From: an uncultured Gammaproteobacteria bacterium
GTDB lineage: Bacteria; Cyanobacteriota; Vampirovibrionia; 2-02-FULL-35-15
Length of the DNA: 64,000 nucleotides
Direction: 5' to 3'
Assembly (NCBI GenBank): GCA_964602915.1
Contig: CAZRTB010000001.1
Location: 598,417 to 662,416, forward strand
The notes under the pieces are model-generated. The model had not been told where the DNA came from and did not search any database. It saw only the letters and a list, made by a program, of their open reading frames with translations. Position 1 is the first letter of the stretch. Every line of letters begins with the position of its first letter. A program made the position numbers and the translations under genes. Shown piece by piece: positions 1 through 64,000 of the stretch.

Positions 1-391
1 GATTTATACCTATTAATTTTTCTTCTGACTTTTTTATAGTTTCTGGATAATCTTCAGAAGAAACTCCATTTATTTGAAACTTTGATCTGTTACTTAAAAT
101 TTTTGCTAATAGGTTTTTATCTATTGAAATATTTACATCTTCTCCTGGAACTTTATTTACAATCTCATCAAATTTCTTTGCTGGTAATGTTATTTTCCCT
201 GGCTTTGATATATTTGCTTTCACCTTACACTCTATAGATAAATCTAAATCTGTTGCGGTAACTACTAAAGATCCATCTTCACATACTAATAAAATATTAT
301 TTAAAATGGGTTGAATTGCTTTACTTGATGTTGCTCTACTTGTACAGGAAACAACCTTTTTTAAATTGTCTGCATTAACTTCTATTTCCAT
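1..391 (-). CDS. dnaN: DNA polymerase III beta sliding clamp, N-terminal part (gene continues beyond window start)
   Basis: The reverse-strand translation from the ATG at 391 reads MEIEVNADNLKKVVSCTSRATSSKAIQPILNNILLVCEDGSLVVTATDLD. The PILxNxLL...G.L.LTATDLE motif is the characteristic DnaN N-terminus. The gene is not in the ORF track because it is truncated at the window edge. Confidence 0.8.
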   Translation of the reverse strand, partial: MEIEVNADNLKKVVSCTSRATSSKAIQPILNNILLVCEDGSLVVTATDLDLSIECKVKANISKPGKITLPAKKFDEIVNKVPGEDVNISIDKNLLAKILSNRSKFQINGVSSEDYPETIKKSEEKLIGIN

Positions 392-708
392 AAATTTCTC
401 CAATATGTCATTTAAATCTATTATATTTTATCCCCTTTTTTATTCATTTTAATGTCTTTGTTCTATAAGGGAATTTAAATAATTAATATTAGTAGGAAAC
501 TACATTTTTTGTAAGTAACTTATTTACTAGAATGAAAACAACAAGGATTACATGTTAATAAGATGAAAAAAAAGAGAGAAACAATACTACATGTATTTCA
601 AGTTCTTTAGATTATTTACATCTTTCTTCTTTTGATACACCCAGGTTCTTAACATGTTTTTATAAAGTAAATCACAAAAGATAAAAGAGTCTGTCATAAT
701 TACCTTGC

Positions 709-2112
709 ATGAAGAAGGTCATAGTTATTGGTTCTGGTCCAGGAGGCTATTATACTGCTATTAAGTTAGCTAAGGAAGGTTTTTCTGTAACCGTTATTGA
801 GAAAAAGAACATTGGTGGTACATGCCTTAATGTTGGCTGTATTCCTACAAAAACACTTTTAGATAACCTTGGTTTATTAGACCATTTTAAGGAAAACGCT
901 TTAAAGAAAAAAATGTTTTCTGTTAACGGTGAAGATATAAAAGTTAATATCGACTCCTTAAGGAAACATCAAAGTGATGTTATTTCACAACTACAACAAG
1001 GTTTAAACAAGCTTTTTTCAAAACACAAAATAAATTTTATAGTAGGAACTGCAAAATTAACATCAAAAAACTCTATTCAGGTAGAAGACAAAGAAGGAAA
1101 AAAACAAGAGATTCAAGCTGACCATATAGTAATTGCTACAGGGTCATCACCGAAATCTATACCGACCTTTGAAATTGATGGATTAAAGATTATAAACAGT
1201 GATCATGTTTGGAATATTCCAGAAGTACCAAATAAAATGTTAGTAGTTGGCTCTGGTCCTATTGGTATTGAATTTGCAAGGGTTTTTAATTCTCTCGGAA
1301 CGAAAGTGACAGTATGTGAAATAGAAGAAAATATCTGCCCTATTTTAGATAAAGAAATCTCAGAGAATTTATCAAGATCGTTAAAAAGAAGAGGAATAAC
1401 TCTAAAGCAAAACTACGCATCTAAACAAGTTGAAAAAAATACAAATGGAGTTTTAGTAAAATTTATAAGTACTAAAGAAGAAAAAGTAGAAGAAGAAACT
1501 TTCGATCAGGTTCTTATAGCTACAGGTAGGATCCCAAATCTAAAAGGACTTGGTTTAGAAGAAGTGAATATTGAGTTGGAAAAAAATGCATTTATTAAAG
1601 TGAATGAAAAGCTCATGACAAATGTTGAAAATATCTGGGCAATAGGAGATGTTACTAAATATCCACAGCTTGCTCATACAGCAAGTTACCAAGCAAAGGT
1701 AGTTTCGGAAAACATTGTAGGAAAAAACAAAAAGTTTAATGGGGACTTAATACCAGGTTGTATCTTTGGATACCCAGAAGTAGCCTTTGTTGGGAAAAAT
1801 GAAGAGCAACTAAAAGAGGAAAAAATAGAATATAAAGTAGGCAAGTTCTTATTTTTAGCCAGTGGAAAAGCAAAAGCAAGTGGTCTGACAGAAGGACTCG
1901 TAAAAGTTTTAATGGATACAGGTACAAAAAAAATCCTAGGTGCTCATATTATGGGTCCTGAAGCATCGGTAATTATTCATGAAGTTGTCGTTGCTATGCA
2001 AAATGATTTAACAGTAGAGCAAATTTTAGATGCTGTTCATGCACACCCTACATACTCGGAAGTTTTAATGGAAGCTTTAGAAGATTGTCTAGGTGAATGC
2101 GTTTATTTATAA
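709..2112 (+). CDS. lpd: dihydrolipoyl dehydrogenase (E3 component)
   Basis: N-terminal GSGPGGY FAD fold, redox-active disulfide motif GGTCLNVGCIPTK, a second NAD GxGxxG (VVGSGPIG), and the C-terminal HAHPTYSE His-Glu interface motif. Confidence 0.9.
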   Translation: MKKVIVIGSGPGGYYTAIKLAKEGFSVTVIEKKNIGGTCLNVGCIPTKTLLDNLGLLDHFKENALKKKMFSVNGEDIKVNIDSLRKHQSDVISQLQQGLNKLFSKHKINFIVGTAKLTSKNSIQVEDKEGKKQEIQADHIVIATGSSPKSIPTFEIDGLKIINSDHVWNIPEVPNKMLVVGSGPIGIEFARVFNSLGTKVTVCEIEENICPILDKEISENLSRSLKRRGITLKQNYASKQVEKNTNGVLVKFISTKEEKVEEETFDQVLIATGRIPNLKGLGLEEVNIELEKNAFIKVNEKLMTNVENIWAIGDVTKYPQLAHTASYQAKVVSENIVGKNKKFNGDLIPGCIFGYPEVAFVGKNEEQLKEEKIEYKVGKFLFLASGKAKASGLTEGLVKVLMDTGTKKILGAHIMGPEASVIIHEVVVAMQNDLTVEQILDAVHAHPTYSEVLMEALEDCLGECVYL

Positions 2113-2125
2113 GCAAATTAATTAA

Positions 2126-3190
2126 ATGATTGAAACAAAAAAGATAAAGAAAATTTTAATTCTAAGATATAGATTTATCGGAGATACAGTTTTAACTACC
2201 CCATTTATTAAGAATTTAAAAGATGTTTTTCCATTGGCAGTAGTTGATATTTTAGTTTCTCCAAACAGCGGGGAAGTAATGGAAGGAAATCCAAATTTAA
2301 ACAAGATCTTTTATTTAGACACAACAAAATTTCACAAATATGAGAGCACTAAACAAAAATCAAAACATACTTTTACTAGTATTTTTTCCTGTGCACAAAG
2401 CTTAAGAAAGGAGAATTATGACTTAATTTTTGTTTTAAAAAGGTCCTTTTCCAGCGCATTCCTATCTTTTCTTATAGGAGCAAAACAAAGAGTAGGTTTC
2501 GATACTGATTTTAGAGGTTTTCTTTTAACAAATAAAATAAAATATGAAAAAGATGAGCATGAAAGTGAAAACTACTTAAAATGTCTCAAGCTCTTTTCTA
2601 ATGACTTAAAAAAATACTCACCTGAGATTTTTACAAATGAAGAAGAAAAGAAAAAAGCAGAAACTCTTATAGAAGGCCTGGATCCGTATAAACCCAAAAT
2701 TCTTATTCATGCAACAAGTGCTCATCCCTTGAAAACATGGACGAGAAGATATTTTGCTGAGCTTATTGACAACCTGTTTGAAAGATATAAAGCCCAGTTT
2801 GTTTTTACAGGAGCAGATATAGACTTTAATACTTACGAGGAAATTCTTAGCAAGTCAAGATATAAAAGCAAAATAAACTATAAAAATCTTTGTGGAAAAA
2901 CAAGTATAAGAGAATGTTTCGCTGTATATGAAAAATTACATTTGGCTATTTGTGTTGATTCGGGCAATGCACATCTATCGTCTGCCGTTAATATCCCTAC
3001 TTATGTTATATATGGTCCAACTAGGCCGGAAAAATGGCTACCTTTAGGAAAGAATGTTTTCCCAATCAAGTTAATGCAAAATTTGCCCTGTCAACCTTGT
3101 GATGTAAAAGTAAAATGTCTTCATAAAAGTTGTATGAAGCTTATAACACCAGAAATGGTTTTAAATAAAGTAAGCTCTTCCTTCGCTTGA
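2126..3190 (+). CDS. ADP-heptose:LPS heptosyltransferase family (GT9)
   Basis: N-terminal KKILILRYRFIGDTVLTTPFIKNLK is the hallmark GT9 heptosyltransferase (RfaF/RfaC-type) start. The approximately 350 aa length fits the family. Confidence 0.75.
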   Translation: MIETKKIKKILILRYRFIGDTVLTTPFIKNLKDVFPLAVVDILVSPNSGEVMEGNPNLNKIFYLDTTKFHKYESTKQKSKHTFTSIFSCAQSLRKENYDLIFVLKRSFSSAFLSFLIGAKQRVGFDTDFRGFLLTNKIKYEKDEHESENYLKCLKLFSNDLKKYSPEIFTNEEEKKKAETLIEGLDPYKPKILIHATSAHPLKTWTRRYFAELIDNLFERYKAQFVFTGADIDFNTYEEILSKSRYKSKINYKNLCGKTSIRECFAVYEKLHLAICVDSGNAHLSSAVNIPTYVIYGPTRPEKWLPLGKNVFPIKLMQNLPCQPCDVKVKCLHKSCMKLITPEMVLNKVSSSFA

Positions 3191-3236
3191 TATTATCTTT
3201 ATGAAACGTAAATGTTTTTAATGCGTCCTATTTTTT

Positions 3237-3827
3237 ATGTCACCAATTAAAAAAAAACAATTAACAAATGAAGATAAGCAAAAAATAGAAGAAAAACTAA
3301 TGGAAGTTTTTCAAGACATTTTTTTTAATGCTGAAAATGTAATGTCTGCAAAATATGAATCAGATAAAATTTCTGAAAAGATAAGAGACTTTATTTTAGA
3401 ATTTGCAGAAAATCCAGAAAACAGTGAAGTAGATCTTTTAATTCAGGCAAAAGATAAAGGACTTGAATTGGTTGAAAACCATGAGCTAATTTTCTTTCAA
3501 GAGAAAATAGATAAAAGTCTTAAAATGAGAGCATTCTTAATACCAGGAATGAAAATAGATTTTACAGAAGACAATGCCTCTGAAAAGGTAACAGAAGATG
3601 ATTTGCAAAGTGTTGATCATGAACTTTGCATAAGCTTTAAAGAAGGAAACCTAAATGAGTTTGTAAAATTAGGAAATCTCCTGGATATCAGAGCTACAAT
3701 AGCGAAATCTTTAGCCTCTAAAAAAGTAAGTAAAGAAAACTCAAAAGAGTTGATAAAAAACATGGGGGTTTTTAAAGACTCCTTACATACTGTAATAGAA
3801 GTAGCTAAAAATGTTTTAGAATCTTAA
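3237..3827 (+). CDS. hypothetical acidic protein
   Basis: Uninterrupted 196-codon ORF with no recognisable motif. Its stop overlaps the stop of the convergent gene by 4 nt. Confidence 0.4.
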   Translation: MSPIKKKQLTNEDKQKIEEKLMEVFQDIFFNAENVMSAKYESDKISEKIRDFILEFAENPENSEVDLLIQAKDKGLELVENHELIFFQEKIDKSLKMRAFLIPGMKIDFTEDNASEKVTEDDLQSVDHELCISFKEGNLNEFVKLGNLLDIRATIAKSLASKKVSKENSKELIKNMGVFKDSLHTVIEVAKNVLES

Positions 3828-4294
3828 CTTTTTCCGTTTTTCATAACTACTAAATCTTCGTTTGAGGTTCTTAGATATTTTTCCATATCATCAACATGCT
3901 CTTGCTCTGCAACAATGATGTTCTCCAGCATTAATTTCATAGATAAATTTTCTTCACCAAATTCTTTTAACTGCTTAGTGTATAACTCAAGCTGATATCT
4001 CTCTGCTTTTAAGTCTTCTTCAATCATATCTTCTATGGTTTGATGACCTGGTTCAAAAACCTGATCTACTCTTACAGTAGGATGTCCACTAAGAGCAGTT
4101 ATTTTTTCTCCAAGCAGGATAGCATGTGCCATGGCTTCTTGAGCCTGAGCGCGAAACATTTGAACAAGAGGACCTCTATGAGGGCCGAAAACTATAAATG
4201 AATGATGTAGATATCTAACTATTGCTGCCATTTCTTTTTCTAAGGCTTCATTTAAAGACTTTATTAAAGTTTGATTCACCATTTTCTTTGTCAT
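3824..4294 (-). CDS. bfr: ferritin-like diiron protein, bacterioferritin family
   Basis: 156 aa with two ExxH ferroxidase-type motifs (QEAMAH, EQEH) plus further Glu ligand positions (EKE, KAERY). AAGGAG lies 7 nt upstream of the ATG. Confidence 0.65.
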   Translation of the reverse strand: MTKKMVNQTLIKSLNEALEKEMAAIVRYLHHSFIVFGPHRGPLVQMFRAQAQEAMAHAILLGEKITALSGHPTVRVDQVFEPGHQTIEDMIEEDLKAERYQLELYTKQLKEFGEENLSMKLMLENIIVAEQEHVDDMEKYLRTSNEDLVVMKNGKS

Positions 4295-4350
4295 AATTTT
4301 TTAAACTCCTTTAAGTTAACATTCTCCCAGAAACCAGACTAAAAACAAAG

Positions 4351-5739
4351 TCATTGATAAACATTTTCATGAAGAGTTTCAATATTTGTTATTTGGTCAT
4401 AAACCTTTAGATAATATTTCGCAATAAGAGCTGAGTTAGATTCGAAACTCATCGTTTCTTTTACAAGTTTTGTCCATTTGTCCTTGTTTTTATAGTATTT
4501 AATAGCTTTTAGAATTGCTTCTAGTAAGCTATTTTTTTTGTATTCATGATAAAGAATACTATTGGAGCTTTCCCCAAGATCTATATCTATAAGTATTTCT
4601 TTTAGTGTTCCACTAAAGTAAGAAACCGGAATGCATCCATATTTCATGGCTGTTAATACTGAAGAAACGCTTGAATTACTTTGAGAAGTATTTAAAAAGA
4701 AGTCAGAACCAGCATAAATTTTTCTTGAAAGATCTTCATTAAAATCGACAATAGCTTTTACATTACTAAATTTATTTGAGACTTTAACAAGTTCTTGTTC
4801 GTAACTTTGATTTCCTTTTGTAAGGATTATTAATTGAAGATTTTGATTTGCTATATGAGGAATTGAATCTATTAAAAGTTCAGCGCCTTTTTCATTATTA
4901 AGTCTCCCAACAAAACTAAAAACAGGTGTAGTAATAGATGCAGACATAGAAAAAATATTTAAGAGGTCTTCTTTGCATCTTTTTTTTCCTGCAGAGAAAT
5001 AGCTTTTTGAATAGTTCAGTGAAATTAATTTGTCTGTCTCTGGATCGTATCTAGACTCATCAATCCCGGGTAATATTCCATGTACAAAATCTTTTTTTTC
5101 TGAGATTATTTGACTAATGTCTAGATGATTTTTATCATTTGCAAAATCAGCTAAAAAAGACCTGGAGGAAGCCGTAATAACCTGAGAATATTTTATAGCT
5201 TCCTTTAAAGATCTATATTTATTTCCTTTGCTTTCGGAATCAGGAATGTTATATAGAGTAAAAACAGAATTTCCTTCTTTTCTTTCATTTAAAGTTCTAG
5301 CATTTAGCGAAGAGCATGAATTAAAAAGATGATATATTTGAGGTTTAAATTTTAATTTTGAAATAACCTCTAAACAAGCCATTGAAAAAAATTTGTTTCT
5401 CTCATTCTCGATATCAAGATCAGCAGTGTCTAAATATATTTCTTTCGAGTTACTGAAATGGTTTTGGCTTTCTATAAAAAAGATACTTACGAGAGAATCA
5501 GGAATAATACCTTTAAAAACCATTGTTTTAAGCGGTTCTCCATTAAAATTAAAAACAGGTTCTAGTGGTAATTTTTCAATATGAAAAACAGAGGGATCAA
5601 TAGACCCGTATCTAGGAATAAATACTTTTAAGTTATGACCTTCTTTTTCAATATTTTTTGCAAGACAGGATACAAAATCGCCAAGCCCACTTGCTTTAGC
5701 AAAAGGAAAGCATTCTGGTGATAAAAAAACAATGTCCAT
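4351..5739 (-). CDS. glgA: glycogen synthase (GT5)
   Basis: N-terminus MDIVFLSPECFPFAKASGLGDFV matches the GlgA KxGGL-type start (MKILFVASEVAPFAKTGGLADVV). The approximately 460 aa length and GT-B C-terminal half also fit. Confidence 0.8.
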   Translation of the reverse strand: MDIVFLSPECFPFAKASGLGDFVSCLAKNIEKEGHNLKVFIPRYGSIDPSVFHIEKLPLEPVFNFNGEPLKTMVFKGIIPDSLVSIFFIESQNHFSNSKEIYLDTADLDIENERNKFFSMACLEVISKLKFKPQIYHLFNSCSSLNARTLNERKEGNSVFTLYNIPDSESKGNKYRSLKEAIKYSQVITASSRSFLADFANDKNHLDISQIISEKKDFVHGILPGIDESRYDPETDKLISLNYSKSYFSAGKKRCKEDLLNIFSMSASITTPVFSFVGRLNNEKGAELLIDSIPHIANQNLQLIILTKGNQSYEQELVKVSNKFSNVKAIVDFNEDLSRKIYAGSDFFLNTSQSNSSVSSVLTAMKYGCIPVSYFSGTLKEILIDIDLGESSNSILYHEYKKNSLLEAILKAIKYYKNKDKWTKLVKETMSFESNSALIAKYYLKVYDQITNIETLHENVYQ

Positions 5740-5805
5740 ACTAAAAAGTCTATATGTGAAATGTTCTAGCGGTCAATGAGAATAAAGATTTAGTCCTAAA
5801 AAAGA

Positions 5806-5834
5806 AAGAGGGAGAGCTTTAACTCCCCCTCTTT
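5806..5834 (-). terminator. intrinsic terminator (stem AGAGGGAGAG/CTCCCCCTCT followed by UUCUUUUUU on the minus strand)
   Basis: 10-bp GC-rich imperfect inverted repeat with a 6-nt loop. The T-run is on the minus-strand side (rc of aaaaaagaa at 5797-5805). Confidence 0.5.
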
Positions 5835-5854
5835 TGACTATGGTTATAGTGCTT

Positions 5855-5950
5855 CTTATTTACTTTGAGTCTTAGCAGGAATTTGTATAGGTTTTCTATA
5901 TCCTCCCTGATAAGCTCTCGTAATAAGACTTGGTCCGAAAACAGGACTCA
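5855..5950 (-). CDS. candidate 31-codon micro-ORF (MSPVFGPSLITRAYQGGYRKPIQIPAKTQSK)
   Basis: AGGAGGA immediately upstream of the ATG (rc of 5948-5960). The ORF ends about 20 nt before the terminator above, so it forms a compact RBS-ORF-terminator unit. It is below the size cutoff of the ORF track. Confidence 0.25.
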
Positions 5951-5997
5951 TGCGTCCTCCTAACGAAAGACACCATCGTCTTCAAACGACACCATTG

Positions 5998-6183
5998 TCT
6001 AAAGTTTTTAAAACTTTAGTACTATTGTATCAAGTTTTTGGCAATTGAAAATTTAAATTGGTAAATAGATAAAAAAGTAACAGATTTTGAATAGGTTAAG
6101 GAAAAACAATATTAAGGTTAAGAAAAAATTTCTTAAAACTCTCATAAAGATAACAGTGTAAAAGGAATATTCTGCAGAATATT
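5998..6183. promoter_or_regulatory. three perfect or near-perfect palindromes in a 630-bp non-coding region
   Basis: CTAAAGTTTTTAAAACTTTAG (5998-6018, 21/21), TTAAGAAA-AAA-TTTCTTAA (6118-6136) and GAATATTCTGCAGAATATT (6165-6183). Confidence 0.3.
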
Positions 6184-6375
6184 AAAGAAAGCTAAATATA
6201 AAAATGATTGGAAAAGTAGTAAGTATAAAAATACCTCAAACAGGATTCTCTCAAGATACAAAAAAAGGAGAAAGCTTTATAAGTCTTGCTCAGGCAATTG
6301 CAAGTGCACAAGAAAATAAAAACTCTTCCCCTGCTTCTAAAAATACAGAAAACAAAGAACTAGGACAAGGCTAAA

Positions 6376-6645
6376 TTAGTCACCACTTTTATTTTTAGGC
6401 TCTTCTAAATTTGAAATTTCTTCAAGAACAATTCTTGATGATTTACATTTCATTATGTCAGAGAAATTATTAAGGCAACTGTTTAAACATTTAGACTGAA
6501 CAGAATTCGAATCAAGCGGAGAAGATATCGTTATTCGTGAAAATGGCTTGGCAGTTGCGGTTTGACCATTGCTAGCAACGATAAATAGACTAAAAAATAA
6601 GATATAAAAAAACATATATAATGTAGAATACCTGCAAAGTAACAA
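6376..6645 (-). CDS. small secreted Cys-containing hypothetical protein
   Basis: N-terminal hydrophobic signal-like segment (MFFYILFFSLFIVASNG). The C-terminal half contains four Cys (KCLNSCLNNFSDIMKC). Confidence 0.4.
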   Translation of the reverse strand: MLLCRYSTLYMFFYILFFSLFIVASNGQTATAKPFSRITISSPLDSNSVQSKCLNSCLNNFSDIMKCKSSRIVLEEISNLEEPKNKSGD

Positions 6646-6770
6646 AAAAACTCATCTTTATCGGGGCTAATAGTTAATAGAAGTCGTTTTTTATAATGCA
6701 TAGTGATAAGAAGAAGGGAAGTCTTAGTATTTTTGGGGAAGACCCTTACAAATACCTATATAATATTTAT

Positions 6771-7319
6771 ATGAAAAAAAGCAAAGTCATAAATCTTTTA
6801 TTAGTGCTTGCTACAATCCTATTTGCTTTTCTTAGCCCATTGTCTGTTTTTTCTAGAATAAACAATGGTATTGAGAGAATACTGTATGAAAGTGGAGCAG
6901 TTCTTTCAGAAATAAACTATTTAAATGATAAAGAAGATGGACCTGCTAAATATTTTTATGAAAGTGGAGCGATAAAGACAGAAATTGATTTTATAAAAGG
7001 AAAAAAAGAAGGATTAGCTAAATCTTATTTTCTAAATGGAATGGTTTCTTCAGAAGTGAATTACAAAAATGGAAAAGTTGAGGGGGAAGTAAAACTCTTT
7101 TTCCCTGATGGAATGATTAAATCAGTCCAACCATATAATTCGAATACTCTAAATGGAATAGCAAAATTCTATGATGAGAATGGAAAGCTACAATTTGAAA
7201 AAAATTATAAAAAAGATAAGCTAATATCAATAAAAGAATTTTCTGAAGATGGAAAACAACTATACGAAGAAAAATATTCAAAAAACGGAAGCCTAAAAGA
7301 AAAGATATATTCAAACTAA
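6771..7319 (+). CDS. MORN-variant (YwqK-like) repeat protein, secreted
   Basis: Signal peptide MKKSKVINLLLVLATILFAFLS. It is followed by about 6 repeats of the Y..SG.....E.NY.NGK.EG pattern typical of MORN_2/YwqK repeats. The ORF track starts it at 6696; the internal Met at 6771 gives the signal peptide. Confidence 0.55.
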   Translation: MKKSKVINLLLVLATILFAFLSPLSVFSRINNGIERILYESGAVLSEINYLNDKEDGPAKYFYESGAIKTEIDFIKGKKEGLAKSYFLNGMVSSEVNYKNGKVEGEVKLFFPDGMIKSVQPYNSNTLNGIAKFYDENGKLQFEKNYKKDKLISIKEFSEDGKQLYEEKYSKNGSLKEKIYSN

Positions 7320-7358
7320 TTCGAAATAAAAAATTAAGATAAGAATGGATTCTATAGT

Positions 7359-9827
7359 GTGTTGGTAGTTATAACTGGGCCTGCAAGAGTTCGTACTTTA
7401 CTAGCACAAGAAAACCTAGCAAGTATTTTGTTGCCCCAGTTCAGACGTGATAGATATAACATCGAATTAAAACAAAGAACAAATATTCAAATAGTATTAG
7501 AACCAACTTCAAATGAACTTGAACTTGAAATAACTGATGCTGAAGGAGTAGGTTTAGGAATTGATAATACTACTCTTCTAACAATGGGATTAAAAATCTT
7601 TAAACCAAAAGCACTAAGAGCGGTACAAAACAACCCTGCTTTTGAACAAAGAAATTTAACAGCTACTAATAAACCAGTAAGAATTAATCTGCAAAGCAAG
7701 AAAAATCAATTTTTAATTATTGAAGGCGATGATTTTAAAGTAGCAAACATTGGTGTAACAGGACTTTTACCAGGATCATATACTTTAAAAGCAACAATTG
7801 ATGGAAATGAAACCTCTACAACTAAAATAGTTACTAAACCCGACTTTAGAATTGATGCAGTAAATCCTCAAGTAGTAGCAGTAGGAGTTGAGACAATTAT
7901 TTCAGTTCTAGGAAAAGGATTTGATTCATTTACTAGTGTAGTTTTTGATACACCAGATGTAGAAGTTAAAGATGTTGAAAATATTGATGATGATACTCTC
8001 CTTAAAGTAAAAATCTTTCCAAAGGCAACAATCCCTCTTGGTTTAAAAGATGTAACCGCTACTGATCCATTTACAGAGAGATCTTCTACTTTAGTCCGTG
8101 GATTGTTAGTTTCAGACGGTACTTTAGGAACAGACTCTATTCCAGGAACAGATGGAATGGATGGAGCAAATGGTTTAAATGGTCTTGATGGTATGGGTGT
8201 TTGTGATAATTTAACAGATACTTTAATGCTTTTCTCGAATAGCCTTCCAGCTGGAAGCCAACCAACAATTTTCTTAGATCCAGTCCAATGTAATTTAACT
8301 TTTGGAATCCCAACAGGATTTAATGGTGTAAATGCAACAGGTGCAGATGGTATGGGACTTTGTAATAATCCTTCACTAACACCAACTACTGTAGTCAACA
8401 GCGTTGCTTATGGAACATCAGCAATGGTAACTCTCGATTCAATGGCATGTACTTTAACTTATGATATTCCTGAAGGAGCGCCTGGACATAATGCTTTAGT
8501 AGAAGATGTTAATGCTACTGTTGGACAATGTCCTTTTGGTGGAAAAGTAGTTTCATATGGAATAGATTTAAATGACAACAGCAGTTTATCTGCTATGGAA
8601 ACAACAGGAATGTTCACCATATGTAATGGAGAAAACAGCTTAGCGCTTTCAATATCAGAACCAGCAGGAGCAAATTGTGCTAATGCAGGTCAAAAAGTAG
8701 AAGTAGGTTTGGATACGAGCATGGATAATATGTTAGATGCTGGTGAAATTTTACAAACTTACTATGTATGTAATGGTACAAATGGAACTAATGGTACAAA
8801 TGGAACCAACGGTACAAACGGAGCCAATGGTACAAACGGAACCAATGGTACAAATGGTACGAACGGAACCAATGGACAAGCATGTTGGGATTTAGATAAC
8901 AATGGTATGACAGATGTAGCTTCAGAAGATATAAATGGAGATGGTTCTGTAAATGTTTCAGACTGTTTAGGAACTCTTCCAACAATTTCTTACGTAATTC
9001 AAAACTGGAATACCCTTGCAGATGAGCAGGACTACACAACAGTAGGTGGAGCAATGGCTAGAATGGTCAAGATTCCTTACTTTGTTCATGATGGAGTAGT
9101 TTATGGTGGATTCTGGGTTGATAAATATGAGGCTTCTAAATCAGATGCTACAGCATCAAGTGCTGGTGTGTCTGCAGATGTAGGAAGTAAGAGAAATGTT
9201 GTTCCGACAGCTTCTGTAACACTTGCACAAGCACAAGTAGCAGGAAGTGCAACAAATAGAAGGGTTTCTACATTAGGCCCTTGTCATTTAACAGGCATGA
9301 AAGAGTGGTATACCCTTTATCTTCTTGGAAGATATTCTAAAGTAAGTGGTACTTTCGGTGCTACTGCTACAAACGGATGGAATGAAAGAGGAAATACAAG
9401 AGCAAGTAAAGATGGAAGAAATAACGTATCATTTGCTTGTTCTGACGATCCTACAGAAAGTGGTGGCACATTAGGCAGATGCTTAACTGGTACAGGATTT
9501 AAGAGCTGGGGACATTTATTAGATGGAACAGCTACAACAAACCCTACTGGTTCAGCCATAGGTGCGGCCGCAGATTCAGCGACAAATACAACAAGTGCAT
9601 TTGATGGTGATAAGCAAGTGTATGATCTTGTTGGAAATCTTACAGATACAAATGGTGGAGCTAATGGTGGGAAACTCTTTACTGCTACAAACAGTACATT
9701 TGGAGCAATTAGAGGTGGATCATGGCTAACAACCTCAGATTCAGCATCTCCGCTTTATTTGGATCTTACTCAAACTGCTGGAAGTACAAACATTGGATTT
9801 AGAGTAACGTGTGATCAAACACCGTAA
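7359..9827 (+). CDS. large mosaic protein with a collagen-like (G-T-N)n tract and a C-terminal FGE-sulfatase (SUMF1/GldJ-like) domain
   Basis: The C-terminus has FWVDKYEAS ... YDLVGN ... IRGGSW ... IGFRVTCD, matching the FGE-domain landmarks (F.MD.YEVS / GNVWEW / GGS[WY] / GFRC). The central segment is NGTNGTNGTNGTNGTNGANGTNGTNGTNGTNGTNG plus a DGMDGANGLNGLDGMG Gly-X-Y stretch. The gene has a GTG start and no signal peptide is evident. Confidence 0.6.
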   Translation: MLVVITGPARVRTLLAQENLASILLPQFRRDRYNIELKQRTNIQIVLEPTSNELELEITDAEGVGLGIDNTTLLTMGLKIFKPKALRAVQNNPAFEQRNLTATNKPVRINLQSKKNQFLIIEGDDFKVANIGVTGLLPGSYTLKATIDGNETSTTKIVTKPDFRIDAVNPQVVAVGVETIISVLGKGFDSFTSVVFDTPDVEVKDVENIDDDTLLKVKIFPKATIPLGLKDVTATDPFTERSSTLVRGLLVSDGTLGTDSIPGTDGMDGANGLNGLDGMGVCDNLTDTLMLFSNSLPAGSQPTIFLDPVQCNLTFGIPTGFNGVNATGADGMGLCNNPSLTPTTVVNSVAYGTSAMVTLDSMACTLTYDIPEGAPGHNALVEDVNATVGQCPFGGKVVSYGIDLNDNSSLSAMETTGMFTICNGENSLALSISEPAGANCANAGQKVEVGLDTSMDNMLDAGEILQTYYVCNGTNGTNGTNGTNGTNGANGTNGTNGTNGTNGTNGQACWDLDNNGMTDVASEDINGDGSVNVSDCLGTLPTISYVIQNWNTLADEQDYTTVGGAMARMVKIPYFVHDGVVYGGFWVDKYEASKSDATASSAGVSADVGSKRNVVPTASVTLAQAQVAGSATNRRVSTLGPCHLTGMKEWYTLYLLGRYSKVSGTFGATATNGWNERGNTRASKDGRNNVSFACSDDPTESGGTLGRCLTGTGFKSWGHLLDGTATTNPTGSAIGAAADSATNTTSAFDGDKQVYDLVGNLTDTNGGANGGKLFTATNSTFGAIRGGSWLTTSDSASPLYLDLTQTAGSTNIGFRVTCDQTP
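8772..8882 (+). repeat. imperfect 9-bp coding tandem repeat (AAT GGn ACn) x12 encoding (Asn-Gly-Thr)n
   Basis: Read directly: aatggtacaaatggaactaatggtacaaatggaaccaacggtacaaacggagccaatggtacaaacggaacc... Confidence 0.8.
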
Positions 9828-9852
9828 TTAGAAATCTAAAATGCAAAAGATT

Positions 9853-9882
9853 AGAGAAGGTGTAAAAGCCTTCTCTTTTTTT
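9853..9882. terminator. bidirectional intrinsic terminator between convergent genes
   Basis: AGAGAAGG-tgtaaaag-CCTTCTCT followed by TTTTTT. The left flank is A/T-rich enough to serve the minus strand as well. Confidence 0.6.
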
Positions 9883-9898
9883 GTAGCTAACTTATTTA

Positions 9899-11872
9899 TT
9901 AATCTCTAAAAGCAGGAGATCTACAAAAAGCAGTTCCATGATCAAAATAACCCATGGCTTGGTTTGTACAACCAGGACCAGCAAACTGCCCAACAAAACC
10001 AAAGCTGGTTCCACATGCAGGAATCTGATCAGCTAATGGACAAGTAGGAGTACCTATTTTACATTTAACAACATTACTTTCACAAAAAGGAACAAGCTCA
10101 CTATTGTTATCACTGGAGCTGGACGTAGAAGAAGAACCACTAGAACTGGTAGTTGATGTAGCAGAAGATCCACCACCACAGTATCCTGCTGATGGATCGA
10201 TACTAAATGAACCTACACAAATAGCCTGACATTTCCCTAAGTAAGGTCTGCAAAAAATACTACCTTTTCCTTCTGGACAAAAAGCAGTTCCTTCTGAACA
10301 AGTAGGAACAGATGTCGTTGTACAAGTGGTAGGACAAGCAGGTTTAGTTCCATTTGGAGGGAGGATAATAGTAATGCCACTGCTTGATGAAGAAGATGTA
10401 GAGCTTGTACTAGTTGTAGAAACTCCACCGCCACAAAATGGAGCAGAAGGATCTAATGAAAATTTCGCAGAGCAAATAGCCTGACATTTACCTAAATAAA
10501 CACTGCATTTAAGAGTTCCTTTTCCAGAAGGGCAGAATGCTGTTCCATTTGTACAAGAAGGAACTTCTATACCATCACAGCTTGAACAAATAGGCTTTGA
10601 ACCATTTGAAGGAAGAATCACTGTACTTCCACTGCTTGATGAAGAGCTGGATGAGGATGAAGAAGATGGTGATGAAATTGAACCGGAAGAAGAACTGCTT
10701 GAGGAAGACATTGAAGTAGAAGTAGTTAAGGAACCAATGATATTAACATTTGAAATTGTTTTTCCTGCCTCCACTTTTAAAATAAGTGCTTTTGATTTTC
10801 CCTGAGCCAGCGGTAAATTTGGACCACGATAATAGCCTTTAGGCACAGGATTTTGAAAAGAAAGATCACTGCTATTTTCTGCATAGTGACCAACTGAAGA
10901 TCCTTTTGTAAAGTTTGAATTGATTGGCTCAATCTCTACAGTATAATCACCAGGAATAAGTCCAGCAAGTTTAAAGTTACTATTTTGAGGTCCAAGATAT
11001 CCAGAGATACATGAAATAGCTTCTAGTAGAGGATTGTTAACATTTCGTGCAATTACATTTGCACCTAAAATTTTTCCTTTTCCATTTTTTTTAAATACAG
11101 CACCTTCTATCGTTCCAAAGCCTGATAATTCAGAAGGATTTGGATAAAGCAAAGAAATACTAGACTTGTCATCTCTTTGAAGACTAAAAAGATCATTAAC
11201 AGCAATAGGAAACATTAAAGGAACAGAATCTTTAGTATTCTGAGAAGCTGATTTATCAAGAGCCTGAACATTAATTTGTGAATGATCTAACCCCAGAGCA
11301 TGACCTAGCTCATGGATTATAGTACTTTTCATTACGTTTAAACTTACTTCTTTATTTCCTGAATTTTGAATGCCATCTACAAACTTTCCGTTAAAAACAG
11401 CGCTTGATTCCTGGATAGAATAAAAATTAGAACTGCTTTCAGTAAGAAATGAAGGACCTGCAAAGCCAAGAACAAAATTGCTTGAATTAGAACCAAGAAG
11501 ATTATCGATTACTGAGCCATCACTATCAAAAACAATAGGAGTGTATCCAAGAGGATTGTCATCAGATAAATAAGGTTTAAAATTTGAACTGCTTACATCT
11601 TCAGGTAAAAATGGATCTGAATCCTGCTGAAATCTGAAAACAGTAGTGCTTACTGATTCCCAGTCATCAAATAAATCTTTAATAATAGAAATAACTGAAT
11701 CATTTGAAAGATAACCAAAAGACCCCTTGTCAAATCTATAAATAAGAGGTCTGCTTTCATAAGAAATAATAGTCCCTTTGTCTGAAACTAAAAGAGGACC
11801 ACTAGCAGTACAGGGGTAAAAACAAGAGAGGAACAATGATAAAACTAAAATTGCAGAAAGGCTAAATCTCAT
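9899..11872 (-). CDS. secreted zinc metalloprotease, matrixin-like (M10 metzincin) with poly-Ser linkers and tandem 8-Cys C-terminal modules
   Basis: Signal peptide MRFSLSAILVLSLFLSCF. HELGHALGLDHS (HExxHxxGxxH) is followed by an SVPLMFP Met-turn. There are two approximately 70-aa repeats with eight conserved Cys (..KP.C...C.....P.C..GTAFCP.GKG...C..YLGKCQAIC...FS.DPSA..CGGG) separated by Ser runs of 20-30 residues. Confidence 0.7.
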   Translation of the reverse strand: MRFSLSAILVLSLFLSCFYPCTASGPLLVSDKGTIISYESRPLIYRFDKGSFGYLSNDSVISIIKDLFDDWESVSTTVFRFQQDSDPFLPEDVSSSNFKPYLSDDNPLGYTPIVFDSDGSVIDNLLGSNSSNFVLGFAGPSFLTESSSNFYSIQESSAVFNGKFVDGIQNSGNKEVSLNVMKSTIIHELGHALGLDHSQINVQALDKSASQNTKDSVPLMFPIAVNDLFSLQRDDKSSISLLYPNPSELSGFGTIEGAVFKKNGKGKILGANVIARNVNNPLLEAISCISGYLGPQNSNFKLAGLIPGDYTVEIEPINSNFTKGSSVGHYAENSSDLSFQNPVPKGYYRGPNLPLAQGKSKALILKVEAGKTISNVNIIGSLTTSTSMSSSSSSSSGSISSPSSSSSSSSSSSSGSTVILPSNGSKPICSSCDGIEVPSCTNGTAFCPSGKGTLKCSVYLGKCQAICSAKFSLDPSAPFCGGGVSTTSTSSTSSSSSSGITIILPPNGTKPACPTTCTTTSVPTCSEGTAFCPEGKGSIFCRPYLGKCQAICVGSFSIDPSAGYCGGGSSATSTTSSSGSSSTSSSSDNNSELVPFCESNVVKCKIGTPTCPLADQIPACGTSFGFVGQFAGPGCTNQAMGYFDHGTAFCRSPAFRD

Positions 11873-12546
11873 TGTTCGCCCCCCTGACTTTTCACAAGGG
11901 TTTTTACAGTCTTAATAAATTCACGATACTCAATAGGCTTTCCAGAGTCAGAGTTTATGCTGTAAAATTTTCTTATATATTTTTGATCAATATAATTAAT
12001 TCCTTTTGTTTTAAAAGCTTTAGATAGTCCGAGGTTAAAAAGTTTGTTTGAAACAAAGTCTTTATCTGTTTTTTCATCATGAACAATAGAAAATTGCCCC
12101 TGTAAAAAACCAACAGGACTAGTTAAACCCAATTTACTATCAGGATGCAAAAACAAAACATATTTTTTATCCAAATCATACCCAGCTGAACGTGATACAG
12201 CAGACCACTGTTTAAAACTTATTTTAGATTTATTTGAAACTCCTTTGATTGGATCACTGATTAAAAATGAGTATTTTGTAACAGCTACTTTAGCTATGTT
12301 GTCATTTTTGATTTCTTTTATCTCTGTGCATGTACCGACAAAAATTCTATCTGCAGATTCAGTCAACTCTTCAATGTCTACAGGGATAGTATCAAAAACA
12401 ATATGGCCTGCTTTTCGGTGGCTTTCTTTCTCTGTAACGATATGACCAAATGCAAAACAATTAGTACTTAAAAAATAAGCAAAACCCAATATAAAAAGCT
12501 TTTTCACCATATTTTCAAAGTATCTTTTTTTCACTTGCATTGTCAA
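11869..12546 (-). CDS. secreted hypothetical protein, translationally coupled to the downstream metalloprotease
   Basis: Signal peptide (MVKKLFILGFAYFLSTNCFAFG). Its stop overlaps the protease start (ATGA, 11869-11872). Confidence 0.5.
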   Translation of the reverse strand: MTMQVKKRYFENMVKKLFILGFAYFLSTNCFAFGHIVTEKESHRKAGHIVFDTIPVDIEELTESADRIFVGTCTEIKEIKNDNIAKVAVTKYSFLISDPIKGVSNKSKISFKQWSAVSRSAGYDLDKKYVLFLHPDSKLGLTSPVGFLQGQFSIVHDEKTDKDFVSNKLFNLGLSKAFKTKGINYIDQKYIRKFYSINSDSGKPIEYREFIKTVKTLVKSQGGEQ

Positions 12547-12622
12547 TTAAAACTCTTTCCACTTATAATAATTTAATTAAAATTTTATACTTCACACAAA
12601 ACTAGAATAAATATACTAAATA

Positions 12623-13501
12623 TTAAGGACTTATATCTAAAGACTTAGAAACAATTCCTCGAGGAGTTGTTATTACCAAAACTATATTTGTTTCTTGGTT
12701 AGGATTAGAAATATTTAATAAAGCATTTATTAAACTAAAACCTTTTTGAATCTCTATCTCAGAATTTGAAAAAGAAATAGATGATGGAAATAATGTTATT
12801 TTGGTGTTTTCAGCATTAAAAGATTTTTTATTATTGTTACTGAAACCATCATTAGAATAAAAAATATTTTTAGGTGCAAAATTTCTTCCATGAATCATTA
12901 GTGATAGATTCGACTCAGATGATTCAATCCCGACCATTGAGATTATGGGTTCACCTATATCCTGGGAATTATTTCTAGAGCGCACGCTTAAAAAATCTAT
13001 AATTTCAAATTCACCTCTAAGAATACTCCCTTCTACAGTTCTGATAGACAGCTTAGATGTTCCTATAGAGATTTCATCTGGAATAGTAAGAGTTAAAAGG
13101 ATAGAATCCTGACTATTTTTTACTGTTTGCATTTTAAATGGGATAGTAGTATGGTTTGTACTGTTACTATCTTCAATATCAATTCTTTTTATTTCAATAT
13201 TATTTGGTTGTGTTTTTAGAAGAATTTCAAAGGTAGGATTTGATGCAGGGAATGCATAACCAGTTTTTTTAATAGATAAATCTGCCATTGTCGGAAGCTT
13301 TACGATATCAGGAAATATAGGGCTTCCGATAATTTCTAAGTCAAGATTACTCTCAGAGCCGACAGAAATTGAGCCGGAAGAAGAGGATACAGTACTAATA
13401 ATATCAAAGCGAGTATTTTTAAGATTTTCACTTGCAAGTGAAAAAACCTTAAAATTAAATATAATTATTAATAATATTATTAAATAAAATGCTTTTTTCA
13501 T
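12623..13501 (-). CDS. secreted hypothetical protein
   Basis: Signal peptide MKKAFYLIILLIIIFNFKVFSLASE. It is Ser/Ile/Asn-rich and has no recognisable catalytic motif. Confidence 0.45.
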   Translation of the reverse strand: MKKAFYLIILLIIIFNFKVFSLASENLKNTRFDIISTVSSSSGSISVGSESNLDLEIIGSPIFPDIVKLPTMADLSIKKTGYAFPASNPTFEILLKTQPNNIEIKRIDIEDSNSTNHTTIPFKMQTVKNSQDSILLTLTIPDEISIGTSKLSIRTVEGSILRGEFEIIDFLSVRSRNNSQDIGEPIISMVGIESSESNLSLMIHGRNFAPKNIFYSNDGFSNNNKKSFNAENTKITLFPSSISFSNSEIEIQKGFSLINALLNISNPNQETNIVLVITTPRGIVSKSLDISP

Positions 13502-13531
13502 AGTAAATATTCTACTTCAAAACCAGATAAA

Positions 13532-13601
13532 AGGGGTATCCCGTAGCAATGATTATAAAAATCTAGAAATAGCTACTGAAGCATCAGGGGTATGCCTTAT
13601 C
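13532..13601. promoter_or_regulatory. pair of 16-nt G-rich direct repeats (AGGGGTATCCCGTAGC / AGGGGTATGCCTTATC) 54 nt apart in a divergent promoter region
   Basis: 13532-13547 and 13586-13601. The surrounding sequence is about 80% A/T, so the GGGGTAT cores stand out. They lie upstream of the REC-PAS-GGDEF gene. Confidence 0.3.
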
Positions 13602-13673
13602 GAATTTAAAAAAGGCTAATTCTAGGAAAAATTAAGTTTATAAAATCAATATTAAACCAAGAATATACTTGTT

Positions 13674-14966
13674 ATGAAAGAACAAATAAGAGTTTTATTA
13701 ATTGAAGAAGATTTAAATTATTATTTCTTTGTAAGAAGCATTTTAAGCGAGGACTTAAATTCATTATTATTTAGACTAGAGTCATGTAAAGGACTAGAAG
13801 AATCTAAGGATGCTTTATCAAATGAAAGATTTGATGTGATTTTGTTTGATGTTTCAACTAAAGATGAGAAAGTAAAAGAAAAATTTGAAATTCTTCAGGG
13901 ATTTGCACATAAAATACCAATACTTATTTTATGTGAACATGAAACAAAAAGTTTGGCAAAAGAGCTAGTAGAGATGGGTGCAAAGGACTACTATGTAAAA
14001 AGACAAATCGATGAAAATACACTCCCGTTAGTCTTAATGTTCACAGTGAAAAATAAGAAAACAGAAGAAGCGCTAAAAGTAAGCGAGAAAAGATTTAAAA
14101 CTATAATTGAAAATTCTTCAGATATAATTTTAATTTTAGATATAAATGGTACTTTTCACTATACCAGTAACTCGTTAAATAGAGACTTTGGTTATAGCCA
14201 TGAACAACTCATTGGAAAATCTTTCTTTGATTTTATTCATGAAGAAGATAAGGAAAAGACAGCGCATTCTTATAGTAAGATGTTTCAACATAGAGATGCT
14301 AGTCACTCTGTAGAGTTTAGATTTAAAAAAAGTGATGGAACGTGGAGATATTTAGAATCAATTGGTAGAAGTATTTTAGATGACAGTGGAAATTCTATAT
14401 GTGTAATTAATTCCAGAGATATTACGGAGAGAATAAAATTTGAACAGGAATTAAAGAGACTTTCTCTAATAGATGAACTTACTGAGCTTCATAATAGAAG
14501 AGGATTTTTAACTTTAATTCACCAGCAAATTAAACAAGCAATGAGAAGTAAAGAAGAAATATATCTTCTTTTTGCAGATGTTGACAAACTTAAATGGATA
14601 AATGATTTATATGGGCATAACCACGGAGATAATATTTTAAAATCAGCGGCTAAAGCATTGAAATCAACCTTCAGAGATGTTGATATTATTGCAAGGCTTG
14701 GTGGAGATGAGTTTGCTGTAGTATTAGTCCAGGCTAAAGAATCAGGAATGGAAATAATTAAAAACCGCTTACAAGAGAGAATAAATGTTTGTAATGTAAC
14801 CTCAGATCTCCCCTATAAACTTTCTATGAGTGTTGGGGTGGTTTGCTTTAACCCAAATAATCCAGAGTCAGTGGAAGAGCTTTTAGCACGTGCAGATAAG
14901 CTAATGTATGAGCAGAAAAAAGGGAAAAAGAACTATAAAATCCTTTTAGGAAAATCTGAGCAATAA
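13674..14966 (+). CDS. response regulator receiver - PAS - GGDEF diguanylate cyclase
   Basis: N-terminal REC-like region (VLLIEEDL ... VILFDV). The central PAS region contains FHYTSNSL ... GKSFFDFIHEED. The C-terminal region has RGF...LLFADVD ... HGDNIL ... RLGGDEFAVVL, the canonical GGDEF A-site. Confidence 0.85.
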   Translation: MKEQIRVLLIEEDLNYYFFVRSILSEDLNSLLFRLESCKGLEESKDALSNERFDVILFDVSTKDEKVKEKFEILQGFAHKIPILILCEHETKSLAKELVEMGAKDYYVKRQIDENTLPLVLMFTVKNKKTEEALKVSEKRFKTIIENSSDIILILDINGTFHYTSNSLNRDFGYSHEQLIGKSFFDFIHEEDKEKTAHSYSKMFQHRDASHSVEFRFKKSDGTWRYLESIGRSILDDSGNSICVINSRDITERIKFEQELKRLSLIDELTELHNRRGFLTLIHQQIKQAMRSKEEIYLLFADVDKLKWINDLYGHNHGDNILKSAAKALKSTFRDVDIIARLGGDEFAVVLVQAKESGMEIIKNRLQERINVCNVTSDLPYKLSMSVGVVCFNPNNPESVEELLARADKLMYEQKKGKKNYKILLGKSEQ

Positions 14967-15037
14967 ATAAGTTATAATATAGCAGGTTGGCAAGAGTGAG
15001 TTTCACTTACCTGAAACTGCTCCATAAGCATAGAGAA

Positions 15038-15111
15038 GGGCCCTTACCTCAGCTGGATAGAGGACTCGGCTACGAACCGAGGTGCCGTGGGTTCGAATCC
15101 CTCAGGGCCCG
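15038..15111 (+). tRNA. tRNA-Arg (anticodon ACG)
   Basis: Cloverleaf read by eye. The acceptor stem GGGCCCT/AGGGCCC is 7 bp. The D arm is CCTC-AGCTGGATA-GAGG. The anticodon arm is CTCGG-CTACGAA-CCGAG with the anticodon ACG. The T arm is GTGGG-TTCGAAT-CCCTC with one mismatch. No CCA is encoded. The track ORF 14987..15205 overlaps it and is therefore spurious. Confidence 0.85.
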
Positions 15112-15231
15112 TTTCCTTTCATTACATAACTCAAGACAACCCTTAACAGGGCAGGGCTTGAGTTTCTATAAATCAAATGTTCTCTCAGACGGATTTGCCA
15201 AATAAATTGGATAAATCCTATAATTATAGAT

Positions 15232-15426
15232 ATGAGACATCAAAGTCATACAACTAATAAAGCTCTTCTTCGGTTATTTGGCAAAGAGAAATTGTTAAAT
15301 ATGAGGCTAGTACATGTTGAGCCTTCTGCAAGTAAAACAAAAAATAATAAAGTAGTTCGTAAAGGAAATATCTTAAAAATTTTTACTAATGATGGTTTGT
15401 GGGTTTTGTTAGATAAAAGCAGTTAA
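15232..15426 (+). CDS. small basic hypothetical ORF (64 aa), doubtful
   Basis: ORF only. It has no SD and no recognisable motif. It lies between the tRNA and the catabolic operon. Confidence 0.15.
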   Translation: MRHQSHTTNKALLRLFGKEKLLNMRLVHVEPSASKTKNNKVVRKGNILKIFTNDGLWVLLDKSS

Positions 15427-15503
15427 ATAAAGAAATCTTGAGATAGTAAAAACAATTACGTAATCTTTAGATTAAAAGAATTATTTTTTGGCATAATGAG
15501 TAT

Positions 15504-17018
15504 ATGTCAAATATTCAAAAAGAAACACCTGAAAAATTAAAAGAAAATCAAAAATCAATACAAACAATTAAAAACTATATTGATGGTAAATGGGTTGAAT
15601 CAAAAGGTAAAGAAACTGTTGATGTGATTAATCCTGCTTATGCAAAAGTAATTGCAAAATGCCCACTTGGTACACCTGATGATATAAACTCTGCTGTGAC
15701 TTCTGCAAAAGAGGCTTTTAAAAAATGGAGAAAAACACCAGTAATTGATAGAGTTCAGGTTCTTTTTAAATTAAAAACACTACTTGAAAAAAATCTAGAT
15801 GAATTAGCAAAAATTTGTACAGAAGAAAATGGAAAAACACTTATAGAATCCAAGGGAGATGTTAGAAGAGGCATTCAGATGGTTGAAACTGCTTGTGGAA
15901 TGCCTTCTTTAATTATGGGGAGAACTGTAGAAGATATAGCAGAAGGAATAGATTGTCATTCTATAAAAGCTCCTTTAGGGGTCTTTTGTGCTATTACACC
16001 TTTTAATTTCCCTCCAATGGTACCTTTCTGGTTTTGGCCTTTTGCAATTGCTTCTGGGAATACATTTATACTAAAACCTAGCGAAAGGGTCCCCTTAACT
16101 CAGATTAGAGTTTTTGAACTTTTAGAAGAAGCAGGAATTCCAAAAGGTGTTATGAATATGGTGCATGGTGGAAAAGAAGTTGTTAATGCACTATGTGAGC
16201 ATCCAGATATTAAAGGAGTTTCATTTGTTGGATCTACACCTGTAGCAAAACATGTTTATAAACTTGCCACCTCAAATTATAAAAGAGTGCAGGCATTAGG
16301 TGGTGCTAAAAACTTTATGGTTGTTTTACCAGATGCAGTTATAGAATCTGCGATTAGGACTGTTTTTGAATCGTGCACAGGATGTGCAGGGCAGAGATGT
16401 CTGGCTGGATCCGTAGTTTTAGGAATAGGAGATGTATATAAATCCTTAGAAGAAGGAATAGTTAATTCTGCTAAAAAAGCAATTGTTGGAGATGGATTAG
16501 ACCCAAAATCAAATATAGGACCTTTAATTTCTCAAATTGCAAAAAACAGAGTAAAAGAGTTAATCCAATCAGCAGTTGATGAAGGTGCCAAAATTTTAGT
16601 AGACGGGAGAGAAGGAATTGATCATTTAGAGGGATATTTTTTAAAACCCACAGTGATTGCTGGTGTTACTAAAAACATGCGCATTGCTAAAGAAGAAATC
16701 TTTGGACCAGTAGTTTGTTTGGCAAATGTAAAAACACTGGATGAAGCTATTGAATGGTTAAACAGTTCTGATTATGGAAACACGACTTCACTTTTTACCA
16801 GCTCAGGTGCTAGTGCCAGGAAATTTTCCTATGAGGTAAATCCTAGCATGATAGGCATTAACATTGGTGTGCCAGCACCCATGGCATTTTTCTCTTTTGG
16901 AGGAACGAAAGAATCTTTCTTTGGAGATATTAAAGTACATGGCTCAATGTCTGTAGATTTTTATACTGATACTAAAACTACGATTGAAAGATGGATAAAA
17001 GAATCCAGTATCTGGTGA
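15504..17018 (+). CDS. mmsA: CoA-acylating (methyl)malonate-semialdehyde dehydrogenase (aldehyde dehydrogenase family)
   Basis: ALDH-family fold with the catalytic Cys in FESCTGCAGQRCLAG and FTSSGASARKF. The MmsA-like N-terminus ...IKNYIDGKWVES is present and the length is 504 aa. Its position at the head of the pyrimidine and beta-alanine catabolic operon fits the MmsA role. Confidence 0.75.
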   Translation: MSNIQKETPEKLKENQKSIQTIKNYIDGKWVESKGKETVDVINPAYAKVIAKCPLGTPDDINSAVTSAKEAFKKWRKTPVIDRVQVLFKLKTLLEKNLDELAKICTEENGKTLIESKGDVRRGIQMVETACGMPSLIMGRTVEDIAEGIDCHSIKAPLGVFCAITPFNFPPMVPFWFWPFAIASGNTFILKPSERVPLTQIRVFELLEEAGIPKGVMNMVHGGKEVVNALCEHPDIKGVSFVGSTPVAKHVYKLATSNYKRVQALGGAKNFMVVLPDAVIESAIRTVFESCTGCAGQRCLAGSVVLGIGDVYKSLEEGIVNSAKKAIVGDGLDPKSNIGPLISQIAKNRVKELIQSAVDEGAKILVDGREGIDHLEGYFLKPTVIAGVTKNMRIAKEEIFGPVVCLANVKTLDEAIEWLNSSDYGNTTSLFTSSGASARKFSYEVNPSMIGINIGVPAPMAFFSFGGTKESFFGDIKVHGSMSVDFYTDTKTTIERWIKESSIW

Positions 17019-17023
17019 GGGAA

Positions 17024-18448
17024 ATGGCAAAAACACTATTAATTAAAAATGGAACAATCGTTACAGCGATGGATAAATATGAAGCTGATGTTTTTATCTC
17101 GGGAGAAAAAGTTCAAGCAATTGGGAAAGATTTAGATTTTAAGGCTGATCAGGTAATTTCTGCAAAAGGAAACTATCTTTTCCCTGGTGGAATTGATGCA
17201 CATACTCACATGGAATTACCATTTATGGGTACTTATGCAAGCGATACCTTTGAATCAGGAACTCTGGCTGGATTATTTGGTGGGACCACTACTATTATTG
17301 ATTTTGCTATTCAGTCTCATGGTGAATCCTTTAATTCTACGCTGGATAAGTGGCATAAAAAAGCTGATGGAAATGCAGTTTCTGATTATGCTTTTCACTT
17401 AGGTGTAACTGATTTCAATGAGAAAACTAAAGAGGAAATAAAAGGTATAACTCAAAAAAGAGGGGTGACATCCTTTAAAGTTTTTATGGCTTATAAAGGT
17501 GCTCTCATGGTTGATGATAGACAGATCATTGGCTTAATGAATGAGGCTAAGAAATATGGTGGAATTATAACTACTCATGCTGAAAATGGAGATATGATAG
17601 ATGAACTTATTACTGAGTTTAAAAAAGAAGGAAAACTTTCTCCGAAATATCATCCCCTTTCAAGACCTGATATTGCAGAGGCAGAAGCTTCTGGAAGAAT
17701 AATAGATATTGCTTATCAGGGAAATCATCCTTTATACATAGTTCATATGACATGTGAATCTGCATTAAATAGAGTTCGCGAAGCTACAAAAAGAAATCAA
17801 AAAGTAAATGTAGAAACCTGCATTCAGTATTTATTGTTAGATGATTCACTTTATGAATCTCCTGGATTCGAAGGAGCAAAATGGGTTTTTAGTCCGCCTC
17901 TTAGAAAACCCAAAGATCAAAAAGCATTGTGGGATGGTATAAATCAGGGATTGATTCATACTGTAGCTACTGACCATTGTCCGTTTTGTATGGACCAAAA
18001 AAGAATGGGTGAAAATGATTTCTCAAAAATCCCAAATGGTGCTCCTGGTGTAGAACATAGAATGGAGCTCTTATTTTCAGAAGGAGTTTTAAAAGAAAAA
18101 ATATCAATTAATAAATTTGTTGAAATAAGCTCTTATGCACCAGCAAAAATATTTGGAATGTTTCCAAAAAAAGGCACAATTGCTGTAGGTTCTGATGCAG
18201 ATATTGTGATCTTTGACCCAAATATCTCTCATACTATTTCAGTAAAAACTCATCATCATAACTGTGATTATTCTGCATTTGAAGGTTGGAAAGTTCAAGG
18301 GAAATCTAAAACAGTTATTTTGCGTGGAGAAATTGTAATTGATAATAATAAAGCATTAGTTGGAAAAGGCTTTGGTCGATATATTCAAAGAAGTCCTTAT
18401 GACAAAGAGTATGTTGAAAAAGAAGAATTGACGGCAGTAAAAAGGTAG
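17024..18448 (+). CDS. dihydropyrimidinase / D-hydantoinase (cyclic amidohydrolase)
   Basis: MAKTLLIKNGTIVT... start. The metal-binding GGIDAHTHMELPFMGT and carbamylated-Lys region (FKVFMAYKG) are present, as are HAENGD and the C-terminal VGSDADIVIFDP. The track ORF begins at 16991 inside mmsA; the Met at 17024 gives the family-typical N-terminus. Confidence 0.9.
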   Translation: MAKTLLIKNGTIVTAMDKYEADVFISGEKVQAIGKDLDFKADQVISAKGNYLFPGGIDAHTHMELPFMGTYASDTFESGTLAGLFGGTTTIIDFAIQSHGESFNSTLDKWHKKADGNAVSDYAFHLGVTDFNEKTKEEIKGITQKRGVTSFKVFMAYKGALMVDDRQIIGLMNEAKKYGGIITTHAENGDMIDELITEFKKEGKLSPKYHPLSRPDIAEAEASGRIIDIAYQGNHPLYIVHMTCESALNRVREATKRNQKVNVETCIQYLLLDDSLYESPGFEGAKWVFSPPLRKPKDQKALWDGINQGLIHTVATDHCPFCMDQKRMGENDFSKIPNGAPGVEHRMELLFSEGVLKEKISINKFVEISSYAPAKIFGMFPKKGTIAVGSDADIVIFDPNISHTISVKTHHHNCDYSAFEGWKVQGKSKTVILRGEIVIDNNKALVGKGFGRYIQRSPYDKEYVEKEELTAVKR

Positions 18449-18458
18449 AGGGATAAAC

Positions 18459-19340
18459 ATGAGTGAATCAAGCGGGAAAAAAAACGTAAAAGTTGGACTT
18501 ATTCAGGTAGGATGTAAGCTCTCTGGAGATGCTAGCTGTGAAGAACATAGAGAAGCTATGATAAAAGCACATATGCCATATATAGAAGAAGCAGGAAAGA
18601 AAAAAGTTAATATTTTATGTCTTCAAGAAGTTTTTACCGGACCGTATTTTTGTTGTTCGCAGGATTCAAAATGGTACGATCTTGCCGAGCCAATTCCTGA
18701 CGGACCTACTACAAAGCTTATGTGTGAGCTGGCAAAAAAATATAATATGGTTATTATTGTCCCGATTTATGAAAAAGAAATGACAGGAGTCTATTACAAT
18801 ACAGCCGCTGTTATAGATTGTGATGGAACTTATTTAGGGAAATATAGAAAAAATCATATTCCACAGGTGAAAGGATTTTGGGAAAAGTTTTTCTTTAAAC
18901 CAGGAAATCTTGGTTATCCAGTATTTAAAACAAAGTATGGAAATGTTGGTGTTTATATTTGCTATGATAGGCATTTTCCTGATGGAGCAAGATGTTTAGG
19001 TTTAAGTGGTGCAGATATTGTTTTCAATCCTTCAGCTACTGTAGCCGGGCTTTCAGAATATTTATGGAAGATTGAGCAACCAGCACATGCAGTAGCAAAT
19101 GGTTATTTTGTTTGTGCTATTAATCGTGTAGGAATAGAAGCTCCATGGAATATAGGACAATTTTATGGAACATCCTATGCAGTTAGCCCAAAAGGAAAAA
19201 TAATTGCAGAGGCTTCCAGAGATAAAGATGAACTTTTAGTCTGTGATCTCGATTTAAACGAAATTAAAGAGGTTAGAGATCTTTGGCAGTTTTTTAGAGA
19301 CAGAAGACCAGAAACATATAAACAGCTTGTAGAGTTATAA
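18459..19340 (+). CDS. beta-ureidopropionase / N-carbamoyl-amino-acid amidohydrolase (nitrilase/CN-hydrolase superfamily)
   Basis: Glu-Lys-Cys triad context: LCLQEVF, YRKNHIP, GVYICYDRHFPD. The length is 293 aa. An AGAGGGA SD lies 6 nt upstream of the start. Confidence 0.8.
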   Translation: MSESSGKKNVKVGLIQVGCKLSGDASCEEHREAMIKAHMPYIEEAGKKKVNILCLQEVFTGPYFCCSQDSKWYDLAEPIPDGPTTKLMCELAKKYNMVIIVPIYEKEMTGVYYNTAAVIDCDGTYLGKYRKNHIPQVKGFWEKFFFKPGNLGYPVFKTKYGNVGVYICYDRHFPDGARCLGLSGADIVFNPSATVAGLSEYLWKIEQPAHAVANGYFVCAINRVGIEAPWNIGQFYGTSYAVSPKGKIIAEASRDKDELLVCDLDLNEIKEVRDLWQFFRDRRPETYKQLVEL

Positions 19341-19351
19341 AGAGGTAAGAC

Positions 19352-20692
19352 ATGAGTGTAAATGAGAAAAATATTGATTTGCAAATAAAAGGGATTCCTT
19401 CAAAAGAAGAGATTCTAAAAGTTAGAAAAAACAATTTCCCCCCAACAGCTTTTTTGTATTATAGAAACCCAGTTCAGCTTGTAAAAGCAAAAGGTAACTA
19501 TGTTTGGGATGAAAGTGGAAAAGAATATTTAGATGCAATTGGTGGAATTGTCTGTAATTCAGCAGGACATAACCATCCTAAAATTCAATCTGCTTTAATT
19601 GATCTGATTAAAAATGATGAAATCCAGCATACAACTACTATATATTTAAATCATCACATTACAAATCTAGCAAAGAAAATAATTGCAGAAGCACCAAAAG
19701 GTTTAGATAAATGTACATTTACAAACTCAGGCTCTGAAGCTAATGAATATGCTTTTATGTCTGCTCGTAATGCTACTGGTGAACAGATGATTGTAAATCT
19801 AAGGCATGGATATCATGGTGGAACAGCGGCTACCACTGCAAACTGTGGACTTTATACATGGCGGTTTAAATCACAACCCGTTTCATCTGTAACATCAGCA
19901 ATGGAACCTTATTGTTATCGTTGTCCTTTTGATAAGAAGCCTGATAGCTGTAATCTTGAGTGTGTAAAAAATATTGAAACTACAATTCAAACATCAACGA
20001 GTGGGAAAATAGCAGGATTTATAGCAGAACCCATCATGGGAGCAGGAGGAGTAATAGCTCCACCAGATCAATACTTCCATGAAGCAGTAAAAATTGTTCA
20101 TAATTATGGTGGAAAATATATAAGTGATGAAGTGCAGACTGGCGCAGGAAGATGCGGAGAGAGATTTTTACTAACTACAGAACTTGGTATTTCTGCAGAT
20201 ATGGTAACAATGGCAAAAGGATTTGGAAATGGTTCAGCGATTGGATGTGTTTTATTAAAATCAGATATAGCAGAAGCTCAGACTGGAAAACTTTACTTTA
20301 ATACTTTTGGTGGTGATCCATTTCAAACAATGCAGGCACTGAAGACAATGGAAATTATTGAGGAAGAGAATTTAATAAAAAATGCAAAAGAATTAGGAGC
20401 ATATATTAAATCAGGACTTAATGACCTTATGAAAAAATATGAAATTATTGGAGATGTTAGAGGAAGAGGTCTTTTACTCGGAATAGAACTAGTGAAAGAT
20501 AAAAAATCAAAAGAACATGCTGTAAAAGAATGCGCAGATATATTAGAAATAACAAAAGATAACGGTTTGCTTTTAGGTAAAGGTGGACTTTTTGGAAATA
20601 TTATAAGAATTGCACCAGCTTTATCTATAAATAAAAAACAAGCAGATTTCCTTCTGGAAAAATTAGATTCAGCCTTTAAACAAGTTAGATAG
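19352..20692 (+). CDS. class III (omega) aminotransferase, beta-alanine--pyruvate/2-oxoglutarate type
   Basis: The PLP-fold-type-I class III landmarks are present: SGSEANE, the ISDEVQTG Schiff-base region, and the Lys in TMAKGFGNG. The length is 446 aa. Confidence 0.8.
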   Translation: MSVNEKNIDLQIKGIPSKEEILKVRKNNFPPTAFLYYRNPVQLVKAKGNYVWDESGKEYLDAIGGIVCNSAGHNHPKIQSALIDLIKNDEIQHTTTIYLNHHITNLAKKIIAEAPKGLDKCTFTNSGSEANEYAFMSARNATGEQMIVNLRHGYHGGTAATTANCGLYTWRFKSQPVSSVTSAMEPYCYRCPFDKKPDSCNLECVKNIETTIQTSTSGKIAGFIAEPIMGAGGVIAPPDQYFHEAVKIVHNYGGKYISDEVQTGAGRCGERFLLTTELGISADMVTMAKGFGNGSAIGCVLLKSDIAEAQTGKLYFNTFGGDPFQTMQALKTMEIIEEENLIKNAKELGAYIKSGLNDLMKKYEIIGDVRGRGLLLGIELVKDKKSKEHAVKECADILEITKDNGLLLGKGGLFGNIIRIAPALSINKKQADFLLEKLDSAFKQVR

Positions 20693-20748
20693 TGGAACAT
20701 TTAATATCTACTTATGAGTCTTAACTGAAGTAGGATAAAGATATAACT

Positions 20749-22209
20749 ATGGAAGTCGATTCAGAACTAATCAATGAAGATTTAGCACCAGTTTTAGCTG
20801 GAAAAAAGAATTGGAATACTTGGAACTATACTGCTTTATGGATTGGAATGTGCATTAATATTCCTTCTTATATGATTTCTGCTTCATTAATTCAGGGCGG
20901 AATGAATGTAAAACAAGCAGTTTTTACTGTATTTCTTGGAAATGTTATTGTTCTTATTCCAATGGTTTTGAATGGACATATAGGAGTAAAATATGGAATC
21001 CCATTCCCTATTTATGCAAGACTTAGCTTTGGAGTTAAAGGTGCAAATATTCCTGCTTTATTAAGAGCAATTGTAGCTTGTGGGTGGTTTGGTATTCAGT
21101 GCTGGATAGGCGGTTCAGCGATTTATACCATGCTTCAAATCATTTGGCCTGGAGCAGTTGATTTCCCTAAAATAATGCCAGAATTTTTGCAAGTATCGTT
21201 TGTTCCATTTTTATGCTTTATGATTTTTTGGAGTATCAATGTCTTTTTAATTTGCAAAGGCATTGAATCAATTAAAATTTTAGAAACTTACTGTGCTCCA
21301 TTCTTAATTTTAAGTGGATTAGCACTTCTTATGTGGGCATTTAATAATGCTAATGGACTTGATTCTCTTTTAGCCAGTCCATCAAAGTTTAAAACAATAG
21401 CAGAATTCTGGAAGTTTTTCTTTCCTGCATTGACAGGAGTTGTTGGGTTTTGGGCAACTTTAAGTTTAAATATTCCTGATTTTACTAGATATGCAAAAGA
21501 TCAAAAGGCACAGATTGTTGGTCAGGTTCTTGGACTACCACTTACGATGACACTAATTGCATTTATTGGTGTGGCAGTAACAATGGCATCATTTATTATT
21601 TATGGTGAATATATCTGGAATCCGGTTGACCTGGTAAGTAAATTTGAAAATAAAATAGTAGTTTTTATAGCAATGGGATTGATTAGTTTAGCTACGTTAG
21701 CTATGAATGCCGCCGCAAATGTTGTAGCTCCAGCTAATGATTTCTCAAATTTATGCCCATCAAAAATTGATTTTAAAAAAGGGGGGTTAATTACTGCATT
21801 TATTGGCTTAGTGATTATGCCCTGGAAGCTAATTTTAGATCCATCAGGATATATTTTTACATGGCTTATTGGATATTCAGCATTGCTTGGTCCTATTGCT
21901 GGTATTCTTTTGACAGATTATTTTATAATAAGAAGAGCAAGAGTAGAAGTTCGTGATCTCTATACTTTTTCTGGCAAGTATTCTTATTGTAAAGGATATA
22001 ACATTAGTGCGTTACTTGCTCTTATATTTGGGGTATTACCAAATTTGCCAGGATTTTTTGTTCAGATAAACGTGCTACCTAAAAACATGTTTCCTTCTTT
22101 TATTATTGAGCTTTACCATTATGCATGGTTTATTGGACTGTTAATATCTAGCATCTTTTATTTTATATTAATGAAATGCCAAAAAACAGAGGTAGAAAAA
22201 AGTGTCTGA
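20749..22209 (+). CDS. NCS1 family nucleobase/hydantoin:cation symporter (cytosine/uracil/allantoin permease-like)
   Basis: 12-TM protein. It has the N-terminal NEDLAPV..KKNW..WNY..LWIGMCINIPSYM signature of NCS1/PucI-Mhp1-type permeases. Confidence 0.75.
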   Translation: MEVDSELINEDLAPVLAGKKNWNTWNYTALWIGMCINIPSYMISASLIQGGMNVKQAVFTVFLGNVIVLIPMVLNGHIGVKYGIPFPIYARLSFGVKGANIPALLRAIVACGWFGIQCWIGGSAIYTMLQIIWPGAVDFPKIMPEFLQVSFVPFLCFMIFWSINVFLICKGIESIKILETYCAPFLILSGLALLMWAFNNANGLDSLLASPSKFKTIAEFWKFFFPALTGVVGFWATLSLNIPDFTRYAKDQKAQIVGQVLGLPLTMTLIAFIGVAVTMASFIIYGEYIWNPVDLVSKFENKIVVFIAMGLISLATLAMNAAANVVAPANDFSNLCPSKIDFKKGGLITAFIGLVIMPWKLILDPSGYIFTWLIGYSALLGPIAGILLTDYFIIRRARVEVRDLYTFSGKYSYCKGYNISALLALIFGVLPNLPGFFVQINVLPKNMFPSFIIELYHYAWFIGLLISSIFYFILMKCQKTEVEKSV

Positions 22210-23515
22210 GTTAAATCTAGAAAAAGCCTTTGAAACAATTAAGCCTAAACTTACTCCAAATGAAGCTGTGATTGAGGCTTCACGTTGTTTGTTTTGTTAT
22301 GATGCACCATGTATAACAGCTTGTCCTACTAGCATTGATATTCCTCTTTTTATTAGACAGATAATGACAAAAAATACAAAAGGTTCAGCGAAAACAATTT
22401 TTACTCAAAATATTCTTGGTAAATCATGTGCTCAGGTCTGTCCTACAAAAAATCTTTGTGAGGGGGCTTGTGTCTATCATAATTTAAATGAAAAACCAAT
22501 TGACATAGGAAAGCTTCAGGCTTTTGCCAGTGATTATGCTATTGATAACAAAATCTATTTTTTTGAAAAAGGAAAACCAACAGGAAAAAAAATTGCAGTA
22601 ATAGGCAGTGGTCCAGCTGGACTTGCTTGTGCGCATGAGCTTACTAAGTTTGGACATGATGTAGTGGTATTTGAAGCGAGTCAAAAACCAGGGGGATTAA
22701 ATGCATATGGTGTTGCCCCATATAAATTTACAAATAATGATGCTCAGAAAGAAGTTGAATATATTCAAAAAATTGGTTTTGAGATCAGAACAAATACTAT
22801 GATTAGTGATAAAAAAGATAAAAATACTATCTCTATTTCAGAGCTTGAGAAAGATTTTTCTGCAATATTTATTGGTACTGGATTAGGAGCCTCTAAGAAA
22901 ATTAAAATTAAAGGAGAAGAATTAAAAGGTGTTATAGGAGCTACTGAATTTATTTACGAATTAAGAGATAAAGAACAAAAGATTGCTATAGGGAAAAAAG
23001 TAGTAGTAATTGGTGCAGGAAATACAGCAATAGATGCTACGGTAGAGTCTGCTAAGCTTGGAGCGGATGTAACGCTTGTTTATCGTAGATCTGAAAATGA
23101 GCAAAAAGCCTATAGTTTTGAAGTGGAGTATGCTAAAAAAAACGGAGTAAAGTTTATTTATCTGGCTTCTCCAGTGGAAATCCTTGGAAAAGATTTTGTT
23201 GAAGGAGTAAAGTTTATAAAAAATAAACTAATTTCAGAAAAAGAAATTAAAGAGATTGAAAACTCAGAATTTATAATCCCTTGTGATATGGTAATTACTG
23301 CAATAGGACAAGAATCTGTTATAAGTCTATTTAAGTCTATTCAAAATCTTGAACTAAAAGATGGAAAGATAGTTGTAAATAAAGACTATCAAACAAAAAA
23401 TCCAAAATACTTTGCTGGCGGAGATTGTGTAAATGGTGGCAAAGAGGTTGTAAATGCAGTTCAGCATGGTCGTGATTCAGCAAGAGGAATTCATAAGTAC
23501 CTATGTCAAATCTAG
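22202..23515 (+). CDS. preT: NAD-dependent dihydropyrimidine dehydrogenase subunit PreT (GltD-like FAD/NAD oxidoreductase with Fe-S)
   Basis: N-terminal Cys clusters (CLFCYDAPCITACPT ... CAQVCPT..LCEGAC). Two dinucleotide folds are present (IAVIGSGPAGLACA, VVVIGAGNTAIDA). It has a GTG start overlapping the permease stop. Confidence 0.85.
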   Translation: MSELNLEKAFETIKPKLTPNEAVIEASRCLFCYDAPCITACPTSIDIPLFIRQIMTKNTKGSAKTIFTQNILGKSCAQVCPTKNLCEGACVYHNLNEKPIDIGKLQAFASDYAIDNKIYFFEKGKPTGKKIAVIGSGPAGLACAHELTKFGHDVVVFEASQKPGGLNAYGVAPYKFTNNDAQKEVEYIQKIGFEIRTNTMISDKKDKNTISISELEKDFSAIFIGTGLGASKKIKIKGEELKGVIGATEFIYELRDKEQKIAIGKKVVVIGAGNTAIDATVESAKLGADVTLVYRRSENEQKAYSFEVEYAKKNGVKFIYLASPVEILGKDFVEGVKFIKNKLISEKEIKEIENSEFIIPCDMVITAIGQESVISLFKSIQNLELKDGKIVVNKDYQTKNPKYFAGGDCVNGGKEVVNAVQHGRDSARGIHKYLCQI

Positions 23516-24768
23516 AAGTAAATATTGCAGGAATAAAATCACCGAATCCATTTTGGCTGGCTTCAGGTCCTCCGACAAATACTGCTTATCAGATAATAAA
23601 AGCTTTTACTGCAGGATGGGGTGGTGCTGTCTGGAAAACTTTGGGACAGCCAATTGCTAACGTATCTAGCAGATATGGCGGACTGTCATATAAGAATAAT
23701 AAGTTACTAGGATTAAATAATTTAGAACTCATTTCTGAAAAATCTGTAGAAGAAAATGTTAAAGAGATGAAAATTGTAAAGGAAAAATTCCCAAAAAATG
23801 CTCTTATAGCATCTTTAATGTTTGAGAAAAAAGAAGAATGGCATGATGCTATCTTACGCTGTGAAGATATTGGAATTGATGGGTTCGAATTAAATTTTGG
23901 TTGTCCACATGGAATGTGTGAAAGAGGTATGGGTTCAGCAGTGGGACAAAATCCAGATGTATGCGAAAAAATTACTTCATGGGTTATGGAAAAAGCAAAG
24001 AAACCAGTTATTGTAAAGCTAACTCCTAATGTTACGGATATAACCAAAACTGCTCTTTCTGCTCAAAGAGGTGGAGCAAATGCGGTTTCATTAATAAATA
24101 CTATTAATTCGGTTACTGGAATAAATCTAAATACTATGAATCCAAACCCTTCAGTTGATGGTTTTTCGTCACATGGTGGTTATTGTGGCCCTGCTGTAAA
24201 ACCAATTGCTTTAAATATGGTTTCAGAGGTTTATAATCATCCAGATTTTCATTTACCTATTGTTGGAATTGGTGGAATTGAAACCTGGCAGGATGCTTGT
24301 GAGTTTATTTTAATGGGAGCTCAAGCAGTTCAGGTTTGTACTGCAGTTATGCACTATGGTTTTAGAATAGTTACGGATTTAAACACGGGAGTCAGTGAAT
24401 ATTTATCCATGAACAATATGAAAAATATAATCGAGCTTTCTGGAATATCTGCAAAAAAACTAAGAAAATGGGAACAGTTAGATTTAAATTTTAAAACAAT
24501 TGCAAAGATAGATTCAAATAAATGTATTTCATGTCAGCTATGCTATATAGCCTGTGATGATAGTGCATATCAGTCAATTACATTATCTAAAGATTCAAGA
24601 ATTCCTATCATACTAGAAGATAAATGTGTTGGGTGTAATTTATGTAGCCTTGTTTGTCCAGTAGATGACTGTATAACAATGGTAGAAACCAGAACTAAAA
24701 AAGAAAAACTCCTATGGAAAGATCATCCGAAAAATATTAAAATTATAGAGAATGATAAAAGAAAATAA
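23503..24768 (+). CDS. preA: dihydropyrimidine dehydrogenase subunit PreA (DHOD-like FMN domain + 2x[4Fe-4S] ferredoxin)
   Basis: The TIM-barrel DHOD-like region has GFELNFGCPHG, the Cys in the active-site loop, and IVGIGGI. The C-terminal region is CISCQLCYIACDD ... CVGCNLCSLVCPVDDC. Confidence 0.85.
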   Translation: MSNLEVNIAGIKSPNPFWLASGPPTNTAYQIIKAFTAGWGGAVWKTLGQPIANVSSRYGGLSYKNNKLLGLNNLELISEKSVEENVKEMKIVKEKFPKNALIASLMFEKKEEWHDAILRCEDIGIDGFELNFGCPHGMCERGMGSAVGQNPDVCEKITSWVMEKAKKPVIVKLTPNVTDITKTALSAQRGGANAVSLINTINSVTGINLNTMNPNPSVDGFSSHGGYCGPAVKPIALNMVSEVYNHPDFHLPIVGIGGIETWQDACEFILMGAQAVQVCTAVMHYGFRIVTDLNTGVSEYLSMNNMKNIIELSGISAKKLRKWEQLDLNFKTIAKIDSNKCISCQLCYIACDDSAYQSITLSKDSRIPIILEDKCVGCNLCSLVCPVDDCITMVETRTKKEKLLWKDHPKNIKIIENDKRK

Positions 24769-26239
24769 AAAGCTTATTTTTGTTTTAGGTTTTATTTTAG
24801 TTTTTTATATTTGGGTTGGAGGAACAGCAAGCTCTGGCTTTAATCCCGATAGAAATATTTATAACTACTATAATATGCTTACAGATGGTTTCCTTGGTGG
24901 AAAATTACATTTATTAGTTCAACCAAGACCAGAAATATTAAGATTAAATAACCCATATGATTTTGAAACAGTAAATAAATATAGTAAGTTTTACTTATGG
25001 GACACTTGCTTTTATCATAGAAAATATTACATTTACAACAGTATTGTGCCGATTGTTTTTGTTTATCTTCCCTATAAATTTCTTTTTAAGATTGGTATCT
25101 CAGATTATTTAGTGACAACAATTTTTATGTTTTTAGGTTTAGTTTTTACTGTTTTAACCTTAAAGAAAATATGGAATAAGTATTTTAATCATTTACCAGA
25201 ATGGATTTTTCTACTATGTGTTCTTACTTTAGGGTTTTCTAACATTGCCCCGCATATGCTTAGGAGGCTTGCTCAGTACCAGGTAGCTATTTCTTCCGGG
25301 TACTTTTTTTTAAATGCAAGTATTTTCTTTTTATATAAAGCCTCTTCAGAGGTTAAAAATATTTCTAGAAATTTATTAATAGCAAGTTTTTTATTTGGAC
25401 TTTCAGTTTTATCTAGATTTGATTTAATTTTTGGTATAGCTATTTTCTTTTTAGTATGGAAAAAAATATCAGACAAAAAATCGTCACTGCTATATTTAGG
25501 ACAATTATTAATACCAATGCTAATGTGCTTTGTATTTCAGGGTTTATATAATTATCTTAGATTTGATGACTTCTTAGAGTTTGGAAGCAAGTATCATCTT
25601 GGACTTAAATCTAAATGGCTTTTTGGTTTCGATTATATAGTCACAGGATTATATTTATATCTGGTTAATAATTTATATATTACTTCAGAGTTTCCATTTG
25701 TTTATTGTGCAAGCTTTTTCCCACCATATTTAAAAATCCCAAAACTCTCATATATAGAAAGAACAACAGGAATTTTTACTACAGTACCTAATTCTATCTT
25801 TTTTATTGCTCATTATGGAATCATAGGCTTTTTTAATAAACCTTTTTCAGAAAAGCTAAAGAAAAACTTTCCAAAGTTTGAGTTTAATCTCTTTTTTCTC
25901 CCGGGAATTACCATTTTATTGGTACTTGCTATGTTAAATATGTTTAGTATGAGGTATTCTACTGACTTTACGACCCTTCTCCTGAGTGCTTCATTCATTA
26001 TTTTTTTTCAATTATACTCACTACTATTTCAGGATAAAAAGAAATTAAAAATCATAAATTATATTTTTATAGCATTTTCACTTATTAGTATTTATAATGG
26101 ATTTGCATTTAGTGTTATTGGCTGTGAAATAGAAGTCGCAAAATATGGACTTCTGGCACACAATCCCGAACAATATTATTTTTTAAAAAATCTGTTTGAG
26201 CCAGTATCAAAAATTATTTTTAAATTACTTGGAAGGTAA
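24752..26239 (+). CDS. polytopic membrane protein, possible GT-C-type glycosyltransferase or glycan-processing membrane protein
   Basis: 495 aa with about 12 predicted hydrophobic spans and large Tyr/Phe-rich loops. It is adjacent to the glycosyltransferase and methyltransferase cluster. The start overlaps the preA stop by 17 nt. Confidence 0.35.
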   Translation: MIKENKKLIFVLGFILVFYIWVGGTASSGFNPDRNIYNYYNMLTDGFLGGKLHLLVQPRPEILRLNNPYDFETVNKYSKFYLWDTCFYHRKYYIYNSIVPIVFVYLPYKFLFKIGISDYLVTTIFMFLGLVFTVLTLKKIWNKYFNHLPEWIFLLCVLTLGFSNIAPHMLRRLAQYQVAISSGYFFLNASIFFLYKASSEVKNISRNLLIASFLFGLSVLSRFDLIFGIAIFFLVWKKISDKKSSLLYLGQLLIPMLMCFVFQGLYNYLRFDDFLEFGSKYHLGLKSKWLFGFDYIVTGLYLYLVNNLYITSEFPFVYCASFFPPYLKIPKLSYIERTTGIFTTVPNSIFFIAHYGIIGFFNKPFSEKLKKNFPKFEFNLFFLPGITILLVLAMLNMFSMRYSTDFTTLLLSASFIIFFQLYSLLFQDKKKLKIINYIFIAFSLISIYNGFAFSVIGCEIEVAKYGLLAHNPEQYYFLKNLFEPVSKIIFKLLGR

Positions 26240-27361
26240 GCACTTTTTAAAAGCTTCATAGTATTTATTACTACACTCATCCCAGCTCCATTTATTTTTT
26301 GCAAATGTTGAGACTTTTGATCTTCTACTTTCCAATAAATCGGGATTTTTACTTAAATCCTCTATTATTTCACTCCAGTCATTTATATTATTAACATCTT
26401 TAAAAAAAACATAATCTTTAATTTCAGGACAAGCATTCATAGTCTCTGTACTAATTAAAGCTGGTGTACCACAGGCCATTGACTCCTGGACTACAAGAGG
26501 AAATCCTTCTCCTTTACTGGGTAAAATGAGTAAGTCAGTACACTGATAATATTTTACTAAGTCATTATAAGGGACTTTCCCCACTACCTTTACATTTTTA
26601 AGATTCCAGGAAAGAGGATTAATTATCCCCCACCCTATAATTACCCATTCTATATCTTTGAACTTTTCAGCAAGTCTTTTTATAATACCTAATCCCTTTT
26701 TTTCTACAAATCTACCTATGAATAGAAAAACTTTTTTTTCACAAGAAATCTTTAAATTCTCTCTGCATTTTAATCTTTCTTCTTTACTAATAGGTTTGAA
26801 AATTGAACTGTCAACTCCATGCTCTATCCATAGAGGAGGATTTTTAAATTTTACAATTTTTGAAAAATAAGATTTTTGATTTTTACTATAGAAAACTACA
26901 TAATCAGCCTTACTTAACATGAATCTTCCAAGGGTATTGTTTAATAGTGAGTGAAGCATCTTTAAGAATATATTTTTAAATGGAATCAGACCTATATGCT
27001 GAGTAATTACTAGAGGCTTTTTTTTAATCTTGCTAATTATAAAAGCAATTATGCTACCTGGATAAATAAAATCATGAATGTGAATGACATCAATATTTTT
27101 AGAAGAATTCCAAATCTTAATTACTGAAGCTATTCCCCATAGAGGGTAGGGTATTCCGATTGAATCTTCAAAGATATTATTTACTTTTACTGGTATATAA
27201 GTAATTTCTTTAAATCTATCTTTAGAAGGATTAATTTCACTAGAAACCCAAACGATTTCTGCTTTATGATTTAGATTTAAATATTTTGCTATTTTATCTG
27301 CAACAATTTCAACACCACTTAAGTGTTCAGGATAATAATGAGTAATTAAAAGAATCTTCAT
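26225..27361 (-). CDS. glycosyltransferase, GT-B fold (GT4 family)
   Basis: The C-terminal half has LPSKGEGFPLVVQESMACGTPAL, the E-x7-E donor-binding motif of GT4. Confidence 0.85.
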   Translation of the reverse strand: MKILLITHYYPEHLSGVEIVADKIAKYLNLNHKAEIVWVSSEINPSKDRFKEITYIPVKVNNIFEDSIGIPYPLWGIASVIKIWNSSKNIDVIHIHDFIYPGSIIAFIISKIKKKPLVITQHIGLIPFKNIFLKMLHSLLNNTLGRFMLSKADYVVFYSKNQKSYFSKIVKFKNPPLWIEHGVDSSIFKPISKEERLKCRENLKISCEKKVFLFIGRFVEKKGLGIIKRLAEKFKDIEWVIIGWGIINPLSWNLKNVKVVGKVPYNDLVKYYQCTDLLILPSKGEGFPLVVQESMACGTPALISTETMNACPEIKDYVFFKDVNNINDWSEIIEDLSKNPDLLESRRSKVSTFAKNKWSWDECSNKYYEAFKKCLPSK

Positions 27362-27365
27362 TGTA

Positions 27366-28061
27366 TTATTTCTGAAAATAAACAGCAGTACTATCTATTT
27401 TCTTTAAATCAAGCTTTATTTTTTTTTCAAATTCAAAATCGTGTACAGCTTTTTTACACCCTTCCCAGTAGCCGTAATCATCTATAACAATAAATCCACC
27501 TTTTTCTACCTTATCATATAAGTTATCTAAACAGATTTTTACTGAACTATACCAGTCTGCATCTATATGTAATAAAGATATCTTATTTTCAGAAGTAGCA
27601 AATCTTGGTATGGTTTTTTCAAAGTCTCCTTCTATTAATTGTATATTTTGATTAGTTTTAGCTACTTTTTTTAATAGCTTAAAAACCTTTTCTTTAGTAC
27701 CTTTATAATTTCCGACATATTTCAGAGCTTTTTTTCCATCTACTTTTTCTGGTTTTGGAAGTCCGGAAAACGAATCAAAAAGAAAAAGAGTTCTACCCAA
27801 TAATGATTTGGAAGAGGCTTCTGCTAAAATTGCTGAAGAGCCGCCATTATAAACACCACATTCAACAACATCACCTATAATATTCTCTTTGTCCAATTGA
27901 AAAACAAGTTCTCTAAGTTTTTTTAACCTTCCAGCAGTTAATGTTGTATATGGTAACGCTGATTTATAGGGCTCAGAGAGAAATAAGGCTTTAATTCTGT
28001 TAATAAACTCTTCTACCTTTTCTCTATAGGGAAAATATTGCATAAATTTATTTATAAGCAA
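27366..28061 (-). CDS. TylF/MycF-family SAM-dependent O-methyltransferase
   Basis: GDVVECGVYNGGS (SAM motif I) and LLHIDADWYSSV...GGFIVIDDYG, the TylF-type metal/SAM signature. Confidence 0.7.
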   Translation of the reverse strand: MLINKFMQYFPYREKVEEFINRIKALFLSEPYKSALPYTTLTAGRLKKLRELVFQLDKENIIGDVVECGVYNGGSSAILAEASSKSLLGRTLFLFDSFSGLPKPEKVDGKKALKYVGNYKGTKEKVFKLLKKVAKTNQNIQLIEGDFEKTIPRFATSENKISLLHIDADWYSSVKICLDNLYDKVEKGGFIVIDDYGYWEGCKKAVHDFEFEKKIKLDLKKIDSTAVYFQK

Positions 28062-28758
28062 CTACTATATATACACAGGCATTTGTATCTGTTATTGATT
28101 TTGGAGTGATTTGATCTTCGACTAAGATTAAAAGATTTAAAATGCATGTTATGGGTAGTAAAACTAATGACCCTAAAACACCAAACTTATTTAAGATATT
28201 ATAAAAACCAAATAGAAAATATTGTGTAGTTAATGATAAAGGACCCATTAATGGGTATACTTTTTTAATCTTAAATCCTGAAGATTCTACTTCTTTTATT
28301 AATCCTTCTTTTGTCCATCTTCTATAATCTGTTGGGTGTGGATGATAAGGCCATACGCCGTGTGTTGAGAGAATTAACCAACCATCTTTTTTAAGAATTT
28401 TATAGCAGTTCTCTAAATATTTATTTACGTTCCAAACATGTTCTAATACTTGAAAGGAAGCCACTCCATTTGCATAACCATCAGATACAGGTATATTTTC
28501 ATCTGCTTTAATTTTATAATCAGCCTCATCTGTTATATCAGACTTTATATATCTGCAATTATATTTAATAAAAAGCTTTTCATAGGGTGAATATCCACAA
28601 CCATAATCAAAAATAATGTCTTCTGAACCTATTTTAATATCTGAATTAATAATATTAACTATTGCATTTTTTAAACAAGTTAAAACGTACCACTGATGAT
28701 CCCAAAATCTGGGATTTAATCTTAACTCGCCCTTATTTTTTTCTTCTAAAGAATTCAC
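28048..28758 (-). CDS. class I SAM-dependent methyltransferase
   Basis: IIFDYGCGYSPY motif I and post-I acidic residue (IKSD). The C-terminus is hydrophobic. Confidence 0.65.
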   Translation of the reverse strand: MNSLEEKNKGELRLNPRFWDHQWYVLTCLKNAIVNIINSDIKIGSEDIIFDYGCGYSPYEKLFIKYNCRYIKSDITDEADYKIKADENIPVSDGYANGVASFQVLEHVWNVNKYLENCYKILKKDGWLILSTHGVWPYHPHPTDYRRWTKEGLIKEVESSGFKIKKVYPLMGPLSLTTQYFLFGFYNILNKFGVLGSLVLLPITCILNLLILVEDQITPKSITDTNACVYIVVAYK

Positions 28759-28788
28759 TACTATAAATTTACCAAGTAAAGAACAAAT

Positions 28789-29649
28789 TTATGTCAACAA
28801 TAACTTTTTAAACCTATTTAACAAAGAAGATTTTTTATAACCCTTTAATATCTCAATATTTTCTATTTCACAAATATTATTTTTTGAGCTTAAAAAATTA
28901 TAGTCTCTCCAGTCATATGCTAATTCCCCATTAATTGAAATGCATATGTATTTTCTTGGATCTAATTTTGAAAACGCACTAAAAAACATCTTTGTAATAA
29001 AAGAATAAATTTTATCAAATCTCCACTCTTTAATTCTTCTTTTAAGCTCTATAGAAATATTATTTTCCCCTTCTATATAGTCATTAAATTCATTTGCACA
29101 ATCTGAAAATGTTACGATGTGAATATGATCAAATAACTTGTGATTCTTTAATAAATTAATTAGATTTTCTTTTGCTTTTGTAAAATTCTCAGTCTGTGTA
29201 TTTTTTTTATAATCACTTTCATTAGTATAAAACATTGAATACCATATATTTTTAAGTCCTGCTTTTTGAAGACTAATTAATCTTTCGGGTGTAAGTAATA
29301 CCCCATTAGTAGCAATCCAGATTTCAACATTATTAATTCCTGATATTGATGATATGTAATTCTCTAAATCTTTATAGATTAAAGGTTCACCTAAAACATG
29401 AAAGAAAATCTTAAATTTTATCTTTGGAAATGAAAGTAGAAACTCTTTTACTTTTCTTATTACTTTTTCATTTATAAAACCAGTCCTGTTTAATTTATCA
29501 ATAGGACAAAAAATACATTTATTATTACATTGAGCAGTGACTTCAGAATAAATCGTAATAGTAGAAAATTCTTTTAGATATCTGTTTAGTGATAAAGCAA
29601 AAAATGACATTTTAATCCTATTAATTATTTCTTTTCCATAATCCAACAA
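28789..29649 (-). CDS. radical SAM enzyme
   Basis: CNNKCIFCP is a CX3CX2C motif near the N-terminus. GEPL and NGVLL motifs are also present. Confidence 0.7.
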   Translation of the reverse strand: MLDYGKEIINRIKMSFFALSLNRYLKEFSTITIYSEVTAQCNNKCIFCPIDKLNRTGFINEKVIRKVKEFLLSFPKIKFKIFFHVLGEPLIYKDLENYISSISGINNVEIWIATNGVLLTPERLISLQKAGLKNIWYSMFYTNESDYKKNTQTENFTKAKENLINLLKNHKLFDHIHIVTFSDCANEFNDYIEGENNISIELKRRIKEWRFDKIYSFITKMFFSAFSKLDPRKYICISINGELAYDWRDYNFLSSKNNICEIENIEILKGYKKSSLLNRFKKLLLT

Positions 29650-30208
29650 ACTGTAAATGATTGCTTATATAGCCTAAAATTCCTGTGTGACATTTGGCTG
29701 GCTGAATTAGTTTTACAAGTGAAAAACCTTCTTTTTCTATAACAGGAAACCATTTAAAATTCTTCTGGTAATGATTTAATAAGCTAATAGTATATTCTCT
29801 GTTCCCGATTAAATCAAGAACATTCAATAAAGCTTTTTCAGGTAGAGTATTGTAATTATGATCTTTGATTAGTAAATAATTTTTTGTACACCTAAGAAGG
29901 TCTTTTAATGTACTCTCTGAATTATTGCAGTGGTGTAAAACATCAATGCTGAATGTTATATCAAACTCTCTAGTGTTAAATGGAAGCGACCCTCCGTTAT
30001 AAATTAAAATTTCATGATTTGTGTTTTTTCTTTTGTATACATCTATAGCTGTTATAGATTTTACAAGATTTAATTTTTTAATTTCATTTGAAAACCAACC
30101 ATCTCCACTACCAAAATCAAGCATTTTTTCAAATACTCCAAGATCTTTAATACAACTAGTGATTAAATTTAAAATGTGCTTTTGATATGATTTTAAATCA
30201 TTATCCAT
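29621..30208 (-). CDS. class I SAM-dependent methyltransferase
   Basis: KMLDFGSGDGWFS motif I and the acidic residue in TAIDV. Confidence 0.65.
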   Translation of the reverse strand: MDNDLKSYQKHILNLITSCIKDLGVFEKMLDFGSGDGWFSNEIKKLNLVKSITAIDVYKRKNTNHEILIYNGGSLPFNTREFDITFSIDVLHHCNNSESTLKDLLRCTKNYLLIKDHNYNTLPEKALLNVLDLIGNREYTISLLNHYQKNFKWFPVIEKEGFSLVKLIQPAKCHTGILGYISNHLQFVGLWKRNN

Positions 30209-31427
30209 TTTTGTGACGCTTTGATAGTCCTAACATGCTGGCAAAAAATCCGAAAAGCAGAGTTTGAAATCCTATTACACAAAAAGTTGTTCCAGTTGTT
30301 AACAATTCAATTCTTAAATTCTGATCAGTATGAAAATTAGAGTTAAACAAATAAAATAAATAAGACAGTGAAATCATGCCGACTAAAAGAGATAAAAGGC
30401 TGATTATAAGAGTTCTTTCTAGGTTGAACACTTTGAAAAAGAGTTTCATAAAACTATCAATAGGAAGAATACTTTCATTTACAGCATAGCCTTTTGCTAA
30501 AATTGCAAAAACGATAGCTTGATAACCAGATAAAATTAAAAAACTAGATACTTGAAATAATATTAATATCTGTTCTATATTAAAGTCGCTTTTTGTTGAG
30601 GTAAAACCATAGATAAGTCCAATCATTCCTGTGAGAAATAACATAAACCCAGGATATAAAAAGAGCCAGTTTGGACTATATATTAAAAGAAAACGCAAAG
30701 TTCTCCACCCATCTTTAAAAGTATTTAAATGCGGCTTTTTATTTTTTCTTCCATCTTTGTGTAATGTGATAGGGATTTCAGTAATTTTTGCATTAATGAA
30801 ACTTGGTTTAACTACTAGCTCTATTGCAAATTCCATTCCAGCACAAACAAGATTTAATTTTTTATAAAGGTCATTTGTAAAACCTCTTAACCCGCAAAGA
30901 GCATCATTAATGGGGATTTTAAACCATACTCTTGTTAAAAATGAAAAGAGCGGATTTCCAACCCATCTGTGAAGGAATGGCATTGCAGAGGGTAAAGTCT
31001 TTCCGCCTCCAGCAGGAAGCCTGCATCCTAAAACTAAATCATAGCCATTTTGTAGCTTGTTTAAAAAATTTGGGATTTCACTGAAATCATAACTCCCATC
31101 AGCATCACCCATAATAATATATTTTCCTTTTGCTGATTCAATGCCACCCATTAAGGCTTGTCCGTATCCTTTTTTTTCTATCGTAATAACTTTTGCCCCT
31201 AGTGATTCTGCTATTTTAGGAGAATCGTCATCACTATTATTATCAGCAACAATAACTTCACCTTTAATATGATGCTTTTCAAAAGTATCCTTTATCTTTT
31301 CTATGCAAAAACCTATTGTATCTGCTTCATTTAAGCAGGGAATAACTACAGATACTTCTAAATCAACATTACTCATTTCATTATATTTTGCCACAAATAT
31401 GTTTTTTAGAGGAGAAATATAAATCAA
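30201..31427 (-). CDS. GT2 polyprenyl-phosphate glycosyltransferase (Dpm1/GtrB/ArnC-like) with C-terminal membrane domain
   Basis: VSVVIPCLNEADTI...VADNNSDDDS...IIMGDADGSYD (GT-A DXD). The C-terminal 150 aa contains about 4 TM helices. Confidence 0.8.
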   Translation of the reverse strand: MIYISPLKNIFVAKYNEMSNVDLEVSVVIPCLNEADTIGFCIEKIKDTFEKHHIKGEVIVADNNSDDDSPKIAESLGAKVITIEKKGYGQALMGGIESAKGKYIIMGDADGSYDFSEIPNFLNKLQNGYDLVLGCRLPAGGGKTLPSAMPFLHRWVGNPLFSFLTRVWFKIPINDALCGLRGFTNDLYKKLNLVCAGMEFAIELVVKPSFINAKITEIPITLHKDGRKNKKPHLNTFKDGWRTLRFLLIYSPNWLFLYPGFMLFLTGMIGLIYGFTSTKSDFNIEQILILFQVSSFLILSGYQAIVFAILAKGYAVNESILPIDSFMKLFFKVFNLERTLIISLLSLLVGMISLSYLFYLFNSNFHTDQNLRIELLTTGTTFCVIGFQTLLFGFFASMLGLSKRHKNG

Positions 31428-31456
31428 TAAGAAACTATTTATGTATAATTAAGCTT

Positions 31457-32671
31457 ATGGAACATTTCGATGTAATTGTATGTGGTGCAGGTCCTTCTGG
31501 AAGCTCGTCTGCAAAAACATTAGCTGAAAATGGATTAAAAGTTCTACTTTTAGAAAAAGAAAAACTTCCCAGACGTAAAACCTGTGGTGGTGGAATGCCT
31601 ATTGCTATAACTGAGTTTTTAAAAAATGTAGAGCCTTCTGCATTTGTAGAATCAGAAGTAACTTATATGAGACATACATTGAACTATAAAGACCCTATCT
31701 TAGTGCCTATAAATCAGGATTCTTCAACAAAAACCATAAAACTTTTTATGGTTCAAAGATCTATTTTTGATAATGCTATTGCAGTTTCTGCTTGTAAAGC
31801 AGGAGCAATTCTTAAGGATGATTTAGCATTGACCTTATTGGAAATTGAAAATGGAAAAGTTAAAATAAAAGCAAAATCAAAAAATGATACCTCTTATGAA
31901 GCAAGTGCTGATTATATTATTGGTGCTGATGGTGCAAATGGACAAGTTGCTAAGTTTGTAGGTCTAAGAAAAGAAAAGATAATGGCTTTTGCTCTTGAAA
32001 TTGAACATCCGTATGAATGGAAAGAAAACAGCGAGTTCTTAAGGAAAGATGTTTTACATTTAGAATATGGTGTTCCAGGTGGATATGCATGGATTTTCCC
32101 TAAAAAAGATCATTTAAATGTCGGAGCAGGTATATTTTCTCCATTTACAAAAGAAATAGCAAATATAAAAAATCCAAAAGAACTATTACAAGATTCAATC
32201 TTAAAATACTTAGAGATGTTTAAAATTTCTTATAACAAAGAAAGTATGCACTTTTATGGACATCCTTTACCTATTTGGAATGGAAAACAGAATCTGCATA
32301 CAAAAGATGAAAAAGTAATATTAGTAGGAGATTCTGCAGGTTTAATAAATCCATTATTTGGTGATGGAATCTTACATGCTGTTAAAAGTGGAATAATAGC
32401 GGGAGAATGCATTATAAATAAAGATGTAAAGAATTACACGAGGATTATACATGAAGAATTCGGGATAAATTTTGACAGTGCAAGAAGACTTGCACCGATT
32501 TTTTGTAAGTTTGTTAATCCTGTCTACAATCACGTTGTGAAAAGACCTACCGCTACAAGGGTTGCGGCTGAACTTTTAAGTGGGGATTTAACATTTACAA
32601 GTGTTGCAGATAGGACAATTCAAAGATTAAGCACATTAATCCCAGGACTAAATTATTTAGTTAAGTCTTAA
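31457..32671 (+). CDS. FAD-dependent oxidoreductase, geranylgeranyl reductase family
   Basis: MEHFDVIVCGAGPSGSSSAKTLAENGLKVLLLEKEK is a Rossmann FAD fold and RRKTCGGGMP matches the GGR-family motif. The ORF track starts at 31388, which would overlap the divergent GT2 start; the Met at 31457 immediately precedes the dinucleotide fold. Confidence 0.6.
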   Translation: MEHFDVIVCGAGPSGSSSAKTLAENGLKVLLLEKEKLPRRKTCGGGMPIAITEFLKNVEPSAFVESEVTYMRHTLNYKDPILVPINQDSSTKTIKLFMVQRSIFDNAIAVSACKAGAILKDDLALTLLEIENGKVKIKAKSKNDTSYEASADYIIGADGANGQVAKFVGLRKEKIMAFALEIEHPYEWKENSEFLRKDVLHLEYGVPGGYAWIFPKKDHLNVGAGIFSPFTKEIANIKNPKELLQDSILKYLEMFKISYNKESMHFYGHPLPIWNGKQNLHTKDEKVILVGDSAGLINPLFGDGILHAVKSGIIAGECIINKDVKNYTRIIHEEFGINFDSARRLAPIFCKFVNPVYNHVVKRPTATRVAAELLSGDLTFTSVADRTIQRLSTLIPGLNYLVKS

Positions 32672-32756
32672 CTTTATTAAGTGATCTTTATATAACACTT
32701 AAAGATTTTGTTACTTTGGGCAAATCTTAACCATAGAGATTTAAGTTATTTATAGA

Positions 32757-32960
32757 TTGGGAGGTTTTATGAGTTTCAATACACAAACAAAACTAGATTT
32801 AATTACAGCAGAAACACCAGGTGAACTTTTAAGTAACGTCAAGTCCCATTTAGAAAAAGAAAAATTAAAACCAGTTTCCATGAATGTGGTGAAAGAACAT
32901 AATAGTTTTTGTGCTCTTGTTGTTAGTGAACCAAAATTTAATAGCGAGTATATAGGATAA
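32757..32960 (+). CDS. small hypothetical protein (67 aa)
   Basis: GGGAGG SD lies 5 nt upstream of the ATG. No recognisable motif. Confidence 0.4.
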   Translation: MGGFMSFNTQTKLDLITAETPGELLSNVKSHLEKEKLKPVSMNVVKEHNSFCALVVSEPKFNSEYIG

Positions 32961-32996
32961 ATACTAGAGAAATCTTTTACACGTTATAATATCCTT

Positions 32997-34061
32997 GTGT
33001 CAGTTTTTGATAAAATTAAAGTAAAAAAAATAATAAGTTTTGCTAGTGATAATTACTCAGGAGTTCACCCTGACATTATGAATGCTATTGTTGAGGCTAA
33101 TGCTGGGCAGGCAAGAGCATACGGAGAAGATGATTATACTCTGATATCAGATGAGATCTTTAAAAAACATTTTGGAAAAAATATAGAAGTTTATTATGTT
33201 TTCAATGGTACTGCAGCAAATGTTTTAGGCTTGAAAGCTATTACGGAATCCTTCCATTCTATTATATGTGCGGAAACAGCACATATAAATGGAGATGAGT
33301 GTGGTGCTCCTGAAAGATTTACTGGTTGTAAGCTTTTAACAATTCCATCGCAAGATGGAAAAATTACTGTTGAGCAGATAAAAAAGTATCTCTATCATCT
33401 GGGAAATCATCATAGAAATCAGCCAAAAGTAATTTCAATTACTCAGCCCACAGAATATGGAACATTATATTCTCCTAGTGAAATAAGAAAAATAGCAGAT
33501 TATGCACATGAAAATAATTTATTTCTTCATATGGATGGAGCGAGGTTATCTAATGCTTCATCTGCACTGAATTTATCCCTGAAAGAAATTACTAAAGATG
33601 TAGGTGTAGATGTTTTATCTTTTGGTGGAACTAAAAATGGCATTATGAGTGGTGAGACTGTGATATTTTTTGATATGCCAGATATAGGATACAACTTTAA
33701 ATTTATTAGAAAGCAGGGAATGCAGTTAGTCTCAAAAATGAGATATATTTCTGCTCAGTTTATAGCATTCTTGTCTAATGATTTATGGTTAAAAAATGCA
33801 ACTCATGCAAATCAGATGGCAAGGCTGTTAGAAGAAAAACTTAAAACTATTCCAGCCATTAAAATTACTCAAAAAGTAGAAACAAATTCAGTCTTTGCAA
33901 TAATGCCAGAGAAAGTTATCCCAATAGCACAAGAAAAATACCCATTCTATATGTGGAATCCTGAGATTTCTGAGGTTAGATTTATGACTTCTTTTGATAC
34001 AGAAAAGCAGGATATAGAAAATTTTGTGAATGATTTAAAAGGTTTTTTAGCCGGCTTTTGA
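32997..34061 (+). CDS. ltaE: PLP-dependent low-specificity threonine aldolase family (beta-eliminating lyase fold)
   Basis: SFASDNYSGVHPDIMNAIVEANAG N-terminus, the ...HMDGARL.NA region, and the Schiff-base Lys in FGGTKNG. Confidence 0.7.
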   Translation: MSVFDKIKVKKIISFASDNYSGVHPDIMNAIVEANAGQARAYGEDDYTLISDEIFKKHFGKNIEVYYVFNGTAANVLGLKAITESFHSIICAETAHINGDECGAPERFTGCKLLTIPSQDGKITVEQIKKYLYHLGNHHRNQPKVISITQPTEYGTLYSPSEIRKIADYAHENNLFLHMDGARLSNASSALNLSLKEITKDVGVDVLSFGGTKNGIMSGETVIFFDMPDIGYNFKFIRKQGMQLVSKMRYISAQFIAFLSNDLWLKNATHANQMARLLEEKLKTIPAIKITQKVETNSVFAIMPEKVIPIAQEKYPFYMWNPEISEVRFMTSFDTEKQDIENFVNDLKGFLAGF

Positions 34062-35489
34062 AGAAGATATTCTTTTTGATTCTCTAATAATATCCATTGC
34101 ATTGTTAAAAACCAAATTAATATCCCTCTCATTTCTACAAACACGAGAATCACATAACACCTCAGCAGTGGTATTTATTAGATTAGAAGAGGCTCCTTCC
34201 TTGATAAGTTTAATAAACTCTTCTGTAAAGAATCCACTTCTAATATTTTCTCTGTTGTTAATAAATACTTCCATGAAACTGGATTGTTCTATTGGGATAT
34301 TTGCCTTTGCAAGCATATAAATATCATTATGTAAGTTCTCTAAAACAACACCATGTTTTGAAAAACATTTAGAGGAAATGTCAAAAAATCTTTCTAGATA
34401 TTTTTCATCAATATTATTTCCTATTAAAGAGATAGACTGATCTATCACACCACCATCTCTCATATAAAGACCTTCCTCGGAGCATTTAAAGAAACCAGTA
34501 TAAAAAGCTGTAAGCTGACTAATGCTTAATGATTTTATGGACAGAATCCTTGCATTACCTTCAAGAAAATCAAAAAGAGGTTTTTTACTTTTCCCAGAAA
34601 CCGTTATTTTATTTAATGAAGAGTTGTATACCCTAACAGGGAATTCTGTAGATAGGTATTTATCAAGATTGTCAAAAAATAAATCAATTTTTTTCGAATC
34701 AATGTTTAATTTTGATATTTGAGCAAGTGACTTAACAATAGGACTTAATTTGCAATAGTGTAAAGAAGGATAGTTTTTATTTGTGCCCATATGATAATTT
34801 AAGAGCTCATCTAATACAAGCATCATCCTATCTCCAGGGACTGAAATAAAAAAATCTCTATAACCACTAACCAGTTCTTCTAGCTTCCATTTGTCTGGCA
34901 TTGTTGTTTGTTCGTAAATAGCAGAGTCTAAAAATCCCCTCATTAAATATAACGATAAGTTCCTTATAGCATAGTTCTGTGTGGATATTTTCTCTTCATT
35001 ACTTAAGTCTCTAAGCAAAAGACATGCTTCGGAAATTTTTAGAAAATCACAGTTTTTCCTTCTGTCTGCATCACAGAGTGATCTAAGGCAAGCAGGTTTT
35101 TTTACTTCACCTAATCCGTGAGTAAGATATGTATCTGCTGAAGCCAACTTTAAAGTATTTAAAAATATTAATTCAGATTTTATATCATCAAGAGGAAAGC
35201 CACAGGTTACAAAATTTAGGACAGCTCTTTTTAAGTGATCTTTATTGAGATTATTTAAACTATTTAATAATTGGAGAAAGCCTTTTATTCCACTTTGTTC
35301 TTTTTGAAATTCCTTTGAAAAATCAACATTTTTCTTATGTTTTGCTAAATTACTTAGACAAAGTCTTATTCGTTCAGTTAAAATTTCTTCAAAAGAGTTT
35401 TCTTTTTTTTCTTCTACAGGTTTAACCTCTTTTACAGGTATTCGTGTAAGACGTTGTTTCAATGCATTATTGTTTGAAATAGGTTCCAT
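34047..35489 (-). CDS. hypothetical protein (480 aa)
   Basis: Long ORF with no recognisable motif. It is transcribed divergently from the helicase-nuclease gene. Confidence 0.45.
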   Translation of the reverse strand: MEPISNNNALKQRLTRIPVKEVKPVEEKKENSFEEILTERIRLCLSNLAKHKKNVDFSKEFQKEQSGIKGFLQLLNSLNNLNKDHLKRAVLNFVTCGFPLDDIKSELIFLNTLKLASADTYLTHGLGEVKKPACLRSLCDADRRKNCDFLKISEACLLLRDLSNEEKISTQNYAIRNLSLYLMRGFLDSAIYEQTTMPDKWKLEELVSGYRDFFISVPGDRMMLVLDELLNYHMGTNKNYPSLHYCKLSPIVKSLAQISKLNIDSKKIDLFFDNLDKYLSTEFPVRVYNSSLNKITVSGKSKKPLFDFLEGNARILSIKSLSISQLTAFYTGFFKCSEEGLYMRDGGVIDQSISLIGNNIDEKYLERFFDISSKCFSKHGVVLENLHNDIYMLAKANIPIEQSSFMEVFINNRENIRSGFFTEEFIKLIKEGASSNLINTTAEVLCDSRVCRNERDINLVFNNAMDIIRESKRISSSKAG

Positions 35490-35679
35490 AATAGTTATCT
35501 ATAAAACATACACTCTAGTTATCATTAGGGTCAATTATAAATCCATATAAGGAGCTTAATTTAAGATTAAAATAATTTAATTTATACAACAACTCGGAAT
35601 ACAGGATAGAAAAACAGTAATATTCGTCATATTTCTATATGAATTTTAGGAAATTTTAATTTTTAAAAATTATTAAAAC

Positions 35680-38600
35680 ATGGAAATTGAATCAATCTTA
35701 AAAGATATAAAAAACGAATTAAGTGAAATAAAACAACTTGATAAAAAATCCAATGCTGTAATTGAGAATAAATTAAAAAGATGGTGTGACACACTTTTAG
35801 ACCTAACAAAGAGAAATCCGTCACTTCATTTCCTTACTCATGTAAAAGCAGGAAAAAATAAAGGAAAAAGAAAACATAATATTTTTAAAATAAAACTTAC
35901 TTCAGAAGAAGTTTTTGAGAAGCTAGTAAATAAAACAGAAGTTTTAAATCTGTCTGATGCAGGATTGGTTGATTTAAGCAGAGGGTTTTCTAGATTTGGT
36001 TTTAGTAAAAAAAGAAGTTATTATATTTCTGTTTCAGAGGATATTCCAGAAGAAGGTGAAGAGGTCGAAGAATCTGAAGAATTAGAAGAAAATTTAGATG
36101 AAACACAAGATCTTGAAAATGAAACATTTCAGACTGAGCAAGAAGAAGAACTAATTGATAATAATTTAGTTATTTCCCAGTTTATAAGAATTAAAAGAGA
36201 TACAGAAAGTATTTTAGAAGAAAGAGGAACACACGTTCTTTATCTTATATGCGGGTTATTTGAGTGGAGAGATCCTCTGATATCTGATGAAATCTTAAAT
36301 ACCCCTATACTTTTTATTCCAGTTACAATTCAAAAAACCAGAACAAAAGATAGATTTAGTATTCATCTTGCAGAAAGTTCTGAAGTAGAATTTAATCCAA
36401 CATTTTCTTATTTATTAAAGAAAAACTATCAGCTGGATCTAGATAAAGAAATAAATGAAATATTAAATAATCAGGAAAATAAAGAAGATCTTTCACCAAT
36501 AAAACAAATCTTTGAATTAATAGAAACCAGATTAACAAAACTTCTTCAAGGGAAAATTAAAGATGAAACGTGGCTAGGTAAATTTTGGTTTGAAAAATTA
36601 GTTCTTTTGACTGATATTCAGAAGAATATAGGTGCTTTTGTAAATGATCCAATTATTCAAAATATTTGTGGTGAAAAACCTCAAGAAGAAATAGAACATA
36701 AAACAAATCTTGAAGAGTTATCTAGACAAGCGGAAAATAAAAAGCCTCTTGAGATATTTGAAGTACTTGATGCTGACTCTAGCCAAAGAAGGGCAATAGA
36801 ATCAGCAATTAGTAAAAAGAATTTTGTTTTAATAGGGCCACCGGGTACTGGAAAATCTCAAACAATTGCAAATATTATTTCAGAATGTCTGGTTAGAGGG
36901 AGAAAAGTTTTATTTGTTAGTGAAAAACTAGCCGCTTTGAAAGTGGTGAAAAAGAAATTAGAACAATGTAATTTAGGAAAACTATGTATATCTATTCATG
37001 GAAAAGAAACAAAGAAAAAAGATTTTTATTCGAACTTATATGACTGGTATGAAGAAGTCTTATCTTATAATCCAAAGCCAAATCAAGATGAAATAATTTA
37101 TGAAGAATTGGCAAACATAAAGAAAAGACTTAATGATTATGCTACTGCTCTTGGTAAAAATGATAGTTCGCTTAGCCATGTAGTGGAGAAGATTGGGAAA
37201 GAAGTAAAAACCTTAGAACTAACAAACCAATATATTCAAGGGAAATTATTAGGACTAGATAAAATCCCAGAAGTAAAAACAAGAATAAATATTGATGATT
37301 TAGATGTAAGAAAATACAAATCACAAAAAGAAGTTTTAGAAAAAACAATCCCCTATAAAGATATTGTCTTAAAAAAGACTTATAGCGACTGGTTCACTAC
37401 TGAACTAATGGGTCCATATACCATTGAAATGGAAGAGGATATTTTAAAAGCACTAAAAAGAATTAGTATTCAAGAATTAATAGGAATTATAGATGAAATA
37501 AACAATCTTTTAGAACTAAAAGCTTCCATGCCTTTATATAAAACCATTGATTTAATTGCATTTGTAAAAGAGATAGTTAATGCTCCTGAACTCGAATCAA
37601 ACCTTTTAAATCCAGAGGCAGTTTCAGATAGTGTAACAAAGTTAAGTTCAGACATTGCTCTTCATAAGAAATATATAGAAGAAAGAAAAAATCTTACAAA
37701 TTATTTTAATTCAAGCTTATTAGAAAAAGATCTAGATGATCTAAAAGAGAATTTCTCGGAAAAATATAAAGAAGATAAACTTAGATGGTTTAAACCAACA
37801 TATTGGAAAATAAGAAAAGAAGTTTCAAAGGATAAAGTCAAAACCCCTGATGGAAAAGAAAATATTTTTGATGACAATTTATATTTTAGTGAGATTGAAA
37901 GAGCAAGTACAATTAAAAAATTAGCTTTTGATATAGAAGCTCATACGAAAGAATTTTCACAAAGATATGGAAATACTTATGTAGGAGAAAATACAGACTG
38001 GGAAAAAGTTTCATATCTTTTAAATTATGCTGATTCGTTGTTTAAGCATCTGAATGAAAAGCTAAGCATCCCACATCTAGAAAGTATCGTCAGTTCTGCA
38101 CTGTCAGAGTGTCTCCAGTCAAAATACAGTCCTATAAAAGACAAGCTTAAACAATTACTTTTAAAACTAGAAAGCAAATTAAATGAATTTGATATTGCAT
38201 TTATAGCTCTCGGTCAATTTCTCCCATTATCATATGAAAAAGAAAAGTATGATGAGAAAAATAAATTAACTTCATATCCAAAATATATTTTTAATAAATC
38301 AGATTTTGGAATTAAAAATCTAGAAGAAGTTAAATTCTGGATTCAAAAATTAGAGAGGGATCTTAAAGAAGAGCCTTCACTTTTAGAGATATGGCTAGAG
38401 TTTAAAGAAATAAAAGAAGAAGCAAAAGAGCTAAGCCTGGAAGAATTTTTAGAAGATTTTAGTAAATTAGATCTTGATTATAATAATATTGTTCAAATCT
38501 TTGAAAAAAGAACATTAGAACTTTTACTTATAAATGCAGAAAAAGAAAGTCCTGCTCTTGCAAAATTTAGCGCAAATCGCTATCAAAAACTTCAGGAAGA

Positions 38601-40179
38601 CTTTAAAACTTTTGATAAGCAGTCGCTTAAATTAAATCAAAACAGAATATTTGAAATTGTTTCTAAGCAAATAAAAGAAAAACTAATGTTTCATCAGGAA
38701 CCAAGATTGCTTAAAAAACTTGGTCAACAAAAAAGACCTAAAAAGCCAATCAGGCAAGCTATTATAGATACAGAAGATTTATTCTTTTCATTAAAGCCGT
38801 GCTGGATGATGAGTCCACTTACGGTTAGTCAGTATTTACCGCCAAATGCATCTTTATTTGATGTAGTTATATTTGATGAGGCTTCTCAGGTAAGACCAGC
38901 AGATTCAATAGGAGCAATTTTCAGAGGAGATCAAATAATCGTAGTTGGCGATCCACGTCAGCTCCCCCCTACAAACTTTTTCCAAACAATGGCACAAGAT
39001 GACAAAAACATTTTAGATGATGAGGAAGATGAAGGATCAGAAGAAAGTATTATTGATGAGGTTTTAAGTAAAGCCTATGACATTGATGAAATCCCTTTGA
39101 AGTGGCACTATAGAAGTAAGAGCGAAGATCTTTTTTCTTTTGCTAGCCACAATATTTATTCCGACTTAGAGCTTATAACTTTCCCAAATCCAAAACCATA
39201 TTTAGAAGATGGAAGACCGCTTGGTGTAAAACATGTTTTAGTGAAAGACGGAGTTTATGACAGAGGTAAAACCAGAACAAATCTAAAAGAAGCTGAGCAG
39301 GTAGCTGATCTTGTAATAGAGCACTATACCCGTTATGGGACAGATAAATGTGATCCCAGGTATTTAAGCCTTGGAGTTATTGCCTTTAGTTCAGCACAGG
39401 AAGATGCTATTTTAAATGCTATTCAGAAAAGAAAAAAAGAATTTCCAGATATTGAGACTATTTTAGAAGATAAAGATGGAGAAGGTTTCTTTGTTAAGAA
39501 CCTCGAAACTGTACAAGGAGATGAGAGAGATCATATTATTATTTCAGTAGGATATGGCCCAGATTCTACAGGGAAAATGGTAAGCAATTTTGGACCATTA
39601 AACTCAGAGGGTGGATATAGAAGGCTAAATGTAGCTATAACAAGAGCTAGGTATCATTTGATGATAGTAAGCTCATTTAATCCACGAAGTTTTAATTTAA
39701 ACAGTAATCAGCAAGGAGCAAAACTCTTATTAAAATATTTACGATTTGCAGAACAAGGTAAAGCAGTATTGTTTGAAGATAAGCCAGAGCAAGCAAGTGC
39801 AGATACTTTTAATTCTCCATTTGAAGAAGAGGTTTTTAAGAGACTTTCAGAAAAAGGACTTGAAATCCACACTCAGGTAGGATGTAGTGGTTATAGAGTT
39901 GACATGGCAGTAATAAATCCTAAAAAACCAAATGAGTATTTATTTGCTATTGAATGTGACGGAAAAACATATCATGGGACTTTTTCGGCAAAAGACAGAG
40001 ATAGATTACGTCAGGAAATCCTAGAAGATAGAGGCTGGAAGGTCTACAGAATATGGTCTCGTGACTGGATGAAAAATCCAAAAAAAGAAATTTTAAGACT
40101 AATGGATTTTTATAATAGCCTTGTTCAAAAAGAAGAAGCAAAAGAGTTAATAGAAGATCTTGAAATGAATTTTGAGTAA
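35680..40179 (+). CDS. DUF4011-like N-region + SF1B (Upf1/DNA2-like) helicase + C-terminal DUF559/Vsr-like endonuclease fusion protein
   Basis: Helicase motifs are I LIGPPGTGKSQT, II VVIFDEASQV, III VVGDPRQLPPT, V ISVGYGPDSTG and VI RRLNVAITRARYHLMIV. The C-terminus has YRVDMAVINPKKPNEYLFAIECDGKTYHGTFSAKDRDRLRQEILEDRGWKVYRIW, the DUF559 pattern. There is an acidic low-complexity insert at residues about 125-160. Confidence 0.8.
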   Translation: MEIESILKDIKNELSEIKQLDKKSNAVIENKLKRWCDTLLDLTKRNPSLHFLTHVKAGKNKGKRKHNIFKIKLTSEEVFEKLVNKTEVLNLSDAGLVDLSRGFSRFGFSKKRSYYISVSEDIPEEGEEVEESEELEENLDETQDLENETFQTEQEEELIDNNLVISQFIRIKRDTESILEERGTHVLYLICGLFEWRDPLISDEILNTPILFIPVTIQKTRTKDRFSIHLAESSEVEFNPTFSYLLKKNYQLDLDKEINEILNNQENKEDLSPIKQIFELIETRLTKLLQGKIKDETWLGKFWFEKLVLLTDIQKNIGAFVNDPIIQNICGEKPQEEIEHKTNLEELSRQAENKKPLEIFEVLDADSSQRRAIESAISKKNFVLIGPPGTGKSQTIANIISECLVRGRKVLFVSEKLAALKVVKKKLEQCNLGKLCISIHGKETKKKDFYSNLYDWYEEVLSYNPKPNQDEIIYEELANIKKRLNDYATALGKNDSSLSHVVEKIGKEVKTLELTNQYIQGKLLGLDKIPEVKTRINIDDLDVRKYKSQKEVLEKTIPYKDIVLKKTYSDWFTTELMGPYTIEMEEDILKALKRISIQELIGIIDEINNLLELKASMPLYKTIDLIAFVKEIVNAPELESNLLNPEAVSDSVTKLSSDIALHKKYIEERKNLTNYFNSSLLEKDLDDLKENFSEKYKEDKLRWFKPTYWKIRKEVSKDKVKTPDGKENIFDDNLYFSEIERASTIKKLAFDIEAHTKEFSQRYGNTYVGENTDWEKVSYLLNYADSLFKHLNEKLSIPHLESIVSSALSECLQSKYSPIKDKLKQLLLKLESKLNEFDIAFIALGQFLPLSYEKEKYDEKNKLTSYPKYIFNKSDFGIKNLEEVKFWIQKLERDLKEEPSLLEIWLEFKEIKEEAKELSLEEFLEDFSKLDLDYNNIVQIFEKRTLELLLINAEKESPALAKFSANRYQKLQEDFKTFDKQSLKLNQNRIFEIVSKQIKEKLMFHQEPRLLKKLGQQKRPKKPIRQAIIDTEDLFFSLKPCWMMSPLTVSQYLPPNASLFDVVIFDEASQVRPADSIGAIFRGDQIIVVGDPRQLPPTNFFQTMAQDDKNILDDEEDEGSEESIIDEVLSKAYDIDEIPLKWHYRSKSEDLFSFASHNIYSDLELITFPNPKPYLEDGRPLGVKHVLVKDGVYDRGKTRTNLKEAEQVADLVIEHYTRYGTDKCDPRYLSLGVIAFSSAQEDAILNAIQKRKKEFPDIETILEDKDGEGFFVKNLETVQGDERDHIIISVGYGPDSTGKMVSNFGPLNSEGGYRRLNVAITRARYHLMIVSSFNPRSFNLNSNQQGAKLLLKYLRFAEQGKAVLFEDKPEQASADTFNSPFEEEVFKRLSEKGLEIHTQVGCSGYRVDMAVINPKKPNEYLFAIECDGKTYHGTFSAKDRDRLRQEILEDRGWKVYRIWSRDWMKNPKKEILRLMDFYNSLVQKEEAKELIEDLEMNFE

Positions 40180-40269
40180 ATCAGGTCAAATTCTAAAAAA
40201 TCCATTAAATTGACTTTTAACCATTGAGTTTATTAGTACAAATTTGCTAAAAGATAATTAATAAAGGGT

Positions 40270-41937
40270 TTGGGTGAGTGTATGGATGCTTCTAGGATAA
40301 ATGGAAGTTCTGGTTTAACAGGAGCAGGCTCTAGAAGAGATCAGGTATTGGATCAAGACCTTGAGAAAATACTCTTAGGAGCAGGAATTAGACCTAAAAA
40401 AGGAAGTATATTCTCTCCTCAGATTTTTTCTGCACTTAGAACTTTATGTAATCAAGATAAAATTGATGTAACATCCGTTTCAAAAGCCCTATCAACAGCA
40501 GGGTTGAATTTAAAAAAAGGTCAACCAGCTAATATTTCTAAAAGACTATCTGAACTATTAGGCAAAGATAATGAAACTATAGAAAAAGCACCAGAAGTTC
40601 AAACCTCTCTACTTGCTACGCAACCCCCAATTATTAACTTACAAAGAGGGAATGAATCACAAGCAATATATGGAGTTGGAAGCGAATTAATAGAACGAAT
40701 AGATAGAAAAGCTAATGAGTTAAATCTCAGCCCGGAATCCAGAACAAAATTAAACTCTGCAACTGCATGGTATTTAGCTGGATATAGTGAAATATTTTTA
40801 GCATTGAGAGAGTTAGCTCATACAGAACAAGCAAAGTATGGAGAGATAAAAAATGTTATAGGCTTACTTATGGATAAGGTTGAAGGAGGAAGGGCTCTAA
40901 ACCCTGAAACCTTAAGTTCTCCAGATGTACCTTTTACGATGGAGCATGTTACTGTTTTAGATACTGTAGTTAGAACAGATATTTTAATTCCTAATGGCTT
41001 ATCTGTCATTGTTACCAGGCAAGACATGCCACCAATTTTTTCACTAACAGTAAAAGATCCAAACATTCATAGAGCACCATCTGGTAGAGAAGTGCCAGTA
41101 TATGACCTACATTATTTGAATGGACGTATGGAATTTGATGGATTGTCATTATCTTCAATGGTTGTATTACCACATAGCTCTTTATCTCAGACTCCTAGAA
41201 CCTTTGAAAGATTTAAAGTACTTTCTCAATCATATGAGTCAGGATCTTATCGTCCTCCTTTGAGGTTTGATAACCCAAGAGATTTATTATTTTGGGCAGG
41301 AGTGCAGTTTTGTCGGCGAAATGAATCTCCAGAATCAATGTGGAAAAAACATGTCTTAGCTGAAGAGCTTATACATTCAGATGCAACAGCATTTTTTGAA
41401 GCAGTTATAGGAAGAAAAGAGACAGAAGGATTTACAGCGGAGGATCAAAAAAAAGCAAAAGTAATTTTAAAGCCAGAATCACCATTTAGGTCTTTAATTG
41501 AAAATAGAAGGTCTCCTCAAGAAAAAGAAAATATAGCATCAGCATTGAATGAACTGGAAGCCTGGTTATTAGTAATTGAAGGATCTAATAGTTCTTTATT
41601 TCCTTTAGTTGAAAATTGTCTGCATGGTATTTATCCAGAACTTCCAACTGTAGGTGAACTAGACCATTATGTTATAGGGAGGCATATTTTATCTGAGGAA
41701 TTTAAAAAAGAATTGAATCTAAATGGAAAATCTTGGATTGAATTTTTATCTTCTTTTAAGGGAAATAATGTCTCTCAAGATGAGCCTCTTTTAAGAGAGC
41801 TTGATGGAAAGATAAAACAGGGGGCAAGGAAAATCTATCAACGTAATTTTTATAATATAGAAGAAAGAAATCAAATTAAACCTGGTTGGACAACCTATAA
41901 AGCCATACCAAGAATTAGATTTGTAGAAGAAGGATAA
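40270..41937 (+). CDS. hypothetical protein (555 aa), downstream of the helicase-nuclease gene
   Basis: Long ORF 90 nt downstream of the helicase-nuclease gene with no motif recognised. Its GC content is visibly higher than that of its neighbours. Confidence 0.45.
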   Translation: MGECMDASRINGSSGLTGAGSRRDQVLDQDLEKILLGAGIRPKKGSIFSPQIFSALRTLCNQDKIDVTSVSKALSTAGLNLKKGQPANISKRLSELLGKDNETIEKAPEVQTSLLATQPPIINLQRGNESQAIYGVGSELIERIDRKANELNLSPESRTKLNSATAWYLAGYSEIFLALRELAHTEQAKYGEIKNVIGLLMDKVEGGRALNPETLSSPDVPFTMEHVTVLDTVVRTDILIPNGLSVIVTRQDMPPIFSLTVKDPNIHRAPSGREVPVYDLHYLNGRMEFDGLSLSSMVVLPHSSLSQTPRTFERFKVLSQSYESGSYRPPLRFDNPRDLLFWAGVQFCRRNESPESMWKKHVLAEELIHSDATAFFEAVIGRKETEGFTAEDQKKAKVILKPESPFRSLIENRRSPQEKENIASALNELEAWLLVIEGSNSSLFPLVENCLHGIYPELPTVGELDHYVIGRHILSEEFKKELNLNGKSWIEFLSSFKGNNVSQDEPLLRELDGKIKQGARKIYQRNFYNIEERNQIKPGWTTYKAIPRIRFVEEG

Positions 41938-41951
41938 AAATATTATTTTGG

Positions 41952-41973
41952 GACTTCAGACAAGCTGAAGTCT
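41952..41973. terminator. 8-bp perfect hairpin (GACTTCAG-acaagc-CTGAAGTC) between convergent genes
   Basis: Read directly. There is no strong U-tract on either side, so this is a weak terminator call. Confidence 0.3.
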
Positions 41974-42062
41974 CCTTCATAAATAAAAATTGATTGACCG
42001 GATTTGGTGAGTAAATCACACAAATCCTATAATTGCCAGTTAGTTAGAAGAAGAATAAAAAT

Positions 42063-42545
42063 TTAATTGAAACTTATATGACATCCGCCAGAAACTCCTT
42101 GTTTCTCAAAATATTTTTGGTGGTATTCTTCTGCTGGGTAAAACTTTGAAGCTGGTGCTATTTGTGTGACGATTGGTTTTTTAAAAAACTTAGCAGATTC
42201 GAATTCTTTTTTTACCTTTTCAGCAGTTTCTTTTTGGGATTCATTTTCATAAAAAATGGCAGACCTGTACTGAGATCCTACATCTGGTCCTTGCCTGTTC
42301 AGAGTCGTAGGATCGTGAATTTTAAAGAAAAAAGTTACTAGTTCTTCATAAGAAACTTTAGCCGGGTCAAACTCTACTAGAACTGCTTCAGCATGGTTTG
42401 TATTTCCACTACAAACTTCTTTATACGTAGGATTTTCAGTACGTCCACCGGTATAACCGCATGGTGCAGAAATGACACCATCTAATTTACTAAAAGCTAG
42501 TTCTACTCCCCAAAAACAACCACATGCAAATATTGCTTTTTCCAT
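42063..42545 (-). CDS. msrA: peptide methionine-S-sulfoxide reductase
   Basis: MEKAIFACGCFWGVE carries the GCFWG active site and GYTGG follows. The length is 160 aa. Confidence 0.9.
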   Translation of the reverse strand: MEKAIFACGCFWGVELAFSKLDGVISAPCGYTGGRTENPTYKEVCSGNTNHAEAVLVEFDPAKVSYEELVTFFFKIHDPTTLNRQGPDVGSQYRSAIFYENESQKETAEKVKKEFESAKFFKKPIVTQIAPASKFYPAEEYHQKYFEKQGVSGGCHISFN

Positions 42546-42593
42546 AAAATCTCCTTGCTTAATTATAGCGAATAATCCTGCTAAAATTACTTA

Positions 42594-43484
42594 ATGACTC
42601 AAAACAAAAAAGATTTGTTTAAACTACACTTTGCAGTGTTTTTATTTGGCTTTGCGGCATTGTTTGGAAAGCTTTTAAAAGTAAGCCCATTTGTCATTGT
42701 TTGTGGAAGAACTTTTTTTGCAGTAATAGCAATGACATTATTTATGTTATTTACTAAAAAGAAATTTAAATTAAAAGATTTTAAAGATTATTTTAATCTT
42801 GCATTCGTTGGTGTAATGTTTGCGCTTCATTGGTATACGTTTTTCAAATCAATTCAGGTTTCTACAGTAGCAATTGCTGTTTTAACATTTTCTACATTTC
42901 CTATTTTTGTAACTTTTATGGAGCCATATTTTTCAAAGGAGAAATTAAAAACTTTTGATGTTGTAATTGCTTTTATTACACTTCTAGGAGTTGGTTTGGT
43001 TATTCCTAGATTTGAGCTCTCAGATAGTTTTATGCAAGGAGCACTATGGGGTATAGCATCAGGATTTACCTGTGCAATTCTTGCAATTTCAAACAGGCAA
43101 AATGTAGCTAAGTATTCCAGTGAACAAATCTCACTTTATCAAAACATTACAGCTACTGTAATTTTATTTCCAGTAGTTTTAAAAATAAATCCAGTATTAA
43201 ATTCGGGTGATATTTGGCTTTTATCTTTGCTTGGTGTGGTTTTTACTGCAGGAACCAATATTTTATTTATCTCCAGTTTAAAAACTATAACTGCGCAACT
43301 TGCTAGTGTTATAACCTGTCTGGAGCCTGTTTATGCCATTATTATTGCTTATTATGTATTAGGAGAAGAGCCTACTATCAGAACTCTCTTTGGTGGATTA
43401 ATAATTTTAGGAGCAGTTTTAATGGCTAGTAAAGCCCACAATAATCAGATAAAAGCTGAGATTGTTTTACAGGAAAGTCTTTAA
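42594..43484 (+). CDS. EamA/DMT-superfamily 10-TM transporter
   Basis: Two roughly 140-aa halves, each with 5 hydrophobic helices. The length is 296 aa. Confidence 0.65.
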   Translation: MTQNKKDLFKLHFAVFLFGFAALFGKLLKVSPFVIVCGRTFFAVIAMTLFMLFTKKKFKLKDFKDYFNLAFVGVMFALHWYTFFKSIQVSTVAIAVLTFSTFPIFVTFMEPYFSKEKLKTFDVVIAFITLLGVGLVIPRFELSDSFMQGALWGIASGFTCAILAISNRQNVAKYSSEQISLYQNITATVILFPVVLKINPVLNSGDIWLLSLLGVVFTAGTNILFISSLKTITAQLASVITCLEPVYAIIIAYYVLGEEPTIRTLFGGLIILGAVLMASKAHNNQIKAEIVLQESL

Positions 43485-43549
43485 TCTTAAAAGAAATTAA
43501 TCTGAGAATTCTTTTTTCTTTATTAAAAAACAGTAATTAAAACCATTTT

Positions 43550-44194
43550 TTGTCTAATATAGAAACAGATATGAATATAAGATACATTCTTAACAAATTA
43601 ACTTTGGGATATTTTTTCCCTTTAAATAAACCTAGGCAAGTTAAAAATCAAAAGCCTTTATTGGCCTCTACTAATGAAGGACAAATTCCACCACAAACGC
43701 TTCTTCCTTCTAATTTAACTATTCCTGGATCTGAGCAGTCAGCCAAATCATTTTTAGGGGAAGAAAGACAAAGCTTACCCCCTACTCAACAAGAAGGATT
43801 AAAATCTATAAAACAATCTATATATTCTGCTTCAATTGATTTTCAAAGACAAAACAAGGATGAAAGAAGAAAGAAGTTTTTTGATGAAGATGGAAAAATA
43901 TTAACTGAATATAAACATCATTTTCAACGTGTTTTAAGGAGTTTTTACTTGGGTGAGGTTAATAAAGCAGAACGGCATTTAATAGATAATGAATATGCTC
44001 TGAACCATTTGTTCTTACATGAAATAAATGAATATTTTTTAGATAGATACTCTAATATAGTAGAAATTTCTGAAATTAAAGAATTCTTGAGGAATGAATT
44101 ATCAGCAATTTCACTACAATATGAAAAATTTACTTTAAATAATAAATTGACAGATACGTATGTGAATCTTCTTTTAAAACAGTTAACAGAGTAA
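43550..44194 (+). CDS. hypothetical protein (214 aa)
   Basis: ORF only. Confidence 0.35.
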   Translation: MSNIETDMNIRYILNKLTLGYFFPLNKPRQVKNQKPLLASTNEGQIPPQTLLPSNLTIPGSEQSAKSFLGEERQSLPPTQQEGLKSIKQSIYSASIDFQRQNKDERRKKFFDEDGKILTEYKHHFQRVLRSFYLGEVNKAERHLIDNEYALNHLFLHEINEYFLDRYSNIVEISEIKEFLRNELSAISLQYEKFTLNNKLTDTYVNLLLKQLTE

Positions 44195-44206
44195 AATAAT
44201 ACTGTT

Positions 44207-44554
44207 ATGAAAATAAATGTTGAACAAATTCCTTGTTATGTATCTATCGGAATTCATGATGAAGAAAAAAAAATGGGACAGAAACTCTTTGTAGATGTAT
44301 ATGTAGAAATAGACTCTTCTAAAGCCACATCTTCAGATAAAGTAGAAAATACCTTTAATTATGTTGAAATTTATAATACTATTCAAAAAACAGGAAAGTC
44401 AAAATCTTATTCTCTTATAGAAACCTTAGCTGAGTCTTTTTTAGAAGAAATCTTAAAACACCCTTCTGTAAAAAGCGCTAAAATAAGAGTACATAAGCCT
44501 CATATTCCATTTCCAGAATTTCAAGGAAAAGTATCAATTGAAGTGAGTCGATAG
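44207..44554 (+). CDS. folB: dihydroneopterin aldolase
   Basis: 115 aa. MKINVEQIPCYVSIGIHDEEKKMGQKLFVDVYVE matches the FolB pattern (...IGV.DWE....Q.L..D...). Confidence 0.75.
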   Translation: MKINVEQIPCYVSIGIHDEEKKMGQKLFVDVYVEIDSSKATSSDKVENTFNYVEIYNTIQKTGKSKSYSLIETLAESFLEEILKHPSVKSAKIRVHKPHIPFPEFQGKVSIEVSR

Positions 44555-44573
44555 GCTCATTGAGAGGAACGTA

Positions 44574-45818
44574 GTGACGAAGCAATCTCACACTTCTCTA
44601 TCTAATAGTAATAGTGCTCTAACTCTACTTCATGAAGACAAATTTTTTTTAGAACAATTAGAAAATTCAGAAATATCTTTTTGGATAGATAGCTCTGGTG
44701 GACCAGAAGAATACTCTAAAAATTCATTTTTTGGATCAGAGCCTAAATATTATTTTTATGGATCTTTGAATGAAGTAAATTTTGTAGACTGCGAATCAGG
44801 GGCAATTACATTTGACCTAATGAATTGTTTTGATTTTCTTGAGGAAAAAATTAAAGAAGAAAAAAATAATAAGGATGGAATCTTTATAGGATATTTTGCT
44901 TATGATTTAAAAGATTTCTTTTTTGCGTATTTTGAAAATGTTTCACGTCATTGCGAGGAGCATTTGCGACCAGGCAATCTAGATAATGATAGAAAGATTG
45001 CTACATTGGCTCTGCGATCTAATATGACAGATTTAGAGTATTTAGATAAAGTTAAAAAAATTAAAGAAGAAATAAAAAAAGGAAATGTTTATCAAGCTAA
45101 TCTAACAAGAGAATATACTGCGGAATTAAATGAATTGGATGAGTTGGAATTGTATTTAAAACTACGTGAAGTTTCCCCAAATCCCTATGGATGTTATTTT
45201 AAAACACCATTTCTTTCAATACTTAGTAGTTCACCGGAGGAATTTATTTATATCAAGAATGATATTATTCGAACTCGTCCCATAAAAGGGACTTTATCAG
45301 AAGGAGAAGTGAATATTGATCCTAAAAACCAAGCAGAAAATATAATGATAGTAGATCTGGAAAGAAATGATTTAGGAAGAGTTTGTGAATATGGCTCTGT
45401 AAAAGTAAATAAAATCCTTCAAGTAGAAGAATATAAAAATTTAAATCATGTGGTTTCGACTATAGAAGGGAAATTAAAAAAAGGTATAACTTTAAATCAA
45501 ATCTTTTCTGCTATGTTTCCTGGCGGATCTATAACTGGAGCACCTAAAATTTCTGCTATGAACATTATTGATGAAATGGAACCTACTAATAGAGGAGCTT
45601 ATACAGGTTCTTTTGGTTATATAAAAACTACTGGAGAAATGAATTTTAATATTTTAATTAGAACAATATTTATTAAAGCTATAAATCAAGACTCATCATT
45701 GCGAAAACTTACCTTTAATGTAGGTGGCGGAATAGTAGCAGATTCTGACCCTCATGCAGAGCTGGAAGAAATAAAATTAAAGGCAAAAGGTATAATGTCT
45801 TCATTGGGTATAAATTGA
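44574..45818 (+). CDS. pabB: aminodeoxychorismate synthase component I (chorismate-binding)
   Basis: The chorismate-binding C-terminal region has PGGSITGAPKISAM...GAYTGSFGY...NVGGGIVADSDP. Confidence 0.8.
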   Translation: MTKQSHTSLSNSNSALTLLHEDKFFLEQLENSEISFWIDSSGGPEEYSKNSFFGSEPKYYFYGSLNEVNFVDCESGAITFDLMNCFDFLEEKIKEEKNNKDGIFIGYFAYDLKDFFFAYFENVSRHCEEHLRPGNLDNDRKIATLALRSNMTDLEYLDKVKKIKEEIKKGNVYQANLTREYTAELNELDELELYLKLREVSPNPYGCYFKTPFLSILSSSPEEFIYIKNDIIRTRPIKGTLSEGEVNIDPKNQAENIMIVDLERNDLGRVCEYGSVKVNKILQVEEYKNLNHVVSTIEGKLKKGITLNQIFSAMFPGGSITGAPKISAMNIIDEMEPTNRGAYTGSFGYIKTTGEMNFNILIRTIFIKAINQDSSLRKLTFNVGGGIVADSDPHAELEEIKLKAKGIMSSLGIN

Positions 45819-46621
45819 TGTTAGTTTTTTTTAATGGAGAAATAATAAATGATCTTTCTTATCAGTTTGGCTATGGACTTTTTGAAACTATAAGGTGTGA
45901 AGAGGGAGTGCCACTTTTTTTTGAAGATCACTATAAAAGACTTACAAAATCAGCTAGTGAATTAAAAATGCCTTTTCCTGTAGAAAAAGCCGAGGTGAAA
46001 GAGTGGATTATTAAAACCTTAAAAGTAAATAATTTGGAAAAGGGCAGAATTAAAATAATACTTTCTAAAAGAATAGAAAATGAAGATGAGAAATTTAATG
46101 TTTTAATCCAGTCTAATCCTTTAGATATCCTCTCTGAAAGTTATACACTTATTTCTAAAAATGTTAAAGAAATTTTTTATCCTCATAAGATTACAAGTAG
46201 GATGGAATATCATGTAGGCTTTAAATCAGCTTTGGAAGCAGGGTTTAATGACACTCTTTATATAAATGAAAAAAATGAAATTACAGAATGTTCTAGATCA
46301 AATATTTTTTTAGTACAAGAAGACAGGATTATTACGCCATCTCTTGATTCTGGAATATTGCCTGGTATAACTAGAGCAAAAATAATAGAAGTTTTGAAAA
46401 GTACTAATATGCCTATTGAGGAAAAGAAGGTCCAAACCTCTTTTTTAAATAAAGTAAAAGAAGTTTTTGTCACTAATGCAATCATTGGTGTTATGCCAGT
46501 TTCAATGATAAAAACTAATGATAAAGAATATAAATTTAATAATATTAAAGTAAAAGAGATTTCTGCCAACTATTCAAACCTTATAAAAAGATACTTAGGT
46601 AATGTTATTACAAGGACTTAA
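45815..46621 (+). CDS. pabC: aminodeoxychorismate lyase (class IV aminotransferase fold)
   Basis: 268 aa. GYGLFETIR, the PLP Lys region and E.SRSNIF...ILPGITR follow the fold-type IV pattern. It overlaps pabB by 4 nt. Confidence 0.7.
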   Translation: MMLVFFNGEIINDLSYQFGYGLFETIRCEEGVPLFFEDHYKRLTKSASELKMPFPVEKAEVKEWIIKTLKVNNLEKGRIKIILSKRIENEDEKFNVLIQSNPLDILSESYTLISKNVKEIFYPHKITSRMEYHVGFKSALEAGFNDTLYINEKNEITECSRSNIFLVQEDRIITPSLDSGILPGITRAKIIEVLKSTNMPIEEKKVQTSFLNKVKEVFVTNAIIGVMPVSMIKTNDKEYKFNNIKVKEISANYSNLIKRYLGNVITRT

Positions 46622-46713
46622 ACTATTTATTAAAAATATTTAATTTAAAACTTAATCTTATTTTTAGATTTTCTCTTATATAAATTTCACTTACAATGTA
46701 AAATGATCTTCCT

Positions 46714-47280
46714 ATGGATATTGATAGATATAAAAGAACTAATTACTATTTTCTTGCTAATTGTGAGTCTGCAGTAAGAACGTTACAATCATCTCCCAAA
46801 TTAAGAACAAATAAATTAACCCCGACTATACATGATTTAAATCCGACGGAATTAAAGGTTGTACTCCCAGACTTGCTTTCTGCAATATTAAGACTAGGTG
46901 TTGCCGATAATAATCTTTTAACATTCTTAACTAAACAAGAACTAAATACAGCAAGAAAAAGCCTGCTTCCTCTTGAGATGGGGGATATTAGAGCGGCGGC
47001 TATTTTTAAAAATATCTGGCAATCAGGAGAACCGTCTAAAGAAGTTAATGAGATATTTGGAATTGCAGATTGGAGATTACAGTCTTATTTACATGAGTGT
47101 GAAAGAGCATACATTGAAACAGATCCTACTATAGAAATAACATCAGAGTATTTATTAGAAGCTTATAATACAATTCGAGGAGAACAAAATTTTTTAAAAG
47201 ATCTTGGTGTAGGTGAAGGAAAGTTGCTAGAAGAAAAACCACCAGAAGAAAAACGTAAAAAAAGAACTAAAGCCAGCTAG
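46714..47280 (+). CDS. hypothetical protein (188 aa)
   Basis: ORF only. Confidence 0.35.
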   Translation: MDIDRYKRTNYYFLANCESAVRTLQSSPKLRTNKLTPTIHDLNPTELKVVLPDLLSAILRLGVADNNLLTFLTKQELNTARKSLLPLEMGDIRAAAIFKNIWQSGEPSKEVNEIFGIADWRLQSYLHECERAYIETDPTIEITSEYLLEAYNTIRGEQNFLKDLGVGEGKLLEEKPPEEKRKKRTKAS

Positions 47281-47360
47281 TATTTCTAAAAAAAATCTTA
47301 TAGTATTTAAGAAATAGTGTATTTCATAGTTAAAATATTCTCTTAATAAGAGGAATTTAT

Positions 47361-47882
47361 ATGACATTTAGAATATCAGAAGCTTCTTTAAAAGCTCAAA
47401 TAAGACAAATCTCACCACCATCGATACCAGGGAAAAACCTGAATGCAGTAGAACAAGTTTTACTCAGGATGAAGCAGGAAGCTTTTATCAATCAATCAAT
47501 GGTTGTTAAATTAAGGCATTTAGTGATTTCACTTTTCTCTATGGCAAATGGACCAGCAAAATTTAATGCAGATGAAATCCTTAGAACTGGTGGAATCTTA
47601 AATCATGATTTGAGGGATTTTTTAGATTTAGAAAGACCTTATAATCCTGAACTTTTAATAGATGAAAATTATACTGCTAGTCCACTTGTGCAAGAAATCT
47701 TAGAAGGTGCAAAAATACTGTCTAAAGCTGAAAGACCTGAAACTCAAGAAGGGCAAATAGCAAGTACTCAGTTTATTTTGCAGGCACTTATCAACCATTT
47801 CTCTAAGGGAAGAAGTAAAGAATATGGTGAATATCAGATCATTGAAGCAATTACGACAAAAAAATTAGCTTCAATGGATTAG
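47361..47882 (+). CDS. hypothetical protein (173 aa)
   Basis: ORF only. GAGGA lies 6 nt upstream of the ATG. Confidence 0.4.
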   Translation: MTFRISEASLKAQIRQISPPSIPGKNLNAVEQVLLRMKQEAFINQSMVVKLRHLVISLFSMANGPAKFNADEILRTGGILNHDLRDFLDLERPYNPELLIDENYTASPLVQEILEGAKILSKAERPETQEGQIASTQFILQALINHFSKGRSKEYGEYQIIEAITTKKLASMD

Positions 47883-47883
47883 T

Positions 47884-49464
47884 TTAAACACCCTTTTTAG
47901 CTCTAAAATCGTCTTGTTGAGCTAGGATTTTTGCGCCAGCATTTTCAGCACTTAAAAACTTATTTAATGCATTTAAATAAGCCTTTGCTGAAGCCAGCAT
48001 GATGTCAGTGTTTGCTGCATGTCCGCTATAAACTGCTCCACCTTCACTTCTGATTCTAATGGTTACCTCGCCTAAAGCATCAATCCCTTCAGTAACTGAC
48101 TGAACAGAGAACTCTATAAGTTCATTTGGTACTTGAACAATTTTATTTATAGCTTTATAAATGGCATCAACAGGACCAGTACCTAGTGCAGAATCTTTTA
48201 AAAACATGTTGTCATTTGTTCTTCTAAGGCAAGCTGAAGCTGTAGGGAGTCCAGTCCCACAGGCTATCTGTAGATTTTCAAGCTCATAAAAAGAAGTGGT
48301 TTCACTGGATCTTTGTTCGTCACGAACTATCGATTCTAAATCTCTATCTTCAACACGCTTTTTCTTATCAGCAATCTCTTTAAATCTTTCAAAAGCTTTC
48401 TCTAAATCTTCCTCTGATAAATGATAACCAAGCTCAACCAGTCTGTCTTTTAAAGCATGCCTTCCTGAACGTGGTCCCAAAGGCAGTTTAGATGTAAGTA
48501 ATCCTACATCTTCAGGATTCATAATTTCATAAGTCTTTTTATATTTTAAAAAACCATCCTGATGAATGCCAGATTCATGTGCAAAAGCATTTGCTCCAAC
48601 AATAGCTTTGTTTGGCTGAACGAGCATATTTGTAAGAGTACTTACCAAACGACTTGTTCTATAAATTTGAGTAGAATCTATACTTGTAAAAAGATTTAAA
48701 TGTGGTCTTGTTTTTAAGATCATTACGATCTCTTCAAGTGAACAATTTCCTGCTCTTTCCCCAATCCCATTAATGGTGCATTCTATTTGACGAGCACCGT
48801 TAACTACAGCGCTAAGTGAGTTTGCTACTGCAAGCCCAAGATCATTGTGACAATGTACAGAAATAATAGCTTTGTCAATGCTTTTAACATTTTCTTTAAT
48901 TCCTTTTATTAATGCTCCAAACTCTGTAGGAACTGTGTATCCCACAGTATCAGGAATATTTAAAGTAGTGGCTCCAGCCTGAATAACAGCTTCTAAAATC
49001 TCATACAGAAAGTTTGGGTCTGATCTTCCTGCATCTTCAGGAGAAAATTCTACATCATTTGTAAATGTTTTAGCAAAACTTACCATCTCAACAGCAGTTT
49101 TAACTACTTTATCTCTGGACATTTTTAATTTATGTTCCATGTGAATATCACTGGTAGCTATAAACGTATGAATTCTCTTTTTCTTTGCACCTTCAAGTGC
49201 CTGTGCAGATTTTTCAATATCTTCTTTTCTTGCTCTGGCAAGTCCGCAGATAGTAGGTCCTTGAACTTCTTTTGCTATAAGTCTTACTGCTTCAAAGTCC
49301 CCAGGACTTGAAAATGGAAATCCAGCTTCTATAATATCTACACCTAGTTTAGCTAGCTGATGAGCAATTTCTAGCTTTTCAGAGATGTTTAGTGTTGCTC
49401 CAGGAGATTGTTCTCCATCTCTTAAGGTGGTGTCAAATATATATACTCTGTCTTTGTTTTCCAT
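47884..49464 (-). CDS. leuA: 2-isopropylmalate synthase (LeuA/CimA family, with C-terminal regulatory domain)
   Basis: [18 protein letters not shown] and the HCHNDLG metal site. The approximately 525 aa length includes the LeuA-dimer regulatory domain. The Met at 49464 is preceded by AGAGGA-6 nt; the track start at 49500 lies inside the leader structure. Confidence 0.85.
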
Positions 49465-49587
49465 TGTTTTTCCTCTAAATAAAAAACTCCTTAAAACCAT
49501 TAAGCTTTAACCATGCAAGATAAATTCTTACATGATTTTAGCGAAGGTTAAGGAGTAATAGTTTTTTCATAAACGTATACTCATTAT
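49465..49587 (-). promoter_or_regulatory. putative leuA leader: TATAAT, 10-codon Leu-rich leader peptide, RNA hairpins
   Basis: Leader peptide ORF 49538..49570 encodes MKKLLLLNLR. TATAAT lies 12 nt upstream. A 9-bp hairpin is at 49512-49534. The leader Leu codons (ACUCCUUAA) are complementary to UUAAGGAGU, which sits immediately 5' of a UUUUUUAUUU run. Confidence 0.45.
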
Positions 49588-49672
49588 ACTATGTTCTTCT
49601 TGTAAAGATCAAGAAATGAGGGTACAATATAAATGGTATATTTACTGCAAAAGTGTACGGTAATCTTGCAAG

Positions 49673-50830
49673 ATGTTAAATAGATATATAAACTTACCAA
49701 AGAAAGAAAGTTTTTTCCTCTTTGGCCCAAGACAAGTAGGAAAAAGCACTTTAGTAAAAGAACGATATAAGCAAAATGTATGGGAAGTAAATTTGCTTAT
49801 AAATGAAATATTTTTGTCATATTCAAAAAATCCCTCGTTATTTAGAGAAGAAGCTGTATATAAAATAAAAAATGAAAAAATAAAAACAATATTTATAGAT
49901 GAAGTACAAAGATTGCCTGAATTGTTAAATGAAATTCAATATTTAATTCAAGGATATAAAGTTCAAATTATTCTTACAGGATCAAGTGCAAGAAAATTGA
50001 AAAGGGGAGGCGTTAATCTTCTTGGGGGTAGAGCAGTAGAAAGATATCTTTTTCCGTTCACATTTAATGAATTAGGAGACAACTTTTTATTAGATGAAGT
50101 TCTTTTATATGGGTCATTGCCTCCAACTTTAATAAAATCAAAAAAAGACAAAATAGATTTATTAAGTACATATGTGAACGTTTATTTAAAGGAAGAAATC
50201 CAAAATGAAGGAATAGTAAGAAACATAGGGGGATTCTCTAGGTTTCTAGATGTGGCTACTAGCCAATTTGGGGAATTAACCAGCTTCTCTGAAATTAGTA
50301 GAGAATGTCAAGTACCAGTAAGAACAGTTCAATCATACTATGAAATTTTAGAAGATACATTGATAGGTTTTAGATTATATCCCTGGAGAAAAAGTCTGAG
50401 AAAGAGGCTAAGTGCACACCCTAAGTTTTACTTCTTTGATAATGGAGTTGTTAATGCTGTTTGTAAAAGACTAACGGCAGTTCCGGATCAAAGCCTTAAG
50501 GGAAAATTGTTTGAGCATTGGGTAATTCAAGAAACATATAGAAACATAAAATATAAACAAAGTGAAGCTTCTATGTTTTATTGGAGAACAAATCATGGTG
50601 CTGAAGTGGACTTACTAATAGAAAAACATGGGAAACTAAAAGCGGTTTTTGAGATAAAATATAGTTCAAATATTTCTGGATCCCATCTGTCAGGGATTAG
50701 ATCTTTTAAAGAAGATTATCCAAATACTCCAGCTTACATAATCTCAAATGTGAGAAACCCAATAGAAATATCAGGAGTAAAAGTAATTAACTGGAAGAAC
50801 TATTTAAATATTTTAGATGAAATAATTTAG
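49673..50830 (+). CDS. AAA+ ATPase, AAA_14/DUF4143 family
   Basis: Walker A LFGPRQVGKSTL and Walker B IFIDEVQ. The C-terminal DUF4143-like half (..FSRFLDVA..., YFFDNG) is present. Confidence 0.75.
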   Translation: MLNRYINLPKKESFFLFGPRQVGKSTLVKERYKQNVWEVNLLINEIFLSYSKNPSLFREEAVYKIKNEKIKTIFIDEVQRLPELLNEIQYLIQGYKVQIILTGSSARKLKRGGVNLLGGRAVERYLFPFTFNELGDNFLLDEVLLYGSLPPTLIKSKKDKIDLLSTYVNVYLKEEIQNEGIVRNIGGFSRFLDVATSQFGELTSFSEISRECQVPVRTVQSYYEILEDTLIGFRLYPWRKSLRKRLSAHPKFYFFDNGVVNAVCKRLTAVPDQSLKGKLFEHWVIQETYRNIKYKQSEASMFYWRTNHGAEVDLLIEKHGKLKAVFEIKYSSNISGSHLSGIRSFKEDYPNTPAYIISNVRNPIEISGVKVINWKNYLNILDEII

Positions 50831-52428
50831 CTCTTTAAAGTCTTTAATTGTTTATCAAAGAGATCCTTTAATTCTTTTGCTTTTTTATCGTAAGCGTCCT
50901 TATCTTTCCAGGTATTTCTAGGAGTGAGAATTTCACTTGGGACATCAGGACATGAAATAGGAATTGAAAGCCCGAATATAGGTTCAGTTTTTGTTTCAAT
51001 TTTCTTTAGCGTACCATCTAAAGCAGATTTAACAATTGCTCTGGTCACTCCTAAATTCATTCTATTCCCAACACCATAAGACCCACCACTCCAGCCGGTA
51101 TTCACAAGCCATACATCTACATTATGTTTTTTAATTTTTTCGCCAAGCAATTTTGCATATGTGCTTACAGGAAGAGGCATAAATGGAGCCCCAAAACAAG
51201 AACTAAAAGTAGCAGAAGGTTCTTTTACTCCTGCTTCAGTTCCTGCTACTTTAGCAGTATATCCGCAGATAAAGTGTTCCATTGCTTGTTCATAGCTTAG
51301 TTTAGAAACAGGAGGCAAAACTCCAAAAGCATCACATGTAAGCATGATTATATTTTTTGGATGTCCACCTTTTCCTTTTACCGTCATATTTGGAATGTGA
51401 GAAACGGGATAAGATGCTCTTGTGTTTTCAGTAATTGAACCATCATCAAAATTTACTTCTCTGCTCACAGGATCTATAACTACATTTTCAAGAAGTGCAC
51501 CAAATTTATTAGATGCTATGTAAATCTCAGGTTCTGTTTCAAGTTTTAGTTTAATAGCTTTAGCATAACAACCGCCTTCAAAATTAAATACACCATTATC
51601 TCCCCAGCCGTGTTCATCATCGCCTATTAATGTTCTTTCTATATCAGCAGATAAAGTGGTCTTTCCTGTGCCGGATAAGCCAAAGAAAATAGCGACATCA
51701 TTTATATCTTTTCCATAGTTTGCAGATGCATGCATAGTCATTATTCCTTTTGAAGGTAATAAAAAGTTCATTATGCTGAACATTGATTTTTTCATTTCAC
51801 CTGAATAATGAGTCCCACCTACTAAAACAACTTTTTCTTTTAAGCTGACAATAATAAATTCTGAAGAGTTTGTTCCATCTTTTTCTGGAATTGCTTTGAA
51901 GTTTGGAGCATGAATTAATTTAAAATCTGGAGAAAAAGATTTTTGCTTTTCAGGGTTTAATTCGGGAATAAACATTGTGTGAGCAAAAAGAGCCCCGACT
52001 GCTTTTTCTGAATACGTCCGCACAGAGATACGATTATTTTCATCAGCTCCTACATAACAATCTTTAATAAATAAATCTTTTCCATTTAAGTATTCAAGAA
52101 CTTTATTTTTCAAAGCTGAAAATTTACTTTCATCAAAAGATTTATTTATGCTTCCCCATGAAACAGTATCTTTTGAAACAGAATCACTAACTATAAATCT
52201 ATCGTTTGGTAGTCTTCCTGTATGAGGCGCAGTGTTTATAACTATAGAGCCATAAATACTTAAAACACCTTCTTTTCTTTTAATAGCTTCTTCGTATAAA
52301 TTAGGGGTCGATAAATTGTAAAAAATATTTCCAGGATTCTTGATATCAATGTCTAAACTCAAATTTTTCTCCAATAATTTCTGATTCATCTGTATCTCCT
52401 TTGACACATAAAATTTTAAAAAAGACAA
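50827..52428 (-). CDS. pckA: phosphoenolpyruvate carboxykinase (ATP)
   Basis: The kinase-1a loop FFGLSGTGKTTLS and the ATP-PEPCK-specific region GDDEHGW...GVFNFEGGCYAK are present. The length is 533 aa. Confidence 0.9.
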   Translation of the reverse strand: MSFLKFYVSKEIQMNQKLLEKNLSLDIDIKNPGNIFYNLSTPNLYEEAIKRKEGVLSIYGSIVINTAPHTGRLPNDRFIVSDSVSKDTVSWGSINKSFDESKFSALKNKVLEYLNGKDLFIKDCYVGADENNRISVRTYSEKAVGALFAHTMFIPELNPEKQKSFSPDFKLIHAPNFKAIPEKDGTNSSEFIIVSLKEKVVLVGGTHYSGEMKKSMFSIMNFLLPSKGIMTMHASANYGKDINDVAIFFGLSGTGKTTLSADIERTLIGDDEHGWGDNGVFNFEGGCYAKAIKLKLETEPEIYIASNKFGALLENVVIDPVSREVNFDDGSITENTRASYPVSHIPNMTVKGKGGHPKNIIMLTCDAFGVLPPVSKLSYEQAMEHFICGYTAKVAGTEAGVKEPSATFSSCFGAPFMPLPVSTYAKLLGEKIKKHNVDVWLVNTGWSGGSYGVGNRMNLGVTRAIVKSALDGTLKKIETKTEPIFGLSIPISCPDVPSEILTPRNTWKDKDAYDKKAKELKDLFDKQLKTLKS

Positions 52429-52504
52429 TTAAATAATACTATAAAAGATTAATGAAGTCCTGATTTTTAAATCAGAAATCCAAAACTAAAAAAAATATAA
52501 ACAT

Positions 52505-52912
52505 TTAACTGCTTGTTTGTGCTTTTATTTCTGCAATATTTGCTTCATATTTTTTAATTAGTACATCCAGGGCTTCTCTATCAGCTGGGGTTAAATTATC
52601 AAATTCATCAAGCATTTCTCTTGCAGTTGCTAAGGCTGTTTTAGATGTATATAAAATTTTTTCTGGAGTTTCTGCTTTAACAGATCTAGGTGCAGATACA
52701 CTTCTTCTAAGTCCCCGTCTTTCAATAAGTTCTCTACTACTTTTTATAGGAGCTCTTTCTGGTTCTTCATCCATCATATTTGTAGCAACTATTCCTCCAG
52801 AAGGAGGTTTTCTAATTCCAAAACCGTTAGAATTAGATCTTTGTGCATTGGTTAAAGTTTTTGGATGTTCAGCTTTTATAACAATGGCAGGTGGATTAAT
52901 AAATATAGGCAT
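52505..52912 (-). CDS. hypothetical protein (135 aa)
   Basis: GAGGT SD lies 5 nt upstream. It has an Arg-rich centre and a C-terminal helix-like region. It is the third gene of a minus-strand trio. Confidence 0.4.
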   Translation of the reverse strand: MPIFINPPAIVIKAEHPKTLTNAQRSNSNGFGIRKPPSGGIVATNMMDEEPERAPIKSSRELIERRGLRRSVSAPRSVKAETPEKILYTSKTALATAREMLDEFDNLTPADREALDVLIKKYEANIAEIKAQTSS

Positions 52913-53013
52913 ATATACCTCACTAATTTTTAAGTAAGATTCTATTCCTATTAATCTTTTTTGAAAATGTAATTTTAAGAGAAGTTAAATTTTTACTGAT
53001 TATCTGTATAAAA

Positions 53014-53268
53014 TTATTTTTCTGGACAGTCAGGGGGATTTCCAGGACAGTATCCAGGCTGAATAGGGTCTGGATCTGGAGTTTCAGTGGGAGAAGGAAC
53101 TGGGACTGGTTCTGGAATAGCAGGTTTTTCATCTGGAGTTTCAGGTTCAGGAGCTGGCTCATCTGGAATGGTTTCAGGTTCTACTTCTGGTTTTGTTCCA
53201 GGTTTTGGAGGGGCTTCTACTGGTGCTAAAGAAGGAACTGTAATCCCGATTTTTCTAATACTAAACAT
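53014..53268 (-). CDS. small Pro/Glu/Thr-rich protein (84 aa) with C-terminal CPGNPPDCPEK
   Basis: Its start overlaps the stop of the upstream 630-aa gene (TAATG) and GGAGA lies 7 nt upstream. The sequence is PEVEPETIPDEPAPEPETPDEKPAIPEPVPVPSPTETPDPDP. Confidence 0.5.
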   Translation of the reverse strand: MFSIRKIGITVPSLAPVEAPPKPGTKPEVEPETIPDEPAPEPETPDEKPAIPEPVPVPSPTETPDPDPIQPGYCPGNPPDCPEK

Positions 53269-55160
53269 TATTTATCTCCTTGTTGTTTCATTATAGTTAA
53301 TAACTGATTTATCAATGATTCCTGACCATAAAAGAAAGTAGGATCTGAGTGATGACTATAGTGTGCATTTAATAAATCTAACCAGTTTTTAGTTTCATGA
53401 ATGCCTGATCTCTCTTCCCAGGAACTTTTATTATCCGTAAGTTCTCCCTGTGGTATTTCATGTGGGAGTGAAACAGTGTCAATTCCTGTTTTATTACTGC
53501 TAGAAGTACTTTTTTGCCAAATCATTTGAACTTGTCCACCTCTGGTGAGAATACTTCTGGCAATGCCTACGTTACGTGTAATATCTCTGTTAAAAGTAGA
53601 ATTCCTTCCTTGCTCAACTCCAGCTAGAACAGGTTTTTCGTAAGAAGGATATCTGTTTGAGTTTCCTAAATTAATAGCATGTCTAAGTAATCTGAAATCG
53701 TCTTTAGTCCACATCTTTTTTTCAGGATCGAATTCATAGCCAAAATTATAAAGTCTAAAAGCAGATTTAAGTAAATCATACTGACTCTTTGCAAAAAATA
53801 AACAATCTCTAACCTCATCATGTGCAAGCTTATCAATTACATAATTTCTAGAATCGAAATTATTATGCCAATAACCTGGATGCGTTTCTCCGGAAAGAGG
53901 ATTTCTTAAAGTAGCAAAATCATGGGTTCTATGCACATATTTTTTACTATCATTGGTTTCTTTAGTTCCTAGCTTTACTTCAGGTAAGCACAAATGCCAG
54001 AAATGAGGATGCCCCCACATATCGTATCTGGGTACGTCTTTATAAAAAAGTGGAGATCCGCTTCCAAAAGGAAATGTTTTATCAAATCCACCAAGAGCAG
54101 TTTCATAAGTAGGGACTATAATTTCTTTTCCATATCTGCTCATTAATTCTGCAGGATGGAAAAATGTTCTTCGATTTAAAAACTTTACTGGAAAATCAAT
54201 GAATCCTTGTGTTACTGAAGCTGGAACTAAAAATGCTATTTCTTGCTTATCATTATGAAAATGTTCATTATAAATGATTAAAGCATAACTTTTCCCATCA
54301 ATTTTCATTTTTTCAGGATTACTAACTACTGTAATTCCTCTAAAAAGAGCAAAGTGAGTTTTTTTTAAATCAGATTCACTTTTTACTAAAACCTTTCTAT
54401 ATTCATTTTCAACAGCTTCTTTTGGAGTTATTTCAGATGAGGGTTTAGATATTTGTGGGTATGATAATTCTATAAATCTATGAGGAAATAATCTTGTTCT
54501 TTTTCCTAGCCCAGAAATAACAAATCCAGGTCCAGGAAAATCATCGATAGTTCCTTTTTCTTTTCTGCCTAATAATGTCCAATGTGATGTTTGTGCAGGG
54601 GAAAATGCTTTAGCTTCACCATTTGCATGTCTAATAAATTGCTCGAGTAAAGAAGGAGAATTTATTCCTGTTCTTTGTGTGGCTATATGAAAATGTGAAG
54701 CATTTGAAAATATATTATGCAGATGATCAATAGCCCAAAAAACTTCTTCAGTAGTTACTTTACTTAAAAAAGGATTATTTATTCTGTCTACGGGCACATC
54801 ATCATGTGCTGTAACATGCATAAAAGCTTCTCTAAACCTTGCTCTTGTTTCAGGGTCTATATTTCTTCCATGCACACAGGCTAAGAGTCCTGCTCTAAGT
54901 ACTCTCCATTCTTCCAGACCAACACTATTTCTGGAAAAATATTTCATAATTAGTTTATGATTTTGCTCACCACCGATTATTTCTGCAAGCTCGTTGCTAG
55001 CACTGATAAGCGAAAGTTCAGATTCGGATGAAGAAGTGTAAGAGGTTTGAGATTGATTTGTTTGTTGGTTTGCCTGAGCAGGCTTTTTTGCTTTAGGAGA
55101 AGTTAAAAAACCTACTAATAACTTAACTCTTTGAATAGTTGCACTATCAATTGCTGACAT
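53268..55160 (-). CDS. hypothetical protein (630 aa), His/Trp-rich motifs
   Basis: Long ORF with HPHFWH and HPGYWHNN motifs. No known domain is recognised. Its GC content is visibly higher than that of its neighbours. Confidence 0.45.
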   Translation of the reverse strand: MSAIDSATIQRVKLLVGFLTSPKAKKPAQANQQTNQSQTSYTSSSESELSLISASNELAEIIGGEQNHKLIMKYFSRNSVGLEEWRVLRAGLLACVHGRNIDPETRARFREAFMHVTAHDDVPVDRINNPFLSKVTTEEVFWAIDHLHNIFSNASHFHIATQRTGINSPSLLEQFIRHANGEAKAFSPAQTSHWTLLGRKEKGTIDDFPGPGFVISGLGKRTRLFPHRFIELSYPQISKPSSEITPKEAVENEYRKVLVKSESDLKKTHFALFRGITVVSNPEKMKIDGKSYALIIYNEHFHNDKQEIAFLVPASVTQGFIDFPVKFLNRRTFFHPAELMSRYGKEIIVPTYETALGGFDKTFPFGSGSPLFYKDVPRYDMWGHPHFWHLCLPEVKLGTKETNDSKKYVHRTHDFATLRNPLSGETHPGYWHNNFDSRNYVIDKLAHDEVRDCLFFAKSQYDLLKSAFRLYNFGYEFDPEKKMWTKDDFRLLRHAINLGNSNRYPSYEKPVLAGVEQGRNSTFNRDITRNVGIARSILTRGGQVQMIWQKSTSSSNKTGIDTVSLPHEIPQGELTDNKSSWEERSGIHETKNWLDLLNAHYSHHSDPTFFYGQESLINQLLTIMKQQGDK

Positions 55161-55328
55161 AATAAACCCATTACCTAATTTGATATATAAAATTCTAAAT
55201 TTTTAAAACTAAAAAACTAAATAAGAGTATATCAACACTAAAACAAATAAAAACTACGCTTTATGTAATACCTCATGGATAAACCAGATAAATCCGTATA
55301 TAATATTATGGTTTGTGTAAGAAATGAA

Positions 55329-56573
55329 ATGCCTATTTTAGTACAAAAATTTGGTGGAACTTCAGTAGCAGATGCCCAGTGCATTAAGCGTGTAGCTAGC
55401 ATTGCTACCTCTGCTAAAAAAGATGGATACCAGGTAGTTGTAGTAGTTTCTGCTATGGGAGATACTACAGATAAATTAGTAGACCTGGCAAAACAAATCA
55501 CAGCAAAACCAAATCCCAGAGAATATGATCTTTTACTCTCCACTGGTGAGCAGGTAAGTATTCCATTAGTTGCTATGGCTATACAGTCAATGGGAGAAAA
55601 AGCAATTTCACAAACTGGACTTCAAGTCGGAATAATGACTGAAGATCGCCATGGAAAAGCAAGAATTACAGAAATTAGAACTGATAAAATAAAAAAACAT
55701 TTAAATGAGGGAAATATTGTTATAGTAGCTGGTTTTCAGGGAATCAGTGAAATTACTGGAGAAATTACCACCTTAGGGCGTGGAGGCTCAGATACTACAG
55801 CAATGGCTCTGGCTGTAGCTTTAAAGGCTGAACGCTGTGATATTTATACAGATGTTGATGGTGTTTTTACCACAGACCCTGGAATAGTAAAAGAAGCATC
55901 AAAATTAAAATCTATTTCTTATGAAGAAATGTTAGAGCTAGCTAGTCTTGGAGCTGCGGTTTTGCATCCACGCTCTGTAGAGATAGCAAAAAATTATAAG
56001 ATGCTTATGCGAGTGCGAAGTAGCTTTAAGCCTCAGGATGAGGGTACACTTGTACAAGGAGTAGGAAAAATGGAGTTAAATAATCCCGTGAGTGGCGTAG
56101 CAATAGATGAATCCCAAGCAAGAATAGCAATAACAGGAGTTCCTGATAAACCAGGAATTGCGGCCGCAGTTTTCGAAACTTTAGCGAAAAAGAATATCAG
56201 CGTTGATATGATTATTCAGTCCACCAGTAAAGATGGAACTAATGAAATTGCATTTACTGTAGATAAGGATAATGTAGAAGAAGCTAAATCAGTTTCAGGT
56301 CAAATTGCAAAGGATCTTAGTGCTAAAGAAGTAACGATAGACACAAACATAGCGAAAGTATCTATTGTCGGTGCAGGGATGATAGGACGTCCAGGGATTG
56401 CGGCTACTATGTTTAAAGCACTTGCAGATTCAAGCATAAATATTCAGATGATTTCAACTAGTGAAATTAAAGTAAGTTGTGTTGTGGATATAAAAGATGG
56501 AGATAAAGCAGTGAAAGCTATACATAAAGTTTTTGAACTCGATAAAATCTCTAAAGAAAAACAAAAAGTATAA
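55329..56573 (+). CDS. lysC: aspartate kinase with two C-terminal ACT domains
   Basis: MPILVQKFGGTSVADAQ...VVVVVSAMGDTTDKLV...LLSTGEQVSIPLVAMA matches the aspartokinase N-terminus, and tandem ACT domains follow. The ORF track begins 54 nt upstream at 55275; the start is uncertain. Confidence 0.85.
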   Translation: MPILVQKFGGTSVADAQCIKRVASIATSAKKDGYQVVVVVSAMGDTTDKLVDLAKQITAKPNPREYDLLLSTGEQVSIPLVAMAIQSMGEKAISQTGLQVGIMTEDRHGKARITEIRTDKIKKHLNEGNIVIVAGFQGISEITGEITTLGRGGSDTTAMALAVALKAERCDIYTDVDGVFTTDPGIVKEASKLKSISYEEMLELASLGAAVLHPRSVEIAKNYKMLMRVRSSFKPQDEGTLVQGVGKMELNNPVSGVAIDESQARIAITGVPDKPGIAAAVFETLAKKNISVDMIIQSTSKDGTNEIAFTVDKDNVEEAKSVSGQIAKDLSAKEVTIDTNIAKVSIVGAGMIGRPGIAATMFKALADSSINIQMISTSEIKVSCVVDIKDGDKAVKAIHKVFELDKISKEKQKV

Positions 56574-56691
56574 GTAAATTAGTATATTGAAGTTTAAAGT
56601 TTTAACCTTTAGCCTTTCTAGAATAACTATTTCTAGGTTAAGAAAATAAGGCCTTGATAATTATTTTTTCTAGTTTAGAATATATCCCAAT

Positions 56692-57165
56692 ATGCCAACA
56701 ATAATACCGATCCAAAAAAGAGATTATTTTATAGGAAAATTTAAATCTTTTGCTGAAAGAAATCCTAGAGGGATTCATACGCAAGAAGAAAATACTCCCT
56801 CAAGAAATTTAGGCAGTCAATTTCCTGTTGAGTATTTTTTAGATGTAAAAGCTGATGCCTCTTCATTAGTAGTTCTTTCTAACACTCCAGATCACCACAT
56901 AGCAGGATGTCTAAATGTAAAATTTAGTTTGTTGAAAGACAAAGGTCCTAAGCTTACATTTAATTATCTTTTTAATAACCATGATAATAAATCTCAAAGC
57001 GGAAAAGTAAATGTTTCCAGCTATGATGTGGAGATTTCTGGGGACTCTATACCGCAAACACTACAGGAATTAATTCCAGACCTAACTCCCTGTGATACTC
57101 CTCTTTTAGCCCCAGAATATTATTTAACTTATTTAGATTTCATAGTTCAAAAACTAGAATCATAA
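56692..57165 (+). CDS. hypothetical protein (157 aa)
   Basis: ORF only. Its stop abuts the stop of the convergent 1560-aa gene. Confidence 0.35.
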   Translation: MPTIIPIQKRDYFIGKFKSFAERNPRGIHTQEENTPSRNLGSQFPVEYFLDVKADASSLVVLSNTPDHHIAGCLNVKFSLLKDKGPKLTFNYLFNNHDNKSQSGKVNVSSYDVEISGDSIPQTLQELIPDLTPCDTPLLAPEYYLTYLDFIVQKLES

Positions 57166-60100
57166 TTAAGAAAATCTAGCTATTCTGACGTCTATATGTC
57201 TTCTTATCCAGTGATCAAAAAGAGGAGTTGATGACTGAATCTCTTTATCATTATCTGAAAGTATAATTGCTGTACCTTCTCTAGATGGTGGAATCCATAG
57301 ATTGTTAGAAATAGATTTTCCTGCATATTGATATTTGCTAGATTGTTCAGTACTTCTTCTGGCTTTAGCCACATGTCCGAGTAGATTTAAATTTAAAATA
57401 AAATCTACTAAATGTGTTCTTTCTCCAAACTCATCACTTATTTTTTCTGAACTTAATAACCTGCTTATTTCTTTAGGATTAAGCGATAAAGGTTCGATTA
57501 TCTCTCCCCTATAGTAAAAATGTAAATGCTGAGCTTGCCTTTTAGATAAATTCTTCTTAAGTATAGAAATTAATTTTTCAATGTTTGGAGATATTCTTCC
57601 ACCAGAATTATTTATTAACCATTCAATGTCTACTATATAGTGATAAGGAGCAGGGTCATTTGATTCTCTGCTTTCTTTAACAACATAATCGTCAGTTTTT
57701 CCATATACTTTCCAGTTTATTTGTCTTACATCATCACCGGCAACATATTCTCTGTGAGTATGAAATTCTCCAGAGTTACTTTTTCCATATATTTTTGATG
57801 GACCTGTTCTTCTTATAAAACTAACATGTCCATTTTTAAAAATAGGCTCTTCAGAATAAATTTTTCCTTGAATTGGTGCAGAAGCAATTCTACAGGCTTC
57901 TTCAAAATAAGGACCACTTTCTGAAAGGAAATTAATAACATCAGCTTGTTTTAATTCTTTTATACTCTCAACTAACCTTTCAACCCAGTAAGATTTAGTT
58001 TTAACAGAAGAAATTTTACTTAAGATGTTTAAACCCTTATTTTTAGGTGTATATGAAGGTTCAGGATCTTCTATTTCACGCTCTATACTTGAAATCTCAG
58101 ACTTAATATGACCGGTATTTGGAATAGGTGGTATTTTCATAAGCGTGGGAAGAATCTCTACTAGAGTTTTGCTAATTCCACTCAGGTCAAATTTTTTGCT
58201 AGGCTTACTTACTTTAGGTTCAGAATGAGTAATGGGTAAGCCTCTTGAAACCCTTAAAGCAAGAATTAAAACTTCTCTGTCGTTGAGAGTACTAAGCTCA
58301 TTTCTTAACTCATGAAAATAAAGTTCTTTGGAATTTCTGGGAATTAATAGTTCTCTTACTTTTTTAGCTTTTTCCGATGGGGTTAAATTATTATTTTTTA
58401 AAAGTGAAGCCAATTCTTCTTTTAGATTACTAAAATCATCTCTCTTTTGTAACATGTTATTTATGATGTTAAATCTATATTGCGTGCTTTGAGAGATAGT
58501 TTTTTCATATAAAAAGGAATGAACTCTTTCTGTAGTAATACAGCAATGACTTAAAATTAGCTCTTTAGCCCCAGGAATCTTTTCAAACAAGGATTTTAAA
58601 ATTTTAGCTTTCTCTCCTTTAATCTCCCACTCACAGCCAAAAAGATCTAATAACTCTTTATGCTCATCATTGGAAGATAAAACCTCAAGAATAACGTCTT
58701 TAGGTAAATCTTCTAAAGAAAAAGATATTTCTCTTCTCTCTATTTTAGGTTTTAATTTACTATTCCAGATCTCTTCTTCAGAAGTAGGAGGTTTTTCTAT
58801 CTCAAGCCCAAAATACTTTATAAAGTAAAGAGCATTTTTTAGTTCTGGACTTTCTAACTCTGATAAGCCACGATCTAAAGCTAAACAAGGTCTTGATAAA
58901 TCAAGAGACCCATCTTCATTAAAACAAGCAAGCCTGTCTCTATTTCTGTAAAAGCGTTCTTTTTCTTGAGAGCTTGCATTTCTCCAGAAAGTAGGAGGAG
59001 TTAGAAAATCTTTTTCTAATATTCTTTCAGCTTCTTCTTTTGAAATATATTCTTTTAAAGAAATCCCTAAATCTTCAAAATTAGAGATTAGAGTTTTTAT
59101 ATCACTATGGAAAGACCAGTGATATTGTTCAGTTTCAAAATCATGAGAAGTTATTTCAAACATATCATCCTGATAAACAATCTTTTCTTCAATTAGATTG
59201 TTAAAAGGAACAGATTCCTTAGTAATAGATCTCCCATGACTTCGATTACCTGCCAAGTCTACAATTTGACTTTTAAACAATCCTTTTTTACACCTTTCGC
59301 CTATACATCTTTTTAAGAGTTCGGAGGGAATAATCCTCCCATCTCTTTCTTCTGTATATTTTTTAAAGCTTTCATTCTTAGATAGCGCTTTTAAAAGGTT
59401 TTCCATAGGAGTTTTATCTTTCTCCCGAGCTAATTCTATAAACAGATTTATTATATGTTTTTCCTGATTAGGTATAGTTTCTAAAAGTTTTAAATAATTT
59501 CCTAAAGCCATTTCGTCATTACTTTTTGAAGTGGTAGAAATTCTTGTTTGTAGATGAAAGATGTGATTATTTTCGTAATATATCTTATCTTTCAGAGAGA
59601 GTAATATTTCTGATATCTTCTTCTCATTACCATTAGAGGTATCAAATGCAAGTAAGTTAAAGGATATTTCTTTAGCTTCTGAAAGAGAAATCTCAGATAA
59701 TTTTTCAGGATCTACTAAATTAAAAAGAATCTCTCCATAAGTCCTACAAAAAGACCAATCATGACTATGTTCTTTAATTAGCCTTAGTATTTGAACAGAA
59801 CTAGCAGAAGCTTCTAAGCTTGATAAATGCTTTTTAGTGATACCGATAATATCTTTATTGTTTATCTCTCTTAAAAATCTGGCTAGTTCTAGAGGGATTT
59901 CACCTGTTTTTTGTAAGCTTCTAATGTAATTCGATAAATACTTTTTTTTAGAATCAATTGCTAAAGAAAGTTCAACTATTTCTTTAATATTATTATTCCC
60001 TAATATTGTATCCCAGGATTTTAAAAGCTTCTCTAACTCAAGAGCAGTTTTATATGCATCAAAATGAACATCTGATTTATGGCTACTTCTATCTTCTCTT

Positions 60101-61848
60101 CTTATGTCTTCATATTCTCTTCTTAGAGTTTCAGCGTACTCTCCTGTTCCTATAGATTCTAATGGACTTCTCTCGCTTTCTTCTCTTTTCTTTTTCCATG
60201 ATGGTGAATGAGCTTTTAAGGTTCTGTCTATTTCACTTTCTGAGCCATTTTCTATAACAGGGACTACTAGTGGTAAATCTCTTTCTACTTTTTCAGAATC
60301 TAGAACATGATCTTTGCTATTAATTAATGTAGACTCGAATTCCTTAGGAACTCCATGTTCATCGAAGAAAATTAGTTTTGCATGTCCTGTATCTGCCTGA
60401 AATGCATATCTTCCATCCTCAGCTTTTCCTACTACAAAACCACCTCCTATTAAAGCAGGGATTCCATAACCTCTTACTTTATTACACAAAATAAGAGAGT
60501 CATCTACACAGTGTCCTATATATCCTATAGCTTCCTGAACTTCAAAATAATTCTCTGCCCTTCTCGTAATTTCTTGAATAGAAGGATCCATACTATAAAC
60601 TGGATTTGAATCAGATAAATGTGCAGAAAGTATCCCTATAAAAGCTTCTCTGGATTTACAGCTTTTAAGTGCTGACTGTAAAAGAGAACTTACTTGACTT
60701 TGATTTTTTACAGGGAAATGTAAAAGCCATTCTTTAGGAATATCTTCAATCTTGGATTCACTTTTAACTAGTCTGTATTTAACCTTTTTAATGTTTGGAT
60801 TTAAGTTCTTTAAAATAGTTACTCCTAAATCATTCTGATAAGCTTCTACTTCTTTTCCATCACTGCCCTCGAAAGATATAGCTACTGCTCTATAGCCTAT
60901 TTTAGTAGGGAGTATGACACAGCTATCTGACCCATTGCCAGTTATTTCTATAGGTAGTTCAATATCTATTTCTCCACTTTGTCTTTTTCCTAAAGTACTT
61001 AAATCATGTAAGTCAACTCTTTTTTTACCAGGCTGAAAAAATCTTTGACCACCTCTTATATTTACTGGAGAATTAATTGTAGAAATATAAAAACCATTTC
61101 CTTCATCTTCATCTTTATCGATCGTCCCTATAAATTTCTTTTCAGTAGGAAACGTTATTACTTTTAAGTCTTTTATTCCTTCTTCTTCCTCGAGTTTTAA
61201 AGAACCATCTATACTATGAAATGGTTCGCTTTGTAATCTTTCAATAGCTCTTATTTCTCCAGCATGAACAGGACTCTCTTGTGGACTAGAAGAATGTTGT
61301 TGATCAGCAGTTCTTTTTATTGCTTCACTAATTCTACAGTGTCTTTGAAATACGTCTTGTTCATTAAGCCACGTGAAAACTCTTTCAGAATAATCTTTAA
61401 AATTGTATAAGTATGCTTTTATTAATTCTTCACTTTCATTTGATTCATTAACTCTATGTAGTTTTTCAGTAAAGTTACCAGCAGTAAAAAGTTCTTCGAT
61501 AAATTGGTCTATTACAGCAGATTCTTCATCACTAACTTTTACTTTTGATTTTAATTCAATTAATCCAAGAGCAATCGTTGTTACTTTATTTTTAAAGGCT
61601 TCTTCCTGATTTGCAAAAGATTGATTTGTTTTATCACCTAAGATAGTTAAAAATTGATTTAAAACTGGAATTGAACTTTGGTATACACTTTCAATATTTT
61701 CTGTCCTTGCTCTAATAACATTAATATCACTTTCATAAGGTTTCGAACCATAGCTGATTTCTTCCATAGGAGGAGTTGAGCCGGCTTGAATATTTGGCCG
61801 TGCTGGAGCAATGTTTATTCTCGAAACAGGTAATCCGTTTAGTGTCAT
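57166..61848 (-). CDS. very large hypothetical protein (1560 aa) with a transglutaminase-like (papain-fold) cysteine protease core
   Basis: Residues about 443-500 read GYIGHCVDDSLILCNKVRGYGIPALIGGGFVVGK...RYAFQADTGHAKLIFFDEHG, matching the TGase-like core (G.C nucleophile, GIPAR.V.G, His and Asp). This maps to about 60340-60540. The rest of the protein has no recognisable domain. Confidence 0.5.
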   Translation of the reverse strand: MTLNGLPVSRINIAPARPNIQAGSTPPMEEISYGSKPYESDINVIRARTENIESVYQSSIPVLNQFLTILGDKTNQSFANQEEAFKNKVTTIALGLIELKSKVKVSDEESAVIDQFIEELFTAGNFTEKLHRVNESNESEELIKAYLYNFKDYSERVFTWLNEQDVFQRHCRISEAIKRTADQQHSSSPQESPVHAGEIRAIERLQSEPFHSIDGSLKLEEEEGIKDLKVITFPTEKKFIGTIDKDEDEGNGFYISTINSPVNIRGGQRFFQPGKKRVDLHDLSTLGKRQSGEIDIELPIEITGNGSDSCVILPTKIGYRAVAISFEGSDGKEVEAYQNDLGVTILKNLNPNIKKVKYRLVKSESKIEDIPKEWLLHFPVKNQSQVSSLLQSALKSCKSREAFIGILSAHLSDSNPVYSMDPSIQEITRRAENYFEVQEAIGYIGHCVDDSLILCNKVRGYGIPALIGGGFVVGKAEDGRYAFQADTGHAKLIFFDEHGVPKEFESTLINSKDHVLDSEKVERDLPLVVPVIENGSESEIDRTLKAHSPSWKKKREESERSPLESIGTGEYAETLRREYEDIRREDRSSHKSDVHFDAYKTALELEKLLKSWDTILGNNNIKEIVELSLAIDSKKKYLSNYIRSLQKTGEIPLELARFLREINNKDIIGITKKHLSSLEASASSVQILRLIKEHSHDWSFCRTYGEILFNLVDPEKLSEISLSEAKEISFNLLAFDTSNGNEKKISEILLSLKDKIYYENNHIFHLQTRISTTSKSNDEMALGNYLKLLETIPNQEKHIINLFIELAREKDKTPMENLLKALSKNESFKKYTEERDGRIIPSELLKRCIGERCKKGLFKSQIVDLAGNRSHGRSITKESVPFNNLIEEKIVYQDDMFEITSHDFETEQYHWSFHSDIKTLISNFEDLGISLKEYISKEEAERILEKDFLTPPTFWRNASSQEKERFYRNRDRLACFNEDGSLDLSRPCLALDRGLSELESPELKNALYFIKYFGLEIEKPPTSEEEIWNSKLKPKIERREISFSLEDLPKDVILEVLSSNDEHKELLDLFGCEWEIKGEKAKILKSLFEKIPGAKELILSHCCITTERVHSFLYEKTISQSTQYRFNIINNMLQKRDDFSNLKEELASLLKNNNLTPSEKAKKVRELLIPRNSKELYFHELRNELSTLNDREVLILALRVSRGLPITHSEPKVSKPSKKFDLSGISKTLVEILPTLMKIPPIPNTGHIKSEISSIEREIEDPEPSYTPKNKGLNILSKISSVKTKSYWVERLVESIKELKQADVINFLSESGPYFEEACRIASAPIQGKIYSEEPIFKNGHVSFIRRTGPSKIYGKSNSGEFHTHREYVAGDDVRQINWKVYGKTDDYVVKESRESNDPAPYHYIVDIEWLINNSGGRISPNIEKLISILKKNLSKRQAQHLHFYYRGEIIEPLSLNPKEISRLLSSEKISDEFGERTHLVDFILNLNLLGHVAKARRSTEQSSKYQYAGKSISNNLWIPPSREGTAIILSDNDKEIQSSTPLFDHWIRRHIDVRIARFS

Positions 61849-61917
61849 AAATATCTCTAGAACCCTGTAAATTTAAAAAGGATTCTAATCTGGGAAATTT
61901 AGTTTTTAGAACTTTTC

Positions 61918-62589
61918 TTAGAAAGAATTAAGCTTTTTAGTTAGCTTTTTACTCTTTTTTAACCTCTTCTTAAACTTACTATCATTTTTATGCTTTTTCC
62001 TATATTCAGAAGGAGTTTCTAAAATATATTCATTTTTACTCCATACTCCAAGCATATTAGCTCTGGCATATACCTGAGCTTTTTTTAGCCCCTCAATATA
62101 TTTAATATTTGGCGGGTAACTATATAAAAGTGCATAACCATTTTTAACTAAATCCTCATTAATAAATCTCTTTTTGTCTAGAGCTCCACCCAGAAAAACA
62201 TATCCTAAAGTTCTTTCATACTTATCTTTTTCTTGTACATCAGTTTCAATGCAAACTTTTTTGCTCAGTAACAACATTGTTAAATATTGTTTTCCAAGCA
62301 TTCCAAACTCATTTTGATCTTTTTCAAAAGCATCTATTCCAAGGAGTCTAATTTTTTCATATCTGGTGTTTTTATTGTGATTAATGGGAATTATGCTTAT
62401 TGTGTCACCATCAAAAACCTCCTTAACGAAATATTCTTTATTATCATTGCTACAATTCTTTGAAAATTTATATTCCGGTTTATAATTTGATTCAGGAGCC
62501 AAAGAATAAGCACTAATACTACAGCGTTGAAAGATAGAGAGCAGAAAAAAAATGAAAAAGACTTTTTTAATTTTACTTTTAATTTCCAT
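61918..62589 (-). CDS. secreted staphylococcal-nuclease-like (SNase/thermonuclease fold) protein
   Basis: IRLLGIDAFEK ... DKYERTLGYVFLGG ... NEDLVKNGYALLY parallels SNase (RLLLVDTPE ... DKYGRGLAY ... NEALVRQGLA). Signal peptide MEIKSKIKKVFFIFFLLSIF. The track start at 62622 would extend the overlap with the divergent gene; the Met at 62589 already gives the signal peptide. Confidence 0.7.
   Translation of the reverse strand: MEIKSKIKKVFFIFFLLSIFQRCSISAYSLAPESNYKPEYKFSKNCSNDNKEYFVKEVFDGDTISIIPINHNKNTRYEKIRLLGIDAFEKDQNEFGMLGKQYLTMLLLSKKVCIETDVQEKDKYERTLGYVFLGGALDKKRFINEDLVKNGYALLYSYPPNIKYIEGLKKAQVYARANMLGVWSKNEYILETPSEYRKKHKNDSKFKKRLKKSKKLTKKLNSF

Positions 62590-64000: not shown

What the first reader, a model, noticed from the sequence alone, without database searches (positions are those of the whole stretch)
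35680..41937. 1499-aa single-polypeptide DUF4011-like + Upf1-like SF1B helicase + DUF559/Vsr-type endonuclease, with a 555-aa unknown partner: candidate defence or novel nucleic-acid-processing module
Seen in sequence: all SF1B helicase motifs are present (GPPGTGKS, DEAS, GDPRQLPPT, and an RRLNVAITRA arginine finger). The C-terminus has a clear DUF559/Vsr-fold nuclease signature (ECDGKTYHG...DRDRLRQEILEDRGWKVYRIW). The long N-terminal region is acidic. Established knowledge: single-gene helicase + Vsr-like endonuclease fusions with a DUF4011 N-region have, as far as I recall, been reported as anti-phage defence proteins (the Hhe type), and Upf1-like helicase-nuclease pairs recur in defence systems such as Mokosh. 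Inference: the immediately downstream 555-aa ORF has no recognisable domain and visibly higher GC, and is a candidate co-functioning or co-acquired partner. The upstream 480-aa divergent ORF is also unannotatable. Together these form a roughly 8-kb block of unknown-function genes between housekeeping genes (threonine aldolase, msrA).
Basis: partly seen in the sequence, partly recalled or inferred. Interest (0 to 1): 0.7.

Follow-up and report, generated by a model that had tools for sequence, protein, structure and literature searches.

The report
Stand-alone Hhe-like helicase–nuclease gene
The 1499-residue protein is an intact member of a very large, already catalogued family of helicase–nuclease fusions, some of which protect bacteria from phages. 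Here it is a stable, vertically inherited chromosomal gene, and its unknown neighbours are unrelated strain-specific genes, not partners.

Summary
The ORFs, helicase motifs and C-terminal nuclease are real. Window 35680-40179 (+) encodes DUF4011, a split Upf1-like SF1B helicase and a Vsr-like PD-(D/E)xK nuclease (Pfam MTES_1575, 118 bits). Its best defence-database match is the PADLOC candidate PDC-S37 (1036 bits). It scores below NCBI's cut-offs for ProA (987 against 1500) and Hhe (668 against 2000), and it lacks the roughly 245-residue C-terminal extension that most homologues carry. It keeps 151 of 152 near-invariant family positions, so it is probably active.

The "module" reading fails. 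In four close relatives (78-100% identity) the helicase sits between threonine aldolase and msrA, but the flanking slots differ: 480 aa, 595/572 aa or nothing upstream; 551 aa, 251/252 aa or nothing downstream. Homologues of the 555-aa protein are never next to such a helicase. All three genes have native GC and GC3. The helicase diverges no faster than its housekeeping neighbours, and no defence island is present.

Verdict: a new member of a known kind, in a Caenarcanales (Vampirovibrionia) genome. An antiviral role is inferred from homology only, and a genome-maintenance role is equally possible. The 555-aa protein belongs to a rare uncharacterised family and is a minor curiosity.

The parts
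35680..40179 (+). Gene for the 1499-aa stand-alone helicase-nuclease (DUF4011, split SF1B helicase, MTES_1575 nuclease)
   Evidence: ORF. Pfam architecture. PADLOC PDC-S37 1036 bits and Hhe 469 bits. NCBIfam ProA 987 bits and Hhe 668 bits, both below cut-off. 151 of 152 family-invariant columns retained.
35794..36414 (+). DUF4011 N-terminal domain (residues 39-245)
   Evidence: Pfam PF13195, E=4.1e-18, profile positions 2-157 of 158.
36034..36165 (+). Lineage-specific acidic insert inside DUF4011 (residues 119-162, 50% D/E)
   Evidence: Alignment occupancy is 0.28 for residues 101-150 among 119 homologues.
36775..37017 (+). First part of RecA1, with Walker A GPPGTGKS (residues 386-393, nt 36835-36858)
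   Evidence: Pfam AAA_19, AAA_30 and AAA_11. Motif positions. PDB sequence hits to IGHMBP2 and Upf1 over residues 355-434.
37018..38754 (+). Insertion of about 580 residues between helicase motifs I/Ia and II. No domain model matches it. It is weakly conserved across the family (15-28% column identity).
   Evidence: No Pfam coverage. Conservation profile.
38755..38973 (+). Second part of RecA1: Walker B DEAS (residues 1066-1069) and motif III GDPRQLPPT (residues 1090-1098)
   Evidence: Pfam AAA_11 profile positions 187-253 of 257.. PDB hits to Sen1, DNA2 and Nam7.
39070..39675 (+). RecA2 (AAA_12) with motif V TVQGDERD (1277-1284) and motif VI RRLNVAITRA (1314-1323)
   Evidence: Pfam PF13087, E=5.3e-14..
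39820..40107 (+). Vsr-like PD-(D/E)xK endonuclease domain (MTES_1575). Residues D1408, E1425, D1427, R1440, D1441 and R1442 match at least 95% of homologues.
   Evidence: Pfam PF18741, E=1.5e-34, 118 bits; DUF559 marginal at 20.8 bits. Conserved residues.
35490..35679 (.). 190-nt AT-rich divergent intergenic region between the 480-aa ORF and the helicase gene. Promoters are presumed here but not demonstrated.
   Evidence: The consensus scan gives fewer promoter-like sites than shuffled sequence, so it has no predictive value.
40270..41937 (+). Neighbour, not a partner: 555-aa ORF (probably 551 aa from the ATG at 40282). Member of a rare uncharacterised family with the motif AEELxHSD at residues 364-371.
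34047..35489 (-). Neighbour, not a partner: 480-aa divergent ORFan, overlapping the 3' end of the threonine aldolase gene by 15 nt
   Evidence: No family hit above threshold. No similarity to the 595/572-aa genes in the same slot of relatives. Single-sequence AF2 model is unusable, pLDDT 36.6.

Best explanation
The 1499-aa protein is a self-sufficient, single-gene helicase-nuclease of the DUF4011 / Upf1-like SF1B / Vsr-like (MTES_1575) family. This family includes E. coli Hhe, NCBI's 'ProA' and PADLOC's candidate PDC-S37. The window's protein is a short form without the C-terminal DUF3320-type extension.

Likely mechanism (inferred from the domains and from Hhe, not shown here): the SF1B motor uses ATP to translocate along a nucleic-acid strand, and the C-terminal PD-(D/E)xK domain cuts it. 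DUF4011 and the roughly 580-residue insertion in RecA1 would provide substrate or trigger recognition.

In this Caenarcanales (Vampirovibrionia) lineage the gene is a long-standing chromosomal resident, inherited vertically under purifying selection. It lies between threonine aldolase and msrA. It works without the flanking 480-aa and 555-aa ORFs, which are strain-specific genes in variable slots.

Whether its physiological target is phage DNA (immunity) or the cell's own aberrant DNA or RNA (genome maintenance) cannot be decided from sequence. I put antiviral or foreign-DNA surveillance at about one half.
For: - Architecture and motifs.
- Family assignment: PDC-S37 1036 bits over profile positions 5-1349 of 1550; Hhe 469 bits; ProA 987 bits and Hhe 668 bits. 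More than 7500 homologues with the same Pfam architecture.
- Intactness: 151 of 152 columns that are at least 95% conserved among 119 homologues are retained. The only change is K1438 for R.
- Upf1-like SF1B core: PDB sequence hits to IGHMBP2, Sen1, DNA2 and Upf1/Nam7.
- Vertical inheritance: the order ThrAld - helicase - MsrA - EamA/FolB/PabB is kept in the window, L001, L008 and L016. MsrA is still adjacent in L003 at 63% identity, and 3 kb away in L012 at 46%.
- Rate of change: helicase identity is 78-82% against L001 and L008, on a par with ThrAld 81-83, MsrA 80-82, EamA 74-77 and PEPCK 77. It is higher than its neighbours in L003 (66% against 51-59%).
- Native composition: GC 0.304, GC3 0.185.
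- No conserved partner: slot contents differ and are mutually unrelated.
- Hhe precedent: a single gene, active against lambda, T3, T7 and PhiV-1, with nuclease mutant E1731A abolishing the weak anti-T7 activity assayed there (bioRxiv 10.1101/2022.06.16.496414). T7 DNA-metabolism genes act as triggers (bioRxiv 10.1101/2024.10.10.617714).
Against: - No experiment has been done.
- The protein is below NCBI's equivalog cut-offs for both validated relatives, and beyond its own clade it is only about 31-36% identical to other family members, so function transfer is loose.
- The conserved syntenic housekeeping setting, the slow evolution and the lack of any defence neighbours are atypical for mobile defence genes and fit a housekeeping role equally well.
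- The 102-nt gap to the 551-aa ORF has no terminator-like site, so co-transcription in this one genome cannot be excluded.
Confidence: 0.75

Rival explanations
1. One reading: the helicase-nuclease, the downstream 555-aa protein and perhaps the upstream 480-aa protein form a co-acquired multi-gene defence or nucleic-acid-processing module.
For: The helicase and the 555-aa ORF are on the same strand, separated by a 90-102 nt gap with no terminator-like site. Both flanking genes are of unknown function.
Against: - The 555-aa gene is present in 1 of 4 closely related genomes and in none of the 7 more distant loci. Other genomes have an unrelated 251/252-aa gene, two dockerin/C39-like genes, UbiB or nothing at that position.
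- Four contexts of 555-family homologues were read, three with annotated flanking genes; none shows a DUF4011 helicase.
- The A1 profile and BLAST find no copy in any helicase locus.
- GC and GC3 are native for all three genes.
- None of the variable neighbours scanned in L001, L003, L008, L012 and L016 gives a credible hit to a PADLOC family (one 15-bit CARF_PDDEXK hit at E=0.0015).
Confidence: 0.05
2. The protein is a housekeeping genome-maintenance or RNA/DNA quality-control enzyme of this lineage (for example processing stalled forks, recombination intermediates or R-loops), not an immune protein. Its family resemblance to Hhe reflects shared biochemistry only.
For: - Conserved synteny among core metabolic genes across 45-100% identity.
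- It evolves as slowly as, or more slowly than, its housekeeping neighbours.
- No defence island is present.
- In the 45-46% clade it is divergently paired with RmuC, a recombination-associated nuclease, in three loci.
- A large DUF4011 gene is a core gene present in every P. aeruginosa isolate (PMC10250203).
- The helicase core is closest to the eukaryotic maintenance helicases IGHMBP2, Sen1 and DNA2.
Against: - The characterised bacterial member, Hhe, and NCBI's 'ProA' (labelled anti-phage by NCBI; I found no source paper) are both annotated as anti-phage.
- The broad family is common on plasmids: 561 plasmid records, many of them conjugative.
- A core location does not exclude immunity.
Confidence: 0.4
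3. The flanks of the helicase gene are a gene-gain hotspot, comparable to P. aeruginosa cDHS1, which is bordered by a core DUF4011 gene. On this reading the 480-, 555-, 251- and 595-aa ORFs would be novel accessory cargo, possibly defence or effector genes.
For: Four close genomes have four different combinations of flanking ORFs. L001_595 and L016_572 are only 43% identical, while a neighbouring gene is 84% identical. PMC10250203 describes a core DUF4011 gene as the right flank of a defence hotspot.
Against: - ORFans are frequent throughout this genome (for example 43550-44194, 46714-47882, 53268-55160 and 57166-61848), so variability here may not be special.
- No integrase, tRNA or flanking repeats are found.
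- No credible PADLOC hit for the cargo: none for the window ORFs, one marginal hit in L012.
- Cargo composition is native.
Confidence: 0.15

Closest known systems
Hhe (E. coli single-gene anti-phage helicase + Vsr endonuclease; NCBIfam NF042953, PADLOC PDLC02194)
   Same: Same domain order: DUF4011, SF1B helicase (AAA_11/AAA_12), then a Vsr-like nuclease with a conserved acidic catalytic residue. It is also a single gene with no conserved partner.
   Different: It scores 668 bits against the 2000-bit equivalog cut-off, and only the C-terminal half aligns well (profile positions 1099-1689 of 1797). It is about 300 residues shorter. It sits at a conserved housekeeping locus rather than on a mobile island. 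Activity is untested.
ProA ('anti-phage protein ProA', NCBIfam NF058533)
   Same: Best NCBIfam match: 987 bits, a single stretch covering residues 15-1489.
   Different: It is below the 1500-bit cut-off. It covers only profile positions 343-1714 of 1903, so it lacks about 340 N-terminal and about 190 C-terminal positions. I could not find the source paper in the accessible library.
PADLOC candidate PDC-S37
   Same: Near full-length match: 1036 bits, profile positions 5-1349 of 1550. This is the closest catalogued type.
   Different: PDC-S37 is a computational candidate. I found no publication or validation for it, so the match conveys architecture and not a proven function.
Core DUF4011 gene of Pseudomonas aeruginosa (PA14_RS11765) flanking defence hotspot cDHS1
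   Same: A large DUF4011 protein that is a conserved chromosomal core gene, with variable genes next to it (PMC10250203).
   Different: The sequence relationship to the window protein was not tested here. The variable genes in P. aeruginosa are recognised defence systems, whereas here they are unannotatable ORFans.
Eukaryotic Upf1-like SF1B helicases (IGHMBP2/SMUBP-2, Sen1, DNA2, Upf1/Nam7)
   Same: Same helicase superfamily and motifs. They are the only solved structures that match by sequence. DNA2 is also a helicase-nuclease fusion.
   Different: Similarity is limited to the RecA core (E from 1e-11 to 1e-4). They have no DUF4011 and no Vsr-like nuclease, and their accessory domains differ.

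Membership tests
DUF4011 / SF1B / Vsr-like helicase-nuclease superfamily (Hhe-like in the broad sense) | N-terminal DUF4011 domain | tested here: met
   Pfam PF13195, 66.3 bits against a 22.2 cut-off, residues 39-245.
DUF4011 / SF1B / Vsr-like helicase-nuclease superfamily (Hhe-like in the broad sense) | Complete Upf1-like SF1B motor (Walker A, Walker B, motifs III, V and VI) | tested here: met
   AAA_11 at 53.4 bits and AAA_12 at 52.7 bits, both above their cut-offs. Motifs located. All near-invariant helicase residues retained.
DUF4011 / SF1B / Vsr-like helicase-nuclease superfamily (Hhe-like in the broad sense) | C-terminal Vsr-like PD-(D/E)xK endonuclease with conserved acidic residues | tested here: met
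   MTES_1575 at 118.4 bits against a 38.2 cut-off. D1408, E1425 and D1427 match at least 95% of 119 homologues. The fold itself was not modelled.
Hhe (NCBIfam NF042953 equivalog) | Whole-protein score at or above the curated cut-off of 2000 bits | tested here: not met
   668.1 bits, in two stretches. The best stretch covers residues 882-1487 only.
Hhe (NCBIfam NF042953 equivalog) | Nuclease catalytic Glu equivalent to E. coli Hhe E1731 | not tested
   No E. coli Hhe sequence was available to align. E1425 in ECDG is the obvious candidate.
Hhe (NCBIfam NF042953 equivalog) | Confers phage resistance as a single gene | not testable with these tools
   Requires cloning and plaque assays.
ProA (NCBIfam NF058533 equivalog) | Whole-protein score at or above the curated cut-off of 1500 bits, with a full-length match | tested here: not met
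   986.6 bits, profile positions 343-1714 of 1903. The clade has 36 residues after the nuclease against a median of 245 in homologues.
PADLOC PDC-S37 (candidate) | Best and near full-length match to the PDC-S37 model | tested here: met
   1035.9 bits, residues 27-1489 on profile positions 5-1349 of 1550. This is twice the Hhe score. No curated threshold is shown.
Mokosh (MkoA/MkoC) | Full-length similarity to MkoA, plus a partner or PLD nuclease | tested here: not met
   MkoA gives only local helicase-core hits (103 bits over residues 1197-1336); the MkoC hit is longer (residues 745-1371) but weak (60 bits). No PLD domain is present.
Multi-gene defence module / defence island | Partner gene co-occurs with the helicase in relatives | tested here: not met
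   The 555-aa and 480-aa genes are absent from all 10 or more related loci. Contexts of 555-family homologues lack the helicase.
Multi-gene defence module / defence island | Neighbourhood enriched in known defence or mobile-element genes | tested here: not met
   The neighbours are GT2, GGR, ThrAld, MsrA, EamA, FolB, PabB/C, LeuA and PEPCK. The only other PADLOC hits are a candidate PDC-S01 ATPase 9.5 kb away and a weak generic radical-SAM match.
Multi-gene defence module / defence island | Foreign base composition | tested here: not met
   GC z-scores are -0.5, -0.4 and +1.0, and GC3 z-scores are +0.9, -0.3 and -0.5, for the 480-aa, helicase and 555-aa genes respectively.

The most novel reading that the evidence does not exclude
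In Vampirovibrionia the DUF4011 helicase-nuclease is a core genome-surveillance gene. On this reading its two flanks are preferred landing or fast-turnover sites for lineage-specific genes, echoing the core DUF4011 gene that borders the P. aeruginosa hotspot cDHS1. The 551-aa 'AEELxHSD' protein would be one such cargo. It would represent a new, possibly zincin-like, enzyme family that also occurs as a module inside 2000-6000-residue giant proteins.
Probability: 0.12. Interest if true: 0.5.

Novelty: new member of a known kind. Interest (0 to 1): 0.25.

Why it matters
It matters only modestly. The result extends the Hhe/ProA/PDC-S37 helicase-nuclease family to non-photosynthetic cyanobacterial relatives (Caenarcanales). 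It shows a short form without the C-terminal extension.

It also gives a clean example of such a gene behaving as a slowly evolving, syntenic core gene rather than as island cargo. That bears on an open question: are these big DUF4011 proteins dedicated immune proteins, or genome-maintenance enzymes that can be co-opted for immunity?

Finally, it removes a false lead. The 555-aa 'partner' need not be cloned together with the helicase.

Tried and rejected
- **555-aa protein as partner:** rejected by neighbourhood comparison from both sides.
- **The 555/558-aa genes 2-3 kb downstream of the helicase in L012/L013:** they looked like counterparts by size. They are homologous to each other (40%) but not to the window's 555-aa protein, by BLAST, by the A1 profile and by a shuffle test with z=-0.7.
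- **480-aa ORF against the 595/572-aa ORFs in the same slot and orientation:** no detectable similarity (z=1.8).
- **Foreign composition:** rejected.
- **Mobile-element boundaries:** only one tRNA, 20 kb away. There are no meaningful direct or inverted repeats and no integrase in the window.
- **Third homology search, with alignment A1:** it returned only the query itself, so the search was wasted.
- **Other scans for the 555 family:** the A1 alignment was too divergent for a locus scan, and a metagenome scan with the 551-aa protein found nothing.
- **Structure of the 480-aa protein without an alignment:** pLDDT 36.6, unusable.
- **afdb50 fold library:** unavailable.
- **Literature for ProA and PDC-S37:** nothing found. 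Gao et al. 2020 is not held.


Full report
**1. What is there**

The window carries the three ORFs described:
- 34047-35489 (-), 480 aa.
- 35680-40179 (+), 1499 aa.
- 40270-41937 (+), 555 aa from a TTG. An ATG at 40282 preceded by GGGTGAG is the more likely start and gives the 551-aa product called in ENA.

Every quoted motif is present in the 1499-aa protein:
- Walker A GPPGTGKS, 386-393.
- Walker B DEAS, 1066-1069.
- Motif III GDPRQLPPT, 1090-1098.
- Motif V TVQGDERD, 1277-1284.
- Motif VI RRLNVAITRA, 1314-1323.
- Nuclease signature ECDG, 1425-1428, followed by DRDRLRQ and YRIW.

Pfam gives the following domains:

| Domain | Residues | Score |
|---|---|---|
| DUF4011 | 39-245 | E=4e-18 |
| RecA1 (AAA_19/AAA_11), split by an uncharacterised insertion of about 580 residues | 366-446 and 1026-1098 | 53.4 bits (AAA_11) |
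| AAA_12 | 1131-1332 | 52.7 bits |
| MTES_1575 restriction-endonuclease-like domain | 1381-1476 | 118 bits |

DUF559 is only marginal (20.8 bits against a 20.6 cut-off). 'Vsr-like PD-(D/E)xK nuclease' is therefore right, but MTES_1575 is the precise family. By sequence, the only solved structures matched are the Upf1-like SF1B helicases IGHMBP2, Sen1, DNA2 and Upf1/Nam7.

The 'acidic N-terminus' is a 44-residue insert (119-162, 50% D/E) inside DUF4011 that most homologues lack.

**2. Which family**

- PADLOC's best hit is the candidate PDC-S37: 1036 bits over profile positions 5-1349 of 1550. Hhe follows at 469 bits.
- NCBIfam's best hit is 'anti-phage protein ProA' at 987 bits, then Hhe at 668 bits. 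Both are below their curated equivalog cut-offs of 1500 and 2000.
- The ProA match spans only profile positions 343-1714 of 1903.
- In an alignment with 119 homologues, the protein and its clade end 36 residues after the nuclease. The median homologue has 245 more residues, and many carry PF11784/DUF3320.
- The family is huge: more than 7500 hits at E<=1e-10, from Bacteria and Archaea. It also occurs on 561 plasmid records at about 30% identity.
- The window protein keeps 151 of the 152 columns that are at least 95% conserved. The single change is K1438 for R. It therefore looks enzymatically intact.

**3. Organism and setting**

The 79%-identical relative is from a 'Candidatus Caenarcanales bacterium' MAG. 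This points to Vampirovibrionia, the non-photosynthetic cyanobacterial relatives (this placement is from my own knowledge). All related loci have 30-34% GC.

The surrounding genes are housekeeping: GT2 and methyltransferase/radical-SAM glycan genes, geranylgeranyl reductase, threonine aldolase, MsrA, EamA, FolB, PabB, PabC, LeuA, PEPCK and aspartokinase.

The only other PADLOC hits within about 15 kb are a candidate PDC-S01 (AAA_14/DUF4143 ATPase, 49673-50830) and a weak generic radical-SAM match to pVip. There is no integrase, and no repeat boundaries are found. The only tRNA is 20 kb away.

**4. Is the 555-aa (or 480-aa) gene a partner?**

No.

In the closest sub-clade the backbone ThrAld - helicase - MsrA - EamA/FolB/PabB is constant, but the two slots next to the helicase vary:

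| Genome (identity to window helicase) | Slot upstream of helicase | Slot downstream of helicase |
|---|---|---|
| Window | 480 aa (-) | 551 aa (+) |
| L008 (83%) | nothing (63-nt gap) | 251 aa |
| L001/L006 (79%) | 595 aa (-) | nothing |
| L016 (78%) | 572 aa (-) | 252 aa |

- The 595- and 572-aa proteins are orthologues, but only 43% identical.
- The 251- and 252-aa proteins are 70% identical.
- Neither the 480-aa nor the 555-aa protein resembles any of these. BLAST, the A1 profile and shuffle tests (z<2) all find nothing.

More distant relatives show other arrangements:
- L003 (63%): MsrA - HEAT protein - helicase - two dockerin/C39-like genes.
- L007 and L015 (64%): helicase - UbiB - ferredoxin - FAD oxidoreductase - CdsA.
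- L012-14 (45-46%): a divergent RmuC upstream of the helicase.

From the other side, the 555-aa protein is nearly an orphan. The word-indexed search found only itself. A full HMMER scan of 1.84 billion representatives found 20 weak relatives, with a best match of 36% identity over 235 residues. The four whose contexts could be read lie next to SelR/SDF/pst genes, YtxH, an aminotransferase/UbiE methyltransferase, or on a contig too short to tell. None is near a DUF4011 helicase.

None of the variable neighbours gives a credible hit to a PADLOC family; the only hit is a 15-bit CARF_PDDEXK match (E=0.0015) for a 136-aa ORF in L012.

**5. Acquired or native?**

Native.
- Composition: for the 480-aa, helicase and 555-aa genes, GC is 0.303, 0.304 and 0.347, and GC3 is 0.214, 0.185 and 0.180. 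The means over the window's genes are GC 0.317±0.030 and GC3 0.193±0.024.
- Rate against L001 and L008: the helicase is 78% and 82% identical. Its flanking orthologues are similar: ThrAld 81/83, MsrA 80/82, EamA 74/77, PabB 72, PEPCK 77, LeuA 88.
- Rate against L003: the helicase is 66% identical, while MsrA is 54%, EamA 51% and FolB 59%. Here it is more conserved than its neighbours.

This is the signature of vertical descent under purifying selection. It is not that of shuffled island cargo.

**6. How it probably works**

Shown here:
- an intact SF1B ATPase/translocase fused to an intact-looking PD-(D/E)xK nuclease;
- no conserved partner.

Inferred from E. coli hhe:
- It is a single gene, active against lambda, T3, T7 and PhiV-1. 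In that preprint's own assays its activity against T7 was very weak, and the nuclease mutant E1731A abolished it (bioRxiv 10.1101/2022.06.16.496414). That preprint cites its ref. 25, which I take from memory to be Gao et al. 2020; I could not read it.
- Several T7 class II DNA-metabolism genes and Bas63 g40 behave as triggers. This suggests it senses a consequence of phage DNA metabolism rather than a single protein (bioRxiv 10.1101/2024.10.10.617714).

By analogy, the motor would load on an abnormal DNA or RNA structure and deliver the nuclease to it.

The conserved core-like locus, the RmuC pairing in the 45% clade, and the report of a large DUF4011 protein as a core gene in every P. aeruginosa isolate (PMC10250203) keep a genome-maintenance role fully open. 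I cannot separate the two roles by computation.

**7. The 555-aa protein itself**

- With a 12-sequence alignment, AlphaFold gives a confident model: pLDDT 80.9, pTM 0.71. It shows an N-terminal helical module, then an alpha/beta plus helical domain from about residue 220 to 545.
- Foldseek finds nothing significant.
- The family's conserved motif is AEELxHSD. E365 and D371 are invariant, and the His is present in 8 of 12 members. There is no HExxH motif.
- The domain also occurs inside 2000-6000-residue proteins that carry HATPase, GNAT, metallophosphatase or WD40 domains.

I leave its function open. It is a minor curiosity, independent of the helicase.

**8. Verdict**

The family assignment is supported in the broad sense: Hhe/ProA/PDC-S37-like, but not an equivalog of either validated protein. 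The 'module', 'partner' and 'co-acquired block' interpretation is not supported.

This is a new member, in short form, of a known kind, in an under-sampled phylum. Interest is low to moderate.

Noticed in passing
[not shown]
   Followed up: partly
window 41937-42545; ENA ERZ27297570 contig (P0123) and L010 643-2839: The window's 555-aa gene lies next to msrA (convergent). Its full-length relative P0123 lies directly downstream of msrB (SelR) on the same strand. With only two cases this may be coincidence.
   Followed up: no
L001 7976-9763 (-), L016 6045-7763 (-), window 34047-35489 (-): The ORF between threonine aldolase and the helicase is in the same orientation in three of these four genomes, and in the window, L001 and L016 it overlaps the 3' end of the aldolase gene. 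It evolves extremely fast or gets replaced. L001 and L016 copies are 43% identical, while an adjacent ~210-aa gene is 84% identical between L001 and L016. The window's 480-aa version has no detectable similarity, and L008 has no gene there.
   Followed up: partly
L012 6532-7823 and 12341-13782; L013 6629-7926 and 12302-14386; L014: In the 45-46%-identity clade the helicase is divergently paired with an RmuC gene. It is also bracketed on both sides by paralogous genes of about 140 aa (for example L012 6532-6942 and 13357-13782, 46% identical). One of these gives a very weak PADLOC CARF_PDDEXK hit (E=0.0015).
   Followed up: no
window 49673-50830 (+): An AAA_14 + DUF4143 ATPase matches the PADLOC candidate PDC-S01 (221 bits). 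It is inserted between LeuA and PEPCK. In the 79% relative L001 those two genes are adjacent, so this is another strain-specific insertion.
   Followed up: partly
window 57166-61848 (-) and 53268-55160 (-): A 1560-aa ORF has only a borderline DUF58 hit over 32 residues, and a 630-aa ORF has no Pfam hit. Both are large unannotated proteins in the same window.
   Followed up: no
window 26225-31427 (-): A cluster of GT4 and GT2 glycosyltransferases, three methyltransferases and a radical-SAM protein. The GT2 resembles archaeal AglJ / dolichyl-phosphate hexose transferases. The radical-SAM protein gives a weak, probably generic pVip hit (28.9 bits).
   Followed up: no
L001 276-2369: In the 79% relative, a tyrosine integrase (HTH_17 + Phage_integrase) and a DUF3800 gene lie about 7.6 kb upstream of the helicase, outside the conserved ThrAld-helicase-MsrA block.
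   Followed up: no
L003 14807-18073: In the 63% relative, the slot downstream of the helicase holds two tandem paralogues (64% identical) with Dockerin_1 and Peptidase_C39_2 domains plus faint EF-hand hits. This is an unusual combination for this phylum.
   Followed up: no
window 61918-62622 (-): A 234-aa staphylococcal-nuclease (SNase) homologue lies directly downstream of (3' to) the 1560-aa unknown ORF on the minus strand.
   Followed up: no

Follow-up and report, generated by a model that had tools for sequence, protein, structure and literature searches.

Leader-peptide attenuation is a textbook form of control in Proteobacteria and is documented in Actinobacteria and some Firmicutes. In the enterobacterial leu operon, the leader leuL carries four consecutive Leu codons, and stalling of the ribosome leads to read-through. 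The stretch of DNA analyzed here (64,000 nucleotides, hereafter the window) belongs to a Melainabacteria (Caenarcaniphilales-like) MAG, and a leucine-rich micro-ORF upstream of its leuA gene raises the question of whether this gene, too, is governed by a ribosome that reads leucine codons. The gene (47884 to 49464, minus strand) is monocistronic and codes for a 2-isopropylmalate synthase of 526 aa. An initial annotation, made from the sequence alone, had preferred leuA over a citramalate synthase gene, and the protein families agree with that choice: the product scores above the cutoffs of the LeuA equivalog HMMs (NF002086, 814.1 bits with a cutoff of 532; TIGR00973, 760.3 bits with a cutoff of 598.7) and below that of citramalate synthase (TIGR00977, 226 bits with a cutoff of 450), and it contains the LeuA_dimer regulatory domain (domains present, PF00682, PF22617, and PF08502).

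The second Met, ATG 49464, had been taken as the true start of the gene, and comparison with relatives leads to the same codon. The upstream in-frame ATG 49500 was rejected as a start because its frame is not conserved (a stop codon follows it in the loci L001 and L082, and the ATG is missing in L081), and homologues begin with MENKD. If the leader element described below is functional, this corrects the gene calling, since ORF callers stretch leuA to ATG 49500, which sits within the 3' half of the putative terminator.

Along the minus strand, the order of the features is promoter, micro-ORF, hairpin, U-tract, Shine-Dalgarno (SD) sequence, and leuA. The promoter scan found a -35-like hexamer TTGATC (49607 to 49612) and, after an 18-nt spacer, the -10 hexamer TATAAT (49583 to 49588), with 10 of 12 matches. 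The -35 hexamer is not kept in relatives, which have an extended -10 box (TGnTATAAT) instead; TATAAT or TACAAT stands at the matching place in all relatives of the leader clade, 8 to 12 nt before the start of the micro-ORF (12 nt in the window). The micro-ORF itself (49538 to 49570) has 10 codons plus a stop (ATG AAA AAA CTA TTA CTC CTT AAC CTT CGC TAA) and would code for MKKLLLLNLR, in which Leu makes up 5 of the 10 residues; of the Leu codons used in the window, CUC is the least frequent, at 4.1%. Inside it lies the 5' strand of a helix that we call P1, ACUCCUUAA (49548 to 49556), made of the last base of UUA, the codons CUC and CUU, and the AA of AAC, and this strand is the exact complement of UUAAGGAGU (49486 to 49494). 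Between the two strands, minimum free energy (MFE) structures place a short pairing, P3, of GCU (49540 to 49542; the GC that ends the last sense codon and the U of the UAA stop) with AGC (49506 to 49504), and an inner hairpin, P4 (49509 to 49537), with a loop of AUUUA. Directly after P1 comes the U-tract UUUUUAUUU (49477 to 49485), which together with P1 to P4 forms a predicted intrinsic terminator; the leuA SD, GAGGA (49471 to 49475), follows outside the hairpin, 6 nt before the ATG. The whole element is about 95 nt long.

The initial annotation had described most of this layout, and its TATAAT box, leucine-rich leader peptide, exact complementarity of the Leu codons to a downstream strand, and GAGGA ahead of the leuA ATG were all recovered. 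Two of its details needed revision. The 9-bp hairpin formed by CAUGUAAGA and UCUUGCAUG is correct but incomplete, since the pairing in P4 reaches 12 bp (AAUCAUGUAAGA, 49537 to 49526, with UCUUGCAUGGUU, 49520 to 49509). The U-tract after the helix is present, but its tail contains five U rather than six: GGAG is followed by T6-A-T3, and the first U closes the helix, so that the tail is UUUUUAUUU.

A conserved leader ORF and pairing were sought in the orthologous regions and are present across the closest LeuA clade. All members of this clade (L001, L081 to L086, and L090) have the micro-ORF, the helix between Leu codons and AAGGAG, and the U-tract before leuA; in terms of protein lineages, the element accompanies all seven LeuA lineages that reach 89% identity, and also L090, the one extra locus that a metagenome pattern scan for the P1 arms provided. 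Diverged copies, with the leader peptides MLRKSLLNLLS* and MLKNLLSLLK*, were found in two more distant, basal lineages, P0030 (locus L091) and P0021 (locus L099). The covariance model, R1, was built from eight close sequences and is too narrow to detect these two, which were recognized by eye and by folding. The survey was made without the Caenarcaniphilales LeuA lineages of 70% identity (P0037 to P0040) and without P0027. In the LeuA tree, the leader clade is monophyletic, and a large sister clade of close orthologues (81 to 86% identity) lacks the element; in relatives without it, a -10 box is found 6 to 8 nt before the leuA ATG. When the window and 36 loci were searched with R1, no further copy came up, and two weak matches (L089, 2209 to 2305, and L001, 5669 to 5762) were dismissed upon inspection. 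Within the window, no further attenuators were found upstream of the genes for aspartokinase (55275), a beta-eliminating lyase (32997), and glycogen synthase (5739).

The paired architecture is conserved along with the ORF. P1 and P4 are 98.8% paired, compared with 35 to 50% when the partner strand is slid. Within the leader clade, 97.9% of P4 cells are paired, with one compensatory change (A-U to G-C) and four one-sided changes compatible with wobble pairing, and at the place of P4 the loci L091 and L099 have a hairpin of 13 to 14 bp with another sequence. P1 shows no nucleotide change within the close clade; its covariation therefore rests on one diverged sequence, L091, which has two compensatory pairs (A-U to U-A and C-G to U-A) plus one A x A mismatch. 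The P3 pairing takes the forms GGCU:AGCU, AGCU:AGCU, and UAGUU:AGCUA in relatives, and the U-tract abuts the helix in 10/10 loci.

The leader region also folds better than expected from its composition, with an MFE of -30.8 kcal/mol against -18.3 +/- 3.1 in dinucleotide shuffles (z = -4.08), and only 1 of 200 shuffles folds as well. The P1 to P4 architecture is the MFE structure in every relative, including the diverged L091 (z = -4.4) and L099, and in all loci a nested hairpin of -29 to -36 kcal/mol abuts a run of 5 to 8 U. Leu-rich micro-ORFs as such are not rare: counting both strands, the 64-kb window has 15 of them, most lying within genes, compared with 3.3 in Markov shuffles; from the counts in the window, about 0.02 would be expected in the approximately 150 nt upstream of leuA. 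We regard the conservation in relatives as the decisive evidence that the element goes beyond chance. As a terminator it would be atypical, as its closing helix encloses some 53 nt of nested structure, and a simple terminator scanner did not call it because it admits loops of 8 nt at most. The same scanner applied to the whole genome gave terminator-like sites not above the level of shuffles, and hence the "typical terminators" of this genome are unusable as a yardstick.

Considering all of the above, we think it probable that the monocistronic leuA is controlled by ribosome-mediated transcription attenuation in response to leucine, with the ribosome directly occluding the 5' strand of the terminator. 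The sequence features, their predicted fold, and the conservation of the ORF, its Leu codons, P1, P4, and the U-tract have been shown; we infer where transcription starts, that the micro-ORF is translated, that transcription terminates at the U-tract, and that the element responds to Leu. Transcription would begin a few bases before the micro-ORF, which would be translated without an SD from a leaderless or near-leaderless message. CUC, CUU, and their neighbors would act as the 5' strand of P1, the closing helix of the nested P1 to P4 hairpin, and hairpin plus U-tract would act as an intrinsic terminator, 22 nt ahead of leuA. With plentiful Leu-tRNA, the peptide would be finished and the ribosome released at UAA; P4, P3, and P2 would have formed earlier, and P1 would zip up with the polymerase at the U-tract, causing termination. 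If charged Leu-tRNA runs short, the ribosome would stall on the Leu codons and cover the P1 5' strand, no terminator would form, and the polymerase would read into leuA.

Stepwise folding is consistent with this scheme, as the predicted terminator hairpin is complete only once the polymerase is at the U-tract; P4 is the earliest hairpin to form as modeled transcription proceeds and may cause pausing or nucleate the fold. When a ribosome footprint was masked on CUC or CUU in constrained folding, P1 was lost and no hairpin adjoined the U-tract. The same footprint-constrained folds gave only weak, non-conserved A-U hairpins with the P1 3' strand as candidate antiterminators, and the classical three-hairpin model with a 2:3 antiterminator was rejected because they contain no conserved alternative pairing. 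The attenuator proposed in the initial annotation is supported, as the Leu-rich leader and the terminator pairing are conserved in relatives. We found no genuine alternative pairing, and the model is one of simple occlusion, which the initial annotation had in fact inferred and for which a separate antiterminator helix would not be required. A ribosome at the stop codon would still overlap the P1 5' strand in part; the model therefore assumes, as a matter of kinetics, that the ribosome is released in time for termination.

The start of translation deserves a separate comment. No SD precedes the micro-ORF in the window clade, and the distance of 8 to 12 nt from the -10 box to the start codon implies a 5' UTR of 1 to 5 nt (about 5 nt in the window), i.e., not a strictly leaderless AUG. 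The micro-ORF would therefore have to be translated there as a leaderless or near-leaderless message. In a simple scan, only 8/48 genes of the window had an SD, and in about 12 a -10-like hexamer lies 5 to 10 nt before the start; the scarcity of SDs and the -10 boxes close to starts, including those of leuA genes without the element, make leaderless initiation plausible in this lineage.

The lack of an SD can also be read differently, as can the invariance of P1. The leader could be a structured RNA whose terminator responds to a protein, a small ligand, or a tRNA, with the micro-ORF as a by-product of the CUCCUU:AAGGAG helix. CUC CUU, invariant in the close clade, might be kept for pairing alone, and in Streptomyces coelicolor the candidate leader peptides of leuA and ilvB do not behave as classical attenuators (PMC1262725). 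However, the micro-ORF has a coding signature, and we consider control without a ribosome unlikely. It is kept in nine further loci, always in frame, with an ATG, TTG, or GTG start and a TAA stop, and its two indel sites gain or lose complete codons. At three positions Leu is invariant, yet the CUN codons that encode it differ, with two (CTC/CTT), two (CTT/CTA), and four (CTT/CTC/CTG/CTA) of them in use; the last of these positions, outside P1, is always Leu although all four CUN codons occur. Leu accounts for 5 of the 9 to 10 residues in 8/10 loci, and the other two have three Leu plus Ile/Val. In the LLNLLS block, L082 and L091 differ by four synonymous and no non-synonymous changes, and L091 has an SD (AGGA) 8 nt before its UUG start. 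Taken together, the synonymous Leu changes, whole-codon indels, and compensatory pairs lend comparative support to both translation and structure. The RNA searches point in the same direction: cmscan with Rfam at gathering thresholds found only a tRNA (tRNA-Arg) in the whole window, and a search of the 601-nt region at E <= 10 gave spurious eukaryotic miRNAs and snoRNAs only, with no match to RF00512, RF01743, or RF00230 and none to a riboswitch. A T-box was rejected for want of an Rfam match and because an element of about 95 nt is too small. Moreover, the loops of the leader vary freely, and no unpaired loop or bulge is conserved in the way that is typical of a ligand pocket.

A second alternative, to which we assign a distinctly lower probability, accepts the ribosome but moves the control to translation, or to both levels. 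Here, ACUCCUUAA would act as an anti-SD-like strand that sequesters AAGGAG, and either a stalled ribosome would free a standby site or binding of the 30S subunit would block the terminator, similar to the actinobacterial LEU element or to translational attenuation of the cat/erm type. Indeed, the P1 3' strand UUAAGGAGU holds a perfect AAGGAG, an SD of a strength seen in few genes of the window, and the base stem of the LEU element is formed by a run of Leu codons and the SD of leuA (PMC1262725). Nevertheless, AAGGAG was rejected as the SD of leuA on the basis of its distance to the AUG (24 nt; 44 nt in L091), with no start codon at SD distance, and of the presence of a second SD, which in every locus is unsequestered and lies 6 to 8 nt before the AUG (GAGGA, GGGA, or GGAGA). 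In L091, the strand reads AAGAGGA rather than AAGGAG, and a purely translational switch leaves unexplained the conserved U-tract next to the helix in all ten loci.

Slightly less probable still is that promoter, hairpin, and U-tract give rise to a small transcript of their own (from a gene for an sRNA or a small peptide) or are the terminator of the upstream gene pckA, with no regulatory link to leuA: a co-directional pckA does end about 60 to 90 nt upstream of the hairpin in L001 and L090 and could be terminated there, terminated attenuator RNAs are able to act in trans (PMC6614838), and L091 has a -10-like TATTAT just past the U-tract, but the element stays with leuA, 16 to 44 nt before its start, although the upstream neighbors vary (a divergent AAA_14/DUF4143 gene in the window, an unknown gene of 571 to 582 aa in L082 and L084, and another gene in L086), the window clade has neither room nor a good match for a promoter between U-tract and leuA, the covariance model found no other copy within the window and the 36 loci searched, and a Leu-rich peptide is hardly expected before leuA by chance.

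If the attenuator is functional, uncultured non-photosynthetic relatives of cyanobacteria would couple transcription and translation tightly enough for attenuation, and its design of about 95 nt, free of both antiterminator and SD, would inform the minimal requirements of attenuation and offer a compact amino acid sensor part. The sister clades with a leaderless leuA and no element would then provide a natural gain/loss series that helps to study the origin of attenuators. In the literature that could be searched, we found no account of leader-peptide attenuation from either Melainabacteria or Cyanobacteria. We give an even chance to the claim that this is the first ribosome-mediated attenuator in the Cyanobacteriota/Melainabacteria and that it has a minimal two-state design, in which the Leu codons of a near-leaderless 10-codon ORF are the terminator 5' strand, the Lys A-tract is able to pair with the U-tract, a single stalled ribosome would be enough to turn off the terminator, and AAGGAG is perhaps a standby loading site for leuA.

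The enterobacterial leu attenuator (RF00512) has a comparable arrangement, with a short ORF of Leu codons, rare ones included, between the promoter and the first leucine gene, an intrinsic terminator before the structural gene, and the same logic of read-through upon stalling at Leu. However, there is no similarity in sequence or to the covariance model, its peptide has 28 aa instead of 10, and it uses 1:2, 2:3, and 3:4 hairpins, whereas in the element described here the Leu codons themselves are the 5' strand of the predicted terminator, the ORF has no SD, a single gene follows rather than an operon, and the host belongs to the Melainabacteria rather than the Gammaproteobacteria. The pyrBI attenuator of Escherichia coli has a leader of 44 codons with an SD. 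Like the leuA element, it has a leader ORF that enters the terminator hairpin, and, as proposed here for leuA, a ribosome on the 5' strand blocks termination with no dedicated antiterminator. The signal there is UTP and not tRNA charging, and it is read by way of polymerase pausing and the coupling of transcription to translation.

Leaders of Firmicutes (RF01743 of Lactococcus and the ilv-leu leader of Staphylococcus aureus [PMC5794164]) also place a Leu-rich peptide before branched-chain amino acid genes in AT-rich genomes, with attenuation as the proposed mechanism. They differ in being longer and SD-led, in having terminator/antiterminator alternatives, and in giving no covariance model match, and the S. 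aureus leader acts on large operons alongside CodY or T-box control.

Actinobacterial leaders are unrelated in sequence and come from an unrelated phylum, but they share several features with the element. The leader ORFs of ilvB overlap terminator hairpins (PMC1262725), with runs of Leu/Ile/Val codons in the overlap and a poly-U behind it, and the leuA leader of Corynebacterium glutamicum has four consecutive Leu codons. In the LEU element of Seliverstov et al. 2005, too, a run of Leu codons forms the base stem together with a GGAG-type box, but this box is the genuine SD of leuA, and the structure proposed is a pseudoknot without an obvious terminator (PMC1262725); in the Melainabacteria, the SD-like box is 24 nt away from the start and abuts the U-tract, and the separate GAGGA is free. 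The ilvB attenuator of C. glutamicum has three hairpins including an antiterminator (PMC11857589), which has no conserved counterpart here, but its leader peptide is made from a leaderless transcript with no ribosome-binding site, according to the passages of PMC4046766 and PMC11857589 that cite Morbach 2000, as we propose in near-leaderless form for the micro-ORF upstream of leuA.

The region upstream of leuA (49612..49462, minus strand) reads from a promoter through a micro-ORF and a hairpin to the leuA start. The promoter scan found TTGATC, an 18-nt spacer, and TATAAT (49588..49583), 12 nt upstream of the ATG of the micro-ORF (49570..49538; ATG AAA AAA CTA TTA CTC CTT AAC CTT CGC TAA), which codes for MKKLLLLNLR*. 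Next lie the inner hairpin P4 (AAUCAUGUAAGA-AUUUA-UCUUGCAUGGUU, 49537..49509) and UUAAGGAGU (49494..49486), the 3' strand of the closing helix P1 and the exact complement of its 5' strand, ACUCCUUAA (49556..49548), inside the micro-ORF. The U-tract tail (UUUUUAUUU), the SD GAGGA (49475..49471), and the leuA ATG at 49464 follow, all on the minus strand. The initial annotation had placed TATAAT, leader, complementarity, GAGGA, and ATG accurately, apart from two small points: the inner hairpin is present but has 12 bp instead of 9, and the U-run is there but had been quoted with one U too many. A Leu-rich micro-ORF by itself is unremarkable in 32% G+C DNA (the window has 15, on both strands, most within genes); about 0.02 would be expected in the ~150 nt before leuA.

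The gene downstream of the leader is a true 2-isopropylmalate synthase, as first proposed, rather than a citramalate synthase: it scores above the cutoffs of the LeuA models NF002086 (814 bits, cutoff 532) and TIGR00973 (760, cutoff 599) and below that of the citramalate synthase model (226, cutoff 450). It is monocistronic, since the next genes are on the opposite strand. The ORF caller's version (47884..49500) adds 12 codons, up to an ATG at 49498..49500 (minus) that belongs to the terminator hairpin, in its 3' half, and whose counterpart in relatives is out of frame, followed by a stop, or missing. The 538-aa call is therefore over-extended and the 526-aa protein starting with MENKD is right, in agreement with the earlier choice of the second Met. 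The nearest genomes are Melainabacteria/'Candidatus Caenarcanales' MAGs (89% amino-acid identity), and several public assemblies contain an identical locus.

Upstream regions of leuA were gathered from GTDB genomes, contigs encoding the closest LeuA clusters, and one metagenome pattern match. A search of these regions for the leader ORF and its pairing, as the initial annotation had suggested, found both kept throughout the closest clade and diverged in two other loci, L091 and L099. The element is present in every member of that clade (at least 89% LeuA identity), which is monophyletic in an NJ tree: the window, L001 and L090 (MKKLLLLNLG*), L081 (MKQILLNLNS*), L082/83 (MKKLLLNLLS*), L084 and L085 (MKQLLLNLLS*), and L086 (MINVLLNLS*). 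The leaders of L091 (83% LeuA identity; TGTAGAAT ... AGGAAAACUAUA then UUG UUA AGA AAA AGU CUU CUA AAU CUG CUU AGU UAA, MLRKSLLNLLS*) and L099 (84%; GUG UUA AAA AAU CUC CUU AGC CUA CUU AAG UAA, MLKNLLSLLK*) are diverged but clearly homologous to it. The element is absent in twelve lineages of the large 81-86% clade and in the 65% group (L002-L005, L015, L087-L089, L092, L006-L014). In these relatives a TAnnnT box typically lies just 6-8 nt upstream of the leuA start codon, which suggests a leaderless mRNA. Whether the element was present in the ancestor of this family and lost once, or was gained more than once, depends on the true tree.

RNAfold predicted a single long nested hairpin adjoining the U-tract (P1, 9 bp; P2, CC:GG; P3, GCU:AGC; P4, 12 bp), with an MFE of -30.8 kcal/mol compared with -18.3 +/- 3.1 in dinucleotide shuffles (z = -4.08); Rfam gave no match here, either with gathering thresholds or with E <= 10. 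When the eight close sequences are aligned, standard pairs fill 98.8% of the cells of P1 and P4, against 35-50% in a control with partners slid by 1-3 columns. P4 shows one compensatory change (A-U to G-C) and four one-sided wobble-compatible ones, and P1 is invariant apart from a single U-A to U-G change. P1 of L091 (UCUUCUaAA:UUaAGAGGA, then U7; fold z = -4.4) has four changed positions, two compensated (A-U to U-A and C-G to U-A), one wobble, and one A x A mismatch, while that of L099 is CUCCUUAG:UUAAGGAG, followed by U5AU3. Both loci have again a 13-14-bp hairpin of other sequence at the P4 position, and a U-tract lies immediately 3' of P1 in 10/10 loci. In L091 (1455..1500), the U-tract is separated from leuA by 44 nt and directly followed by a -10-like TATTAT, a possible second, attenuator-independent promoter.

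The element could be taken for the terminator of a neighboring gene, but this is ruled out, since it stays beside leuA while the upstream neighbor varies (pckA directly, a divergent AAA_14/DUF4143 gene, or unknown genes); it is thus a leuA leader. The pckA-leuA interval is a variable insertion site, with the AAA_14/DUF4143 ATPase gene in the window (49673..50830, plus strand), a 571-582-aa gene with no Pfam match in L082 and L084 (1099..2847), a Gp49/HTH toxin-antitoxin-like pair in L089 (2279..2951), and nothing in L001, L090, and L005. Elsewhere in the window, a 1499-aa protein (35680..40179, plus strand) combines DUF4011, AAA_11/AAA_12 helicase, and MTES_1575 restriction-endonuclease-like domains; large helicase-nucleases of this kind are frequent in defence or mobile contexts.

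The micro-ORF carries the marks of selection for the meaning of its codons, beyond RNA pairing alone. In the codon alignment, each of the ten loci has a TAA stop and an in-frame start, which is AUG, UUG, or GUG, and the two sites where lengths differ do so by whole codons. Leu is invariant in three columns (CTC/CTT, CTT/CTA, and CTT/CTC/CTG/CTA), the third of them outside P1, so that pairing cannot explain its conservation. The LLNLLS blocks of L082 and L091 differ by four synonymous and no non-synonymous changes. CUC makes up 4.1% of the Leu codons in the window, less than any other, and is found in 9/10 leaders, with CUU in its place in L091.

Initiation is the weak point of reading the micro-ORF as translated. 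No SD was found upstream of the start in the window clade, and with 8-12 nt between the end of the -10 box and the AUG, the predicted 5' UTR is only about 1-5 nt. By rough counts, with starts from longest-ORF calls, a simple scan saw an SD in 8/48 window genes, and in about a quarter a TAnnnT hexamer resembling a -10 box lies 5-10 nt upstream of the start codon (for example 32997, TATAAT-6-GTG; 42594, TAAAAT-6-ATG; 12623..13501, TAGAAT-7-ATG). A like box precedes leuA in the element-less L002, L004, L006, L009, L012, L015, L087, and L089; these Melainabacteria may commonly use leaderless mRNAs. SD-less initiation is less worrying because few window genes have an SD, leuA of the sister clades is apparently leaderless, and L091 has AGGA 8 nt upstream of its UUG. 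In C. glutamicum, the ilvB attenuator is documented to have a leaderless leader peptide (Morbach 2000; cited in PMC4046766 and PMC11857589). Elsewhere in the window, an intergenic region of 956 bp that is otherwise empty has an ORF of 31 codons (MSPVFGPSLITRAYQGGYRKPIQIPAKTQSK*; 5856..5951, minus strand) with a strong AGGAGG SD. After this ORF comes a strong GC-rich hairpin of 13 bp with a T-run (5805..5834, minus strand), about 65 nt ahead of a glycogen/starch-synthase-like gene (4351..5739). The ORF could encode a small protein or be another leader.

When the transcript was folded stepwise as it grew, P4 formed first and P3 next, with P1 and P2 closed only once the polymerase was on the U-tract. 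A modeled ribosome footprint centered on CUC or CUU blocked P1, leaving P4 plus a weak, non-conserved A-U hairpin, and a U-tract without an adjoining stem; direct occlusion is therefore proposed. When Leu-tRNA is scarce, the stalled ribosome would cover the terminator 5' strand and the polymerase would read through; once the ribosome has finished and left at UAA, the terminator would zip up, and an untranslated leader would also terminate. P4 may buy time as a pause hairpin. The model assumes timely release, as a ribosome waiting at UAA would still mask the P1 5' strand at its 3' end. The window Lys codons AAA AAA (49562..49567) form an A-tract complementary to the U-tract (49480..49486), as also in L001, L082, L091, and L099, and this pairing is present in most MFE structures. 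More speculatively, it may strengthen termination and may lengthen the stem of the terminator; this A-tract would also be masked by a translating ribosome. Constrained folds across loci found no conserved antiterminator; of the alternative pairing first proposed, the competition holds, as ribosome against helix, but not the second helix. A perfect 9-bp palindromic hairpin (AGAGAAGG...CCTTCTCT, 9853..9876) between the convergent genes 7359..9827 (plus) and 9899..11872 (minus), T-run-flanked on the plus strand and more weakly on the minus, looks like a bidirectional intrinsic terminator and is evidence for the use of hairpin and U-tract terminators in this genome. Comparative evidence supports the attenuator interpretation, that of a leucine attenuator with a predicted transcription start, predicted SD-less micro-ORF translation, and predicted Leu-dependent termination.

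In the searchable literature, we found leader-peptide attenuation described for neither Melainabacteria nor Cyanobacteria. The mechanism would be previously undocumented in the phylum. The element has a patchy, family-level distribution, and what appears new is its predicted compact, antiterminator-free, (near-)leaderless design. The enterobacterial leu attenuator, with four consecutive Leu codons, is the same functional kind of device, but its sequence is unrelated and the window design is simpler. The proposed ribosome-on-terminator principle is shared with the pyrBI attenuator. Closest in architecture are the actinobacterial systems, where ilvB leader ORFs overlap the terminator hairpin, the Leu-codon run of the "LEU element" pairs with the leuA SD, and leaderless leader peptides have precedents (PMC1262725, PMC4046766, PMC11857589). 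Unlike in the LEU element, the GGAG-type partner in the window is not the leuA SD but lies 24 nt away and is followed by the U-tract; a second SD, which is free, precedes leuA.
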